In this document: piece by piece, positions 1 through 64,000 of the stretch | How the letters are laid out: the number at the start of each line of letters is the position of its first letter | Numbering within the stretch: position 1 is the stretch's first letter | Assembly: GCA_963514005.1 (NCBI GenBank) | Contig: OY740810.1 | Coordinates: 496,001-560,000 of the forward strand | DNA length: 64,000 bases | Origin: Raja brachyura | Lineage: Eukaryota | Direction: 5' to 3' | The notes under the pieces: generated by a model | What the model saw: only the letters and a program-made list of their open reading frames with translations | The model's database searches: none | What the model was told of the DNA's origin: nothing | Translations under genes and position numbers: made by a program

Positions 1-89
1 CCTCGGCAATTGGCATTGCTCCTCAGTTCCGTGACTTGAGGGAAATGATCAGATGAAAATCATAAAACTACAGATAATGGAAATCTGGA

Positions 90-560
90 CTAAATGCAGA
101 AAATACAGGCAAAATTCATCAGGTCAGGCAGCATCTGTGGAAAGAGAAACAAAGTTAGTTTTGGGTCGAAGACCCTCTGTCAAAATTGGAAAAGGGAGAA
201 AACAAGTTTGTTTCGAGCAGCAGAGAGAGTGGGGGAGGCTGGAGAGGAGTGTGTGCAGTCTGGTGGTTCGTGATTTCATGCTGTCGTGATTACCAGTTTA
301 ATGGAGTCATCTCGTCGCTTGGTTAATGACGGAGAGAAAATGTCAAAGGATCAATTAAAAACTGAAATGCAGAGTGGACCGGGCAGTGTAAGTGGAGAGC
401 GAAAAATTGGATGAAATGTACAGATAAATAATGACTGGTCAGTTCTAAATCAAACACAAAAAGTGAGTTACCTGAAATTGTTGAGTTGATAATGAATCAG
501 GAATCTGTAATGTGCAATGATGGATGAACGAGTGAAGGCTATCGTCCATGTGCTGGGAAC
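90..560 (-). mobile_element. Old degenerate Penelope-like element 3' fragment
   Basis: caggtcaggcagcatctgtgga...ttttgggtcgaagaccct at ~120-178 resembles the pLTR end at 25300-25380; ttacctgaaattgttgagttgataatg resembles the endonuclease-end region near 25490-25520. Confidence 0.4.
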
Positions 561-1014
561 TGGGATGAATATAGATTGGTGCTTGATTAGTGCATGGACA
601 TGATGGGCTGAAGGGCCTGTTTCTGTGACGGGGTGACTCCATTACAACACAAGCTCCAGGAGACTGGAGAATGATAATGTTATAATTGTTTCGAAGAATA
701 AAAGGTGATCACATTTGGATGAAGATGATGAAGAGATAGACGGACAGAGTTGAGGCACTGCTTGCGTAGTTTGTAGTTCTGGGACACAATCTTGGGGCTG
801 CTGTTCTTGTGCAGAGGGGAGCAGGGGGAAGGGTGACCTGTATCCTTAATACTTAGCTGTCTTATGTTTTCTGAAAAATTGGATTTTTATTATAATATGT
901 AAATATCAAAAAGTAGAAGCTACTCTGGGACAAACCTCTCTTCACCACGTTAATGATTCCTAAAGCATTCACTGGCATCTATGTTGGAATCCAGGAGAAA
1001 CTACAAGGGATGTT

Positions 1015-1031
1015 CTGCCCTCTGGTGGCCA
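1015..1031 (-). promoter_or_regulatory. Candidate CTCF-binding site
   Basis: Minus strand TGGCCACCAGAGGGCAG closely matches the vertebrate CTCF core consensus; lies in apparently unique sequence; motif match only. Confidence 0.45.
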
Positions 1032-1132
1032 GTTAAATTGTTGCCTTCTTGAAGCAGTTTGTAATAAGAGTGAGCAAGCATGATGGACTGTAAGGTGAAG
1101 TGAACTCCGAAAGTAGAGAATGGAGTTTCCAT

Positions 1133-1362
1133 TGTGTAGCAAGGAACTGCAGATGCTGGTTTAAACCGAAGATAGACACAAAAAGCTGGAGTTAGTCAGC
1201 GGGACAGGTAGCATCTCTGGAGAAAAGGTGACATTTCGGGTCGAGACCCTTCTTCAGACTCCTTCTTCTGTCTGAAGATAGGTCTCGACCAGAAACATCA
1301 CATATTCGTTTTCCAAGATGCTGCGTGACCCACTGAGCTACTCCAGTGTTTTGGGTCTATCT
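1133..1362. mobile_element. Fold-back (inverted) pair of Penelope-like pLTR ends with hammerhead-like motifs
   Basis: Left arm ...ggtgacatttcgggtcgagacccttcttcagac is followed by the inverted arm tctgaagataggtctcgaccagaaacatcac...gatgctgcgtgacccactgagctactccag. Confidence 0.7.
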
Positions 1363-2044
1363 GGAGTTTCAATTGTTGTTTGATTGGCTACTTGAACTAT
1401 AAACTGATGTTAGGCTAATCTGTGACTGCACCCGGAGGGCAAAGTCTTGGTGTTGGTGTCAGGAGCGTGATTAGAGGGCAACGTGTTTGGTTTTGTTGAA
1501 GCATGGGGAAAAAAGAAGAAAAGCTATCCTGAGTAATGGCACATTAGAGTAGGACATTGCGGGTAAATTTAACTCATCTTACTGAGTGTACACTCACCTG
1601 GTGGGTGTGAATGTTTCTCACAACCTGTCATGACACTCCACCATGTGAGCGTAAAGCCACCTGTGTATCGTGTTAGCTCAGTGAAAGGTACGGTTGGGTT
1701 GAAATACCATCTTTGACTTTGGCAGAGAGATGATGCAGAAAGTAGAAGTGTGAGATGAGGAGACTAGATGTAACCTTTCGATGAATGTTGCATCTAAACC
1801 TTAACAATCTGGAATCCGAAGTCTGGTTAGCTTTTTATTTTGCCCAGTTTTAACTACATGGACTTGCGAATTGTAAGTTGTGTTTAATTCAGTTTAGTTG
1901 AGTATAGTTTATTGTCACGTGTACTGTGAAAAGCTTTTGTTGCATGCTAACCAGTCAGCGGAAAGGAGACCCCCTTCACATTGCTCACAGTTTTGTCTTA
2001 AATTTGAACACCAAGATCTGGTAATGTTTGTAATGAATGAAACC

Positions 2045-2590
2045 TGCAAATAAGATTTAGAGGATGTAAGGGGCAACTTGTTCACACAAAGGGTGGTGGG
2101 TTTATGATATGAGCTGCCAGAGGATGTGCTCAAAATTAGTCTATTACCCCCTCTCTTAGGCCCCCCTCAGTCATGGCTGACCATGGGTGTCTCCAGGGTG
2201 TTATTCCCTATATGGAGGACGCCTGTGCGTGACTTTGTTTAATTAGTGCACAGATAGCCACCACACGGTCCTTGACAGATCCGGGTCAGGATCCAGTGGC
2301 ATGGAGTCCAAGACGACCGGAGACCCTTTTCTGCTGCAGCCTTCATCCGCCTTCCCAGCCGGAGGATAAGGTCAGCCATCATCCTCCGCCTGTTCCACTG
2401 TTGAGGTCCTGGTTGGATTGCTCTTTGTCAAAATTTGTGCAATTACAATATTTGGACAGGTGCTTTATAAGGAAGGTTTAGAAGGATATAGGTCAAATGC
2501 ATGAAAAATGATTTGCTTTGATAGGCATCATGGATAGCATTGACAAGTTGGGCTGATGGGCCTGTTTCCATTCTGTATAATTCTCTGCAT
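2045..2590 (+). mobile_element. Old CR1 3' fragment interrupted by an unclassified ~290-bp insert (~2147-2432)
   Basis: gggcaacttgttcacacaaagggtggtggg...gagctgccagagga, then tttggacaggtgc...aagttgggctgatgggcctgtttcc, matching the CR1 3' end at 10170-10380. Confidence 0.5.
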
Positions 2591-3749
2591 CAAAATAAGA
2601 GAAATAATTAAAACCTTGTGCACCATTTACATAGAATATGCACCAACATGTTCACAGTCAAAATATGGAAGCAAATTTGATATCAAGCCACATGGTGACA
2701 TTTAGGTAAATGAACAGAGATTGGTTAAAGAGCTAAAATATAAAAATCCAAAATATAGAACCTTGGGAACGAAAGACACAGACAACGTTTTCAACCATTA
2801 AAATTGATAGATTAGGAGTTTAAAAGTTTTACATGCTAATTTTAACATAGAAGACATTTCTGAATGGCCTCTGACGGAAGGAAAACTGGAGGCAGTGGAA
2901 ATTGGAGACTATTCATTCGGACGTGCTGTCAAAGAAAATGAACCATGGAGAGCTTTTGTTGTATGGAATGTACCATTATTATCCGTTGCAAGTTGGAGTT
3001 TGAAAGATGATCATAAATGCACTGCTGGGGAAGTGTTTTTTAAGCAGATATGTTATTGGCATTTAATAGACTTTTGGATAGACACGTGGATATGCAGGGA
3101 ATGGAGGGATATGGGATATGGGTTATGTGCCGTGTGGCATCGCGGAAGTGCCAGGGTGACCATGACTGCACCAACACTGGTAGTAGGGTAATGTCAGTAA
3201 AAATGTTTAATTTTGAATGGCGAGAAAGTCCGGGTCCATGGGGGCACTCAGTCCCTCGTCGTCAGTGAGGAGGAGCTGGCCATGTTGGACACTCTCATCA
3301 GCAGGAGTTGCTGCAGGTCTCAGGCTTCCTCCAAGCCTGTGGAAAGAGATGGCATTAGTGAGGGGTCTTCTACTTTCCTCCCTGCCTTGCTTTCTCTTGG
3401 CCAAACATCCCATGATTCATGAGAGTGGAGCTGATGAGCTGTGGCTGTTGCTCCAATTCCAGCTCATTGCTCACAGCTTTGTCGGGCCTCGGCTCCATCC
3501 AGAGAGCAGCTCATTGGATTCTCATGGCCTCTCTGCCAATGCTGGGGAACGCAGGGCCCAATGGGAGGATGTAGAGAAGGAATGGTCTTGGCCTCATTAT
3601 CAACACTGACATTGTGGGCCGAAGGGCCTGTTCTTGCACTATATTGCCTTATGTTGCATGTTGTACAAACTCTCTGCAACTTATTATAATTGGGAAATAA
3701 CCTGAATGGAAAATTTGTGAAGACATTTTTTCAGCTATTTGATTTCCAA

Positions 3750-3811
3750 TTTTACTTCGGAGTCACGTGAGTGACTTCGTGAAGACCCCGCCAGGCACGC
3801 ATGCGCGACAT
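3750..3811 (+). repeat. DIRS left terminus (left extension + left ITR)
   Basis: 3776-3811 is the exact reverse complement of 8845-8880 (36/36); 3750-3785 is the exact reverse complement of 8628-8663 (36/36). Confidence 0.95.
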
Positions 3812-4049
3812 ATCGTCGACCGCATGCGAGCGACAGGCAGGGAGGAGCGTTGCTCCTCTGCTGCTGGGACCTGCAGGTAAGTAAAACACTAACCTGCGGT
3901 CTTTTTCTTCTAGGTGGCCCTGTCGCAGGGTCTCGCAGCCGCCTCGGATCTGACTGCTGCGGCAGTCAGCGGCGGCTCCAATAGTTGGAGTCGGGAAGCC
4001 CGTTGACCCAGGAGGGTCCGGGCTCATACACTCGCCGGCGGAGGACGGC

Positions 4050-4570
4050 AGAGGCAGCCCGACTCCACACCGCAGCCCGCAGGGGACGCCGCGGGCGAAA
4101 AGGAATGGGGCTTGCCGGCTCGCTGTCAAAAGTTCGCGACGGCAGCGCGGCAGCCCCGACTCTACACCTCAGCCCGCGGGGAACACCGCGGGTTGGCGGT
4201 GTACATGTAGGCGTGGGGCTTGCAGGCTCGCCGTTCAAAGTAGGAACGGTAGAGCGGCAGCCCCGACTCTACACTGCAGCCGCGGGGGATACTGCGGGCT
4301 GGCGGTGTGCATGCAGGAGTCGGGCTTGCAGGCTCGCCGTCAGAAGTTTCAACGGCGGAGCGGCAGCCCCGACTCTACACCACAGCCCGCGGGGGTGATA
4401 CTGCGGGCTGGCGGTGTGCATGTGGTGTAGGGCTTGCTGTGCTTGCCATGGGCAGCAGCCCGACTCTACACCGCAGCCTGCAGGGGTTCTGCGGGTTGCT
4501 GGCATTCAGGGAGAAGCAGGCTTGCAAGCAAAGGCAGCCTGACTCCACACTGCAACTGCAGGGATTCTGT
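4050..4570 (+). repeat. About 6 imperfect 80-107-bp GC-rich tandem units in the DIRS 5' region
   Basis: Motif ggcagc(c)ccgactctacac recurs at ~4052, 4149, 4256, 4362, 4455, 4533. Confidence 0.85.
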
Positions 4571-5169
4571 GGCCTGGCTACATTAAAGTGCCCTGCTACT
4601 CTAGGGTATGCATTGTCTTCAAGAAGTTCCGACTGCCAACATATAAAAGTTATTAAAGCATGAGAGGCTGGTCACCATACTTCTTAAAGACCCTCAGGTA
4701 AGATACTAACTTTGAATAGCTAAGCGTCTGTATTCGAGTTTGCTCACAGAGGGATGGAGACCAGAATGAAGGCAGCGAAGCAGGTCTCCAAGGGCCGTGC
4801 GACTTCAGATGGGAGTCAGCGGCCACCATTCCAGAAGAACGCGGAGGTCGGGGAGCCCTGCGCAGCCAGGACCCGTCTCTCCACCACGGCTGACCATGGG
4901 GCCGCAAAATGGTGGAGCACCGCGTGGGAGCAGGATGGGCAAGACCTGGACTCCCTACCACTCTCACCTATGCATAGTGACTGTGGGGCAAAGGTGCGTA
5001 AACATGTGACCCGCTCGGCGGCTCGTTTTGTCTCTCCTACTATGCAGGTATCAGAGATGGGGAGAGCTGCGCACAGGTCATGCCCCGCTGCAGTGGGAGG
5101 CATCGACATACCGCCGGGGGTAACCTGCTAGACTGCAGGCCGGTGATGGACCTGCTGGAAATCAGGGAG

Positions 5170-5740
5170 CCCTGCAGGAGCAGGAGGTACCGGTGTCCAC
5201 CGGAACAGGCTGCCGGAGCGCAGACCGGTGGCAGCAGTTTACGGCTAGGCAACCCCATTGCTACGGGTAACGCCGGCTATGCGCCCTCATGGACCCGTGT
5301 GGTTAAGGGTGACGGCAAGCCTGCACGGACAGCGGAGCCGGTATTGGGGACCGGTACCGATCCTTCCCTCTGCCTTCCCACCAGGCAGAGGTGCCGCTTA
5401 GGTCCAAACGACGGCGGACTAGCGGTATGTCCGTGCAGGAGTCGTACAGCCTGCGGCAGCAGGAGGTACCGGCACTGCACCGGAACAGGCTGCCGGAGCG
5501 CAGACCGGTGGCAGCAGAATACGGTTAGGCAATCCCGTTGCTGCGGGTAAAGCCAGCCAAGCGCCGTCACAGACCCCTGGGGGTGAGGGTGACGGTGTGC
5601 CTGCACAGACCACGGACCGGTATTGGGGACCGGTTCCGACTCCTTTCCTCTGCCTGCTCGTCAGGTAGAGAGGCCGCTAAGGTCCGAGGGATGCCGGGCT
5701 AGCGGGTTGTCCGTGCGGAAGTCGTTCAGCCCCGCAGGAG
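5170..5740 (+). repeat. Two diverged ~279-bp tandem copies inside DIRS
   Basis: caggaggtaccgg...caccggaacaggctgccggagcgcagaccggtggcagcag at 5181 and 5460; ccggtattggggaccggt also duplicated. Confidence 0.9.
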
Positions 5741-5859
5741 CGGGTGCTGACGAGTACCTGTCAGCCACTTCGTTGAGGTGTGACCTACTGGCAGAAGCCC
5801 CAGCGACTCATCAGGGCCTGGGGAAGTCGACCTGTTGTCCGTGTGTAGCGGCAGCGGTC

Positions 5860-6730
5860 GCATGGCTAGGATGGAGCTAATGGTGGAGCAACTATATCAG
5901 CAGGACCTGGGTCGGCAAGAGCAGGAGTCTCAGCGGTCTGGGAGTTCGGATCATGACCACCACCTTCAATCTCACCTTCGTCCATCGGGAGTGCTAGCAT
6001 TCAACAGATGGCCGATTTGACAAAGCAGCGGCAGCAGAAGAGCCCACTGCTCTCGATCCAGAAGAAGAAGTTGGAGGTGTCGAAAATCCGAAACCTGTTT
6101 TCAGGGGTACCGCTGCACTCTACATTGGCAGTAAGTATTAATTCTTGACGACACACCAGTTCCTAGACCAGGTGCTTTCAGAAACACGGAGAAGTACAAG
6201 GATCCTGGAAACTGTGTTACCCTGAACGTCCCGAGGGTCGACTCAGCCATCTGAGGGAACATAATTTCCAATGCGAGGGAACAAGAGATGAAGAGGCAGA
6301 AAATTCTGAAGCTATTGGCGTCGGGCATCACGGCGCTCATCAGGACCCTCGATGGGGCAGGTGCATCCGCAGAGCAGCAGGATGCTCTAGCCCTCCTGTG
6401 TAGCACACTTCGGGAAACTGTTTTAGTCAGAGCTCCATCCGGCCCGACATTAACCCTGAATTCGCTGGGTTGGGTCGTACCTCCACCACACCTCCAAGAC
6501 AGCTGTTTGGGGAGGACCTGCCCAAGCCGGTCAAAGACGAGGCCATCAAGAACACATCCGCACCAGCTCCCCAACAGCAGAAGCCTTGTTAGGGCAGAGC
6601 CAGCATAGACTACCTCACCACACACCAGCTGCAGGAACAAGGATTTACCGAGGCGATCGAGCAGCACCCAGCAAAGAAGGAATACTAGAAACCAGAACGT
6701 CAGGCTCGCCGGTAACCATGGAGGTAAGGG
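5860..6730 (+). pseudogene. DIRS ORF1 (gag-like) remnant, frameshifted
   Basis: ORF 6288-6608 KRQKILKLLASGITALIRTLDG...QQDALALLCST aligns by eye with KMQRVLKLLVSGIMVFTRTMEG...HQEALGLLCST of ORF 62598-63188. Confidence 0.8.
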
Positions 6731-7700
6731 GGCCTGGTTCTCTTGGAAGTGCTGCATGCATAACCTCACAAGTAGGAGGGAGGTACATACATTCTGCGGC
6801 TTTGTTTGTCACTATCCAGGGAACAGAGCTATAGCCATAATAGATTCATGTAACAGCCTTGCTTGCGCCAGGGAACTGACTTTCGACATGCTGCTAAGCT
6901 ATGGGTAAATTGGAGCTACATTCCAGCCACATAATTGGGTCGTTACGCTATCAAAGCTTGGGTGAATAAGCAAAATCTCGGCATGTATAGCGAATGCTTA
7001 CAATTACGAGCTTAAGCAGCTGCCAATCCAAGCATAATTGAGGTACAACGGTGGATTAGCAATGGTTGTGATTGTTAAATCCCATCATTACATCAAACCT
7101 AGTAGTCGCGTTACAAACCGACGCAAGCGCCGAGGGCTGGGGAACTACTGACACCATTCCAGGTGGGGCGGTAAATGGGATTGCATGAGTCTACTTTCTT
7201 CAATCACAAGGTATAAACTGTTTAGAAATGCTGGGAGCATGTCCAGGGCTGCGCATTAATGTACTAATCTGCAGCATACGTATGTTCGTCTTCAAAATAA
7301 TACCACTGAGGAGGCATATTAAACCTTATGGGTGGCGTCAAGTTAATATCTTGGGATGAATTGGAAACATTAATTTGGCTCTGGTGGATTGAAAGAAATT
7401 TGAGTTCAGCTATGTACCTTCTGGATAAGCTCAATATAGTGGCGGACACCAGGTCACAAGTATTAATAACGACATCAAGTAGATTGAACCTCCAAATATC
7501 TGCTAAAATTATAGCCTAATATGGAATACCAGATTTCGACCTCTTTGCGTCCAGGTTGAGCCATTGGATACTAACATATGTCTTGAGAACTAGATCCTGG
7601 GGCAGTGGCGATGGACGCGTTTTCGCTACGTTGGGGGGAAATGCGGGGTTTCTATGTTTTCCCCATTCTGCTTCATCAGACAGGTGCTGCAGGATACGCA
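6720..7700 (+). pseudogene. DIRS pol remnant: RNase H and methyltransferase-like domains, RT core missing
   Basis: LQTDASAEGWG (7111), GINCLEMLGA, IWLWWIERN..LNIVADTRS, GIPDFDLFASRL (7523), AMDAFSLRW; no YLDD region; many frameshifts and stops. Confidence 0.85.
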
Positions 7701-7719
7701 ACCAGGCTCTGCAACATAA

Positions 7720-8420
7720 AGGACCATGGATGTCAAACAGCATCGTGCAGAGAGAGTCCAGTAGGAAGCAGTACCTCGCCTACATAAGGATATGGGAGGT
7801 TTCTGTAGTCGGACCTAGACCATCTACATATCTGCTATACTCTCCAAGGTGCTGGAATACTCATGGGTCGTCATTATGACGAGTCCCTCAGTTACAGTGC
7901 TGTATACAGTGCCAGGAGTGCATTGTCGTCCTATCGCTAGATTGGACTGGGATGAGGTAGTGTTGACCCTCCTCAGGAGCTGGTCGCCTATGATGGACTT
8001 ACTCACCTTCAAAGTGCTTATGATAATGGCACTGAACACAGCTCAACAGGTCATGACTTTACAGGAATTAAACCTGGATAGAATGATCGGACCATACTAA
8101 GGTAACTTCTTTACAGAAGAATTACTTACACTACACAGACCTGGGACTACACGTCTGCAAATGGGCATCAGATGTATGGAGACGGGTCTGTTTCAGCCAT
8201 GGTAACCCACGTCACAGGGTGATTGTGCAGACTATCTCCAGATGACACGAGGTGGTTTTCGGTGCAGCAGGTAAGACACTAATATTTTAAATGTCATTCT
8301 ATCAGGGCTGCATCCACATCAGTGGCAAGGACTATGGCGGTGTTCATGGATTTTGGCCTCGCAATAGCGAGCTGGGCCAGTGAATCTACACTTCAGCGGT
8401 TTTATAACTGATTTATAACC
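7720..8420 (+). pseudogene. DIRS tyrosine recombinase remnant
   Basis: WDEVVLTLLRSW..LTFKVLMIMALNTAQQV (ORF 7849-8100), HSIRAASTS (8295), ASWASESTLQRFYN (8367); DIRS YR motifs HxxR, W, FY; frames broken. Confidence 0.85.
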
Positions 8421-8627
8421 GCTCCCGCAACGTTGGCGGATTCAGTTTTAAGTGCTGTTCCCTAAACGTTTGTCCCCGAGTTCAGGGGGTTATTGTTGTA
8501 TTAACAAATGTTATTATTTTTTCAGCTTGTTCAAGTCTGGAATACGTTAACATACTTCCTCCATCAGAATTACGGCAGTGTGTGAGCATGGGCGTGGTCC
8601 AGGGCATGTAATCACAGAGCTTTGAAA

Positions 8628-8740
8628 TCTTCACGAAGTCACTCACGTGACTCCGAAGTAAAATAGTAAGATTAAACAAGAACTTACCAGTTTGAAGTTT
8701 GATCTTTATTTTATGAGGAGTTGCGATGAGGGATTTCGTG
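8628..8740 (+). repeat. DIRS internal complementary region (ICR)
   Basis: 8628-8663 = reverse complement of 3750-3785; 8660-8740 = reverse complement of 8875-8955 (81/81); the halves overlap in AAAA. Confidence 0.95.
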
Positions 8741-8844
8741 CCCTCCGCTCCCAACCCTCTATTATATATTCAACTGGTATGGTCAAGTTTTAATCTTACT
8801 ATCTTCGGTTTGTGATCTGTGATTCCACACCGCTGCTTTGAAGA

Positions 8845-8955
8845 ATGTCGCGCATGCGTGCCTGGCGGGGTCTTCACGAAATCCCTCATCGCAACTCCTC
8901 ATAAAATAAAGATCAAACTTCAAACTGGTAAGTTCTTGTTTAATCTTACTATTTT
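8845..8955 (+). repeat. DIRS right ITR plus right extension
   Basis: Exact matches to the left ITR and to the ICR; ends ...cttactatttt. Confidence 0.95.
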
Positions 8956-9879
8956 AGTCTGACTTGCGCCGTTTTATGACAATAATCAGACATTTATTTC
9001 CTCTGATTTATTTCCATAATTTTTCCGATGGTTAGTCATTCTTAGTATTTTTATGTTGCCATTTTTAACTTATTTGGATAATAAAGCAGACATTTCTTTG
9101 GTAGCAAAAACTATTTGAAAGAATCAGAATAATTGGCTCTTCTCTGACAGGTGGAATGACTTTGATCGGGAAATGTGAAATGTCTGATACAACTCACAAA
9201 TGTTAGATCCAAAACACGTAATTCTGTTGTCCGATTCTTGCTGTTGACATCTACCACCAACCCAACACGTCTGCACTCACAAAAAGGGATTCAGACTGAA
9301 AAACACTTAAGGCAAGGCAATGTTCATCAATTTAATCCCCTCCCCATCCCAAACCATTTAACTGTTTGTTACAAAAATAGTTTTGACATGTTGCCTGTGC
9401 TTTCCAGCAGAGAGAAAGGATTTGCTGCCTTAATTCTGAACTGAAGTGCGCCCTGCTGACAACTGCAATTTTCTTAATGGCACTAATATAAGAAATTGAA
9501 TAAATCGTCTGGGATGACAAGTTCTGAAAGGCTCCGCTAATCTTCATATATCGTAAAGATTCACTGTCCTTTCATTGAAAAACCCATGCAGGTTGTTTTC
9601 CTGCATTCTCACAAGTTGAGTGAACAGTCTTCATCCACGATCAACTTGCACCTTCCACGTCATTTCACGCAGGTTCTAAATTTCACCAAACTTGTTGATG
9701 TGTTGTGATGGGTTTCTGCTGTCTCCATCCCTCAGTCTCAACAGGTGCAGAGTAAAGATAATCAGGTTCCCTCCTGGTCACTAGTAGGTGTCCCAGTGTG
9801 GGACCCCAAGTGCCAGTCAGCATCAATCCATGATATTCTTCACTCTCTCACCTATGCTTGCTTGACTGATTTTCACTAT

Positions 9880-10380
9880 TATGTTCAGTTTTGGTCACCG
9901 TGCTACAGGAAAGCTATTGTCAAGTTGAAAAGGGTGCGGAGAAGATTTACAAGGATGTTTCCAGGACTTGAGGGGCTGAGATACAGGGAGAGGTTGAGCA
10001 GGCTGGGAGTCTATTTCTTGGAGGATAGGAGGATGAGGAATGATCTTAGAGGTGTACAGGATCATGAAGAATAGATCGGGAAAATGCACAGCCTTTTGCC
10101 TAGAGTAGGGGAATTGAGAATCAGAGGACATGTTTAAGGAGAAGGGGGAAAGACTTAATAGGAACCTGAGGGGTAACTTTTTTACACAAAATATGGTGGG
10201 TGTATGGAATGAGCTGTTGGTAGAGCTTGTTGAGGCAGGCACTATCATCATTTAAAAAAAGATATTTGCACAGGTGCTTGGATAGGATAGGTTTACAAGT
10301 GGGATGTGTAGATGGGGCATGTTGGTCGGCAGGGGAAAGTTGGGCTGAAGAGCTTGTTTCCACGTGGTTTGACTATGACT
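9880..10380 (+). mobile_element. Older CR1 3' fragment
   Basis: VQFWSPCYRKAIVKLKRVRRRFTRMFPGLEGLRYRERL in ORF 9745-10074; ends gggctgaagagcttgtttcc...gactatgact. Confidence 0.85.
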
Positions 10381-10620
10381 GAGGTACATAGGTAGGGAGA
10401 AAGGACAGGCAAGACGGACATATAAGTGGCCTGCCTGCCTATAAAGACTATTGCTAACTAAAGGGATGGATGCTGTTTCTCCTGTTCCCTATAATAATTA
10501 ATAAGGATAGTACATCTTTGTAAACATATTTCCAAGCATTAAGGTTTTGGTATAAATCTTTCTGTGACCAAGCTCAATTCATCTGTGGATTATTTTAGGC
10601 TTTTATGACTATTCTACAAT

Positions 10621-10706
10621 GAGTCTCGACCCGAAACGTCACCTCTTCCTTCTCTCCAGAGATGCTGGCTGACCCGCTGAGTTACTCCAGCATTTTGTGT
10701 CTACCT
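10621..10706 (+). mobile_element. Penelope-like pLTR end fragment
   Basis: gtctcgacccgaaacgtcacc...gatgctggctgacccgctgagttactccagcattttgtgtctacctt matches the reverse complement of 25286-25370. Confidence 0.75.
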
Positions 10707-10770
10707 TCCTACAATGACATAAAGATTAGTAACTGGCTGCAATATACTCTACATTTCAAGAATAATAACT

Positions 10771-11480
10771 GGAAGTGGCGGCGCTGCTCGGCAGCTGCGG
10801 CTCACCTGCAGTCCGTCTTTTTTTTTTATTTTTTGTCTTCGTGCATGTTTTTAGGGATTATTTTTGGTTTATTAGGTTGTGTATGTGTGTTTGGGGGGGG
10901 GGGGGGGTGGGAGAAACGGGGTTTTAGTCTCTCCCTTCGGGGGGATGCGACTTTTCTTGTCGTGTCCCCCGTCACCGTCTCCGTCTGTGCTGAGGCCCTA
11001 ATGGCGGAGCTGGCGGCCTTCCAGCTTCCAGCAGCGGCGGCACGGCTTCGGAGCTTCAGCGGCAACCTGGCTTCGGAGCTGCGGTGCTCCAGTGATGGCC
11101 TGGCTTCGGGGATACGGTGCTCCATTGGCGTTCCGGCCGCTCCAGCGTTCCAGCGGCGGGCCCTGTGGCGGTGTTCCGGCATTCCGGCGACAGCGGTGGT
11201 GGCGGCCCGGTTTCGGAGGCTCGGCCGCTGGCCTGGTGGACGGCAACATCGGAGGCCTGGATCTCCTCAGCGCAGAGGGAGAATAAGGAGGGAAGAAGAC
11301 AGAGACTCTAAGACTTTTGCCTTCCACAACAGTGAGGAGGTGTTTGGTGAACTCACTGTGGTGGATGTTAAACTTGTGTTTATTGTGTGGTTCTGTTATT
11401 TTTTATATATGTATGACTGCTGGCACGAAATTTCGTTCAGACCGAAAGGTCTGAATGACAATAAAGGCAATTCAATTACA
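10771..11480 (+). mobile_element. GC/CpG-rich non-coding retroposon with a Rex1/L2-type tail
   Basis: Ends aatgacaataaaggcaattcaatt; the LINE at 50590 ends aatgacaataaag(attga)n; internal block ttgccttccacaacagtgagg...cactgtggtggatg shared with the reverse complement of ~27660-27710. Confidence 0.6.
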
Positions 11481-11759
11481 CTGCAAAACTGTCTAACTTT
11501 CTCTTAAATCTCATATGGGGCATCATGTGGTTGTGAAGCATGGCGTGCTAACTGCGTTGAGCGTTTGCCCACTCTGTTTTATTGTATCCCGGTGTCATGG
11601 TCTTGTTTTGAATCGACCCTTGAATGTGTTTTCCACTGGGGTAGCATGGGAAATGCCTCAACGCCTCTCCCGGGATACGCTGAGAAGTTTGTTGTCCTTC
11701 AATAGCGATTGTTTACTTTAGTGCCATGCAGTCACAGAGATTTTAAAGATTCAACAGCA

Positions 11760-11898
11760 TTATTATCTAAATGGCGTCGTTGGGAAACGGGGAAGTACAA
11801 CGGGATCTGGGAGTCCTTGTTCATCAGTCTATGAAAGTAAGCATGCAGGTACAGCAGGCAGTGAAGAAAGCGAATGGCATGTTGGCCTTTATAACAAG
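11760..11898 (+). mobile_element. Short internal CR1 ORF2 fragment
   Basis: LGNGEVQRDLGVLVHQSMKVSMQVQQAVKKANGMLAFITR, near-identical to ORF 13266-13916. Confidence 0.85.
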
Positions 11899-13174
11899 GT
11901 GGGGGACCAGCATTCTGGCCAGCAGGTTTGCCACTGCGACACAGTTGGTTTAAAACTAAATAAAGGGGGGGGGCGGTGTCAAATGAGACAGTCGACAATG
12001 GAGTTAAAGGGACAGTTAATGGCCCCAGAATTAATGGGAAACAAAGCTCACAAAGGGACAGGAGAGTATGGCCAAGTGTAATGGGGATCAAAGTGAATGG
12101 TGAGATGCGTAAGGAATTAAAAGTATTGTATTTGAATGCGCAAAGTATAAGAAGTAAAGTAGATGAGCTTGAGGCTCAGATAGAGGTTGGTAGATATGAC
12201 GTTGTGGGGATTACTGAGACGTGGCTGCAGGAGGATCGGGCCTGGGAACTTAATATTCAGGGTTATACATCCTATAGAGAGGACAGGCAGGTGGGCAGAG
12301 GAGGGGGGGGGGGGGTTGCTCTGCTGGTGAGGGATGGAATTCAGTCCCTTGCGAGGGAAGACATACGGACTGACAAGGTAGAGTAACTGTGGATTGAGTT
12401 AAGGAATTGCAAAGGCAATTGGTGTTAGCTACAGACCCCCAAATATTAGCCCGGATATAGGGTGTAAGTTGCAGCAAGAGTTAAAACTGACATGTAACAA
12501 AGGTAATGCCACTGTGGTGATGGGGGATTTCAGTATGCAGGTAAACTGGGAAAATCAGGTTTGTTCAGGACTCCAAGAAAGGGAGTTTGTAGAATGCCTC
12601 TGAGATGGATTCTTAGAGCAGCTTATAATGGTGCCGACCAGAGAAAAGGCAATTCTGGATTTAGTGTTGTTTAATGAACCAGATTTGATAAGAGAACTCG
12701 AGGTAAAGGAACCGCTTGGAGGTGGTGATGATTTGTTTTAATCTGCAATTTATGAAGGAGAAGGTTTAATCGGAAGTGTCAGTGATGCAGTTGAACAAAG
12801 AGGACTATGAAGGCATGAGAGAGGAGCTGGTCAACGTTGACTGGAAAGGGATCCTAGCAGGAATGATGGTGGAACAGCAATGGCAGAAATTTCTGGACAT
12901 AATCCAGAAGACGCAGGATCGTTTCATTCCAAAAAGGAAGAAAGATTCTAAGGGGAGTAGAAGGCAACTATATAACACAAAAGAGTAGCCTGAAGCCAGA
13001 GGATTGGGAAACTTTCATAGGACAACACAAGGAAACAAAACGGGCAATACGGGCTGAAAAGATGAAGTATGAGGGGAAGCTGGCCAGGAACGTAAAGGAC
13101 AGTAAAAGCTTTTTTAGATATGTTAAGAGAAAATGAATAGCAAAGTCAAATGTAGTTCCCTTGAAGGCAGACAC
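11899..13174 (+). mobile_element. CR1 LINE host copy, part 1: end of ORF1 and APE endonuclease region
   Basis: GTSILASRFATA (SGNH-esterase-like ORF1 end), LYLNAQSIRSKVDELE..VGITETWL..GGGVALLV; colinear with the 41641-42534 copy; breaks after ttgaaggcagacac. Confidence 0.9.
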
Positions 13175-16100
13175 AATAGACAATAGACAATAGGTGCAGG
13201 AGTAGGCCAGTCGGCCCTTCGAGCCAGCACCGCCATTCAATGTGATCATGGCTGATCATCCCCAATCAGTACCCCGTTCCTGCCTTCTCCCCATATCCCC
13301 TAACTCCGCTATTTTTAAGAGCCCTATCTAGCTCTCTCTTGAAAGTATCCAGAGAACCTGCCTCTACCGCCCTCTGAGGCAGAGAATTCCACAGACTCAC
13401 CACTCTCTGTGAGAAAAAGTGTTTCCTCGTCTCCGTTCTAAATGGCTTACTCCTTATTCTTAAACTGTGGCCCCTGGTTCTGGTCTCCCCCAACATCGGG
13501 AACATGTTTCCTGCCTCTAGCATGTCCAAGCCCTTAACAATCTTATATGTTTCAATGAGATCTCCTCTCATCCTTCTAAAATCCAGAGTGTACAAGCCCA
13601 GCTGCTCCATTTTCTCAGCATATGACAGTCCTGCCATCCTGGGAATTAACCTTGTAAACCTACGCTGCACTCCCTCAATAGCAAGAATGTCCTTCCTCAA
13701 ATTAGGGGACCAAAACTGCACACAATATTCCATGTGTGGTCTCACTAGCGCTCTGTACAACTGCAGAAGGACCTCTTTGCTCCTATATTCGATTCCTCTT
13801 GTTATAAAGGCCAACATGCCATTTGCTTTCTTCACTGCCTGCTGTACCTGCATGCTTACTTTCATAGACTGATGTACAAGGACCCCCAGATCCAATTGTA
13901 CTTCCACTTTTCCCAACTTGACACCATTTAGATAGTAATCTGCCTTCCTGTTTTGCTACCAAAGTGGATAACCTCACATTTATCCGCATTAAACGTCATC
14001 TGCCATGCATCTGCCCACTCCCCCAACCTGTCCAAGTCACCCTGCATTCTCATAGCATCCTCCTCACAGTTCACACTGCCACGCAGCTTTGTGTCATCTG
14101 CAAATTTGCTAATGTTACTTTGAATCCCTTCATCCAAATCATTGATGTATATTGTAAATAGCTGCGGTCCCAGCACCGAGCCTTGCGGTACCCCACTAGT
14201 CACTGCCTGCCATTCTGAAAGGGACACGTTAATCCCTACTCTTTGTTTCCTGTCTGCCAACCACTTCTCTATCCATGTCAGCACTGTACCTCCGATACCA
14301 TGTGCCCTAATTTTGCCCACTAATCTCCTATGTGGGACCTTATCAAATGCTTTCTGAAAGTCCAGGTACACTACATCCACTGGCTCTCCCTTGTCCATTT
14401 TCCTAGTTGCATCTCAAATAATTCCAGAAGATTAGTCAAGCATGATTTCCCCTTCGTAAATCCATGCTGACTCGGACCGATCCTGTTACTGCTATCCAAA
14501 TGTTCGGCTATCTCATCTTTTATAATTGACTCCAGCATCTTCCCCACCACCGATGTCAGGCTAACTGGTCTATAATTACCTGTTTTCTCCCTCCTGCCTT
14601 TGTTAAAAAGTGGGATAACATTAGCTACCCTCCAATCCACAGGAACTGATCCTGACTCTATAGAACATTGGAAAATTATCACTAATGCACCCACGATTTC
14701 TAGAGCCACTTCCTTAAGTACCCTGGGATGCAGACCACCAGGCCCTGGGGATTTATCAGCCTTCAGTCCCATCAGTCTATGCAACACCATTTCCTGCATA
14801 ATGTGGATTTCCTTCAGTTCCTCTGTCACCCCAGATCCTCTGGCCACTACTATATCAGGAAGATGGTTTATGTTCTCCTTAGTGAAGACAGATCCAAAGT
14901 ACCTGTTCAACTCATCTGCCATTTCCTTCTTCCCTATAATAAATTCACCTTTTTTGGTCTTCAAGGGTGCAACTTTGGTCTTAACTAATTTTTTCCTCTT
15001 CACATACCTAAAGAAGCTTTTACTATCCTGCTTTATATTCTTGGCTAGTTTACCTTTGTACCTCATCCTTTCTCCCCGTATTGTCTTTTTGGTTATCTTC
15101 TGTTGTTCTTTAAATATTACCCAATCCTCTTGCTTCCCACTCATCTTTGCTACGTTGTACTTCTTCGCTTTAATTTTTAACCTGTCCCTGACGTCCCTTG
15201 TCAGCCATGGTTGTCCCTTTCTCCCCTTGGAATCTTTCTTCCTCCTATGAATGAACTGATCCTGCACCTTCTGTATTATTCCTAGAAATACCTGCCATTG
15301 TTGTTCCACTGTCATCCCTGCTAGTGTATCTTTCCAGTCAACTTTGGCCAGCTCCTCCCTCAAGGCCCCATAATCCCCTTTATTCAACTGCAACACTGAC
15401 ACCTCCGATGTAGTCATCTCCCGCTCCAATTGTAGATTAAACCTGACCATGTTATGGTCACTGCCTCCTATTGGCTCATTAACCTCGAGGTCCTTTATCA
15501 AATCCGGTTCATTACATAACACTAAATCCAGAATTGCCTTCTCCCTGGTAGGCTCCAATACAAGCTGTTCAAATAATCCATCACAAAGGCACTCTACAAA
15601 GTGCCTTTCTTGCTCATGATTTTCCCAGTCTACCTGCATGTTGAAATCTCCCATAACAACCACAACATTACTTTTACTACATGACAATTTGAACTCCTGA
15701 TTCAACTTGCGCCCTATGTCCAGGCTACTGTTTGGGGGTCTGTAGTTAAGTCCCATTAGGGTATTTTTACCCTTACAATTCCTTAGTTCTATCCATACTG
15801 ACTCCACATCTCCTGCTTCAATGTCATCCCTTGCAAGAGACTGAATTTAATTCCTCACCAACAGGGCAACCCCACCCCCTCTGCCCACCTGTCTGTCTTT
15901 TTGATAGGAGGTATACCCTTGAATATTCAGTTCCCAGCCCTGACCCTCTTGCAGCCAAGTCTCAGTAATTCCCACAACACCATACTTGCCAGTTTCTAAC
16001 TGAGTCTCAAGCTCGTCCACTTTATTGCTTATACTTTGCGCATTCATACACAGCAATTTCACTCTGTATTCACTTCCCCCCTCGAACTGCTCGCAATTGG

Positions 16101-16255
16101 CCCTGACCTTACTCTGTTGTCCATTCCCATTAATTCGAGAATAGTTTGTAATTTTTGCTGTAGCCACTTTCCCTTCAACTCCATCTTTATACACCCAATT
16201 TGTCAATCCCTCCCCCCCACTATTTTGTTTAAACCCACACATGTAGCCCTAGCAA
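13175..16255 (-). mobile_element. CR1 LINE, near-complete ORF2 (APE+RT) with frameshifts, nested antiparallel in another CR1
   Basis: ORFs 15847-16242, 14371-15807, 13928-14398 (YLDFQKAFD, GVPQGSVLGP, FADD), 13266-13916; (CTATTGT)n tail at 13175-13192. Confidence 0.95.
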
Positions 16256-17828
16256 ACGAGTGAAATTATTATGGGGAACAATGAGGCGAGAAATAGTATT
16301 GGGTAGGCTAATGGGACTGAAGGATGATAAATCTCCTGGGCCTGATGGTCTGCATCCCAGGGCCCTCAGGGTGGAGGCTCTAGAAATAGTGGACGCATTG
16401 GTGATCATTTTCCAATGTTCAATAGATTCAGGATCAGTTCCTGTGGATTGGAGGATAGCTAATACTATCCCACTTTTCAAGAAAGGAGTGAGAGAGAAAA
16501 AGGGGAATTACAGACCAGTTAGCCTGGCTTCGGTGGTGGGAAAGATGCTGGAGTCAATTATTAAAGAGGTAATAATGGGGCATTTGGATAGCAGTAAAAG
16601 GATTAGTCCAAGTCAACATGGATTTATGAAAGGGAAATCATGCTTGACTAATCTTCTGGAATTGATTGAGGATGTGACAAGTAAAATGGATGAAGAGGTT
16701 CCAGTGGATGTGGTGTATCTGGACTTTCAGAAAGCCTTTGATAAGGTCCCGCATGGGAGACTGGTGACTAAAATTAGAGCACATGGTATTGGGGGTAGGG
16801 TGTTGACATGGATAGAAAATTGGTTGGCAGACAGGAAGCAAAGAGTAGGAATGAAAGCGTCCTTTTCAGAATGACAGGCAGTGGCGAGTGGAGTGCCGCG
16901 AGGCTCAGTGTTGGGGCCGCAACTGTTTACCATATATATTAATGATTTGTAAGAGGGAATTAGGAGCAACACTAGCAAGTTTGCAGATGACACAAAGCTG
17001 GGTGGCAGTGTGAACTGTGAAGAGGATGTTAGGAGGTTGCAGGGGGACCTGGACAGGTTGCGTGAGTTGGTAGATGCGTGGCAGATGCAGTATAATATAG
17101 ATAAATGTGAGGTTATCCAGTTTTGTGGCAAAAACAAGGGGGCAGATTATTATCTCAATGGGGTTAAGTTAGGTAAGGGGGAGGTGCAGCGAGACCTGGG
17201 TGTCCTTGTACGCCGGTCACTGAAAGTTGGCGTGCAGGTACAGCAGGCAGTGAAGAAAGCTAATGGAATGTTGGCCTTCATAACAAGAGGATTTCAGTAC
17301 AGGAGTAAAGAGATTCTTCCTCAGTTGTATAGGGCTCTGGTAAGACCACTTCTGGAGTATTGTGTACAGTTTTGTTCTCCTAATTTGAGGAAGGACATCC
17401 TTGTGATTGAGGAAGTGCAGCGTAGGTTCACGAGATTGATCCCTGGGATGGCGGGACTGTTATATGCAGAAAGATTGAAAAGACTAGGCTTGTATTCACT
17501 GGAGTTTAGAAGGATGAGGGGGGATCTTATAGAAACATATAAAATTATAAATGGACTGGACAGGCTAGATGCAGGAAAAATGTTCCCAATGTTGGGGGAG
17601 TCCAGAACCAGGGGCCACAGTCTTAGAATAAAGGGGAGGCCATTTAGGACTGAGGTGAGAAAAAACGTTTTCACCCAGGGAGTTGTGGATTTGTGGAATT
17701 TTCTGCCACAGAGGGCAGTGGAGGCCAAATCACTGGATGGATTTAAGAGAGAGTTAGATAGAGCTCTAGGGGCTAGTGGAGTCAATAGATATGGGGAGAA
17801 GGCAGGCACGGGTTATTGATTGGGGACG
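16256..17828 (+). mobile_element. CR1 LINE host copy, part 2: RT and C-terminus
   Basis: Resumes acgagtgaaattattatggg (cf. 42532 acgggtgaaattattatggg); ORFs 16260-16874 and 17010-17819; in-frame stops. Confidence 0.95.
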
Positions 17829-18223
17829 TCTTCTTCTGTTGTGTGTCTTTTAGACTTGCAGCTCCGTTGAGGCGAGCCAGGCCAACGTGTCATCGTCAAT
17901 CAGACCTCGTTCACCATTCGGTGGCTGGTGTTTCGGGCCACTGGTGACTATGTGCTCTACACTCCCCACACTCGCAGGAGGCGCTCGCTGTCCACGAGGC
18001 CCCACCTCTTTATCGCTACTCCATAGCGTCCAATGCCTGTCCTCAAGCGGTTGAGCATTGTCCACTGCTTTCGGGGCAGGTCCTGGCCAGAGACGTCCAT
18101 GGGGTCATTGATGTACTGGTGTCGCCTAGATGGTTCTGCTGACTTCCACTGGTCTCTCCATCTCATCTTGACCCAGGCAGCCTTAGAAGCGCTAGCCGGT
18201 GCTGTGCAGAGCAGCTCCTGGGC
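17829..18223 (-). mobile_element. 3' fragment of a non-CR1 LINE (Vingi/Ingi-like or RTE-X-like) inside the CR1 3' UTR
   Basis: GQDLPRKQWTMLNRLRTGIGR..KRWGL then a degenerate CECG..HIV zinc knuckle; (GAA)n tail at 17829-17837; splits the CR1 sequence ggggacg|atcagcc. Confidence 0.7.
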
Positions 18224-18305
18224 GATCAGCCATGATCACAATGAATGGCAGTACTGGTTCGAAGGGCCAAATGGCCTCCTCCTGCACCTATTTTCTATGT
18301 TTCTA
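18224..18305 (+). mobile_element. CR1 host copy, part 3: 3' UTR and tail
   Basis: gatcagccatgatcac...cctgcacctattttctatgtttcta. Confidence 0.9.
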
Positions 18306-18714
18306 AGAGGAGTCAAGCATAGGAGCAAAGAGTTCCTTCTGCAATTGTACAGAACCCTTGTGAGACCACACCTGGAGTATTGTGTGCAGTTTTGGTCCCT
18401 AATTCGATGAAGGACATTCTTGCTAATGAGGGAGTGCAGCGTAGGTTTACAAGGTTAATTCCCGGGATGGTGGGACTGTCATATGCTGAGAGAATGGAGC
18501 AGCTGGGCTTGTACACTTTGGAGTTTAGAAAGATGAGAGGGGATCTTATTGAAACATATATAAGATTGTTAAGTGTTTGGACATGCTAGAGGCAGGAAAC
18601 ATGTTGGGGGAGTCCAGAACTAGGGGCCACAATTTAATAATAAGGGGAAAGCCATTTACCGAATGAGGGGTTAGCCGAATGGCCTACTCCTGCACCTATT
18701 GTCTATTGTCTATT
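18306..18714 (+). mobile_element. CR1 3' fragment with internal deletions
   Basis: RSKEFLLQLYRTLVRPHLEYCVQFWS; (CTATTGT)n tail at ~18696-18714. Confidence 0.9.
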
Positions 18715-18991
18715 ATATGGCAACTAACTTGTGTCCAAACCGGTTCAGCGAGTAATCCCCTTCAAAAAGGGTGTTAGGGAGCTGGTTGGTGCAACAGTGC
18801 CATTGGTATTTTTCTTATATCTGATTTGACAGATTTATTGCAGACAGCTTGATAAATTGCTGCGTTGGAACCAGTGCAATATCACAATGCCATTTAGAAA
18901 GCTGTAATGTGTCCTCCTGGTGTTTTTCCCAACATCGTTGTCCCTGACTAACAAACCCCTGGAGATTGTTGCTCGTTGTCTTACAGCTGCA

Positions 18992-19196
18992 AGGGGGCAG
19001 GGAGGGGGATATTGAGGGGGAGGGGTACGAGAGGGAGGGGTGGGTGTACTGGGATGGAGATGGTACGAGGTGGGGGGAGGGAGGGGGTACAAAGGGAGGG
19101 GAGGGATATTGGGGGAAGAGTGAGTATGAGGGGGAAGGGAGCGGTATGAGGTGGGGAGGGCAATATTGCGGGTTGGGGAGGGGGGGGGGGGTGGGT
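18992..19196 (+). repeat. G-rich purine low-complexity tract
   Basis: More than 15 runs of 3 or more G in about 200 bp. Confidence 0.85.
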
Positions 19197-20004
19197 ATTG
19201 ACTGATCTCTCTTTCCCAGTTTGCTTAGCTACTGCAGCAGTTTTTTTTCTGCTCTAGATTTTACAGCATCTGCAATCCCTTGTTTCCCAAAATAAATGAT
19301 TAGATTCTGATGTAAGGCCAGTGACTGGAAGCTGCCAGTGACAGTAACTCTTTCCATTTCCCACTGACGTTACCTGACCACTGTGTATATTTGGCATTTA
19401 ATTGAGTATAAAATATTTTGGGGAATCCTGATCCTTGGTAATTATGTAAAACTAACTTCTGTCTCTTACACATTTCACACTCTTAGAAACTATTACAGGG
19501 TCTTCACTAATATAGAATCCAGATGCATAATTGCTTTTACCTTGATAATCCCCAAGCTGGAACAGCATTGTTTACAGAGATGAAACTGTAAGTTATACCC
19601 TGCTGGAGAGAGGCCCATTTGAAACATATATTTGCATATTTTAATATATACTCATTCGTAATGCTCTTGGCCGTCCAATGCCATACTGTTGCTGCACTGA
19701 GCAGTATTTTATCAACAGGAATTAGGCAATTTGCAGGAACCCCACATAAATATTTGGAGCCAATTTTCAGCTCAAATGCTCATACATAATCCTCGGTTAT
19801 CTCACCGAGAGCTAATTGCACTTTCCACAGCTTGAGCTGCTGAGAGGTCCAGCCTTTACAATCTTGTTTTCGAAAGCTGGCCTCTCTGTTTTGCTCTGCT
19901 GCACCTGGATCATAATTTCAGAAGGAAATGAACTGACACTTGACTAATCAGGATTTCTCCTTTTCCAAATGATTCACAGTTCCAACAACTCAGCTAAATC
20001 TTGA

Positions 20005-20790
20005 CACTGTTGCTGTCTGTGTGTAATTTACACTTTCAACCCATGACCATCTGAGGTTCCTCTGGGTTTCCTCCCACAAAGGAAAGTTACGTGGTTAAAG
20101 GGCCTGTCCCACCAGCATGCAACTCTATGCAATTAGCGCGACCTAACGTGGTCGCTTGAACCGTCCGGCGTCGCGGGGCCGGTCCCACTTCGATCGCCGG
20201 AGCCGTGCGGAATTGTGCGGAGTTCTCCTGAGTTCGTCCCGACACAGCGCGGGGCTCCGAAAAACCGACTATGTCCAAAAATTCCGCACGGCAACGGCTT
20301 GTCGGCTCGCAGTCGCCTCGACATTTACACACCGCCCGGACATCGTGCCTCCGTGACCCTCTCTGTAGGTGCCTCCGTGACCCTCTATGTGTGTGGCTCC
20401 GTGCCTCCGTGACCCTCTCTGTGTGCCCCTCTCCGTCCTGGCGAACCTACCTTGGACTTGCTCCAAGTTCGCCTCACTTTGCGCCACGTTGTGCCACTCA
20501 CCCGACCTCCACGCGGCCCTCGCTGCCGGTTTGGTTGCGCTTGCCGCATGCAGGCGCATGCTGGTGGGAACAGCCCTGTACAGGGGATCACCCGACCTCC
20601 GCGCGGCCCCCGCTGCCGGTTTGATCGCGTTCATCGCATAGAGTTGCATGCTGGTGGGACAGGCCCTTTAGTAAGTTAATCGGTAAACACTGTAAAAGTG
20701 TGGCGAATAGAATGGGATTCATGTAACAGGCTGCTTAATGATCGGTGTGGACTCTGTGGGTCGAAGGGCATTTTCTATGCTGTATAAATA
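20005..20790 (+). mobile_element. Degenerate V-SINE/HE1-like SINE split by a MITE
   Basis: tgctgtctgtgtgtaattt...gggtttcctcccaca before, and gtaagttaatcgg...gggtcgaagggc after, the TIR element; matches SINE 48340-48610. Confidence 0.65.
20098..20668. mobile_element. Non-autonomous DNA transposon (MITE) with 33-bp perfect TIRs
   Basis: aagggcctgtcccaccagcatgcaactctatgc (20098-20130) = reverse complement of 20636-20668; flanked by TA on both sides (alternatively TTAA/TTAG); no transposase ORF. Confidence 0.9.
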
Positions 20791-22274
20791 CTCATGCTCT
20801 ATTACTCTCAAAATGAAATGTACAAAGTGAAGTCAAAGTAGATTCAAGTTGCACCAAAATAACCAAATTATAGACTTTCTAAAGAATAGCAATTGATTTT
20901 ACATTTCCACTGCAATTGAACATAGCAGCCCATAGAACTGTAAACAGTGTTGATCTGAAGCTTCTGGTTTAAAACAGAGCAGATATGCTTATTGCAGGTA
21001 TAATGTCGAAAACCAGTGAGCTGGGTTTCTGTAAACAAGTCTACTATTGCACCATAAACACCAATTCTCCACCGTTGCCCAGCGCCACGTGGTCCGAGTT
21101 TCCGCAAGGGACCGTAAGTTCTTATCTCAGGAATTGTACCTTTTTACCATGGCTCCGTTCTCCAGCCATGTTGTCCACACCTCTATCACAGACCACACTA
21201 CCAACATTGAGCACGGCTTGTTTGCAGAAACGAACTGCTTGTCTACTATCTTACTCTCTTATATTTAGTATGATTGTGCCGAATATGTAGCAGGATTGCC
21301 ACTGAACTATGAAAAAAATAATTTCACTAAAACTTAGGTAGACGTGACAATAACATATAATTAAACCCACTATTAGCGGCCATAATTCGTGAATGACCTT
21401 AACTTACTACTCATGACCCGAGCTGCTACAAGACATGTCATTGTCCCCAGCTCTCTATATGACTGAATTCCTGCTGATGACATAACAACATCTAAAATAC
21501 TTCTGTACATGTACACCGATGGGAAAGGTTTGGAGGGATATGAGCCAAACATAGGCAGATGGGACTAGATGGGACAAGTTGGGTTGAAGGGCCGGTTTCC
21601 ACACAGTGTGAATATGATGGCTCTAACTCACTCAACTAAGTTGACTTCCATTCAATAACGTTACCTTCTGTCTGTAATCCTGACTCTACATCAGAGACTC
21701 CACTTTGGCTTTCCAACGATTTATTCTGTGGTTTGAGGAAAGATATTTTGATTGTTGCTAATATTTCTATTTATACATATTTCTCTTTTGTCTGAATGTC
21801 AATGACACACATTGGGCAGCAGTTCCTGAGATATTCCCTCCCTGTATTCCCAAATACCTTCCAATGTAACTCTGGCAAATTAATTTAACAATGAGGAGCA
21901 ATTGACCTCGGCTGATACTGCTCTGCTCCGGCAGTCAAGAGGAGTCATTGCATCACGACACAAGCAAGAGTGATTAGAAATTGACCCGTCACTAACTGGA
22001 GCCTCGGCAACCCTGACTGGACTGGGATAAGTCAACCAATCAGAGATAATGCAAAACACCCAACTTCAGCCACAGCTTTTCAAAGGAGTAAACAGAAACT
22101 TTTCAGTTTTCAGACCAATTTACTCAGAAAAAAGATAACTTAATAATTTATGATTTTATAATAGATTTCTTGTTAAATAAATATTGCTGGATTTTTTTGA
22201 CTAAGACAAAAAGGAATGAGGCCAGAAAAAAAATCACCCCCAGAGATAGAGTTTGGATTGAACTGGGCCCAGGT

Positions 22275-22510
22275 TCATAGAATCATAGAGTCACAGCATG
22301 AAAACAGACCCTTCAGTCCATCTTGCCCATGCCACCAAGGTGCCCCATCTAAGCTAGTCCCATTTGCCTGCATTTGGCCACATCCCTCAGAACCTTTATA
22401 ATCCATATCCGTGTCCAAGTATCTTTTTAACATTGTTATAGTGTCTGCTTCAACCACCTCCATTTACCCACCTTCCTCTGTGAAAAAGTTGCTCCTTTTG
22501 TTCCTATTAA
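22275..22510 (-). mobile_element. Older CR1 3' end
   Basis: catagaatcatagagtcacagcatgaaaacagacccttcagtcc tail; EVVEADTITMLKRYLD in ORF 22275-22463. Confidence 0.75.
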
Positions 22511-23809
22511 AACACGTTAATATTCCAGGTTGAAGACCCTTTGTTGGATCTGCCCATAGATCCTCGTGTTGAGGGTGTCCTCTCTGTTGGTCACGTGAAT
22601 GAATGAATGAATAATTGTGTATCATTATACAGTGCTTCTGTTGGGCTTATTGGTTCTTGGCAGAGGGACTCATCCCGATATGACAGAGCAAACACATAAA
22701 GTGTAGAAAGTAATCTTCCAGCCAAAATACCTCCCATTGGTGATGAAGAAAGTGGACGTGAATGCGAAATATTGGCATATTTTCTTGAGTTTGATTCGAG
22801 TTTATTAATTGTTACTTTGTTCTCAACTTGTTTTCACTAATAGACTTAGATTTATCAGACTTAGCATAGATTTGTTATGATAGCTGATAAATCTCTAGAA
22901 ACATTACTCAAATCAAAAGTGTGCTTCAATATTGCTTTAATTGGCAACATTCCCTTCCTCAGGGGTTTGTATTCACAGAGCCAACATTGCTGTGAAATAT
23001 AGGTTAAAGTAGGTTTTCAACATTGCTGTTTGGGTAACTCTAATCCTTCACCTGCTCCCAACTTCAGCAGATTAAAATTCTCACAATGTGCTCCCCTTAT
23101 GCCTGGCTTCACCGTGACAGGGTTTGTCCCACTGTGGTCCATCAATGATTAGATGCTCTTTAATTTTTCATAATGCACCATCATCAAATATTCCCTCAGA
23201 TGCATTTCAAGCAATGATGATAGAGCACTCTACTTACTGAAAACCACGAACAATACTGATGTAATGGTGCATGAAGTTAAAATTGTTACATCTACTGCCC
23301 TGGCGACTGATTGTTTAACACAAGCAAAGGAATCCCAGGAATGTCAAATCAACTTCCATTCATGCATTGCCCAGGAATTCATATAAACTAAGTTTGTGTC
23401 TTTTACAAATATAAAATATTCACACTGGTCTCTCTCCCCTTAATGAGAATGCATGTTGTTAGTGAAGAGTAGTTTGAAATGTACACTGGCATCTCTAGTT
23501 GTCTTGTTCATGGATAGTCTGAAGTTTGTAGTTTTCCGGTTAAACATTGCCTATCTGTTCCCAGATAGCCTTATTTTGCACGGAGCCTGTTGTGTCGTTG
23601 TCCATGGACTGAATCCAGATAATTGTTGCTGTTTGCGGATCCAGCTGAGAAAACCTCTGTGTGTAATGGCCACTTCCTCCATTTGCTCTGAAGCTCAGAG
23701 TGTTTTTGTATCAGTGTGACATCTCAAGTGTGTGGGCTGGATGTCACGAATGTGACATAAAAGATTAGCAATTTTAACCTGATTTACAGGCACAAGGAGA
23801 CAGAGAGTG

Positions 23810-24095
23810 TCAGATTCCCACCCTTATCCCACCTATGGTTTTACCTCTAACCTTTCCTTATCTGACAATTTTTTGCCTCCTTATCACCTTTACAATTTAT
23901 CAGTGACTCCATCCACCTCCCGTTCACATCCCTCCCTCCTGTATCCACCTATCACTGCCCCCTACTCCAATCAGTCTGAAGAAGGGTCCCAATCGGGACA
24001 TCATTTGTTAATTCCCTCATTGATGGAGCCTGACCTGCTGATTTTCTCCAGCACTTTGTTTATGGCTCAAGAATCCAACATTTGCAGTTCCCTGT
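23810..24095 (+). mobile_element. Old Penelope-like pLTR fragment
   Basis: tcagtctgaagaagggtcccaatcgggacatc...cctgacctgctgattttctccagcac...catttgcagttcc. Confidence 0.55.
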
Positions 24096-25285
24096 TGGTC
24101 CGTAAAGTTCCTGAAATTGTAACTCAGGTTTATGGATTAGGTTGTAATTGGGTTTGTGTTATAGTATATTGGGTTCTGGGTTCTTATCTACCTATTTATT
24201 ACCCACAAGGAAAGTTCTGCTTATTACTTCCATAAATATAGTCATGCTCAATTGTTCACTCAATGAGTCAAATCGACTGTGAGATTAATTAAAATGAATG
24301 AGCCATACTTTCAATTAAATGCTCAAGGAAATGCATATTGTGGTCCTTGGTTGCTTCATTTATAGCTGTCATGAAGAGTGCTGTTCTTCAAGTCTGTCAT
24401 TCCAGAGGAGGTAGGGCAAGGGATAAGCAAATCTAGTGAAGTACTCGGAGCCAGAGTTATTCCACCTTCTGGATGGTGAATGATTAGCCTCAGCATCATT
24501 TCTCTGTCAGTGTTGGGCAATGTCCTCTCTCCCCATCCAATGTCCCCCCTCAGCACTTTCCACACCAAAATCACCAAAATCACCAAAATCACCAAACTCG
24601 CGGGTCTTTGTGTCAGCGCTCTTCTCTGCAACTGGATCTTCTACTTTTTGACCAACAGACCCCAATCAGTGAGGATAGGGGACAAATCATCCTCTAAGAT
24701 AATCCTCAATGTGGGCGCTCCACAAGGATGCGTTCTCAGCCCCTTCTTTACTCATTGTACACCCACGTCTGTGCAGCTGTGTGCAAATCCAATTTAATTT
24801 TCAAATTCGCATACGATACCACCATTATGGTCTGGATAGCAAATAATAATGAGACGTAGTATAGGAAAGAGATCGAGAACCTCTTGTCTTGATGTCAAGA
24901 CAATAACCTTTCTCTCAATGTCAGCAAGTTAAAGGAGATAATGATGGACTTCAGGAAGCAAAGTAGTACATATACCCCAGTTTACATTGACGGTATCGAA
25001 GTGGAGATGGTTGAAAACTTCTAATTCCCAGGAGTCAATATCACCAACACCTTCTCCTGTACCACCCATATTGAATCATCGTCTAAGAAAGTGCACCAAC
25101 ACCTCTACTTCCTTAGAAGGCTTAGGCATGTCCACTACAACATTCATGGACTTTTACAAATGCACCACAGAAAATATTTTATCAGGATGCATCACAGCTT
25201 GGTTTGGGAACAGCTGCATCCAAGATCGCGAGAAATTGCAGCAAATTGTAGACGCAGCCCAGACCATCGCACAACCTTCCATTGA

Positions 25286-26196
25286 AGGTAGACACAAAAT
25301 GCTGGAGTAATTCAGCGGGAAAGGCAGCATCTCTGGAGAGAAGGAATGGGTGACGTTTCGGGTCGAGACCCTTCTTCAGACTGATGTCAGGGGAGTGGGC
25401 GGGACAGACATAGAATGTAGTCGGAGACAGTAAGACTGGTGGGAGAACTGGGAAGGGGGAGGGGATAGAGAGAGAGGTGAGGCAAGGGCTATTTGAATTT
25501 AGAGAAGTCAATGTTCATACTGCTGAAGTGTGCTACCCAAGTGAAATATGAGGTGATGTTCCTCCAATTTGCGCTGGGCCTCACTCTGACAATGAAGAAA
25601 GGTCAGAATGGGAATGGGAAGGGAGTTAAAGTGCTGAGCAACCGGGCGATCAGGTAGGTTAAGGCGGATTGAGCGGAGGTGTTCTGCGACATGATCACCG
25701 AACCAGCGCCTGGTTTCGCTGATGTATAGAAGTTGAAATCTGAAACAGTCATACAGTAGATGAGGTTGGAAGAGGTGCTCGTGAACCTCTGCCTCACCTG
25801 AAAAGACTGTCGAGGTCCTTGGATGGAGTCGAGCAGGGAGGTAAAGGGACAGGTGTTGCATCTCCTGCGGTTGCAGGGGAATGTTCCTGGGGAGGGGGTG
25901 GTTTGGGTGGGAAGAGACAAGTTGACCAGGGAGTTGCGAAGGGAATGGTCTCTGCGGAAAGCGGAAAGGGGTGGAGATGAGAAGATGTGGCCCATAGTGG
26001 GAACCTGTTGGAGGTGGTGAAAATGTTGCAGGATTATATGCTGCATGTGACGGCTGATGGGGTGGAAGCTGAGGACAAGGGGAACTCTGCCCTTGTTGCG
26101 AATGGGGGAGGGGGAGCAAGAGTGGAGTTGCGGGATATCGAGGAGACCCTAGTGAGAGCCTCATCTATAATGGAAGAGGGGAACCCCTGTTTCCTC
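25286..26196 (-). mobile_element. Penelope-like element 3' part (GIY-YIG endonuclease remnant + pLTR)
   Basis: FRRDHSLRNSLV..GTFPCNRRRCNTCP..FTSTSSNLIYC / LLYISET..EHLRSIR..VAQHFN; 12-bp TSD accttccattga at 25274-25285 and 26197-26208. Confidence 0.9.
25348..25384 (-). ncRNA. Minimal type-I hammerhead ribozyme motif in the Penelope pLTR
   Basis: Minus strand CUGAAGA-A-GGGUC UC GACCC-GAAAC-GUC: core boxes, stem II and palindromic ACGU stem III; stem I only about 2 bp in this copy; activity untested. Confidence 0.6.
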
Positions 26197-27532
26197 ACCT
26201 TCCATTGACTCCATTTATACCTCACGCTGCCTCGGCAGGGCCAGCAGCATAATCAAGGACGGGTCGCACCCCGGTCACTCCCTCTTCTCCCTTCTCACAT
26301 CGGGTAAAAAGTACAGAAGTGTGAAAATGCACACCTCCAGATTCAGGGACATTTTCATCCCAGCAGTTAGCAGGCAACTGAATTATCCTACCACAACCAG
26401 AGAGCAGCGCTGAACTGCTATCTACCTCTTTGGTGACCCTCGGACTATCCTTGATTGGACTTTGCTGGCTTTACCTTGCATTAAACGTTATCCCCTTAAC
26501 ATGTATCTGTACACTGTAAATGACCATATTGTAATCATGTAAAGTCTCTCCACTGACTGGATAGCATGCAACAAAAGCTTTTAACTGAACCTCGGTACAC
26601 GTGGCAATAAACAATATTGATCTGGTCAACAAATCTTCAACATCCAACAGGGGGAATGATTGATGCTGTGGTGACCAATGGAAGACCATGTGCTCGAGCC
26701 CTTCCTAATCAATCCATGCACTGACCGGCATTGAGGGACTTGGGAAAAGTTTGCATGAGTTATGGAACTGGTGCATCTATTGTGATAGAGAAAATCTTTT
26801 GAAATTCACTGAGAGTTTGTGAGTGGTGAAGCTTTCGCCTGGACTGCCATTCACTGTTGTTAACAGCTGCACAATTCACTGAGAATGGAGAATCAATAGT
26901 TTATTAACTCGCATTTGGTAAATGATGATTCTGCAAATAATGGGAGGTGAGATGCTAATATGATTTTTTAATGCTAGTGAAGCAAGCAGCAAATAGATAT
27001 TTGAAAGCTGTTTTTAAATTGTGAGACCAGTTAAAGTGTGCCTCAGTCATCTTAGCCTCCTAATTGCTGCATGATTTCCACATTCAGAATAGTCACCAAC
27101 ACATGTTACTCACTGGCTTCCATTCATCTCCCTGCTCTGATCCACTAAGTAACTGTTATGAAGGATGACTAGGTGACCTATACTGGCAATGAGACAATGG
27201 ATCTCATGTTGGCCACTGCATTATTGACATGAGTTGTCTTCAGGATTGAAGGAATAATAATCATGTTGAGCTTTAATCATGTGCTCGAAACTTTGCCAGA
27301 CGGAGGGCTCCCTAATCTTTTCTCTTATTTTCCTACATTGACTTGACCAAATGTATTAGGCTTTTCTGGAGGCCCTGTTAACAATTGATTAATAATTAAT
27401 CTTCCATCTTTTATACTAATGTTAGGAACACTGATCTATACTATACTTAGAGGGTGATAGAGCACCGAAACAGACCCTTCAGCCCATCATGACCATGACA
27501 GTGTCTTACCTCTTCCTCCATTTTGGATAAAT

Positions 27533-28110
27533 CAAGTTCAAGTTCACATTTATTGTCACATGCACCAATTAAGGTACAGTAATAATTGAGTTACCATACA
27601 GCCATACTAAGTGAATAGCAACAAAACACACAGCCACATACAATAAAACTTAACATAAGCATCCGCCACAGTGGAATCAACATTCCTCACTGTGATGGAA
27701 GGCAATAAAGTTCAGTCATCTTCCTCCTTTGTTCACCCGTGGTCGGGGCTGAACCCTCCGCAGTCGCAGCTGCCGATGGTCTGCTGTTCAAGCCCTCTCG
27801 TCGGGATGATCGAAACTCCGGCGTCGGGATGGATCGGAAAACTCCGCAGCATGGAGCTCCCGAGTCGGCCTCTTCTTACCGGAGACTTCTCGGTGTTAAA
27901 GTCCACAGGCCCCGCGGTCTGAGCTCTTCCACTGGCGACCCTCGGCAAAGGATCGCCCGCTCCGAGATGTTAAAATCTGCACCACGCCCGCGGCTTGAAG
28001 CTCCGGGCCGGACTTCAGGAAAGTCCACACCACTTCACGTTGTTAGCCCGCAGGGGGGATGGCGTTACGACATGGAGAAAAATTGCATCTCCATCAAAGT
28101 AAGTGACTGA
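27533..28110 (-). mobile_element. GC-rich non-coding retroposon related to 10771-11480
   Basis: Tail (minus) gtgacaataaatgtgaacttgaacttg; shared block ttgccttccatcacagtgagg...cactgtggcggatg. Confidence 0.6.
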
Positions 28111-29440
28111 CAAAGGTTTCCCCCAATTAGGATTATCTTTATCATTTTGCAATCTATACAGAGCATTGTTTAGACATTTTGTGTCAGCACAGTTGTGTGG
28201 CTGTTGGAGTTTGCAGGTAATCCAGGTAATCCACTGCACTGCACTCTACTGCAGGCAATCCAGTTTCTCCCTGATATGCAGGGACATGCAGGTTGGTAGA
28301 ATAATTGGCCAGAGTTTAGATTTGTGGTAAAATCTAGATGTTGATGGGGATGTGGGGAGAATAAAATAGCATTAGTGTAGGCGTGGATTTGCAGAGCCTG
28401 TTTGCATGCAGTATGACTCTTTGACACAAGGAACCTACAAGGATGATCTAGCCAATGCATCAGTTCTCTCTGCAGCTACAACCGCTGCATCAAAGGCAGT
28501 AGGGCCTCTCTCTCCACTGTGGGGCACTGTGACTATATGTGGTGGGACTTACAAACATGCACTATTTGTCAAGGTATCTGACACTGTTTCCATCACCTTC
28601 ATCGCCCAGCAGGCACTTGGCCGCTCCATTCTCTCCCCATTCCCCAAGTCACAAACTATCTGGACTTTAACTGTTGCTGGAACGTTTTATGTAACAGCAC
28701 AGTGGGTCTGTATAAAACACAGATGCTATTGTCCATAAGGTAGATCCTCACCATCTGCTCAAGGGCATCTGTGGACTGTAGTCCATGCTGGCTCTGCTCA
28801 TTCTCTGAATGAATTAAAACAACAATAATAAGGGATTCTTGAATGTACAGGAGAGGTGCAGAGAAAGGCAACAGCATTGATCCTGGCTATAAAAGGTGCA
28901 GATTTTAAAGAGATGGGACTATCACCCTTATTCACTCTCAACATTCTGGAAATAGCTAGTAATTTAAACTGTCAACAAAGGTATTTTATTCATGAAACAA
29001 TGCCAACTGGTTACTTTCTTTCTGAGAGTTGCCTCTTGGAAACTTTAAGTTTAGGTTTATTAATATCACATCGATCGAGGTATAGTGAAAAGCTTTGTTT
29101 TGCATGCTATGGAGAAGAAGCTGTCACTGTCTGATGGTGCACGATTCAAGCTTCTGTACCTATTACTGGAAGAGTTATCCATATGAAGCATACCTTAGGC
29201 GACAGCTTACAAGCAAAGTTGTTGTTCAACATTACACCTGATGCATAACTACATCCCTTCGTCAATAATGAAAACCAAAAGGATAAAAACATCCATATAT
29301 TTGTCCAGGTCCATATACCTTACTTTGGCTCTGTTCTCGTAATGCCAGAGTTAAAGGACTATCCTTATCCATCACAGCTACATCATCCCTATAATTGCAA
29401 GAAGCGAAGATACTCAAATATGGATCTGTCTGATGATTTA

Positions 29441-32400
29441 ACATAGAAACATAGAAATTTGGTGCAGGAATAGGCCATTCGGCCCTTCGAACCTGCACCG
29501 CCATTCAATATGATCATGGCTGATCATCCAACTCAGTATCCCGTACCTGCCTTCTCTCCATACCCTCTGATCCCCTGAGCCACAAGGGCCACATCTAACT
29601 CCCTCTTAAATATAGCCAATGAACTGGCCTCAACTACCCTCTGTGGCAGAGAGTTCCAGAGACCCACCACTCTCTGAGTGGAAAAGGTCCTTCTCATCTC
29701 GGTCCTAAAGGATTTCCCCCTTATCCTTAAGCTGTGACCCCTTGTCCTGGACCTCCCCAACATCGGGAACAATCTTCCTGCATCTAGCCTGTCCAACCCC
29801 TTAAGAATTTTGTACGTTTCTATAAGATCCCCTCTCAATCTCCTAAATTCTAGAGAGTATAAACCGAGTCTATGCAGTCTTCGTTCATAAGACAGTCCCG
29901 ACATCCCAGGAATCAGTCTGGTGAACCTTCTCTGCACTTCCTCTATGGCAATAATGTCCTTCCTCAGATTTGGAGACCAGAACTGTACGCAATACTCCAG
30001 GTGTGGTCTCACCAAGACCCTATACAACTGAAGTAGAACCTCCCTGCTCCTATACTCAAGTCCTTTTGCTATGAAAGCTAACATACCATTCGCTTTCTTC
30101 ACTGCCTGCTGTGCCTGCATGCCTACTTTCAATGACTGGTGTACTATGACACCCAGGTCGCGCTGCATCTCCCCTTTTCCTAATCGGCCACCATTTAGAT
30201 AATAGTCTGCTTTCCTATTTTTGCCACCAAAGTGGATAACCTCACATTTATCCACATTATACTGCATCTGCCAAACATTTGCCCACTCACCCAGCCTATT
30301 CAAGTCACCTTGCAGTCTCCTAGCATCCTCCTCACAGCTAACACTGCCCCCCAGCTTAGTGTCATCCACAAACTTGGAGATATTGCCTTCAATTCCCTCA
30401 TCCAGATCATTTATGTATATTGTAAATAGCTGGGGTCCCAGCACTGAGCCTTGCGGTACCCCACTAGTCACTGCCTGCCATTGTGAAAACGACCCATTTA
30501 CTCCTACTCTTTGCTTCCTGTTTGCCAGCCAGTTCTCTATCCACATCAATACTGAACCCCCAATGCCGTATGCTTTAAGTTTATATACTAATCTCTTATG
30601 TGGGACCTTGTCGAAAGCCTTCTGGAAGTCCAGATACACCACATCCACTGGTTCTCCCCTATCCACGCTACTAGTTACATCCTCGAAAAATTCCACAAGA
30701 TTCGTCAGACATGATTTACTTTTCGTAAATCCATGCTGACTTTGTCCAATGATTTCACCACTTTCCAAATATGATGCTATCCCATCTTTAATAACTGACT
30801 AGCAGTTTCCCCACTACCAATGTTAGACTAACTGGTCTGTAATTCCCCGTTTTCTCTCTCCCCCCCTTCTTAAAAAGAGGGGTTACGTTTGCTACCCACC
30901 AATCCTCAGGAACTACTCGAGAATCTAAAGAGTTTTGAAAGATTATCACTAATGAATCCACTATTTCCGGAGCTACTTCCTTAAGTACTCTGGGATGCAG
31001 CCTATCTGGCCCTGGGGATTTATCGGCCTTTAATCCATTCAATTTACCCAACACCACTTCCCGACTAACCTGGATTTCACTCAAGTCCTCCTTTGACCCA
31101 CGGTCCCCTGCTATTTCCGGAAGATTATTTATGTCTTCCTTAGTGAAGACGGAACCAAAGTAGTTATTTAATTGGTCCGCCATATCCTTGTTCCCCATGA
31201 TCAACTCACCTGTTTCTGACTGCAAGGGCTACATTTGTTTTAACTAATCTCTTTCTTTTCACATATCTATAAAAACTTTTGCAGTCAGTTTTTATGTTCC
31301 CTGCCAGTTTTCTTTCATAATCTATTTTTCCTTTCCTAATCAAGCCCTTTGTCCTTCTCTGCTGGTCTCTGAATTTCTCCCAGTCCTCTGGTATGCTGCT
31401 TTTTCTGGCTACTTTGTACGCATCATCCTTTGCTTTGATACTATCCCGGATTTCCCTTGTTATCCACGGATGCACTACCTTCCCTGATTTATTATTTTGC
31501 CAAACTGGGATGAACAATTTTTGTAGTTCATCCATGCAGTCTTTAAATGTCTTCCATTGCGTCTCCATCGTCAACCCTTTTAGAATTGATTGCCAGTCAA
31601 CCTTGGCCAATTCACGTCTCATACCCTCAAAGTTACCTTTCTTTAAGTTCAGATCCATTGTTTTTGAATTAACAATGTCACTCTCCATCCTAATGAAGAA
31701 CTCGACCATATTATGGTCACTCTTGCCCAAGGGGGCATGCACAATAAGACTGCTTACTAACCCTTCCTCATTACTCAATACCCAGTCTAAAATAGCCTGC
31801 TCTCTCGTTGGTTCCTCTACATGTTGATTTAGATAACTATCCCGCATACTTTCCAAAAAATCCTCTTCCTCAGTGCCCCTGCCAATTTGATTCACCCAAT
31901 CTATATGTAGATTGAAGTCACCCATTATAACTGTTTTACCTTTGTCGCAAGCATTTCTAATTTCCTGTTTGATACCATCCCCAACTTCATTACTACTGTT
32001 AGGTGGCCTGTACACAACTCCCACTAGCGTTTTCTGCCCCTTAGTGTTTCGCAGCTCTAGCCATACCGATTCCACATGCTCCAAGCTAATGTCCTTCCTT
32101 TCCATTGCGTTAATCTCCTCTCTAACCAGCAACGCTACCCCACCTCCTTTTCCTATCTCTCTATCCCTCCTGAATATTGAATATCCCTGGATGTTCAGCT
32201 CCCAGCCTTGGTCACCCTGGAGCCATGTCTCCGTGATCCCAACTATATCATAATCATTAATAGCTATCTGCACGTTCAACTCCTCCACCTTATTACAAAT
32301 ACTCCTAGCATTGAGACACAAAGCCTTCAGGCTTGTTTTTACAACGCTCTTACCCCTCATACAATTTTGTTGAGAAGTGGCCCTTTTTGATTTTTGCTCT

Positions 32401-32503
32401 GGTTTTGTCTGCCTGCCACTTTTACTTTTCACCTTGCTCCCTATTGCTTCTACCCTCATTTTACACCCACCTGCCTCTCTGCTCTTGTACCCATCCCCCT
32501 GCG
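29441..32503 (-). mobile_element. CR1 LINE with essentially complete ORF2 (two frameshifts)
   Basis: ORFs 31206-32459 (APE: ETWL, GDFN, SDH), 30788-31225, 29533-30768 (RT: YLDFQKAFD, GVPQG, FVDD); (TTTCTATG)n tail at 29441-29458. Confidence 0.95.
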
Positions 32504-33444
32504 AATGAAGAGTTCCTTACCTCTCAATGTCTCTGTTGAAGATGAGGATATGTCCGATGGTCAAACTGCCAATCCTTTGAGAATCTCACAAATGTGTTTG
32601 CTGCCTTTTGAGGCAGATTATCTTTCACCAGCTGCTCAAGAATTCTATACCTGGCAATCTGTCCTTTGAATTTGAAATTGATTGGTCACCTTGATAGCAG
32701 TGCATTTCTCATATGGAAGTATGGTCTATTACGAGCCACAGTCTCAGCCTGTATCTCTGCTGTCTGGGTCAGTCCCTTCACACACTCCATCCTCTTATCC
32801 TGTCTGGCAGCCTCTTGCATCAATAGCTGAGAGACCAGTATATGATTTCCTATGTTCACTCTCTCCACCTCTATACTCTCATTTTCTCATCTCCGCCTAC
32901 ATGGGTTTGTTTCGTCATTGTTTGACACAAATATTCTCTGCGTCTGCTGGGTGTTCTGTGGAGGTGCTCATGCAGCAATTAACTCAGGTGCCTCATGTTC
33001 ATGGTGTACAGTTGTCTTGTCCCTATATGCCCTTTGCAACTTCTCCAATCCAAAGGTTACGGTGCTTCCTCAACATGGCTTCATTTCTGCCAAAGTTCTA
33101 CTTGGGTAAACTAGAGATTGAGGCTGCATCTGAATATCCTTTTGTTTGCATGCTCACTAAAGAGGCAGCCTGGGATATTTCTGTTGTATTGAAGTTGCTG
33201 CATAAATGGATGTTGGTTTTGTGCCTGGGTTTTTGCTTGTTCTACCTAGGTTAAGAGATTATATGACTGGAGTTGGGACAGGATCATTATAATTGTGGGG
33301 AAGTCTGTCATGGTACACATATCCAACATGATATATGGATGGTATATCCAACATAAGTCTAAATTTGATGGACAAGTTGATTCTTCATCGCCTGTTATCT
33401 TTGTAACTCAGCAAGGACTCCAGTTAACTGGACATCTCCTGAAA

Positions 33445-33535
33445 GGACACAGAGTGCTGGAGTAACTCAGCAGGTCAGGCAGCATTTCTGGAGAATATGA
33501 ATAGGTGATGTTTCGGGTAGAGACGCTTCTTCACA
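33445..33535 (-). mobile_element. Penelope-like pLTR end fragment
   Basis: gacacagagtgctggagtaactcagcaggtcaggcagcatttctggag...ggtgatgtttcgggtagagacgcttcttca. Confidence 0.7.
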
Positions 33536-34589
33536 TCTCCTGAAGCTGGATTATGAAAGTTACCATTGCAATTGGAATCCATCCTCCAAATATGTGTGAT
33601 GATTGATGGAACTAGGCCATAATTTTCTTCAACAGGGCAAGGTTTGTCCTTGGAGAATTCTTAAATCACCAGTGTAAGGCAATGTTTTTTTGGGTCTCTC
33701 TGAAACATCCAACTCAGAGGCTGCAGAAAAATATTTGTAACAGAGGAACAAGTTTACATGTGAGTCATTTATGAGTCAAAGCTACTTGACCTACAAAATA
33801 GAAGTTTCATTCTGGAATCTACATCTCTCAGAAGCACAAGAATCCCTTGAGTCTGCAACCAGAAGTTGATTTCTTTCATACATTTAATTTCCCAAGCCGA
33901 CTTGAAGAATATGAATTGATGGACTTCTCCAGCATTAACCAACATAGGGACCTTTGAAAGCATTCTCAGTGTATGATGAGTTTCTAAATTCTCCTCTGGA
34001 GTATAAAGTTAGTGAATGCAATAATGCAAAGTCCCAAATGTGGACATTTATAATGGGCACTTTATTGGTGATTTGAATAAGTACAATGGGAACTGCAAGT
34101 TTTATGTTTTCCATTAGTTTCCTTTCCCCTGTGGAAGATTTTATGGTTGATTTCTTGGCACTGTGGGCCTCTATTTATCAGCAATTTCCACCGTGAATTG
34201 CAACTGTAACATTATAGCGTGCCAGTGGACATTTACACTTAGTCACACACATTGCTAAGGCAACCCGAATGTAAACAGAGATGATGTCAATATTCAAGCA
34301 ACACTTTGGATGCCTGCCCTGTCTAATTAGGATGTGGGGACATGCCTGTGGGATGTCAGGTGTGAAGCATGAGCCCCACACCTGTCCTGTTTCTAGAGCT
34401 CCCTGTCACCTGTCCCGTTTCATTAGAGCTAAGTAGTTGGGGATTGAGTTGTAGCAAAGCTTGTTGTGTTCTCCTGGCAGAAGAGTGGAGCTGAATGGAT
34501 GCTGATGATCGTGCTGCAGCCAAAGTAGAACATGGTGGCACCATGGAGCTCCATCCAAATGGGGCGAGCAGAAGGAGCAAGACTAAATG

Positions 34590-35045
34590 ATGGAATGGAA
34601 TACTTTATTGTTACGTGACTAGGCACAGTGAGCTTCTTTGCTGCATACCCAACGTATACAAATAGCAGCCACCTACAGCACTGACAAAGTTACAAAGCAT
34701 GCCGGCTCCTCCTTTTGATCCCCCCCCCCACAGCGGCCCCCCACGCCGGGTCCCCATTGTCCTTTGTTCTCCCACCCTCCCCAATTGTCCATTGTTGTTC
34801 CCCCCACAACGGCCCCCCCCCACGCCGAGTCCTCCATCGTTCTACGCCTCCCGCCTCACGGTGGTCCTCCACGCTCTCATCGACCGTGGGTCGACCCGCG
34901 CAGCTTCACCGCCGTCACGAGGCTTCACCGCATCCGAGGCCCCACTTCACGCCTCTGTGGTGCCGATCTGGGCCTCAGCTGCGGGCTCCGGCGGCTGCTC
35001 TACTAACCCGGATTCGGATAAAGGCCTCCAGTCCACAACCACGGC
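34590..35045 (-). mobile_element. GC-rich non-coding retroposon fragment with a Rex1/L2-type tail
   Basis: Minus-strand end cacgtaacaataaagtattccattccatc; CpG-rich body contrasts with AT-rich flanks. Confidence 0.5.
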
Positions 35046-35629
35046 TCAAATTATGAGTGTCCTTGTGAAAGGAGATGAGCATTGGGAGCAGGGTGGAGGG
35101 GTTAGGCCCAGGAGCTTCTAATGGCAAGAAACCTCTGAGGACCACTGCTCCCATCTCCACTGGCTGAAGAAGCTATGTAAATGTGGACAAATATTGTCAG
35201 AGATGCCATTGTGTTTGCAATTTACTTTAAAACCAAGATAATATCTGCCTTTAAAAACCAAACTTTCCACTGAATCTCATTAGAATTAATGTTAGAGAGT
35301 TTGCACAGTCTTTAATGAATCAACATTCAATCCATGATCAATGCCTCAAATGCAGACTAGCTGGTCAATTATGCATACGCTGCTTTTAGTACTGAAATTA
35401 ACTCTCATGAGAAAACTGCATCTTCCAGTTATAACGACACAGAAGGACACGGTTTGGTCCATGCTGGCTACTAGGAGAGTAATTCCATTTGTATAATTTA
35501 CCATCTTGCAGCATCTCCACCCAAAACATCAATAATTAATTTCCCTCCATGGATGCCCAGAATATTTGCTGTCTTTGATTATCAACTGCACTTTGATTCT
35601 CTTTGACATTGACCCATTTCAATAACATG

Positions 35630-35783
35630 TCTTTAGGATGTGGAGGAAAATGGAGCACCCAGAGGAGAGACACATGTTTACAAAGAATGTGTAAGCTCTG
35701 CACCAGCAGTGCCAGAGGTCCAGATCAAACCCAGGTCTGTGGAGCTTTATTGTAGCAGTACTAACTGCTGCATCGCTGTGCCA
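35630..35783 (-). mobile_element. Degenerate SINE fragment
   Basis: catgtctttaggatgtggaggaaaatggagcaccc...gatcaaacccaggtct...ctgtgcc resembles 47375-47532. Confidence 0.65.
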
Positions 35784-35874
35784 CTAAGAATTATAATAGC
35801 CGAGTATAACAATAATTGCAGAGGTTATTGTTAGTGGTGAACATATGGGAATATGACTAGGTGCTTTGTCAATG

Positions 35875-36435
35875 GATACTTAACTTTATACTTTATTGTC
35901 ATTGTAGTGGTGCATACAACAACGTTCAGGAGCACAGCCTGAGCACAGCTCAAATGTACAAGATAAAAAATAACAATCAAATAACAGCATAAAAGTGAGA
36001 ACAATAACAATTGTTCATACACTCACGTGCACACACTGTCACACACACACACACAGATTCACACACGCATACACATCACGCCTACGTATGCACCCTTACC
36101 AGAACATAAGATATTGCACTCAGAAGGTCATTGACACAATATTAGATATTGCACAGAATAGTATTATAAAAATAAATATTATAAATGAATATATCAGTAT
36201 TGCACAAAGGTAGGTATTGTACAGCATAGATATTGACTATGGGGGTTGTGCTTTCAGTGCAATGTTCAGTGTGGTGATGGCCTGAGGGTAGAAACTGTTT
36301 GTTAGTCTTGTGGTGAGAGCTTTGAAGGATCTGTAGCGCTTTCCTGAGGGCAGAAGGTCAAACAAGTGATGGGCTGAAGGGGTGAGATGGGTCCTTCAGG
36401 ATACAGGATGCCTTCCGCAGGCAACGGGAGCTATA
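35875..36435 (-). mobile_element. Rex1/Babar-like LINE 3' end with a CA-rich tract
   Basis: Minus strand SRCLRKASCILKDPSHP..HLFDLLPSGKRYRSFKALTTRLTNSFYPQAI; tail acaatgacaataaagtataaag. Confidence 0.85.
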
Positions 36436-37109
36436 ATTACCACACTCAATTCATGCTCCATCTCTATTCAACCATGAACAGTGGTGGGAATGGGCACAAA
36501 TGTGGGAAAGATACAGTGTTTTAGGTTTGACCTGAGGCACATTATCGGGCCATTACTCTATCCAGCCACAATGACCTGACTTGGGAGTGCTTCATGCCAC
36601 TGCTGTTCCATTCATTAGTGACAACTGGACAATTATGCCTTAAAAAATAAATCTGCTGCAAAATATAGTGGATTGTTTTGGCTTTCGTCAATAGTGTAAA
36701 ATGGGTGATGATCAGTTGTCAGCTTAGATATTAGAGAACAGCAAATCAGGCAAAATGTTGAATAGCATTGGGTTGATGCCTGAAGTCAAAATGATCATTG
36801 TATCTCTAATAACAACATGACCCTTTCACCTAACATTAAAACAAATAATAGGGCCAGCCAAATGTGTACAGTGGCCAACAGGGCAGGCTGATTTTTGATG
36901 GTGATTGACTCACCTGCTGACTCTCTAAAGACCGCCCAAACAGTCACCTCAACCACCAAGAGGCGCAAGTACAACTCCATGATCAGAAGGTTCATCTCCA
37001 AGTCATGTACCATCCTGATTTGGTTGTATATTGCTGTTCCTTCATTCCCACTAAAAAGCACGGCTAGGTATCTTCACAAGAAGGACTACAGTGTTCATAA
37101 AAACAGCCA

Positions 37110-37750
37110 ATGCCATGTTGCTCTTCATTGCAAGATGATTTGAGTTTAGGAGCAAGGAAGTCCTACTGCAGTTGTACAGGGCCCTGGTGAGACCGCACCT
37201 GGAATATTGTGCGCAATTGTGATCTCCTAATTTGAGGAAGGACATTATTGCCATTGAGGGAGTGCAGTGTAGGTTCACCAGGTTAATTCCCGGGATGGCA
37301 AGACTGATGTATGATGGAAGAATGGGTCGACTGGGCTTGTATTCGCTGGAATTTAGGATGAGAGGAGATCTTATAGAAACATATAACATTGTTAGAGAAT
37401 TGGACAGGCTAGATGTAGGAAAAATGTTCCCGATGTTGGGGGAGTCTAGAACCAGGGGTCACAGTTTAAGAATAAGGGGTAGGCCATTTAGGATTGAGAT
37501 GAGGAAAAACCTTTTCACCCAGAGAGTTGTGAATCTGTGGAATTCTCAGCCACAGAAGGCAGTGGAGGCCAATTCTGAATGTTTTTAAGAGGAATTAGAT
37601 TTAACTCTTAGGGCGAATGTAATCGAGGGATATGGGGAAAAAGCAGGAACGGGGTACTGATTTTGGATGATCAGCCTTGATCATATTGAATGGTGGTGCT
37701 GGCTCGAATGGCCTATGCCTGCACCTATTTACTATGTATCTATGTTTCTA
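37110..37750 (+). mobile_element. CR1 3' fragment
   Basis: ORF 37232-37588 RFTRLIPGMA..RTRGHSLRI; ends tatgtatctatgtttcta. Confidence 0.9.
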
Positions 37751-37964
37751 TCATCACCACCTTCTGAAAGGCGCCAAGGTCTGGCAGGAAATTATGATGC
37801 TTAAATGCTGTATATAATTCATCTCGTGGCCAGTCGAAGTGGATAGGTATCAGGAGTGGGAACGTTTAACTAAAGATCCCTTCTCAGTTTGTGCAATATT
37901 AATAGTGGTTGTGGCCTCACAGTTAGTACCTTTTGCTGAGAATAGGTAATTTAATTTAATATTA

Positions 37965-39197
37965 TTTAGAGATACGGCATGGAAACAGGCCCTTCGGCCC
38001 ATGGAGTCCATGCCAACCTTTAATCACCTGTTCACACTAGTTCTATGCCATCCCACTTTCTCATCCACTCCCTACACACTAGGGCTAATTTACAGAAGAC
38101 AATTAATTAATTTAATTTTGTTAGCAGTAAGTACAGTAGTGTGGTACCTAAGAACCTAATACATACATACACATTACCATTCTTGTACAACTTCTTGTTT
38201 TTAATTTAATAATAAAAGAACAGTGAAAGAAAAAGGGAAATAAAGAGTGTCAAAATAGATAGACAAATGAGTAGAAACAGATAGCGAAAGAGACAGAGAG
38301 CAGAGATAATAAGCTAAGAAGATTGAAAGAAAAGAGAAAGTAGAGAGAAAAGAAATTATGAGAGATATACCTGCTTCGTAACTTTACCCATCCGTCACCT
38401 GGTTCTGAACCATTTAATTTCTAAGGTTATGTTATGTTGCACTATATGCTTATAAAAAGCCGATAAAAGGACTCCAAGTTTTTGAGAATTGGTCTACTTT
38501 GCCTAGTAGGAGGAATCTCATTTCTTCAAGATGTAGCGTTTCCGACATATTTGAAATCCACATGTTGAACGTTGGCGTGGTTGCGTGTTTCCAGAATTTG
38601 AGTATAAGTTTTTTTCTGTTATTAAACCATAATTAAGCAGAGCTTCTTGGAATATAGTTAATTTACTTCCCTCTTCCATTGATCCAAAGATAATCAGTTC
38701 TGTATTGGGGTTCAATTTTGTGTTAAATAGTTTTGTAAAAGTTCCAAAAATGTCATTCCAAAATTTATGCAGTTTTGTACAAGAGACAAAGGAATGTGCT
38801 ATAGTGGCATTTTGAGCTGGACATTTATCACAAAAGGGGGAAACATTGGAAAATATTTTATTCAATCTGGTTTTCGAGTAATATAATCTGTGTAAAATTT
38901 TAAATTGAATTAGGTTATGCCTTACATTAATTGAACATTTATGTACATATAATAGATTTTTTCCCATCTGTCGTTCGGGATTTTATCAATAACTCTTGTT
39001 CCCAGTCCCTTCTAATTGCCTCTGTCGTTGGTGATTATATAAATATGATACACAATTAACCAACAAACCTGCCCGTCTTTGGGATGTGGGAGGAAAGCGG
39101 AGCACTTGGGGGAAACCCACGCAGTCACAGGGAGAACATACAAACTTCATATGAACAGCACCCGTGGTCAGGATCGAACCCGGGTCTCTGGCGCTGA
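37965..39197 (-). mobile_element. V-SINE/HE1-like SINE split by an L1 insertion
   Basis: 37965-38106 and 39052-39197 join to match the SINE at 47243-47532. Confidence 0.85.
38107..39051 (-). mobile_element. L1-clade LINE 3' fragment (zf-RVT region + 3' UTR)
   Basis: ORF 38518-38967 LIQFKILHRLYY..CDKC...IAHSFVSC..FW; 8-bp TSD acaattaa at 38099-38106 and 39052-39059. Confidence 0.88.
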
Positions 39198-39862
39198 ACC
39201 CTTCTTCAAACTGCAGTGTGATCCTACTAGCAGTCTGAAGAAGAGTCGTGACCTCAATGTTCTCCACTGCTGCCTGACCCGCTGAGTTACTCCAGCACTC
39301 TGTGAAACATCACCTATGCATGTTCTCCACAGATGCTGCCTGACCCATAGAGGGAGTACAGAGAAGGTTCACCAGACTGATTCCTGGGATGGCAGGACTT
39401 TCATATGAAGAAAGACTGGATAGACTCAGCTTGTGCTCGCTAGAATTTAGAAGATTGAGGGGAGATCTTATAGAAACTTACAAAGATTGTTCCCGATGTT
39501 GGGGAAGTCCAGGACAAGGGGTCACAATTTAAAGATAAGAGGGAAATCTTTTAGGACCGAGATGAGAAAAACATTTTTCACACAGAGAGTGGTGAATCTC
39601 TGGAATTCTCTGCCACAGAAGATAGTTGAGGCCAGTTCATTGGCTATATTTAAGAGGGAGATAGATGTGGCCCTTGTGGCTAAAGGGATCAGGGGGTATA
39701 GAGAGAAGGCAGGTACAGGATACTGAGTTGGATGATCAGCCATGATCATATTGAATGGCGGTGCAGGCTCGAAGGCCGAATGGCCTACTCCTGCACCTAT
39801 TTTCTATGTTTCTATGTTTCTATGACCCGCTGAGTTACTCCAGCACTCTTGCGTCTTTTCTT
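39198..39862 (+). mobile_element. Penelope pLTR-derived multimer containing a nested CR1
   Basis: gtctgaagaagagtc...gctgcctgacccgctgagttactccagcactctgtgaaacatcacc...tgaccc | tgacccgctgagttactccagcac. Confidence 0.7.
39347..39822 (+). mobile_element. CR1 3' fragment
   Basis: ORF 39487-39726; (TTTCTATG)n tail; 6-bp TSD tgaccc at 39341-39346 and 39823-39828. Confidence 0.9.
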
Positions 39863-40852
39863 GCACTACAATGAAGTTGGTCATTAACTGCCCAAACAAG
39901 AAGCAAGCTGAGGAATGTATAATAAATACTGGAATGTTGTTAAAGTAAATAGCAGTTAAGGTACATAGTTATGATAGCTATACACAAGCAGGATGTCGGA
40001 AGGACGGGCTAATAGGTGTGGAAGCAGGGGAGAGGAGAGTCATGAAGCACTAGTGAAACAACACAAACAAGTTGAGCAGATTATCTCTTTCTGTGCTGCG
40101 AGTCCCAATACAACTCAGATATGTCCCCAGTACCAAGCTGCAGGGGGAATTACCCTAATAGAGCCAAGCACTTGCATCATCAGCTCCAGTCTATCAGTTC
40201 ATTATGGAACAGCCGCATACAATCTGCCTTATACATTTTTAATAACTGGTTTATTGAAAGATTTTAGTTTGGATCTGGCATAATTTTCTTGTGTTTATTT
40301 TATGGTAACAAGGAAGCAGTTTCAGGTTTTATTTCATCATTGTTCATACTTGAGAGCCTCTAGAAAGATAAAAACATTTTTATTGTCATAAAACTCAATA
40401 TACCGCTTCCAGCTGAATGAGTAGTCTATGAATAATTTTATAATAAGCTCCAATTTATGATTCATGCAAAACTTAGCATCCATTAAACCGAAAGCAATCA
40501 CATCCATAGTGCACTTTTCTGCTTACAAATATTATTAAAACATAAATGCAAACAGTAAAAGATTGTTGTCCCTTGCTAGTGAATTGCTAACAAGGATAGG
40601 GAGATGCAAGACAGTTACTGGAAATGCATAGGGAGCGAAAAATATTTTTCATAAGGCTGTTAATATTGGAATAGTTTGCCACACACATCTATCTGTAATG
40701 TCGTTTAATGCAGATTCAGAAACACAACTGAAAAGTAATCCTTTGGAGAAGGAACAATGCCAGATCGATGGTCTTGCTTTCAAGATCATGGAGCAGATTC
40801 ATGACAGATTCATGCAGAAGGCAGCTCTGGAGAGGGTGAGAGTGTCTGAGTG

Positions 40853-40950
40853 AAGATAGACCAGTGTGCTGGAGTAACTCAGCGGGTCAGGCAGCATCTC
40901 TGGAGAGAAGGAATGGGTGACGTTTCGGGTCAAGGCCCTTCTTCAGACTG
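40853..40950 (-). mobile_element. Penelope-like pLTR end with hammerhead-like motif
   Basis: gctggagtaactcagcgggtcaggcagcatctctggagagaaggaatgggtgacgtttcgggtcaaggcccttcttcagac. Confidence 0.75.
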
Positions 40951-41483
40951 TGTCTGATCGTGCTCATCTCTGATGGTCTGTTTCTGGGTCCAGCGCCTCG
41001 TCAGAACCACAATGAAAGCACATTAACACGTCCACTTCCTTTGTTCAATAATGTGCCAAGTTTCCTCAGTATACGATCAAAATGTTACATTTCACTGGAG
41101 AGTGTTCAGGTCCCGCATGGAGTCAGGGCTATTTGGTAGAGTGATTCCAAACAAGTTTGGTGAGTAAACAGGACGACCGAGAACAAAAGAGAATGAAGAG
41201 GTTGGTGGACGTTTCCAAGTCCATCACAGACATTGACCTCTCCACCATCAAAGGGATCTACAGGAAGCACTGCCTTAAGAAGGTAGCTAATATGTAGGGA
41301 TATGGGCCAGGTGCATGCAAGTGCGACTTGCCTGAACAGTATAGATGCGTTGGGCTGAACTCAATACACAGTGTTATGTGTTCGGAATTCTTGGCTATGG
41401 ATCTCTTTGCCTGTATAACGCAGTTTGTATTACAATAAAAACATTTTTGCCTGGACTCATGTGGTGGCCTTATACACAATTAA

Positions 41484-41627
41484 TGGGGTGGAAGATTGCA
41501 ACCTTCACTTGGTCCACCCTATTTTGACGAATGCAATCAACCTGGCGTGCACAATCAAATAAGATCAAATAGAACAAGTTGTCCTACAACTTTAGGCTGT
41601 GCACTCCATATGCAAGAAGAAGAAGAA
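41484..41627 (+). mobile_element. Unclassified 144-bp retroposed insert with (AAG)n tail
   Basis: 13-bp TSD tatacacaattaa at 41471-41483 and 41628-41640; ends gcaagaagaagaagaa. Confidence 0.8.
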
Positions 41628-41640
41628 TATACACAATTAA

Positions 41641-44301
41641 ATCCCTTGCGAGGGAAGACATACGGACGGACGAGGTAGAGTCACTGTGGATTGAGTTGAG
41701 GAATTATAAAGGCAAGAAGACACTAATTGGTGTTATCTACAGACCCCCAAATAGTAGCCCAGGGGCGTAAGTTGTAGCAGGAGTTAAAACTGGCATGTAA
41801 CAAAGGTAATGCCATTGTGGTGATGGGGGATTTCAATATGCAGGTAGACTGGGAAAATCAGGTTGGTTCAGGACCCCAAGAAAGAGAGTTTGTAGAATGC
41901 CTCCGAGATGGATTCTTAGAGCAGCTTGTAATGGAGCCGACCAGAGAAAAAGCAATTCTGGATTTAGTGTTGTCCAATGAACCAGATATGATAAGAGAAC
42001 TCGAGGTAAAGGAACCGCTTGGAGGTAGTGATCATAATATGATTAGTTTTAATCTGCAATTTGAGAAGGAGAACGTTAAATCGGAAGTGGCAGTGATGTC
42101 GTTGAACAAAGGGGACTATGAAGGCATGAGAGGGGAGCTGGCCAAAGTTGACTGCAAAGGGATCCTAGCAGGAATGACGGTGGAACAGCAATGGCAGGAA
42201 TTTCTGGGCATTATCCGGAAGACGCAGGATCATTTCATTCCAAAAAGGAAGAAAGATTCTAAGGAGAGTAGGAGGCAACTGTGGCTGACAAGAGAAGTTA
42301 GGGATAGAATAAAACGAAAAGAAAAGATGTATAACACAGCAACGAGTAGCCGGAAGCCAGAGGATTGGGAAACTTTCATAGGACAACAGAAGGTAACAAA
42401 ACAGGCAATACAGGCTGAAAAGATGAAGTACAAGGGGGAGTTGGCCAGGAATATAAAGAAGGACAGTAAAAGCTTCTTTAGATATGTTAAGGGAAAAAGA
42501 GTAGCAAAGCCAAATGTGCCTTGAAGGCAGACACGGGTGAAATTATTATGGGCAACAAGGAAATGGCAGAAGAGTTGAATAGGTACTTCGGATCCGCATT
42601 CACTAAGGAGAACACAAACAATCTCCCAGATGTACTGGAGGACAGAGGATCTAAGGCGGTAGAGGAACTGAAAGAAATTTTCATTAGGCGAGAAATAGTA
42701 TTGGGTAGGCTAATGGGACTGAAGGATGATAAATCCCCTGGGCCTGATGGCCTGCATCCCAGGGTCCTCAGGGAGGTGGCTCTAGAAATAGTAGACGCAT
42801 TGGTGATCATTTTCCAATGTTCAATAGATTCAGAATCAGTTCCTGTGGATTGGAGGATAACTAATGTTATCCCACTTTTCAAGAAAGGAGCGAGAGAGAA
42901 AACGGGAAATTACAGACCAGTTAGCCTGACTTCGGTGGTGGGAAAGATGCTGGAGTCAATTATTAAAGAGCTAATAATGGAGCATTTGAATAGCAGTAAA
43001 AGGATTAGTCCAAGTCAACATGGATGTATGAAAGGGAAATCATGCTTGACTAATCTTCTGGAATTTTTTGAGGATGTGACAAGTAAAATGGATGAAGGGG
43101 TGCCAGTGGATGTAGTGTATCTAGACTTTCAGAAAGCCTTTGATAAGGTCCCGCACGGGAGACTGGTGACTAAAATTAGAGCACATAGTATTGGGGGTAT
43201 GGTGTTGACATGGATAGAAAATTGGTTGGCAGACAGGAAGCAAAGAGTAGGAGTGAACAGGTCCTTTTCAGAATGGCAGGCAGTGACGAGTGGAGTGCCG
43301 CAAGGCTCGGTGTTGGGGCCGCAACTGTTTACCATATATATAAATGATTTGGAAGAGGGAATTAGGAGCAACACTAGCAAGTTTGTGGATGACCCAAAGC
43401 TGGGTAGCAGTGTGAACTGTGAAGAGGATTTTAGGAGGTTGCAGGGGGACCTGGACAGGTTGAGTGAGTGGGCAGATGCGTGGCAGATGTAGTATAATAT
43501 AGATAAATGTGAGGTTATCCACTTTGGCGGCAAAAACAAGGGGGCAGATTATTATCTCAATGGGGTTAGTTTAGGTAAGGGGGAGGTACAGCGAGACCTG
43601 GGTGTCCTTGTACACCGGTCACTGAAAGTTGGCGTGCAGGTACAGCAGGCAGTGAAGAAAGCTAATGGAATGTTGGCCTTCATAACAAGAGGATTTCAGT
43701 ACAAGAGTAAAGAGGTTCTTCTGCAGTTGTATAGGGCTCTGGTAAGACCACATCTGGAGTATTGTGTACAGTTTTGGTCTCCTAATTTGATTGTGATTGA
43801 GGCAGTGCAGCGTAGGTTCACGACATTGATCCCTGGGATGGCGGAACTGTCTTATGAGGAAAGAGTGAAAAGACTAGGCTTGTATTCACTGGAGTTTAGA
43901 AGGATGAGGGGGAATCTTATAGAAATATATAAAATTATAAAAGGACTGGGCAAGCTAGATGCAGGAAAAATGTTCCCAATGTTGGGTGAGTCCAGAACTA
44001 GGGGCCACAGTCTTAGAATAAAGGGGAGGTAATTTAAGACTGAGCTGAAAAAACACTTTTTTACCCAGAGAGTTGTGAATTTATGGAATTCCCTGCCACA
44101 GAGGGCAGTGGAGGCCAAATCACTGGATGGATTTAAGAGAGAGTTGGATAGAGGTCTAGGGGCTGGTGGAGTCAAGGGATATGGGGAGAAGGCAGGCACG
44201 GGTTATTGATAGTGGACGATCAGCCATGATCATATTGAATGGCGGTGCTGGCTCGAAGGGCCGAATGGCCTCCTCCTGCACCTATTTTCTATGTTTCTAT
44301 G
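41641..44301 (+). mobile_element. CR1 LINE, 5'-truncated within APE, disrupted ORF2
   Basis: ORFs 41817-42524, 42521-43492 (RT motifs), 43634-44032; tail ttttctatgtttctatg; same subfamily as the split copy at 11899-18305. Confidence 0.95.
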
Positions 44302-47242
44302 TAATGAACGATTCACATCATGGATAGAGTTGACTCTGATCATATTGCTCCCTGGTGAATATGTTCAATAGTAAAAGATACATTTGTAAACAAGAAGGAC
44401 TCAAAATGTTATGGGATGGCAGAACTGAACGTTATAATTAGTGCAGGGGAAGGGGGTGAAAGAAAGTGAAGGTGACAGCAGCGCCAATAAAACATTGGCT
44501 TGTTGGGAGATTGATCCCTTCCAATTCATAAAGTTATTTTGTCCTAAGTTGAAGAGACTATGTAGTTGATCACTGGTTGGACTATTGATCAGAGAAGTTA
44601 AAATATAGAGGGGGACTTCAAAGATGAAAAGTTTATACTCTTGCATCAACTCACTATTATTATTGCTTGTTAAACCTTAGTGGTTGCAACATATTATAAT
44701 ATGTCAGCTGTTAAACTTATCTCTTGCTATTCCTGACGTAAAGTATGAGAACAATACACGAGGGAGGAAGGATTGGAAATAGTTGATGCAGAGAAGAGTG
44801 AGGCAGTAAAACTAGACGAGTAACATTAAGAGTCAGGCAATATCGCGATCAAGAGAGTTTAGTTTATTGTCTCCTACACCTGCCATGACTCTCAATGACA
44901 TTACTGGTTTATACTAACAACTACATCCTGGGGGTATACTATTAAGAATAAACTTAAAGAATCAGCCAAGAATACTGTTTTGGCAAGTCTTGTTCGTAGG
45001 TTGGGGATGCTGCAATGAGTAACTATTTGACACACAAGAACATTTCCACTGTTTCTAAGCCATGCAAGGGCTGCAGTGGAATACCCCCAATTGCCTGAAT
45101 ATGTCCACCAATACTCGAAGATTAATGATATCTACTAAAATGCAATCTGCTAGATTATCCGACAATAAATCTGCCGTATTTATTCCACCACCACATATAT
45201 GCATCCATGTACCATCTACAAAATTCAGTGCAGTTATTTATTTGCTTCAGGTATTTCTGCTGCACCTCTGACATCGTGACCTCACAAGATGGTCAAAGGC
45301 AGCAGGTTCATGGGAACACCACCACATGCACGTTACCTTTTAGTTCGCAATTGGAAATATACTGCCATTCTTTCACCATTGCTAGATCTGAATCCTGGAA
45401 ATTTCTCTCCAAATTCTTACACTAGTGTAACCCATTGGGTCAGGTAGCATCTTTAGAGAACGTGGGTAGCTGATATTTAGGGTTGCGACCCTTCTTACAC
45501 TAGACAACTGTCGGTTCAAGAAGGAGGTTCACCACTATCTTCTGAAGGGCCGTTTGGGCTGGGCAACAGATGCTGGCCTTATAAATGCTACGCACATCAC
45601 AAAAACAATTTTAAAGATGGCCATGCTACTTATTTCTTTGTTGCGATTTCAATGCAATAAATGAAGTGATTAATCCTTATGCAATGAGGTGCATAATTTA
45701 AACTTCCTTGGCATAACCAAGAACAGCCAACAACATTTGGAATGTCCTAACAGTGTAATTAGATGTATAGTGAGGAGTTGTGTGCCAGACAGTCAGCTAA
45801 CCTCTGTAGCCCTCTCTGATAGATTTACTGCCATTGATGAGGTTGGAGAAGGAAATGCAAGTCTCAGGCATGGTGTCAACGAGCACATTTGTTTTGCAAT
45901 TGTACGTTTAATATGTTCTGACACGTCGCTTTTAATGGATTTCTCGTGTTGCTAATTTTTTTTCTAACCTGCCCATATAAATATGACTACAATTGTATTT
46001 TAGTCAATTAAACATGAGATATTTTTCAGATGTCAATGGAGATCTTTTGGCAACGATTCAACCGGGAATTTGGAAAACCTGGATCTGCCAACTCCATCTT
46101 AAAATTACTATCTTAAAATACAATGGATAATTCAACGAAAAGTGCTTGGCCTTATGGAGTAATCTTGATGGAGTAAAGAATCCCCTGGAACAGCAGCTGA
46201 TAAATCATGCCTAGTCCTGTACCATTAGAGTGGTGCAGATGATAGGAGTGTATCACGGATTATGAGTCTCACTCTCTGTCACAGCTTCTCACTCTCAAGT
46301 TGACATTCTTTAAGAGTAAATTGGATCAGGCCAGAATGCTAACTGGTTGAGGTGGGCCAAAGGGCCTGTTTCCATGCTATAGCATTCTATGACTCTATGC
46401 CTCTATAACAGGTCCATGGTCTAAAAGGCATGGATGCATTTCAGATGATAATTCTGCTCCTCTTTTCAGCAGTGCACTCTGGGAAGCAATCCCTACTTTT
46501 CTTGGATTTGCCATGATCCTGTACTGCCGGAGATAAGTGAGGTGCAGTAAGAGCAGTTTTCTGATCTACAGGTATTTCTTCTCGCTTCCACCTAACTGTT
46601 GCTGCATTCTTAAAAGTATTGCCATTATTGCACCTTTTGATCTAAATGATCTTTTACCAGGATTTCAAAACTCCCGTGGTGCAATCTGGCAGCAACAATG
46701 TCCAAAGTCACCAAACACACATTAGCTTCGATTTTTGACCATTTTCTTGTTGATATTGTGCACTTTGTTTCTTAGCTTTTTACTTCCATTTCTTAGTCCT
46801 GGGAATATTATCCTGACTGCACAACATTGTGAAATATGCAGGTGACTATAAACTAAATTAAATTAAACCCATCCCAATTTATATGTTCATTGATTTCAAT
46901 TAAGCAAATTCCACACATTTCAATCCCCACCCCTCAACCCTTTCATCCCTCTTTGGAAATAGGTCACAAGAAATGGGTCACCAGCCTGTACTTAATAATG
47001 TCACTCCATGAATGACTCGAATATGAATGACAAGAATGTTTGTACATTTATAAATTGTAGTAACATTTATCCGCGGGGTGTCACTTATGTTGTGGGGTCG
47101 TAACACCAAGAGGTTCACTTCCCCAGATTGTGCCCTGTTTAAAACATTGCTATAAAGTTCCTTCATCTGGTATTGAACTGTTTCCAATGACGGGTTAATC
47201 ACTAAGAGATATAAAATGAAGATTCACAAAACAACTCTTTAG

Positions 47243-47532
47243 ACTTTAGAGATACAGTGTGGAAAGTGGATCCTTCAGCCCACTGAGTCCACGTCGACCA
47301 ATGGTCACCAGTACACTAGTTCTAGTACTACACACTAGGGACAATTTACAGAAGCCAATTAACCTACAAACCTGCATGTCTTTGGAGTGTGGGAGGAAAC
47401 CGGAGCACCTGAAGAAAACCCACGTGGTCACAGGCAGAACGTGCAATCTCCATTCAGACAATATCCGTAGTCAGAATCGAACCCGGGTCTTTAGCGCTGT
47501 GAGGCAGCAAATCGACCGTTGCGCAACCGTGT
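47243..47532 (-). mobile_element. tRNA-derived V-SINE/HE1-like SINE
   Basis: Minus strand cacggttgcgcaacgg (A box-like), gggttcgattct (B box), central ttcctcccacactccaaagac, CR1-like tail. Confidence 0.88.
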
Positions 47533-48339
47533 CATGGCAAAGTCATAAAAATGGTTGTTCACTGGACAAGTGGTTGGGATTTGGCATTGCTGCCTGTCAT
47601 TGGTGGGGTCATGGATACAGATTCAAAGTCTTGAAGGAGTTTAGATTGTAACATTGGACTCGTTTACAGGCCTGGTACAAGTGTACTGGGATGTATGGTC
47701 TCCTTATGCCATTTTATGTCTCTGTAAACCAGCATCTGCATTTTCTTGTGTTTATATATTTTTAACTTTGTGCTTCTGAAGGTTTTGACTGGTGTACAAT
47801 TAGAAGAAACCAGAACTCCACAGTCAGGCTTTTATCCATTTATCAGGCTTTGATGTTCTCTAAAAGCTGATCACACTTGCTTTCCTTAGGATTAGTTGAT
47901 GTAAGAATGCTCTAGTACAAAATCATGTCTTTGGAAAGTTCGGTTTTCCTTAGTTTTCTGAAAGTTGCTTTGGAGGTGACATTTACAGTGAAAAACTCAT
48001 ATGTGTACAAGAGATGAGCAATTAGCAGATTAGCATTTGTGGTAATGAGGACTTGGATGGAAGATGCAGCAAAGAAAACCTGGAATATAGAGTAGATCTC
48101 TGTGTAAATCAGTAAAAATGATTGACATTTTCCAGTAAACAAAATTAGTGTGCTTGGCTGGAAAAAAAGGTAAAGCTCATTAATTGAATTAAAAAATAAA
48201 CTACAGTGTTTTTATTTTGTTCACCACAAAACTACTGAATTGTTTCAGAAATTGGACCTTCACAGCAATAATAGACTTTGTGCTGTTAGCGGCTGCCTGT
48301 CATGTGTGTTGGATGAAACACAGAATTTGAGTAAGGAAC

Positions 48340-48610
48340 GGCACGGTGGCGCAGCGGTAGAGTTGCTGCCTCACAGCGCCAGAGACCCAGGTTCAATACT
48401 GACCACGGGTGCTGTCTGTACGGAGTTTGCATGTTCTCCTTGTGACCGCGTGGGTTTTCCCCGGGTGCCCCGATTTCCTCCCATATCCCAGAGATGTGCA
48501 AGTTTTGTAGGTTAGTTGGGTTCTATAAATTGTCTCTAGTGTGTAGGATAGAAATAGTATACTGGTCGGCACAGGCTCGGTGGGCTGAAGGGCCTCTTTC
48601 CACGCTGCAA
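48340..48610 (+). mobile_element. tRNA-derived V-SINE/HE1-like SINE
   Basis: A box tggcgcagcgg 48347-48357, B box ggttcaatact 48390-48400, central gggttttccccgggtgccccgatttcctccca, tail gggctgaagggcctctttcc. Confidence 0.88.
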
Positions 48611-48659
48611 AACTAAAACATGTTATCAGGCGTTGCACGTATTTGTTTGCTGAAGGAAG

Positions 48660-48750
48660 GTTGAAGATGGACACAAAAAGCTATGTGGGCCAGGCAGCAT
48701 CTCTGGAGAGAAGGAAAGGGTGACGTTTCAGGTCGAGACCCTTCTTCAGA
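48660..48750 (-). mobile_element. Penelope-like pLTR end with hammerhead-like motif
   Basis: caggcagcatctctggagagaaggaaagggtgacgtttcaggtcgagacccttcttcaga. Confidence 0.75.
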
Positions 48751-49754
48751 TATATACGGAGCTCACTGGCAGCTGGGGGCCTTGCCTAGGTGCTCACACC
48801 ACCAATAATCACCAGTGCTAGTGAGGCTACATAGAAGAGCTGTCAAACCTCCATCTTACAGCAGTGATTAGTGAAATATTGTAGTATTGTAGGAAGTGTT
48901 GTTCATCCTGTTGAAGTCCTGAAGCCATGAATGGTGTATTTTGTAAATGTGAGTCTTTCATGAGTTTTAAAATCGTTTGTTGTCCGTTTCGTGTAGATAC
49001 GTATGTTCCAGCAACAGGATAGTGATTCATATTAACTTGAGCACATTTCTCATTGCTTTACCTCCCGGCTCCAAGGCCAACCGTATCAACCACTTAGTAC
49101 CAGTTGAAACTAATTTAATCACCACAAGTCAAAAATCGTTAATATAATCTCCACTGCGTAAAATGCACTTGGTTACTGAGTTCTCAACGGAACTGGTGCT
49201 GATTCAATTTGACCAGTTTGTTTCTGAATAAGAAAGTCACAGAACACATAGGAGCTGAAAAGTTGCATGCTTTGAAAAAATAATCTTACTCAGATGAAAT
49301 GTTAAAAAGAAGCCTTATCTGCTTTTCTACGGATTAGATGAATGTTAGATCCCACGGCACCATTTGAGCAGAAATTCTCTGTGCATATCCACCAAAAACA
49401 GAATATGAACTGAATATTAATGTAATTGTTATTTATGCAACTCTCTTGTGCATAAGTTGCTTGCTAACTAACAAAGGATTCACTTCAATTCATTAGACAA
49501 GGTGCTTTGCAACCTTCCTGTAAAATACCCATAAGGTTTTCTTATTATCTTATTTTCTGTTTTTCTTTCTTTCTGTAATGAGGATCCAGAAATCTATTCA
49601 GAAATGAACTTTGGATAAAACCAGAGATTTAAACAAAGTAGTGATAAGTTTGTTCTTGTTCTCCAGTCTCAGTTAAAGCATTAATGGTTATTTTTATGGT
49701 CTATATGTTAAGGAAATGATTCCATGGAGCCAAATGCAGGCAGGTGAGAATTGT

Positions 49755-50297
49755 ACAGATGGGACATGTTGGTCAGTGTGGGCAAGTTGGGCAGAAGGGC
49801 CTGTTTCCATACTGTATCACTCTATGACTAGTATAGATGGGACATGTTGGTCAGTGTGGGCAAGTTGGGCTGAAGGGCCCGTTTCTACACTGTATCACTC
49901 TGTGACTGGTGTACATGGGGCATGTTGGCCGGAGTGGGCAAGTTGGGCTGAAGGGCCCGTTTCTACACTGTATCACTCTATGACTAGTATAGATGGGACA
50001 TGTTGGTCAGTGTGGGCAAGTTGGGCCGAAGGGCCTGTTTCCACACTGTATCACTCTATGACTAGTATAGATGGGACATGTTGGTCAGTGTGGGCAAGTT
50101 GGGCAGAAGGGCCTGTTTCCATACTGTATCACTCTGTGACTGGTGTAGCTGGGGCATGTTGGTCAGTGTGGGCAAGTTGGGCCGAAGGGCCCGTTTCTAC
50201 ACTGTATCACTCTGTGACTGGTGTACATGGGACATGTTGGTCAGTATGGGCAAGTTGGGCAGAAGGGCCCGTTTCCATACTGTATCACTTTATGATA
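49755..50297 (+). repeat. 7 x 78-bp tandem array of the CR1/SINE 3' tail
   Basis: ggg(a/g)catgttgg recurs at 49761, 49839, 49917, 49995, 50073, 50151, 50229; monomer homolog on the minus strand at ~57157-57240. Confidence 0.95.
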
Positions 50298-50589
50298 TAT
50301 TTCAACATTTTCCCTGTTTTTCCTTCCAGAATATATTAACATGATCTTATTCTTAGTAAATAACATTTGCCTTCTGCCACAAAGCTGTTCATGGCTTCCT
50401 GAAATGTTCTATAGAACTCACTGTTTGCTACAGAATTCAGTTTTTGGATAATAATAAACTGTCAGAACTGTACCATAGCAATGAGCAATGTTCAAGCCCA
50501 GCTCTGTAGAGGCTGATTAAACCTCTGTAGAGGTTTGGTTAAACAGATCAGTCTGAAGAAGGTTCCTGACCTGAGACATCACCTACCCA

Positions 50590-52425
50590 ATTCAATTCAA
50601 TCTTTATTGTCATTGTGCAGTGTACAATACAGAGACAACGAAATGCAGTTGGTATCTCCGAAGGGCGAACTTACGAATGAACAAGTAATTGCGCAGTAGT
50701 ATGAGTATATACATCTATACATATACAGTGTCCGGGGGGGAGGGGGGGAGGGGTGGAGACAGGCAGTCATTGAGGTGCAGCGTTGAGATGTGTGACAGCC
50801 GCAGGGAAGAAGCTGTTCTTGAGCCTGCTGGTCCGGCAGCGGAGGGACCTATAGCGTCTCCCGGATGGGAGGAGGGTAAACAGTCTATGGTTGGGGTGTG
50901 AGCTGTTCCTGGCGATGCTGTGCGCCCTGCGCAGGCATCGTTTACTATGGACATGCTCAATGGAGGGGAGTGAGGAGCCTGTGATGCGTTGGGCGATCTT
51001 CACCACCCTCTGCAGAGCTTTCTGGTCGGCGACAGAGCAGTTACCATACCATACTGTGATGCAGTTGGTAAGGATGCTCTCAGCGGTGCAGCGGTAGAAG
51101 TTCACCAGAATCTGGGGAGACAGGTGGACCTTCTTAAGTCTCCTCAGGAAGAAGAGACGCTGGTGAGCCTTCTTGATCAGCGAGGATGTGTTGTGGGTCC
51201 AGGAGAGGTCATCGGAGATGTTGACCCCCAGGAACCTGAAGCTGGAGACACGTTCCACCTCCGTCTCGTTGATATGGATGGGGGTGTGCGTGTAGCCTCT
51301 TGATCTCCTGAAGTCCACAATGAGCTCCTTGGTCTTCTTGGAGTTGAGGGCCAGGTTATTGTCGGCACACCATGCTGTTAGGAGCTGAACCTCCTCCCTG
51401 TAGGCCGACTCAACGTTGTCGCTGATGAGGCCAATCACCGTCGTGTCATCTGCATACTTGATGATGGTGTTGGTACCATGTACAGGTATGCAGTTGTAGG
51501 TGAAGAGGGAGTTGAGGAGGGGGCTCAGCACGCAGCCCTGGGGTACGCCAGTGTTCAGGGTGAGGGTAGAAGAGGAGTGGTTATCCAACCTGACAGACTG
51601 CGGTCTGTTGGTTAGAAAGTCCAGTAACCAATTGCAGAGGGAGGGGTTGATGCCCAGGTCATCGAGTTTGGCGATCAATTTAGAGGGGATAATGGTGTTG
51701 AATGCTGAGCTGTAGTCGATGAACAGCATTCTCACATAAGTGTTTCTGTTGTTGAGGTGGGAGAGGGCGGAGTGGAGTGCCGTTGAGATGGCATCCTCCG
51801 TGCTCCTGTTCTTGCGGTAAGCAAACTGGTAGGGGTCCAGAGTGGGAGGTAGGCAGCATTTGAGGTGTGCCATGACCAGCCTTTCAAAGCACTTGGCGAT
51901 GATAGGGGTGAGTGCAACTGGGCGGAAGTCGTTGAGGCTCGCCGCAGTGGAGTGTTTTGGCACTGGCACGATGGAGGTAGTTTTAAGGCACGTGGGGACA
52001 ACTGCCTGGGCAAGTGACAGGTTGAAGATGTCAGTCCAGACATCTGTCAGCTGTGCAGCACAGGTCCTGAGGACGCGCCTGGGGATGCCGTCAGGGCCGG
52101 CAGCCTTACGTACATTGATCCTACTCAGTGCCATGTGCACGTCGTAGGGGTTGAGTGTGAGGGGCTGGTGGTCATCGGGGAGCCCAGTCTTGATGGCCAA
52201 CTCTTGGTTGTCCCTTTCAAAGCGGCCATAAAAGTGATTGAGTTCCTCAAGGAAGGATGCGTCGCTGGAAGTAGGGGTGGAGTTGGTGGCTCTGTAGTCA
52301 GTGATGGCCCGGATGCCATGCCACATGCGTCGGGGGTCGGAGTTGCTGTCGAAGTGCTCCTCGATCCGCACCTTGTATCTATGTTTGGCGTTCTCGATGC
52401 CCCTCTTCAGATTGGCCCTCGATGA
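50590..52425 (-). mobile_element. Rex1/Babar-like LINE, 5'-truncated, young, inserted into a Penelope pLTR unit
   Basis: (ATTGA)n tail after gacaataaag; 5-bp TSD accca at 50585-50589 and 52426-52430; the flanks rejoin as tcagtctgaagaaggttcc...acccatgttctccaaagatgctgc. Confidence 0.9.
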
Positions 52426-52440
52426 ACCCATGTTCTCCAA
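50767..52440 (-). CDS. Uninterrupted reverse-transcriptase ORF of the truncated Rex1/Babar-like LINE (557 aa)
   Basis: [44 protein letters not shown]; first residues come from flanking DNA, so probably not expressed as annotated. Confidence 0.75.
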
Positions 52441-52676
52441 AGATGCTGCTTACCTGTTGAGTTTCTCCAGTGCTTTGCGTCCTTGTCTGTGAACCAGGTG
52501 GGTCAGTGGTGAAGAGCTGGGCTCGCAGTTGACATCTGTCACCCTGCCACTGCCAGTGTACCCACTGGATGACCGACATTGGGTGTCTCCCTCACAAACA
52601 GCAGCTCTCGGTGAAATTGGGTCAGATTTGTGGTCGTACACGGAGGGAGGATCATGACTGTGATATCTCTGGAACT

Positions 52677-52860
52677 NNNNNNNNNNNNNNNNNNNNNNNN
52701 NNNNNNNNNNNNNNNNNNNNNNNNNNNNNNNNNNNNNNNNNNNNNNNNNNNNNNNNNNNNNNNNNNNNNNNNNNNNNNNNNNNNNNNNNNNNNNNNNNNN
52801 NNNNNNNNNNNNNNNNNNNNNNNNNNNNNNNNNNNNNNNNNNNNNNNNNNNNNNNNNNNN
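52677..52860. other. Assembly gap (184 N)
   Basis: Run of N. Confidence 1.
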
Positions 52861-53875
52861 CGAGCTCTGCCCTATCTCTGTGTGGCTTTACAATTCTATG
52901 GAAACACCGTACACTTCCACCTCTTGTGCATTCCTCATTCCCACTGCTCCATGAGGCAAGCTCTCAACTTGCGAGACTCTACTGTGTGGAAGCCCTCTTT
53001 CAAATGTATTTGGGAGTCTCCCAGCTTTGCATGGAGTCAGCCTGCCCGTGGTTTATTGGGAGCTCCGGATTCTATGGTCTGTAGATCAAGTGGAATGAGA
53101 AAGATTAGTCTTTCTCTTCCACAGGCATCGCCAAATACTTTGGATAAATTGCCTGAGAAACTGTGATTGTGCATTGGAATTAAAGCATTTTACAAAGGAG
53201 ACTAAACCAAGCTCTAGTATTTTACATCCAGTATGAAATATAGCCTGAAAATTACAATACATTTATGCAGCAATCTAGCAAATACAGCTGTAATTGCAGG
53301 GATGAATAAATGTTGCACCTAACTGCAATAGCATTAAGCAAAACCATCTGTTTAGTGAGGCCTGAAGGAAGTGGTTATTAAATGATCTTTATTCATCTGT
53401 TGTAGCTGGGAAGATGAGGTGATGCCAGTAGGCAACGTTTCCTCATTCAGCACTAACAACAGATGTGCTCATGGATGACAAAGATGGAAGTGTTGTTCTT
53501 GTTGAATGATGCAAGAACAATCCTCCTCTTAAGATCTGATCCATTCTATCTCCTCAGATGAGGATCAACTCTCTCCTTCTCTCAACCTCGATCTCCTCCT
53601 GTGATGCTCATTAACATTTACCTTTTTGACCAGATTACTCAGGCATCTATGTGTCCTTGTATTTACTAAGGCGGCATGGTAACAAATGTCATTCGATAAT
53701 GTTCTAGTGAAGCACCTCAGATATTTCCCTAAAAACATTATACTAGCACAATCTGGGGACTGGGGTAATTATCTTAAAGTTAAGTCTTAGTTTCCCTGTC
53801 AAACGTGCTTCTTGTTGTCTAACATTAGGAATACTAATGAGATGTAGGCTGGTAGACGTAAATCATCCATTGTGA

Positions 53876-54107
53876 AACATAGAAACATAGAAACATAGAA
53901 AAATAGGTGCAGGAGTAGGCCATTCGGCCCTTTGAGCCTGCACCGCCATTCAATGTGATCATGGCTGATCATCCAACTCAGTATCCTGTACCTGCCTTCT
54001 CTCCATACCCCCTGATCCCTTTAGCCACAAGTGCCACATCTAACGCCCTCTTAAATATAGCCAATGAACTGGCCTCAACTACCTTCTGTGGCAGAGAATT
54101 CCAGAGA
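53876..54107 (-). mobile_element. CR1 3' fragment
   Basis: (acatagaa)n tail; near-identical to 29441-29660. Confidence 0.92.
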
Positions 54108-54298
54108 AACCTTTCCTACTTCACAACAGGACTAAATTACAAATCAAAAATAAAATGTTAGGAATGTGAAATAAAAAACACAAATGCTGTGAACAGCAAG
54201 CAGGACAAGCAGTGCCTGTGGGGAGAGAAGCCGTCAGTGTTTCAGGTGCTTGTGTATAGATATCAGAAGAGGATCAACAGCCAAGAGTGTTTTATTGT

Positions 54299-54516
54299 GG
54301 GTTACAAAAAGCTGGAGAAACTCAGCGGGTGCAGCAGCATCTAAGGAGCGAAGGAGATAGGCGACGTTTCGGGTCGAGACCCTTCTTCAGACCCGAAACG
54401 TCGACCCGAAACGTCGCCTATCTCCTTCGCTCCTTAGATGCTGCTGCACCCGCTGAGTTTCTCCAGCTTTTTGTGTAACCCTCGATTCTCCAGCATCTGC
54501 AGTTCCTTCTTTAACA
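54299..54516. mobile_element. 218-bp fold-back Penelope pLTR-only element with hammerhead motif
   Basis: Arms 54299-54377 and 54401-54481 are inverted (one 2-bp indel); 17-bp TSD caagagtgttttattgt at 54282-54298 and 54517-54533. Confidence 0.9.
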
Positions 54517-55834
54517 CAAGAGTGTTTTATTGTCATGTGTCCCAGATAGAACAATGCCATTTTTACTTGCTGCAGCACAACACAATATGTAAACATAGCA
54601 CACTGTAAACAATTTGATAAACGAGAGAGAAAAGAAAGTTCCGTATGTATACCATCCATTGTTGAGTATCTCAGGCTCTCGCTTCAGATAGGATAAAAAT
54701 ATTGCAACATCTGCTGGAACGACCAATCAATACCAAGCACTCATGAAACATCCATGAAACTGTAGAATCATGGCAAATCTTCACTTTCACTTCCTTACTC
54801 CTTTAATGTCTGAAATCTCCTTCAGTCTGACATCTCTCATCTTTTTACACCTCTAAAAAGGTCCAACTAGGGCCACTCCTTCAGATGTCTTCTCCCTATT
54901 TCTGAAAATCCACTTCCCAGCTCTGAAATTCTCTGTGAAACACATGAAAGGAGCAGCATAAATGCTGAGTCTTTCATGAAAGGATTTAATGTTGGCATTT
55001 GGCTAGATTATCCAAAAAGAAACAATGCAGACTATTATTAATATGTTTGTTTGCCAGCAATGGAAGATTATTTCTCTGAGTTATAAATCATTACAATTTT
55101 AGGAAAAGTTTGCACACCTCCATAGTTAGTTTGATGAAAATTAGGTCAAAGTTTTCACAAAGTTGCAGCTCTTGTCCATCCATGGCCCATTAAACCCATC
55201 CGCAGAAAGTTAAATCTGGTCGTTAATAAAGTAAGTATCCTTTTAATGGCATGGTAATTGTTAATGACCTCCAATCAACTTTTCTTGCCTGCAAAGTGAG
55301 TAATTAAAGGTGTGAAGATGTGGAACAAATTGGTTTTGGAGATTTTATTAACGTGTTAAAATTGTTATCTTTATTTCATTTCACTTTCTACCTCTTTACT
55401 TGCACTATTTTCAATTATTTTCTCCTTTATTTCTCTAAAACCGCCCATTCTAACAATTTGCTTTTCAATCCTTCCTATGATTATTTTTAAATTCTTAAAC
55501 CTCTGTTGAGGAGCCAAGTTGTCCTGTTTGTTGCAGCAGGAGACCACACTCCCAGCAAGCCTCAGTAAAACATGCCTTCAATTGTGTTTGGAGGCACGAC
55601 TGATTAACAGGGATACACAGAGATGCGATGCTGCAGCCAAGTGCCTCTAGGGACACATTCTCGTGCCTTTGGCTGGCGGCTTGTTGTGTAGGAACCCCTG
55701 TAACAGATCAAGTTAATTAACATTTCCCCTGCCTGTCGACATTTTAAAAAGCAAGATTGCAATAGTTTTTTATGCATCCTTCTACATGGAAGACCTGTGT
55801 GAATCTCTGAGCTGATTTTAGAACATGGAGACAG

Positions 55835-56005
55835 AAGAGACTGCAGATGCTGTGTTGCTGGAGGAACTCAATGTGTTGGGCAGCATCTGTGGAAGGAAGT
55901 AGACAGATAATGTTTTAGGTCGTGACTGAGGGAGGATTGTAACCATTGGTTGTCTACTGCCTCCCCTCTATTGACTTCCTGTATTGACTTCCTCCAGCAG
56001 TCTGT
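55835..56005. mobile_element. Old fold-back pLTR-like element
   Basis: ctgcagatgct..tgctggaggaactcaat..ggcagcatct..gtagacag, then inverted tgtctactgcc...ttcctccagca. Confidence 0.5.
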
Positions 56006-56734
56006 TTTCCCCTCACTTATTTAGAACACATTGGAGCTTGTACAATTGGCAGCATTTCACTAAGAATGACAACAGAATCTCCAACACAGCATGGATGGTT
56101 GTGACCTCTGTGTAAATACACAGCTGATTGCTAGCGACTTCCTGATGGTTGGGTTGTGCTCTGGGGTACGGTACAGGGAGCTCATTCATTGGGCTGGGGG
56201 GGGGGGGGGGGGGGAGAGGGTGGGTAGAAGGAGGATTACGTGTTAGCTTGGGCTTAGTAGTCCAAAGAACTTCCCAGACTCTGAGAATCTGTGACCTTTG
56301 TCAAAGAAAATAATTGATTTAATTTTAATACATTTATTTCTAGCATAATATTTTCTACAGTTTTAACTGTTTAATTCCTTAATAATTACAAATTGCTATA
56401 GTGTAATTTTTTAATGGTTTCTGGGACTTTGTGAGTATCAATATGATGTACATAATTGGTGAGTCAAGGTGCCATTATTGTCAATAACAGACAAACCCTT
56501 TGTACAAGGTTGTACAAGATGCATGAGGTGTGCAAGCTCAACTGGAAATCAGATGGGCAGCAAGTTTAATCAAGAAGGAAAATGACAGAAATTATCCACA
56601 GTCAGTAAGCTTTGTGGCATGGCTTTCCCAGCTGTCAATGGATTTGTGCAAAACCCGGGCTTACCATTTATACTTGGAAGAATCCCAGACTATTGTCTAT
56701 TGACTATTTGCTGAAGACATTGAGGCACAAGATA

Positions 56735-56910
56735 TTGCAGATGCTGTAATCTGGAAACAAAGCCAAGGTGCTGGAGGAACTCAGAGAGTCAGGCAGCATC
56801 TATGGAGGGAGAAGGATGGTTGATGTTTTGGGGTGTGATACTGCAGCAGGACCTGAACGTCAACATCTCTCTGCTTCCACAAATGCTGCCTGAGTTCCTC
56901 CAACAACTTG
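56735..56910. mobile_element. Old fold-back pLTR-like element
   Basis: gctggaggaactcag..caggcagcatct..gttgatgttttgggt, then inverted acctgaacgtcaac..atgctgcctgagttcctcca. Confidence 0.6.
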
Positions 56911-58213
56911 ATTTCTGCGAGGGAAATTCACACCAGGTTGGGACCAAGTTTACTGAGCCGGGCAAGTGCTGCCATGAAGACTTGGGCCATTGCAATCTTC
57001 AAGACCAATAGTGCAAGGTGCCAGCAATGCTTGAAAGTAGCAGCAAGGAGAGTTAAAGAAAAGCACCAAGCCTGGGCTGGAACTGTCTGTAGACTGCTAG
57101 AAGAAAGAATATTTGTAAAATGCAAGAAAATCCAGTGAGTTTCTGGGGCTGGTCTTAGAGTCATCGAGTGACACAGCATGGAAACAGGCCCTTCGGCCCA
57201 ACTTGCCCACACTGACCAACATGTCCCATCTACACTAGTGGTGTATAGTACATGAAGGGAGACGTAGAGCAAGTTGTGTGACAGAATACTAAAGATGGAT
57301 AATACCAGGTACTGTGGGATGAAATTATAGATTAAAGTTATTCACAAGTAGATGATTTATTCAACTAATAATAGGAAAGTAATTTATGATATGAATTTAA
57401 TTGGGGCAAGTAGTTGGCGGATTATTTATTTGAAATGTAGTTGCTGCTGTTTTCCTTTTGGAAAGGAAAGGGTGCCCAGAAACCTGACAGAAACAGGAAA
57501 TTATTGGTTAACCATTCTTCCTGATGTTACTTGAGTGAGATCCAGCATGATAGCATGATAGCATGAGATGTTTCCAAATATAACTTTGGTTGCTAACTTC
57601 ATGTTAAGAACTCCATTTTTCATACCAATTATAACCACGACTGACTTCCCTGCCCAATGTTGTCCTTTAGAATAGTCTATACTGAGTGCAGATGCATACT
57701 TGCACATGCTCCTGTTACTTATCTCAGATGTACACGGCACATTCAGTGCCAACAGAGGTGAATGGCCTTGCGTTATTATATTGTCAACTGGGATAAAAGC
57801 AGGCAATGAAAGATATGTGTTGCTATTTTTTATAACAGCTAGAGATTTTCCTCTTCTTGGAATGAAAACAGAAACATATGTTGACAAATTGAAATTGATG
57901 TTTCTGAGGTTTCTGTAGCTGAGTTCCTGTCCATCCTTTTGGAGGGTGGAAAATCCCATGGGAATAATTGGAGAGGAGTAGAGGAGATTCTGGGCCCACC
58001 TCCCCAATATGTGTTCCCCTCAATATTAATCCTTTCATAATTTACAATAAAATGGCTGATTTGTTGCCGTTGCTATTTGGGGATAATCTTGCATTGCAAA
58101 TTGTCAAATACATTTCCATTTGGAGAAACAGCTTTAGCTATTAGGCTCAGTTATCCAGTACATTGACAGGTCATGAAAGGTGCCATATAAAAGCAAACCT
58201 TTCCCTTTCCCTC

Positions 58214-58305
58214 GGGGGTTACACAAAAAGCTGGAGAAACTGAGCGGGTGCAGCAGCAGCTAAGGAGCGAAGGAGATAGGCGAAGTTTCGGGTCGAGACC
58301 CTTCT
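58214..58305 (-). mobile_element. 92-bp pLTR monomer, same subfamily as 54299
   Basis: Near-identical to the 54299 left arm; 14-bp TSD tttccctttccctc at 58200-58213 and 58306-58319. Confidence 0.85.
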
Positions 58306-58467
58306 TTTCCCTTTCCCTCCATTTGCTTTCAATTTCTGCCCATTGGTACTGTGAACCCTGCAATTTTAACGGTCCAGCTGATACTAAAGTGAGGTATTGA
58401 ATGGTGTCACAAATCTATTGATGAGGCCACTGTGCTGAATCAGGGTTCTCTACACCATTGAATGACA

Positions 58468-58790
58468 GACACAAAGTGCTGGAGTAACTCAGCGGGTCAG
58501 GCAGCATCTGTGGAGAGCATGGATAGGTGACGTTTCACAGAGTGCTGGAGTAACTCAGTGGGTCAGGCAGCATCTGTGGAGAACATGGATAGGTGACGTT
58601 TCACAGAGTGCTGGAGTAACTCAGCGGGTCAGGCAGCATCTGTGGAGAACATGGATAGGTGACGTTTCACAGAGTGCTGGAGTAACTCAGCGGGTCAGGC
58701 AGCATCTGTGGAGAACATGGATAGGTGACGTTTCACAGAGTGCTGGAGTAACTCAGCGGGTCAGGCAGCATCTGTGGAGAGAAGGAATGG
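58468..58790 (-). repeat. About 5 x 66-bp tandem array of the Penelope pLTR 3' segment
   Basis: ggagtaactcag recurs at 58481, 58547, 58613, 58679, 58745; units nearly identical. Confidence 0.95.
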
Positions 58791-60469
58791 GGAAGGAATT
58801 CTTTACACCATCCCTGCCAGCATTGCTCAGTATACAGCAGTGATATTAAACCATTGACGTGTTATGAAGAATGTTATTGCACACCTGCTAGAGCTTTCAA
58901 AATCATTATAAAACTTTCCCTGTGTACTGAAGTGGAATATTAGTCTGGGCAGTGCAACAGTAATTACTATCTGCTGCCTGGAGCATTCAAGGTGCCAGTG
59001 TTGCTTAAACACTGCAGCGAGAACAGTTGTTGTGACAGATGCCAAGTCCAAATGTTGCACGTCAGCTTTCATTCTCTTAGTGATCGAAAACTTGCACATG
59101 TACTGCTTCTCAAATGAAGCAAGGAAATAATTACCATGGCTTCTCCCAATCACCCCTCAGCCTTGTGTGATTGCCCATGTCTTTTTAAGTATTCTCACCA
59201 ATGGTTGCAAGCACCTCACCGATGTGAAACATTAGCAAGGAAACGGAATTGAACACTCTTCTAAAGATAATTACCTGAACGCTGCATTGCAAAGAGCAGA
59301 TAAATGGAAGCTTTAACTCTTTCAAAATGATTCACCCTTTGGCAATGTAGGGAATAGCAGTTTAGTCTGTGCTGTCAATCCACTGTGTCAGTAGAGTTGT
59401 TGTGAACTTTTTCTCTTCTCATGTACACACTGACACTGTGCCAATGATCTGATTAACTTCATCATGAATTAGTGTTTATGTGTGAGCCCAGTCAGTCCAG
59501 TCCAATCCCACCATTATTCATACACAACAGTCAGAAACTATAAATCCACAGTATGAACCCTTCTGATTTTGCTCCCAATTTTCTAGCAGTGTTTTGGTTT
59601 TCTGTTGTAATCAGATCCTGCCCTGAACTCCATTCCCGAGCAATGAACTCCATCCCTGTCCCAGGCAACCGCTTTATGAAGACAAATCTAAACATAAGAA
59701 CATGCCAATTAGGAACAACATTAGCCACTTACCCACTCCCATCAAATCATGGCTGATCTGATTGCAGCCATAACTACAATTCTTATCCTGATCTTATCTG
59801 CCTCTTTAAGGAGGCGAATTCCAAGACTCACATCCCGCTGGGGGAAAAACAATCACCTCATCTGTTGTAAGTGAGTGACCCTTTGGCTGGCTGCTGTACT
59901 CCCACCTGACCACTGTGTCATGCCCCCAAGGTCAGTTATAACCGTGTTCTATTTAACCTCACAATGTGGTTCCCTCTGCATTTCAGCACCATCACTAAGA
60001 TGAAATGATCTCTAGGTCTGACCCACTGTGTGAGGGCAACTATATCTGTGACTAGTGGGCTATTGATACATAACTTTATCTTCATGTTCATGATATAATA
60101 CGTTCTGCAAGACCAGTTGACCAATGCCTTTGTGCAATAGAATGCTTTATTTCCCAGCCTAACATTCCAGAGTGTACATAGTGATGTGAATATTATCTGG
60201 ACCAGATATTTTAGTGACAGTGACACTCACATACATTAGTGGCACACATCAATAGCACATTATAAATAACCAATCAACTCAATGTTCAATAATATAGATT
60301 GATGTAATACAGGGACTGCAAGAAGGGGAAGGTGGTATTTGTTAATAGCGTTAGGGATACTAAGGTACAGGATAATTTTTTTCAGTCTCAGATACCTGTT
60401 GATGTTACAACTGTTGCTGATCAATACTACTGTTGATGATCAATACTACTGTTGATCAACATGTGGTTG

Positions 60470-60746
60470 CTGAGAGAGAAAGCAAGGGCTATCTGAAGTT
60501 AGAGAAGTCAATGTTCATACTGCTGGGGTGTAAACTACCCAAGCGAAATATGTCCTTTCTCTCCCCATCCCCTCCCCTCCCCAGTTCTCCCGCCAGTCTT
60601 ACTGTCTCCGCCTTCATTCTATCTTTGTCCCTCCCCCTCCCCTGATCAGTCTGAAGAAAGGTCTTGACATGAACCGTCGCCTATTCATTCTCGCCTGAAA
60701 TGCTGCCTCACCCGCTGAGTTACTCCAGCGTTTGGAGTCTACCTTC
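60470..60746. mobile_element. Penelope-like 3' fragment with an internal inversion
   Basis: 60470-60552 matches 25470-25550 in the same sense; 60553-60746 matches the reverse complement of 25286-25475. Confidence 0.75.
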
Positions 60747-61029
60747 CATGCTACTGTAGATGATCTGTGCTACTGTTGATCTACTTGCAGTTGATCAGTT
60801 GATGCTACCATTACTATGATCTCTGTAGATGATGTAGACTCCAGGCAGAAGGAGACTTGTCTACACTGTAGACTCCTTCCCCCCTCCTGTTCCTCCATTT
60901 CCTGTTACATTTCCAATTCTTTGATTTACTTGCTCCTTCTACTTCTTGCTAGTGTTGGTTAGTTTGTAGCAAGGACTGTTCTCTTAGTCTGGTCTGGTAG
61001 AGTCAAGGAAGGTTGAGTCCTTCATCTCA

Positions 61030-61325
61030 TGAGCCCACACTGACCATTAGCCATATAGACGCATTTAAACCAGTTCCATTTATACTCCTCATATTCCGTT
61101 AATGCCTTCTACTTACAAGGAGCAATTGGCAATGGCCAATTAATTAAATTAAACTTCACAAAAGCCTGATTTTGAGATGTGGGGGAAAATGGGATTACAT
61201 AGAGGTCACCCACATGGTCAAACAAACCAAACTGGTACATTCCATGCAGACAGTAGCAGAAGTCAGGATTGAACCTGGGTCTCTTGTGCTGTGAGGCAGT
61301 GGCTCTACCTCCTGTGCCACTGGGC
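61030..61325 (-). mobile_element. Degenerate SINE
   Basis: gtcaggattgaacctgggtctcttgtgctgtgaggcagtggctctacctcctgtgccac is the reverse complement of the tRNA-like head. Confidence 0.75.
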
Positions 61326-61641
61326 TGCCAGCAAGCAGCAGATCACCACAGATAGAGATACTCACTTGGCCAATACTGCAGGCCTCCTGGAGTACCAAGG
61401 CCTCCTGGAGTACCAAGGCAGGCGAATGTGGTCTGAGAGCACAGTTGCTTTGATGTTCAACAGGGTGGCACAGCCTGGCTGTGAACCATGGCATCCACAA
61501 AAGTAATTCAAAGATAGCTGGGCCTACAAGACGTATGTGGATGGTAGAATGCCAGTTGCATGAGCATTCATGCACAGTTTGTGGTTATTCCGTAATTGCA
61601 CATCGTGGCAGTGGAGTTCCTGTCATCATGTGAAAATGGTC

Positions 61642-61730
61642 GGTTACACAAAAAGCTGGAGAAACTCAGCGGGTGCAGCAGCATCTAAGGAGCGAAGGAG
61701 ATAGGCGACGTTTCAGGTTGAGACTCTTCT
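61642..61730 (-). mobile_element. pLTR monomer, same subfamily as 54299 and 58214
   Basis: ggttacacaaaaagctggagaaactcagcgggtgcagcagcatctaaggagcgaaggagataggcgacgtttc. Confidence 0.85.
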
Positions 61731-62103
61731 CAAGTGTGCAGGAGATCACAATGTTATAATCGAGTACATTCAGTGGGAATGTAAATTTTACTCTCGTGAG
61801 TGATTCCGTGAAGAAGACCCGTCAGGCCGCATGCGCATCAGTACGTCAGTTGCATTGACGCACGGAGGCTGTGAGGAACAGAGCTCCTCCAGCGGTAAGT
61901 ATTCAGACTCCAGGTAAGTGATAAAACTTTCAATGGAGTTCGAGTCCGTGCTGGCTGGTACGCTTATCTGCCGATCGCTAGCATGGACAAAACAGGGAAG
62001 GGAAAGCGGTGAGTCACAGCCAGCCGCGGCAGTTCAGGTTTGGAAATGCTGCCTCATACCCCTGTGCAGTCGCTAGCTACAGAGTTAGGAGACTGCAGAC
62101 TTA

Positions 62104-63188
62104 TTGCTACACAGCACAGAGCCAGCGCCATTAGGGCGTAAGGCACCTGAAAGGTCTGCTAGGCCCACGGAGTTGGGGGATGATTCCTCACCGGGGCTGG
62201 ATAGAGTGTGTTCACGCCTATCCCAAGTGGAGGAGCTGTTGCATACAGTCCTCCAGAAAACTTCACTCCAGGAGAAGGAGTGTCAGCGCCACTCAGAGCC
62301 AGAGGCGCCAGCAGCAACAGTGCTGCCAGATAACCCCTTCACTTTTGTGGGGAGTGCAATGGGTCAGATCAGTCCTGACCCTGAATCTGATGGGGAGATC
62401 CAGCCAGGAGAAACAGTGGACTTACCAGATGTTCCACCACTGGCAGTACCATTTGCTGTCCCATCAAGAGCAGGGGAGCCGTTAGGTGAAGAGCTGGCCG
62501 CCACAATAAATTATATGGTTTCTCACCAGCTCCAGGAGCTCACTATGGATGAGACAGCCAAAAAACATGAGCCTCCAAGTAACTCATATGGGGTCAGATG
62601 GGACCCAGCATGCAAAGTCAAGAGATTAAGATGCAGAGGGTCCTAAAATTATTGGTCTCTGGCATTATGGTATTCACAAGAACAATGGAGGGTGGTGATG
62701 TGACCAGAACGCATCAAGAGGCTTTGGGGTTGCTATGTAGCACCCATTTTGAGATTAATTGTATCAGAAAAAGGGCTATTAGACCCACCATTAATCCCAG
62801 ATTTGCTGCGCTTTGCAAGCCAACAAATATCCAGCCATCCAATCTATTGTTTGGCGCAGACCTTACCAAGCAGGTCAAAGAGATAAATGAAGAAGCAAAA
62901 ACAATGAGCCTGATAAGACCAATGTTGACCGGCAGACCACTGAAGAGGAAGTATCCTTACAGAACCACCTCAGCGTCCGGGGCTACACCAGGGACAAGCC
63001 GGTCCTCAGCGCAGGGGCGCGGATGGTATCCTTCAACTGGAGCACGAGCAACCATGGGGGCCACTGCCAGAGGCTGGGGTCAGCAGGGCGCACCAGTTAC
63101 CAGAGAGGTAGGTGGGCCTGGTTCTCATAAAAACATATTAAGTGTAACACAGGAAAAAGTTGGTGGTAGATTATGGCTTTTTTTATGA
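62104..63188 (+). pseudogene. DIRS ORF1 (gag-like), frameshifted
   Basis: ORFs 62104-62646 and 62598-63188 (..IRKRAIRPTINPRFAALC..LFGADL); homologous to 6288-6608. Confidence 0.8.
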
Positions 63189-64000
63189 AGAATGGAAGTA
63201 GCTTACTTCAGATCTGTTTATCAGGAGTGCGATTCAAGGGTTTCGGATTGAATTTAACCCAAATGGTGATTTACCTCTCCAACATGTCCCTAGCAGAACA
63301 CTTTATTTTTCACAAACAGAGGTAATAGAGGTTCAGGCTGAACTTGAAAAATTGTGCAACAAAGGAGTAATTGAGAAGACGATTCATCAAGTCCGTCAAT
63401 TTGTGTCAAATATATTTTGCCGGCCCAAAAAGGATGGAGGATGCAGAATCATTTTGGACCTTACAAAGTTAAATCCATTTGTACTCTATAGACACTTCAA
63501 AATGGAAACGTTGGTTACCGCCAAGCAACTGATTTCCAGAGGTTGTTATATGGCAACCATAGATCTGAAAGACGCTTACTACTCAGTGCCTGTTCATTGC
63601 GAGCATGGAAAGTATTTTAAAATTTATTTGGATTTATCAATTATGGCAGTTTAAGGCACTGCCGAATGGTTTAACCTCAGCTCCTAGAGTATTCACTAAA
63701 TTGTTAAAACCAATTTTGGGGCTACTTAGAGGTCAGGGCCATGTAATTATGGCCTATCTGGATGATATTTTAATTATCGGACAAACGAGAGAATTAGCTG
63801 AAACATCAGTGGCATTTGTCAAATTCACACTTGAAAAACTGGGGTTTGTCATTCATTTGGGAAAATCTAAATTGACACCAATTACCACAATTGATTATTA
63901 GGGTTTCACAATTGACTCACTTAAAATGGTAATTACTTTGCCCAGGGAGAAAAGTGTAGAGCTAATTGATGATTGTATAAAACATTTAAACAAACACCAA
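63150..64000 (+). pseudogene. DIRS reverse transcriptase, disrupted
   Basis: VGGRL, FVSNIFCRPKKDGGCRIILDL, HFKMET, IDLKDAYYSVP, QFKALPNGLTSAPRVFTK, YLDDILI; frameshift near 63620-63640 and stop at 63899-63901. Confidence 0.92.

Follow-up and report, generated by a model that had tools for sequence, protein, structure and literature searches.

A DIRS1-type element of Raja brachyura with ruined genes and perfectly matched ends, probably copied recently with the enzymes of a relative

Retroelements usually have non-autonomous derivatives, and in Repbase names N stands for non-autonomous and NV for Nematostella. Such derivatives have been published in the DIRS order. TOC1 of Chlamydomonas is termed a non-autonomous DIRS retrotransposon and varies in copy number between strains (PMC9940879), and SIRE of Trypanosoma cruzi is a published non-autonomous DIRS-order element. 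Unlike the element described here, which has ITRs and ICRs, TOC elements end in split direct repeats (PMC3266345). SIRE is short and derived from split direct repeats, and its paper leaves mobility open. Zebrafish DIRS-N1 to N4, which can be compared by the names, lengths and counts in the supplements of PMC9341512, are labelled Ngaro and are near-full-length DIRS-order elements (5,796-6,632 bp, 425-3,066 copies). The same supplements give 5,654 bp for DIRS-N1_NV; this element, N5 and N6 were compared by catalogue entry, where ITR/ICR structure is not given. In the literature outside Repbase, we found no described non-autonomous DIRS element of the ITR/ICR type.

The closest described relatives in architecture are AcaDIRS2 and LgDIRS3, DIRS1-like elements with short conserved ITRs, an ATT-type start and the order gag, pol (RT-RH-MT), YR, ICRs, right ITR and right extension, all of which our element shares (PMC3266345). 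Its divergent ITR, conserved ITR and extension measure 27/36/49 nt with ICRs of 37-82, compared with 34/36/48 and 44-88 in AcaDIRS2 and 30/36/49 and 42-86 in LgDIRS3; fish, frog and lizard elements in the same table have conserved ITRs of 102-148 nt (PMC3266345, Table 3). Both relatives are annotated as coding, whereas the element described here has lost RT and every gene is broken (PMC3266345). In the published DIRS1 model, which is not fully proven experimentally, the ends are rebuilt from the ICR in cDNA synthesis (PMC5633606).

The window analysed, a stretch of 64,000 nucleotides, holds the element with the following bounds and terminal features.

3749 to 8956, forward strand: the DIRS1-type element in full, with an ATTTTA core at each end (3749-3754 and 8951-8956)
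3749 to 3811, forward strand: left terminus, with divergent ITR 3749-3775 (27 nt) and conserved ITR 3776-3811 (36 nt)
8628 to 8664, forward strand: left ICR, exact complement of 3749-3785
8659 to 8740, forward strand: right ICR, exact complement of 8875-8956; its overlap with the left ICR is the circle-junction core 8659-8664
8845 to 8956, forward strand: right terminus, with conserved ITR 8845-8880, divergent ITR to 8907 and extension 8908-8956 (49 nt)

The inverted matches are perfect for the conserved ITR pair (3776-3811 with 8845-8880, 36/36), the left ICR pair (3749-3785 with 8628-8664, 37/37) and the right ICR pair (8659-8740 with 8875-8956, 82/82); across 100 mononucleotide shuffles, the longest such exact pairing ranged from 10 to 18 nt. 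The initial annotation had reported perfect matches of 36, 36 and 81 nt; both ICR matches are one base longer than it claimed because the ATTTTA core lies at both ends and in the ICR overlap. The termini are of the NTT type and match the circle junction, there is no separate target-site duplication, and the flanks outside the core differ; one of the two end cores is presumably derived from the target site. The left and right divergent ITR parts are unlike each other and each matches its own ICR. DIRS1-like elements are expected to share a sequence of at least 10 nt among both ITRs and both ICRs; by the match coordinates, 10 nt are common to three of these four here and 6 nt to all four. No long terminal direct repeats of the split type known from PAT/TOC, Ngaro and VIPER were found, the terminal repeats being inverted, and an Rfam scan of the window gave 0 matches. 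Judged by its inverted terminal repeats, its overlapping ICRs and its NTT-type termini, and by remnants homologous to gag, RNase H, methyltransferase and YR in the expected order, the element is of the DIRS1 type.

A second DIRS element starts at 61786 and runs beyond 64000, its right end lying outside the window. It shares with the first an identical start of 7 bases, a left end at 70% over 100 nt and gag at 41-42% in the main blocks. It differs in having kept the RT core, although with 2 frameshifts and 2 stops, and in lacking the long 5' repeat region. Its gag falls into unnamed eukaryotic Atlas clusters, with LAP2alpha as a weak lead (0.88, 14% of members).

The interior of the first element comprises the following.

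4054 to 4565, forward strand: GC-rich tandem array of ~106-nt units, up to 6 degenerate copies
4754 to 5131, forward strand: ORF of 125 codons with an ATG, possibly the start of ORF1
5171 to 5731, forward strand: two 280-nt tandem units, 81% alike
5766 to 6783, forward strand: remnant of a gag-like ORF1, broken by 8 frameshifts over 314 aligned codons, the 3' end being the first codons of pol
6593 to 6688, forward strand: out-of-order second copy of a 30-codon gag segment, with the collinear copy near 6140-6212
6772 to 6800, forward strand: RT-core deletion junction, ~740 nt lost as measured on the 61786 element
6800 to 7716, forward strand: Pol remnant with RT end, RNase H and methyltransferase-like domain, 13 frameshifts and 1 stop on the aligned path
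7720 to 8411, forward strand: tyrosine recombinase (YR) remnant with frameshifts, internal deletions and stops

The remnants were aligned to the reference proteins P0080, P0082 and P0089 and to a profile of 52 Pols. Domain names come from Pfam matches of the reference proteins, those for RNase H, Dam and phage integrase lying below the curated cut-offs; fragments of the element itself gave no relevant Pfam match, and the ORF at 4754-5131 matched neither Pfam nor the Atlas. The two 280-nt units show no clear codon periodicity (differences by position 21/13/15) and were rejected as a selected coding repeat. A possible duplication of a leader or donor region (3870 and 4690, compared with 61905 in the second DIRS element) was equalled by 16-84 of 300 shuffles and is not significant. 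Aligned to gag from the 61786 element, the out-of-order gag segment scored 58, which 0 of 2000 shuffles reached.

The absence of RT noted by the initial annotation is borne out: the YxDD motif was covered in 0 of the 59 DIRS Pol proteins with a tblastn match (85 queried), and an RT-core profile scored 39.7 and 52.1 on the two strands of the element; 5 shuffles gave 39.9-59.6, and the 61786 element 648. An autonomous element would have open ORFs and an intact RT with Y[L/I]DD; here we find no RT core and 26 frameshifts in 777 aligned codons of gag, RNase H, methyltransferase and YR together, compared with 7 in 1089 codons of three LINE copies. The description of the interior as full of indels and stops holds for the frameshifts only; the lesions are mainly frameshifts and missense changes, and stops are few, the aligned path through 278-299 Pol codons containing 1. 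The YR remnant retains HSIR (8295) and the terminal Tyr (8403) and has at least three gaps. Its codon 8047-8049 is CAG (Gln) where P0089 has AQR and P0082 has SQR, as the initial annotation had read it. The lost Arg is probably the catalytic one, judging by its position in the PF00589 match; a PDB search with P0082 gave RT matches alone among the best 60 of 203. No RT is encoded, the remaining genes have decayed in the absence of selection, and the match between ends and ICRs is exact.

Other sources of the broken frames were considered. Introns were rejected: of the donor-like sites at 3877, 4698, 6131 and 8271, the last two fall within collinear coding sequence of gag and YR, and the frameshifts are of 1-2 nt. 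Among the 13 single-base changes in the Pol remnant, 3 are G>A and 4 C>T, which speaks against strand-biased G-to-A hypermutation. A 235-codon antisense frame at 6101-6808 is put down to chance, a frame as long being found in 49 of 500 block shuffles.

The order of gene decay and last copying can be read from the contrast between interior and ends. Of the 62 strongly conserved columns compared, the Pol remnant departs from 19, among them the RNase H DN-type motif that 47 of 52 intact Pols have; the 52 intact Pols themselves average 4.3% changed columns and reach 11.9% at most, and the 61786 element has 2/60. Without changes that need more than one base, 13/56 remain; Fisher's test on the column changes gave p 6e-5. 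From a single frameshift-aware alignment to distant references (the best ten at 37-43% identity), interior decay is estimated at ~0.10-0.14 substitutions per site. None of the 288 terminal bases with a partner differs, for which P is <=8e-13 at the estimated rate, or <=2e-6 for the 136 bases in long-range pairs. An interior decay of ~10-14% beside 0/288 terminal differences leads us to reject decay after insertion, and the annotation's claim that the interior decayed before the last transposition is supported. The element was most likely copied after losing its coding capacity, and with the interior dead before the last replication, the RT and YR for that round would have come from elsewhere.

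An intact element could have inserted long ago and decayed in place, its ends homogenised by hairpin-mediated repair or gene conversion. Local homogenisation could plausibly act on the right ICR and right end, which are predicted to fold into a hairpin of 82 bp around a 134-nt loop (-108 kcal/mol). Of the three pairs, however, two lie 4.8-5.0 kb apart with different partners and are perfect as well, the divergent ITR parts have stayed unlike each other, and the internal tandem repeats (81-83% alike) have not been homogenised. We regard decay in place as very improbable.

Nearly as little credence is given to an assembly artefact, in which a young element would carry uncorrected long-read errors in its interior and ends polished near unique flanks. 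Consistent with this, every matched segment lies within ~330 nt of an element end, runs of at least 5 bases are scarce in 6780-8410 (1 vs 5.2 +/- 2.1 in shuffles, although control regions differ) and frameshifts lean to net -1 (18 vs 8), an excess that is not significant (p 0.076). The damage, however, consists mostly of substitutions (10/13 single-base changes are transitions) and large deletions, other repeats in the window keep stop-free frames of 421-560 codons, and RT would be missing even if part of the indels were errors. In addition, P0087, a 35-aa ENA protein from a separate 3,043-bp contig, matches 35/35 residues of the broken YR (7990-8094), sharing the Gln as well as the gap of 4 codons seen against P0089. 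This protein forms a cluster of one member and ends one residue short of the window's frame, and it may represent the same locus from another assembly or individual.

The contrast between decay and termini, together with the lesions shared by P0087, makes copying in trans after gene death most likely. Relatives of the 61786 element had been suggested as a possible mobilising partner. This was not supported, given the 70% left end, the 41-42% gag and the broken RT, and intact members of its family were not found; on its sequence, the 61786 element is a broken distant relative and not the partner. No autonomous partner with the same termini lies within the window.

If the ends are rebuilt from the ICR in cDNA synthesis, as the published model has it, perfect ends date the last round alone. 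A single round may reset them, so that a spreading family and a one-off revival look alike. In the latter, an old dead copy would have been copied once in trans, or its interior template-switched into the ends of an active relative, with the ends reset in that round and no family spread. One round may suffice for the conserved ITR under the published model (PMC5633606), and the gag segment at 6593-6688 hints at earlier template switching. Multi-copy evidence was not found either: there is no second full copy within the window, the gag piece had no match in a long-protein search, a three-frame search for relatives returned P0087 alone, and exact look-up found 0 of 26 window ORFs.

CpG content bears on this on both sides. 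The earlier claim that CpGs are retained holds for the whole element (o/e 0.73 vs 0.42 in the window) and its left terminus (7 CpG in 63 nt), but retention is graded, and the coding remnants are partly depleted (0.52-0.66), which fits the revival reading. CpG o/e alone cannot date elements, since the little-decayed 61786 element has 0.44. In a simple revival, promoter, ICR and recombination sites must have outlasted 10-14% random decay, yet the ends are CpG-rich; the chimeric form is unaffected by this point. Further against a one-off event, the 5' internal repeats keep 30/44 CpG sites at ~82% identity, compared with 5/23 in an 82% LINE pair (p 6e-4). Their divergence may have been inherited from an autonomous ancestor, and a LINE pair at 93% identity does not differ from them (p 0.78). 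We consider a one-off revival or chimera unlikely, though worth serious attention.

We therefore favour, with a probability of about 0.58, a non-autonomous DIRS1-type lineage copied in trans. Following the published DIRS1 model, RNA would be transcribed from the left end, and an autonomous DIRS element would supply the Gag and RT/RNase H that take it up; the ICRs would template the missing ends, the product would be circularised at an ATTTTA junction, and insertion of the circle into a matching genomic core would fall to the tyrosine recombinase of the partner. Over many such rounds, selection would be confined to cis signals while the old genes accumulated errors. The cis signals look preserved, with a CpG-rich left end and, relative to the 61786 element, 70% at the left end vs 62% in the best gag stretch. 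Several distinct large losses, namely the RT core and at least three gaps in YR, are improbable within a single round. The genes carry many frameshifts, and retroviral RT is known to produce frameshifts at homopolymer runs (PMC3185545).

The designation as an undescribed system was overstated, as non-autonomous DIRS-order elements are published (TOC1, SIRE) and zebrafish DIRS-N families catalogued, and no new mechanism is indicated. More tentatively, and with some doubt on our part, the element may belong to a recently active, multi-copy, near-full-length non-autonomous ITR/ICR (DIRS1) family in a vertebrate, previously undescribed, in which genes would rot while the ends are rewritten from the ICRs every round. 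If so, copies with nested lesions would be a record of successive trans-mobilisation rounds, and variants common to an end and its ICR would allow the repair of ends from an ICR template to be tested on natural data. Such a family would also mean that DIRS1-type enzymes act in trans on RNAs with ends and ICRs alone, and would show which cis sequences are important. Surveys that rely on RT would overlook recently moved DIRS elements of this kind.

The decayed DIRS1-type retrotransposon of the window extends from 3749 to 8956 on the forward strand. Its inverted terminal repeats (ITRs), and the two ICRs, copies complementary to its ends, pair without a mismatch:

3776-3811 / 8845-8880, inverted: ITR pair, exact over 36 nt
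3749-3785 / 8628-8664, inverted: left end and left ICR, exact over 37 nt
8659-8740 / 8875-8956, inverted: right ICR and right end, exact over 82 nt

Mononucleotide shuffling (100 replicates) gave maximum exact inverted matches of 10-18 nt. The initial annotation had described the ITR pairing correctly (36/36) and was right that the ICR pairings are perfect, although the lengths of 36 and 81 nt that it gave for the latter fall short by one base each. An ATTTTA core is present at each end and at the ICR overlap, so that the ICR reverse complement equals the right end fused to the left end. This arrangement matches the DIRS1 layout in PMC3266345, and the component sizes (divergent ITR, 27 nt; conserved ITR, 36 nt; extension, 49 nt; ICRs, 37 and 82 nt) are near those that Table 3 of that paper lists for AcaDIRS2 and LgDIRS3, both from molluscs, but differ from its values for elements of fish, frogs, and lizards. 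The element is DIRS1-like in structure and is not autonomous.

The coding remnants, all on the forward strand, align to reference proteins only through frameshifts:

5766-6783: gag remnant
up to 7716: Pol remnant
7720-8411: tyrosine recombinase (YR) remnant

Over 777 codons we counted 26 frameshifts, of which 18 were net -1 and the other 8 net +1 or double -1; this tally excludes about 8170-8285, where the alignment has at least one further frameshift. The genes had been described as full of indels and stops; the frameshifts bear this out, whereas the aligned paths contain only a few stops, with one in Pol and six in gag and YR together, part of them in out-of-frame stretches. A second copy of a gag segment lies out of order at 6593-6688, with ∼60% DNA likeness to the collinear copy, and was perhaps captured from a different DIRS family.

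The claimed absence of RT was confirmed in two ways. With the RT frame (63202-63651) of a second DIRS element as the query, we retrieved 85 Pol-like proteins, and none of the 59 that gave tblastn matches covered YxDD in the element. With the RT core of a profile built from 52 of these proteins, the scores were 39.7 and 52.1 for the element's two strands and 39.9-59.6 for five shuffles, compared to 648 for the second element. The first codons of pol near 6772 join the RT end directly, with a loss of ∼740 nt as measured on the second element. The reported loss of a YR arginine also holds, with Gln encoded at 8047-8049 where P0089 and P0082, two matching proteins, have Arg; residues 704-867 of P0082 match PF00589 with a score under the curated cut-off. 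We take this Arg to be the first catalytic one of YR. The remnant keeps HSIR and the final Tyr.

Conserved Pol columns (aligned columns with conservation of at least 85%) were defined from this profile, whose 52 proteins are of 600-770 aa, the other 33 being left out for length. The element is altered at 19 of 62 such columns and the second element at 2 of 60, while same-column change in the 52 intact Pols has a mean of 4.3% and a maximum of 11.9%, values favoured by their inclusion in the profile. Removal of six changes beyond single-base explanation leaves 13/56. Assuming that 76% of changes alter a residue, these counts correspond to about 0.14 (19/62) and 0.10 (13/56) interior substitutions per site. 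In contrast, the ends and ICRs show no difference in 288 distinct bases, each checked against a partner, giving a 95% upper bound of about 1% for change since the last copying. At the interior rate, the probability of this result is at most 8e-13 for the 288 bases and at most 2e-6 for the 136 long-range-paired bases. Interior decay therefore preceded the last equalising of the ends, as had been proposed; this order of events is well supported, and the feature is real. Since the element lacks RT, its last copying would have relied on the enzymes of another element, and we put the probability of trans copying after the death of its genes at roughly 0.8.

Some of the single-base indels in the interior could be unpolished long-read errors. 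The frameshifts lean to -1 (p 0.076) and long base runs are scarce, as this explanation would have it, but the damage is mostly substitutions and large deletions. The LINE copies of the window served as controls: three of them, presumably CR1, carry only 7 frameshifts in 1089 codons, and LINE pairs carry 20-31 substitutions per indel. Frames of 421-560 codons without a stop also survive in other repeats. When the YR piece was searched against 1.84 billion representatives, five proteins matched, three of them repetitive and two YRs (P0087 and P0089). P0087, from a 3,043-bp ENA contig and a cluster of one member, is identical to 7990-8094 in all 35 residues, including the Gln and a 4-codon gap relative to P0089; these two lesions, at least, therefore occur beyond this assembly contig. 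P0087 stops one residue short of the window frame's end, which could reflect the contig end or a lesion not in common.

The related LINE copies, which we assume to be CR1-like, lie at 11759-18714, 29431-32516, 37105-37751, and 41635-44302, are 72-93% alike, and include some frames of >400 codons. A reverse-strand frame of 560 codons (50770-52860), presumably LINE-like, adjoins a 184-base assembly gap (52677-52860). Tandem arrays at 49753-50295 (78-nt unit, 7 copies, 90%) and 58470-58780 (66-nt unit, 4.7 copies, 98%) are related to dispersed window repeats, and two short repeats in opposite orientation form a near-palindrome at 54299-54481 (90% self-complementarity over 189 columns).

The other DIRS element, whose relatives had been suggested as possible helpers, lies at the end of the window:

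61786-64000 (+): second DIRS1-type element, truncated by the window end

It shares its first 7 bases with the element and 70% identity across the first 100 nt. Its RT core is retained but has two frameshifts and two stops, its gag is broken, and its RT pieces are 63-73% identical to two ENA proteins. It is itself broken and belongs to a different family, of which intact members might act as helpers. Both elements have donor-like splice sites (CAG-GTAAGT; 3877-3882 and 61915-61920) ∼130 nt inside the left end; immediately upstream of YR, at 7679, is an acceptor-like site. The YR message might be spliced, but the similarity of the donor regions is not significant.

In the replication model, as given in PMC5633606, the transcript lacks most of the right repeat and a little of the left, these parts are rebuilt on the ICR template, and a circle then integrates by recombination; the review rates the model as not fully proven, although the circle has been detected. 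A single round could thus reset the matches, so perfect ends do not separate a spreading family from a lone revival. No further copy lies within the 64-kb window, a gag-piece search gave no protein of at least 206 aa among 1248 candidates, a three-frame search of 7300-8414 found P0087 alone among 238, and exact look-ups of window ORFs found 0 of 26. Because the window's own ORFs are likewise missing there, these blanks are weakly informative. We lean towards a propagating lineage copied in trans and regard a one-off trans-copying of a dead element as less likely. Multiple separate large deletions hint at repeated rounds, as do ends that are rich in CpG and resemble the second element more closely (70%) than gag does (62%), and CpG retention in the 5' repeats; none of these is decisive. 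Of the CpG sites in the 5' repeats, 30/44 are kept, compared to 5/23 in a LINE pair of equal divergence (p 6e-4), but there is no difference from the LINE pair at 93% (p 0.78).

These repeats form a GC-rich tract of ∼1.8 kb (3950-5750) with tandem units of 106 and 280 nt and have no counterpart in the second element, whose CpG o/e is 0.44, with just 2/60 columns altered. The window is CpG-poor (o/e 0.42), and its repeats resemble those of a cartilaginous fish. A CpG-rich patch (o/e 0.92) at 20096-20670 includes a tandem pair (90 nt) and an inverted repeat (52 nt).

The "N" in DIRS-N names presumably denotes non-autonomous. Zebrafish tables in PMC9341512 list DIRS-N1 to N4 (5.8-6.6 kb, 425-3,066 copies, labelled Ngaro) and also N5, N6, and DIRS-N1_NV. 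In Xenopus, 36/75 and 13/20 Repbase families have broken ORFs or repeats according to PMC9210276. The element had been put forward as the best candidate in the window for an undescribed system, which goes too far, since PMC9940879 and PMC6681497 name TOC1 and SIRE, respectively, as non-autonomous DIRS-order elements. Both are of the split-direct-repeat type, unlike the ITR/ICR type of the element, and no described non-autonomous ITR/ICR-type family was found in the literature searched, a scope that left Repbase and most subscription reviews outside. The non-autonomous DIRS kind is already known, and the element is perhaps novel as an ITR/ICR-type member of it, if none is catalogued.

What the first reader, a model, noticed from the sequence alone, without database searches (positions are those of the whole stretch)
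54282..54533. 218-bp hairpin mini-element with 17-bp TSD, intact hammerhead motif and 35-nt tail
Seen: ~80-bp near-perfect inverted arms. The minus strand reads gggu-CUGAAGA-A-gggucucgaccc-GAAAC-GUC-gccu, so a 4-bp stem I (with GU pairs) can form, the most complete hammerhead here. The centre has a tandem gacccgaaacgtc. Only the right arm carries a 35-nt extension (54482-54516). Sister monomers at 58214 (14-bp TSD) and 61642 stop where that extension begins. Inference: a young, protein-free, ribozyme-bearing mobile unit (retrozyme-like) moved by PLE machinery, with three copies within 8 kb.
Basis: partly seen in the sequence, partly recalled or inferred. Interest (0 to 1): 0.7.

Follow-up and report, generated by a model that had tools for sequence, protein, structure and literature searches.

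The report
Twin-primed Penelope retrotransposon hairpin stub
This 218-base hairpin is one of thousands of stubs left in this genome by a Penelope-type jumping gene, likely built afresh at each insertion when both cut DNA strands copy the front end of the element's RNA from two fixed start points, which would explain the long-puzzling one-sided "tail" of these elements; its ribozyme motif is predicted to be a trapped passenger.

Summary
In detail: 218-bp insert, exact 17-bp TSD, inverted arms, hammerhead core, one-sided 35-nt tail. It is not an independent retrozyme. Both arms are the terminal repeat of a 3,965-bp Neptune-type Penelope-like element (PLE) with RT and GIY-YIG domains. The genome holds 36,883 exact core copies and at least 2,835 hairpins, but this exact centre occurs at only 2 loci, so hairpins look built anew each time. 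The 4-bp stem I is a junction accident, and the hammerhead fold costs 35 kcal/mol inside the hairpin. What is informative is the population. Of 2,418 hairpins, 19 carry a tail on both arms, against about 530 expected by chance. Either arm can be the incomplete one. About two-thirds of copies stop within about 10 nt just upstream of the hammerhead, often with an extra G. Best reading: both target nicks prime at the two internal RT start sites known in vitro, and the cDNAs run to the RNA's 5' end and are joined. Known architecture; the statistics make its mechanism testable.

The parts
54282..54298 (.). left target-site duplication (17 bp)
54299..54392 (-). tail-less arm: positions +2 to +97 of the inferred PLE RNA (pLTR), with one 2-nt deletion; outer end at start site 1
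   Evidence: alignment to the parent copy in L088
54363..54390 (-). minimal type I hammerhead core of the pLTR; native stem I only 2 bp; predicted sequestered in the hairpin
54390..54402 (+). junction: 3-nt microhomology between the arms plus a 13-nt tandem duplication
   Evidence: same centre at 2 loci genome-wide
54403..54481 (+). tailed arm, pLTR part (+19 to +97), lacking the CUG core
54482..54516 (+). 35-nt tail (+98 to +132), the start of the element body in the parent; outer end at start site 2
54517..54533 (.). right target-site duplication (17 bp)
58214..58305 (-). sister tail-less monomer with 14-bp TSD (58200-58213, 58306-58319), lacking the CUG core
61642..61730 (-). sister tail-less monomer, no TSD seen, lacking the CUG core
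25292..26164 (-). 5'-truncated PLE of an older subfamily: zinc-finger linker and GIY-YIG-like ORF end followed by the pLTR with hammerhead
   Evidence: motifs read by eye, no Pfam hit on these fragments
1141..1353 (.). older-subfamily hairpin with a tail on one arm only

Best explanation
The insert is a head-to-head pair of short copies of the terminal repeat of a Neptune-type Penelope-like retrotransposon, likely assembled anew at this site by twin priming. Shown: both arms match the parent's pLTR; outer ends sit at two fixed positions (+97 and +132); centres vary; hairpins almost always have exactly one tailed arm; short copies end in a narrow zone just 5' of the hammerhead. Inferred: the PLE protein nicks both strands about 14-17 bp apart. 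One 3' end primes at +97 and the other at +132 on the 5' end of the PLE RNA, probably the same molecule, with the +132 enzyme trailing and displacing the first cDNA. Each cDNA runs toward the RNA's 5' end (probably a capped start site) and the two are joined by microhomology. Keeping both gives a hairpin; keeping one gives a tailed or tail-less monomer. The hammerhead is a passenger and the hairpin a dead end.
For: Parent: four complete 3,965-bp tandem units on C18 with RT, CX4CXXC linker and GIY-YIG motifs (Pfam RVT_1 and GIY-YIG below curated cut-offs). One-tail rule: 47 of 50 hairpins selected without regard to tails have one tail, 1 has two, 2 none. Genome-wide, 2,263 tailed arms in 2,418 hairpins but 19 two-tailed hairpins, against about 530 expected. 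Either arm can be incomplete: at the centre the tailed arm is longer in 20 and the tail-less arm in 19 of 46. A short inverted tail remnant before a complete unit occurs at 239 loci, and the unit is tail-less in 29 of 30. In the reciprocal set 29 of 30 obey the same rule, and the short arm is the tailed one in 23 of 30 by script, 24 by eye. 14 of 30 remnants stop within -3 to +4 of site 1. Arms share subfamily variants: 25 on both arms against 7 on one. 5' end: exact counts fall from 31,959 (+3) to 22,245 (+1), 11,733 (-3) and 9,216 (-8); non-element base before +1 is G 2,356 times against A+T 2,108. TSDs in 72 of 75 hairpins, median 14 bp. In vitro, a lizard PLE nicks and extends both strands and starts at two internal sites bounding the tail (PMC11167929).
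Against: No RNA 5' end, transcript or cleavage was observed; the runs offered were contigs only. Centre asymmetry could partly come from deletion or inversion after insertion. The stop peak at site 1 coincides with microhomology to the unit's 5' end. Shared variants cannot separate one RNA from two RNAs of one source, or from later gene conversion; two-tailed hairpins were only weakly more discordant (6 shared, 5 single). The 5' end is spread over about 6-10 nt, and many copies keep C at -1. The extra G abutted a recognisable TSD in only 6 of 30 loci (5 not target-derived). The in vitro element is a Poseidon, not a Neptune.
Confidence: 0.72

Rival explanations
1. Fold-back self-priming: one cDNA (or an antisense RNA) folds back and copies itself, and endonuclease resolution trims the second arm at the tail boundary, as proposed in PMC3846280 and PMC8557442.
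For: Explains arms that share variants, near-palindromic centres and the one-sided tail.
Against: It predicts that the tailed arm is always at least as long. The tail-less arm is longer in 19 of 39 unequal centres, and 239 loci have only a tail remnant before a complete tail-less unit. The central base of perfect centres follows either arm (5 against 3). One locus has both arms ending in G around about 150 nt of foreign DNA (L046/L047).
Confidence: 0.13
2. One reading: a non-autonomous retrozyme-like unit that is transcribed, self-cleaves or circularises, and is remobilised whole by PLE protein.
For: Discrete size class and tens of thousands of copies; intact hammerhead core; retrozymes derive from pLTRs (bioRxiv 10.64898/2026.07.22.740005). 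Re-amplification of tailed monomers is not excluded.
Against: This centre at 2 loci. The variants of short copies also occur in 53 upstream-attached copies (6, 3 and 1). The hammerhead fold is 10.5 and 35 kcal/mol above the minimum. Only 4 of 30 tandem junctions end at the cleavage site, 3 of them explained by microhomology. The one hairpin seen amplified as a unit rides inside a DNA transposon.
Confidence: 0.07
3. The sharp 5' end is a reverse-transcriptase stall at the folded hammerhead on a long read-through RNA, not an RNA end; arms are then joined as in the best explanation.
For: The stop zone coincides with the 5' edge of the hammerhead and is several bases wide.
Against: G excess before +1, also at internal template-jump junctions (8 of 17 informative among 30), and an initiator-like sequence at +1 (consensus recalled).
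Confidence: 0.08

Closest known systems
Insertion units of endonuclease-positive PLEs with inverted 5'-truncated pLTR and one-sided 30-40 bp tail (PMC8557442 Fig. 2 legend; Pen2a_Av in PMC3846280)
   Same: Head-to-head pLTR copies, optional tail at one end, TSD, hammerhead in the pLTR.
   Different: Here the ORF-less minimum form is the bulk product, in thousands of copies, and the one-tail rule and fixed 5' zone are quantified; those papers invoke self-priming or endonuclease resolution.
Poseidon element of Anolis carolinensis in vitro (PMC11167929)
   Same: Both strands nicked and extended; two internal RT start sites bounding the tail; hammerhead cleavage not needed.
   Different: Neptune-type linker here; that paper saw no strand difference in start site and, in the parts read, does not treat hairpin insertions.
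L1 twin priming (recalled, not from a call)
   Same: Second nick primes on the RNA and gives an inversion joined by microhomology.
   Different: L1 gives non-overlapping segments from a random internal site; here both sites are fixed and the same 95 nt are copied twice.
Non-LTR retrozymes (bioRxiv 10.64898/2026.07.22.740005) and minimal PLE hammerheads (PMC4209133)
   Same: pLTR-derived, non-coding, minimal type I hammerhead with palindromic helix III.
   Different: Not a head-to-tail tandem of hammerhead units; only one arm has a core, and it is predicted to be sequestered.

Membership tests
Endonuclease-positive PLE insertion (Neptune type) | pLTR continuous with an RT + C-terminal GIY-YIG ORF | tested here: met
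   (Pfam E 5e-4 and 1e-3, below curated cut-offs; YIDD and GIY-YIG motifs read directly)
Endonuclease-positive PLE insertion (Neptune type) | CX2-5CXXC linker between RT and EN | tested here: met
   CX4CXXC motif in the ORF; criterion from PMC8557442
Endonuclease-positive PLE insertion (Neptune type) | RT phylogeny within Neptune | not tested
   no reference PLE set was fetched and no tree was built
Endonuclease-positive PLE insertion (Neptune type) | partial tandems, inverted pLTR, one-sided 30-40 bp tail, TSD | tested here: met
Non-LTR retrozyme | head-to-tail tandem with a complete hammerhead in at least two consecutive units | tested here: not met
   head-to-head pair with one core
Non-LTR retrozyme | propagation as a unit of fixed structure | tested here: not met
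   variable centres; this centre at 2 loci
Non-LTR retrozyme | self-cleavage and circular RNA | not testable with these tools
   only contigs offered; folding disfavours the hammerhead
Minimal type I hammerhead | conserved core, helix II, palindromic helix III | tested here: met
   against PMC4209133; no Rfam hammerhead match in the window
Minimal type I hammerhead | 4-5 bp helix I | tested here: inconclusive
   4 bp only through the junction; 2 bp in the parent, a length PMC4209133 reports for D. virilis
MITE (non-autonomous DNA transposon) | symmetric terminal inverted repeats and short fixed TSD | tested here: not met
   one-sided tail; TSD mostly 10-18 bp

The most novel reading that the evidence does not exclude
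Every insertion of this PLE starts as one protein dimer on one RNA priming both nicks in two fixed registers 35 nt apart. The 'optional tail' of PLEs records which cDNA survived. About two-thirds of all copies are strong-stop cDNAs of the first 97-132 nt of a capped mRNA, with the cap copied as an extra G. This would give PLEs a defined integration mechanism readable from genome statistics and replace the antisense self-priming model.
Probability: 0.45. Interest if true: 0.65.

Novelty: new member of a known kind. Interest (0 to 1): 0.42.

Why it matters
How PLEs make inverted pseudo-LTRs and a one-sided tail is still open: PMC8557442 calls for mechanistic work, and PMC11167929 leaves the steps after initiation unvalidated. 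Thousands of young, minimal insertions act as a natural experiment. The near-absence of two-tailed hairpins (19 against about 530) means the two priming events are coordinated, which gives sharp predictions for the existing in vitro system. It also warns annotators that such hairpins are neither MITEs nor retrozymes. The single locus itself is an ordinary transposon scar.

Tried and rejected
Rfam scan: no hammerhead family match, one chance miRNA hit. Pfam on the window's older ORF fragments: nothing. Hammerhead cleavage site as a junction hot spot: 4 of 30, rejected; the commonest boundary is +37/+38, 11 of 30. Splice acceptor as cause of the sharp 5' end: rejected, because no shared exon precedes short copies and 22,245 of 31,959 keep the AG. 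Discordance of two-tailed hairpins as proof of one RNA: too weak. Tail-to-tail pairs around a short spacer: 17 loci, 16 mixed, but the pattern selects for mixed pairs and no control pattern was run, so it is not counted as evidence. RNA evidence: runs were contigs, some probably DNA; loose ends pile up at the same 5' position, which only repeats the genomic result. Presence/absence at this locus in other individuals: not obtained, the read-laying machine did not answer. The automatic long/short split mis-scored five ORF-attached copies at polymorphic sites, so the BLAST result (10 of 30) is used. No paper for cap copying as an extra G was found (listing only); that step is recalled.

Full report
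Observation. The insert spans 54299-54516 (218 bp) between exact 17-bp repeats. Its arms are 74 nt and fully complementary, and it folds at -165 kcal/mol with z = -21.8. The minus strand carries a complete minimal hammerhead core at 54390-54363, and only the right arm has the 35-nt extension. The target is a host repeat: the TSD plus right flank occurs 252 times, and the 3 copies fetched have no insert. The sister copies are as described. Rfam gave no hammerhead match. The repeat landscape looks like a cartilaginous fish (recalled, not tested).

Parent element. A 49-base core has 36,883 exact matches in the 2.7-Gb genome, and the reversed control has 0. Of the first 30 matches, 10 continue 500-1,500 bp upstream into an ORF end. 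Walking from one of them found a tandem on C18 with a 3,965-bp period. Each complete unit encodes RT motifs, a CX4CXXC linker and a GIY-YIG domain (Pfam hits below curated cut-offs), which is the Neptune-type layout described in PMC8557442. In this parent the 'tail' is simply the start of the element body after the pLTR. Numbering from the A three bases before hammerhead C3 as +1, the window's left arm is +2 to +97 with one 2-nt deletion, and the right arm is +19 to +132, identical at 114 of 114 bases. Of 20 further ORF-bearing copies, most are 5'-truncated and end at +97, a few at +132.

Hairpins are a class, built one at a time. A pattern blind to the ends finds 2,835 hairpins. Their centres differ widely, and this window's centre occurs at only 2 loci. 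TSDs were found in 72 of the 75 hairpins that could be parsed from 99 loci, median 14 bp. The variants seen in short copies also occur among 53 upstream-attached copies, so no lineage private to the short form was seen. An older subfamily has 1,439 hairpins by a like pattern. Of 24 fetched, 2 ride in a DNA transposon; of the other 22, a tail was detected on one arm in 16, on both in 0 and on neither in 6.

The one-tail rule. Of the first 50 hairpins, 47 have exactly one tailed arm, 1 has two and 2 have none. Genome-wide, 2,418 hairpins have both +97 ends intact, 2,263 arms among them continue into the tail, and 19 hairpins have two tails by a slightly looser pattern. Independent choice would give about 530. 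The rule also holds for lopsided products. A short inverted tail remnant directly before a complete unit occurs at 239 loci, and the unit lacks a tail in 29 of 30 examined. An inverted +97 remnant occurs at 237 loci; 29 of 30 obey the rule by script, and the short arm is the tailed one in 23 (24 by eye); two of these loci look like duplicates and two units are cut short at their 3' end. 14 of 30 tail remnants stop within -3 to +4 of +97, although microhomology favours that spot. At full hairpin centres the tailed arm is longer in 20, the tail-less arm in 19 and they are equal in 7 (one duplicate dropped). Across 108 of 118 loci (9 unparsed, 1 duplicate), three subfamily variants lie on both arms 25 times and on one arm 7 times in the one-tail class, which includes up to 4 loci from the two-tail list with short tails; the two-tail class gives 6 and 5. 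Extra G at the +97 end beyond the target (8 of 77) and a repeated AAC at the +132 end (10 of 77) suggest slippage at initiation at both ends.

The fixed 5' end. Exact matches fall from 31,959 at +3 to 22,245 at +1, 11,733 at -3 and 9,216 at -8, so roughly two-thirds of copies stop in about 10 nt. That is not random truncation. Where the base before +1 is not the element's C, it is G 2,356 times against A+T 2,108; fetched loci are 47% GC. In 6 of 30 such loci a TSD abutted the G, and in 5 the target did not supply it. G also precedes +1 at 8 of 17 informative internal tandem junctions. The sequence around +1 fits the initiator consensus, and reverse transcriptases can copy a cap as an extra G (both recalled; one search found no usable paper). 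D. virilis Penelope has an internal promoter in its pLTR (PMC2377424, passages). I infer that +1 is the RNA's start. No RNA reads were available to test it.

The ribozyme. Forcing the hammerhead stems costs 10.5 kcal/mol locally and 35 in the whole element. The cleavage site is not a preferred junction (4 of 30). Minimal PLE hammerheads cleave poorly and as dimers (PMC4209133), and cleavage was dispensable for a PLE in vitro (PMC11167929). In the retrozyme preprint 1 of 9 tested dimers cleaved.

Mechanism. Most likely both nicks prime, one at +97 and one at +132, on the 5' end of the PLE RNA. Both cDNAs run toward +1 and are joined by microhomology, sometimes with filler. Shown: ends, rule, centres, TSDs, parentage. 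Inferred: twin priming (0.72), one RNA molecule rather than two (about 0.55), capped start (about 0.65), and displacement by the trailing enzyme, which would need an RT that leaves the RNA intact (recalled). Fold-back self-priming (PMC3846280) explains the shared variants but not complete tail-less arms beside tail remnants, unless later deletion is invoked throughout.

Literature seen. PMC11167929: parts 1-2 of 4 (abstract, main text, start of methods). bioRxiv 10.64898/2026.07.22.740005: parts 1-3 of 5. PMC4209133: parts 1-2 of 4. PMC3846280: parts 1-3 of 5 plus passages. PMC8557442, PMC8969392, PMC2377424: passages. No supplements were read; those of PMC11167929 (Figs S1-S2) may bear on the start sites. 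Searches for Penelope with twin priming, hairpin/pLTR/tail, skate, recent mechanism papers and shark/Neptune showed, from listings, no paper stating the one-tail rule or twin priming for PLEs. Subscription journals and Repbase reports were not searchable. Earlier notes of this scan on other genomes reach the same idea; they are not independent support.

Verdict. A real, young PLE insertion of known architecture, not a new ribozyme element. Its value lies in the family statistics, which constrain an open mechanism. Interest 0.42.

Noticed in passing
L370, L363, L375-L384 (G000 C1): An old PLE hairpin has been amplified passively inside a roughly 680-bp element with about 50-bp terminal inverted repeats, apparently at TTAA sites (Kolobok or T2-MITE-like, recalled); about 12 of the first 50 old-subfamily hairpins are of this kind.
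   Followed up: partly
L185-L214; 598 loci: Short tandem duplications of the unit's 5' part, with the upstream copy ending most often at +37/+38 (11 of 30), 6-7 nt past the hammerhead cleavage site: a possible third re-initiation site, unexplained; the pattern's gap limit may bias this.
   Followed up: partly
L158-L174: 17 tail-to-tail pairs around a short target spacer; in some the target sequence appears three times (for example L167).
   Followed up: partly
L088-L089 (G000 C18:46361252-46377222): Tandem of four near-identical full-length PLE units; each has two overlapping reading frames (325 and 1,033 codons stop to stop), while another copy (L291) breaks at a different place.
   Followed up: partly
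L046/L047 (G000 C1:1207499-1207812): Hairpin with both arms complete, both ending in the extra G, around about 150 nt of unrelated captured DNA.
   Followed up: no
window 58470-58799: 66-bp tandem array made from an older pLTR, lacking the CUG core.
   Followed up: no
window 62583-63654: ORFs resembling a DIRS-type or LTR retrotransposon RT (motifs read by eye).
   Followed up: no
L003, L004, L007, L010, L014, L016: A C-to-A variant just after the cleavage site is often present on one arm only, unlike other variants.
   Followed up: no
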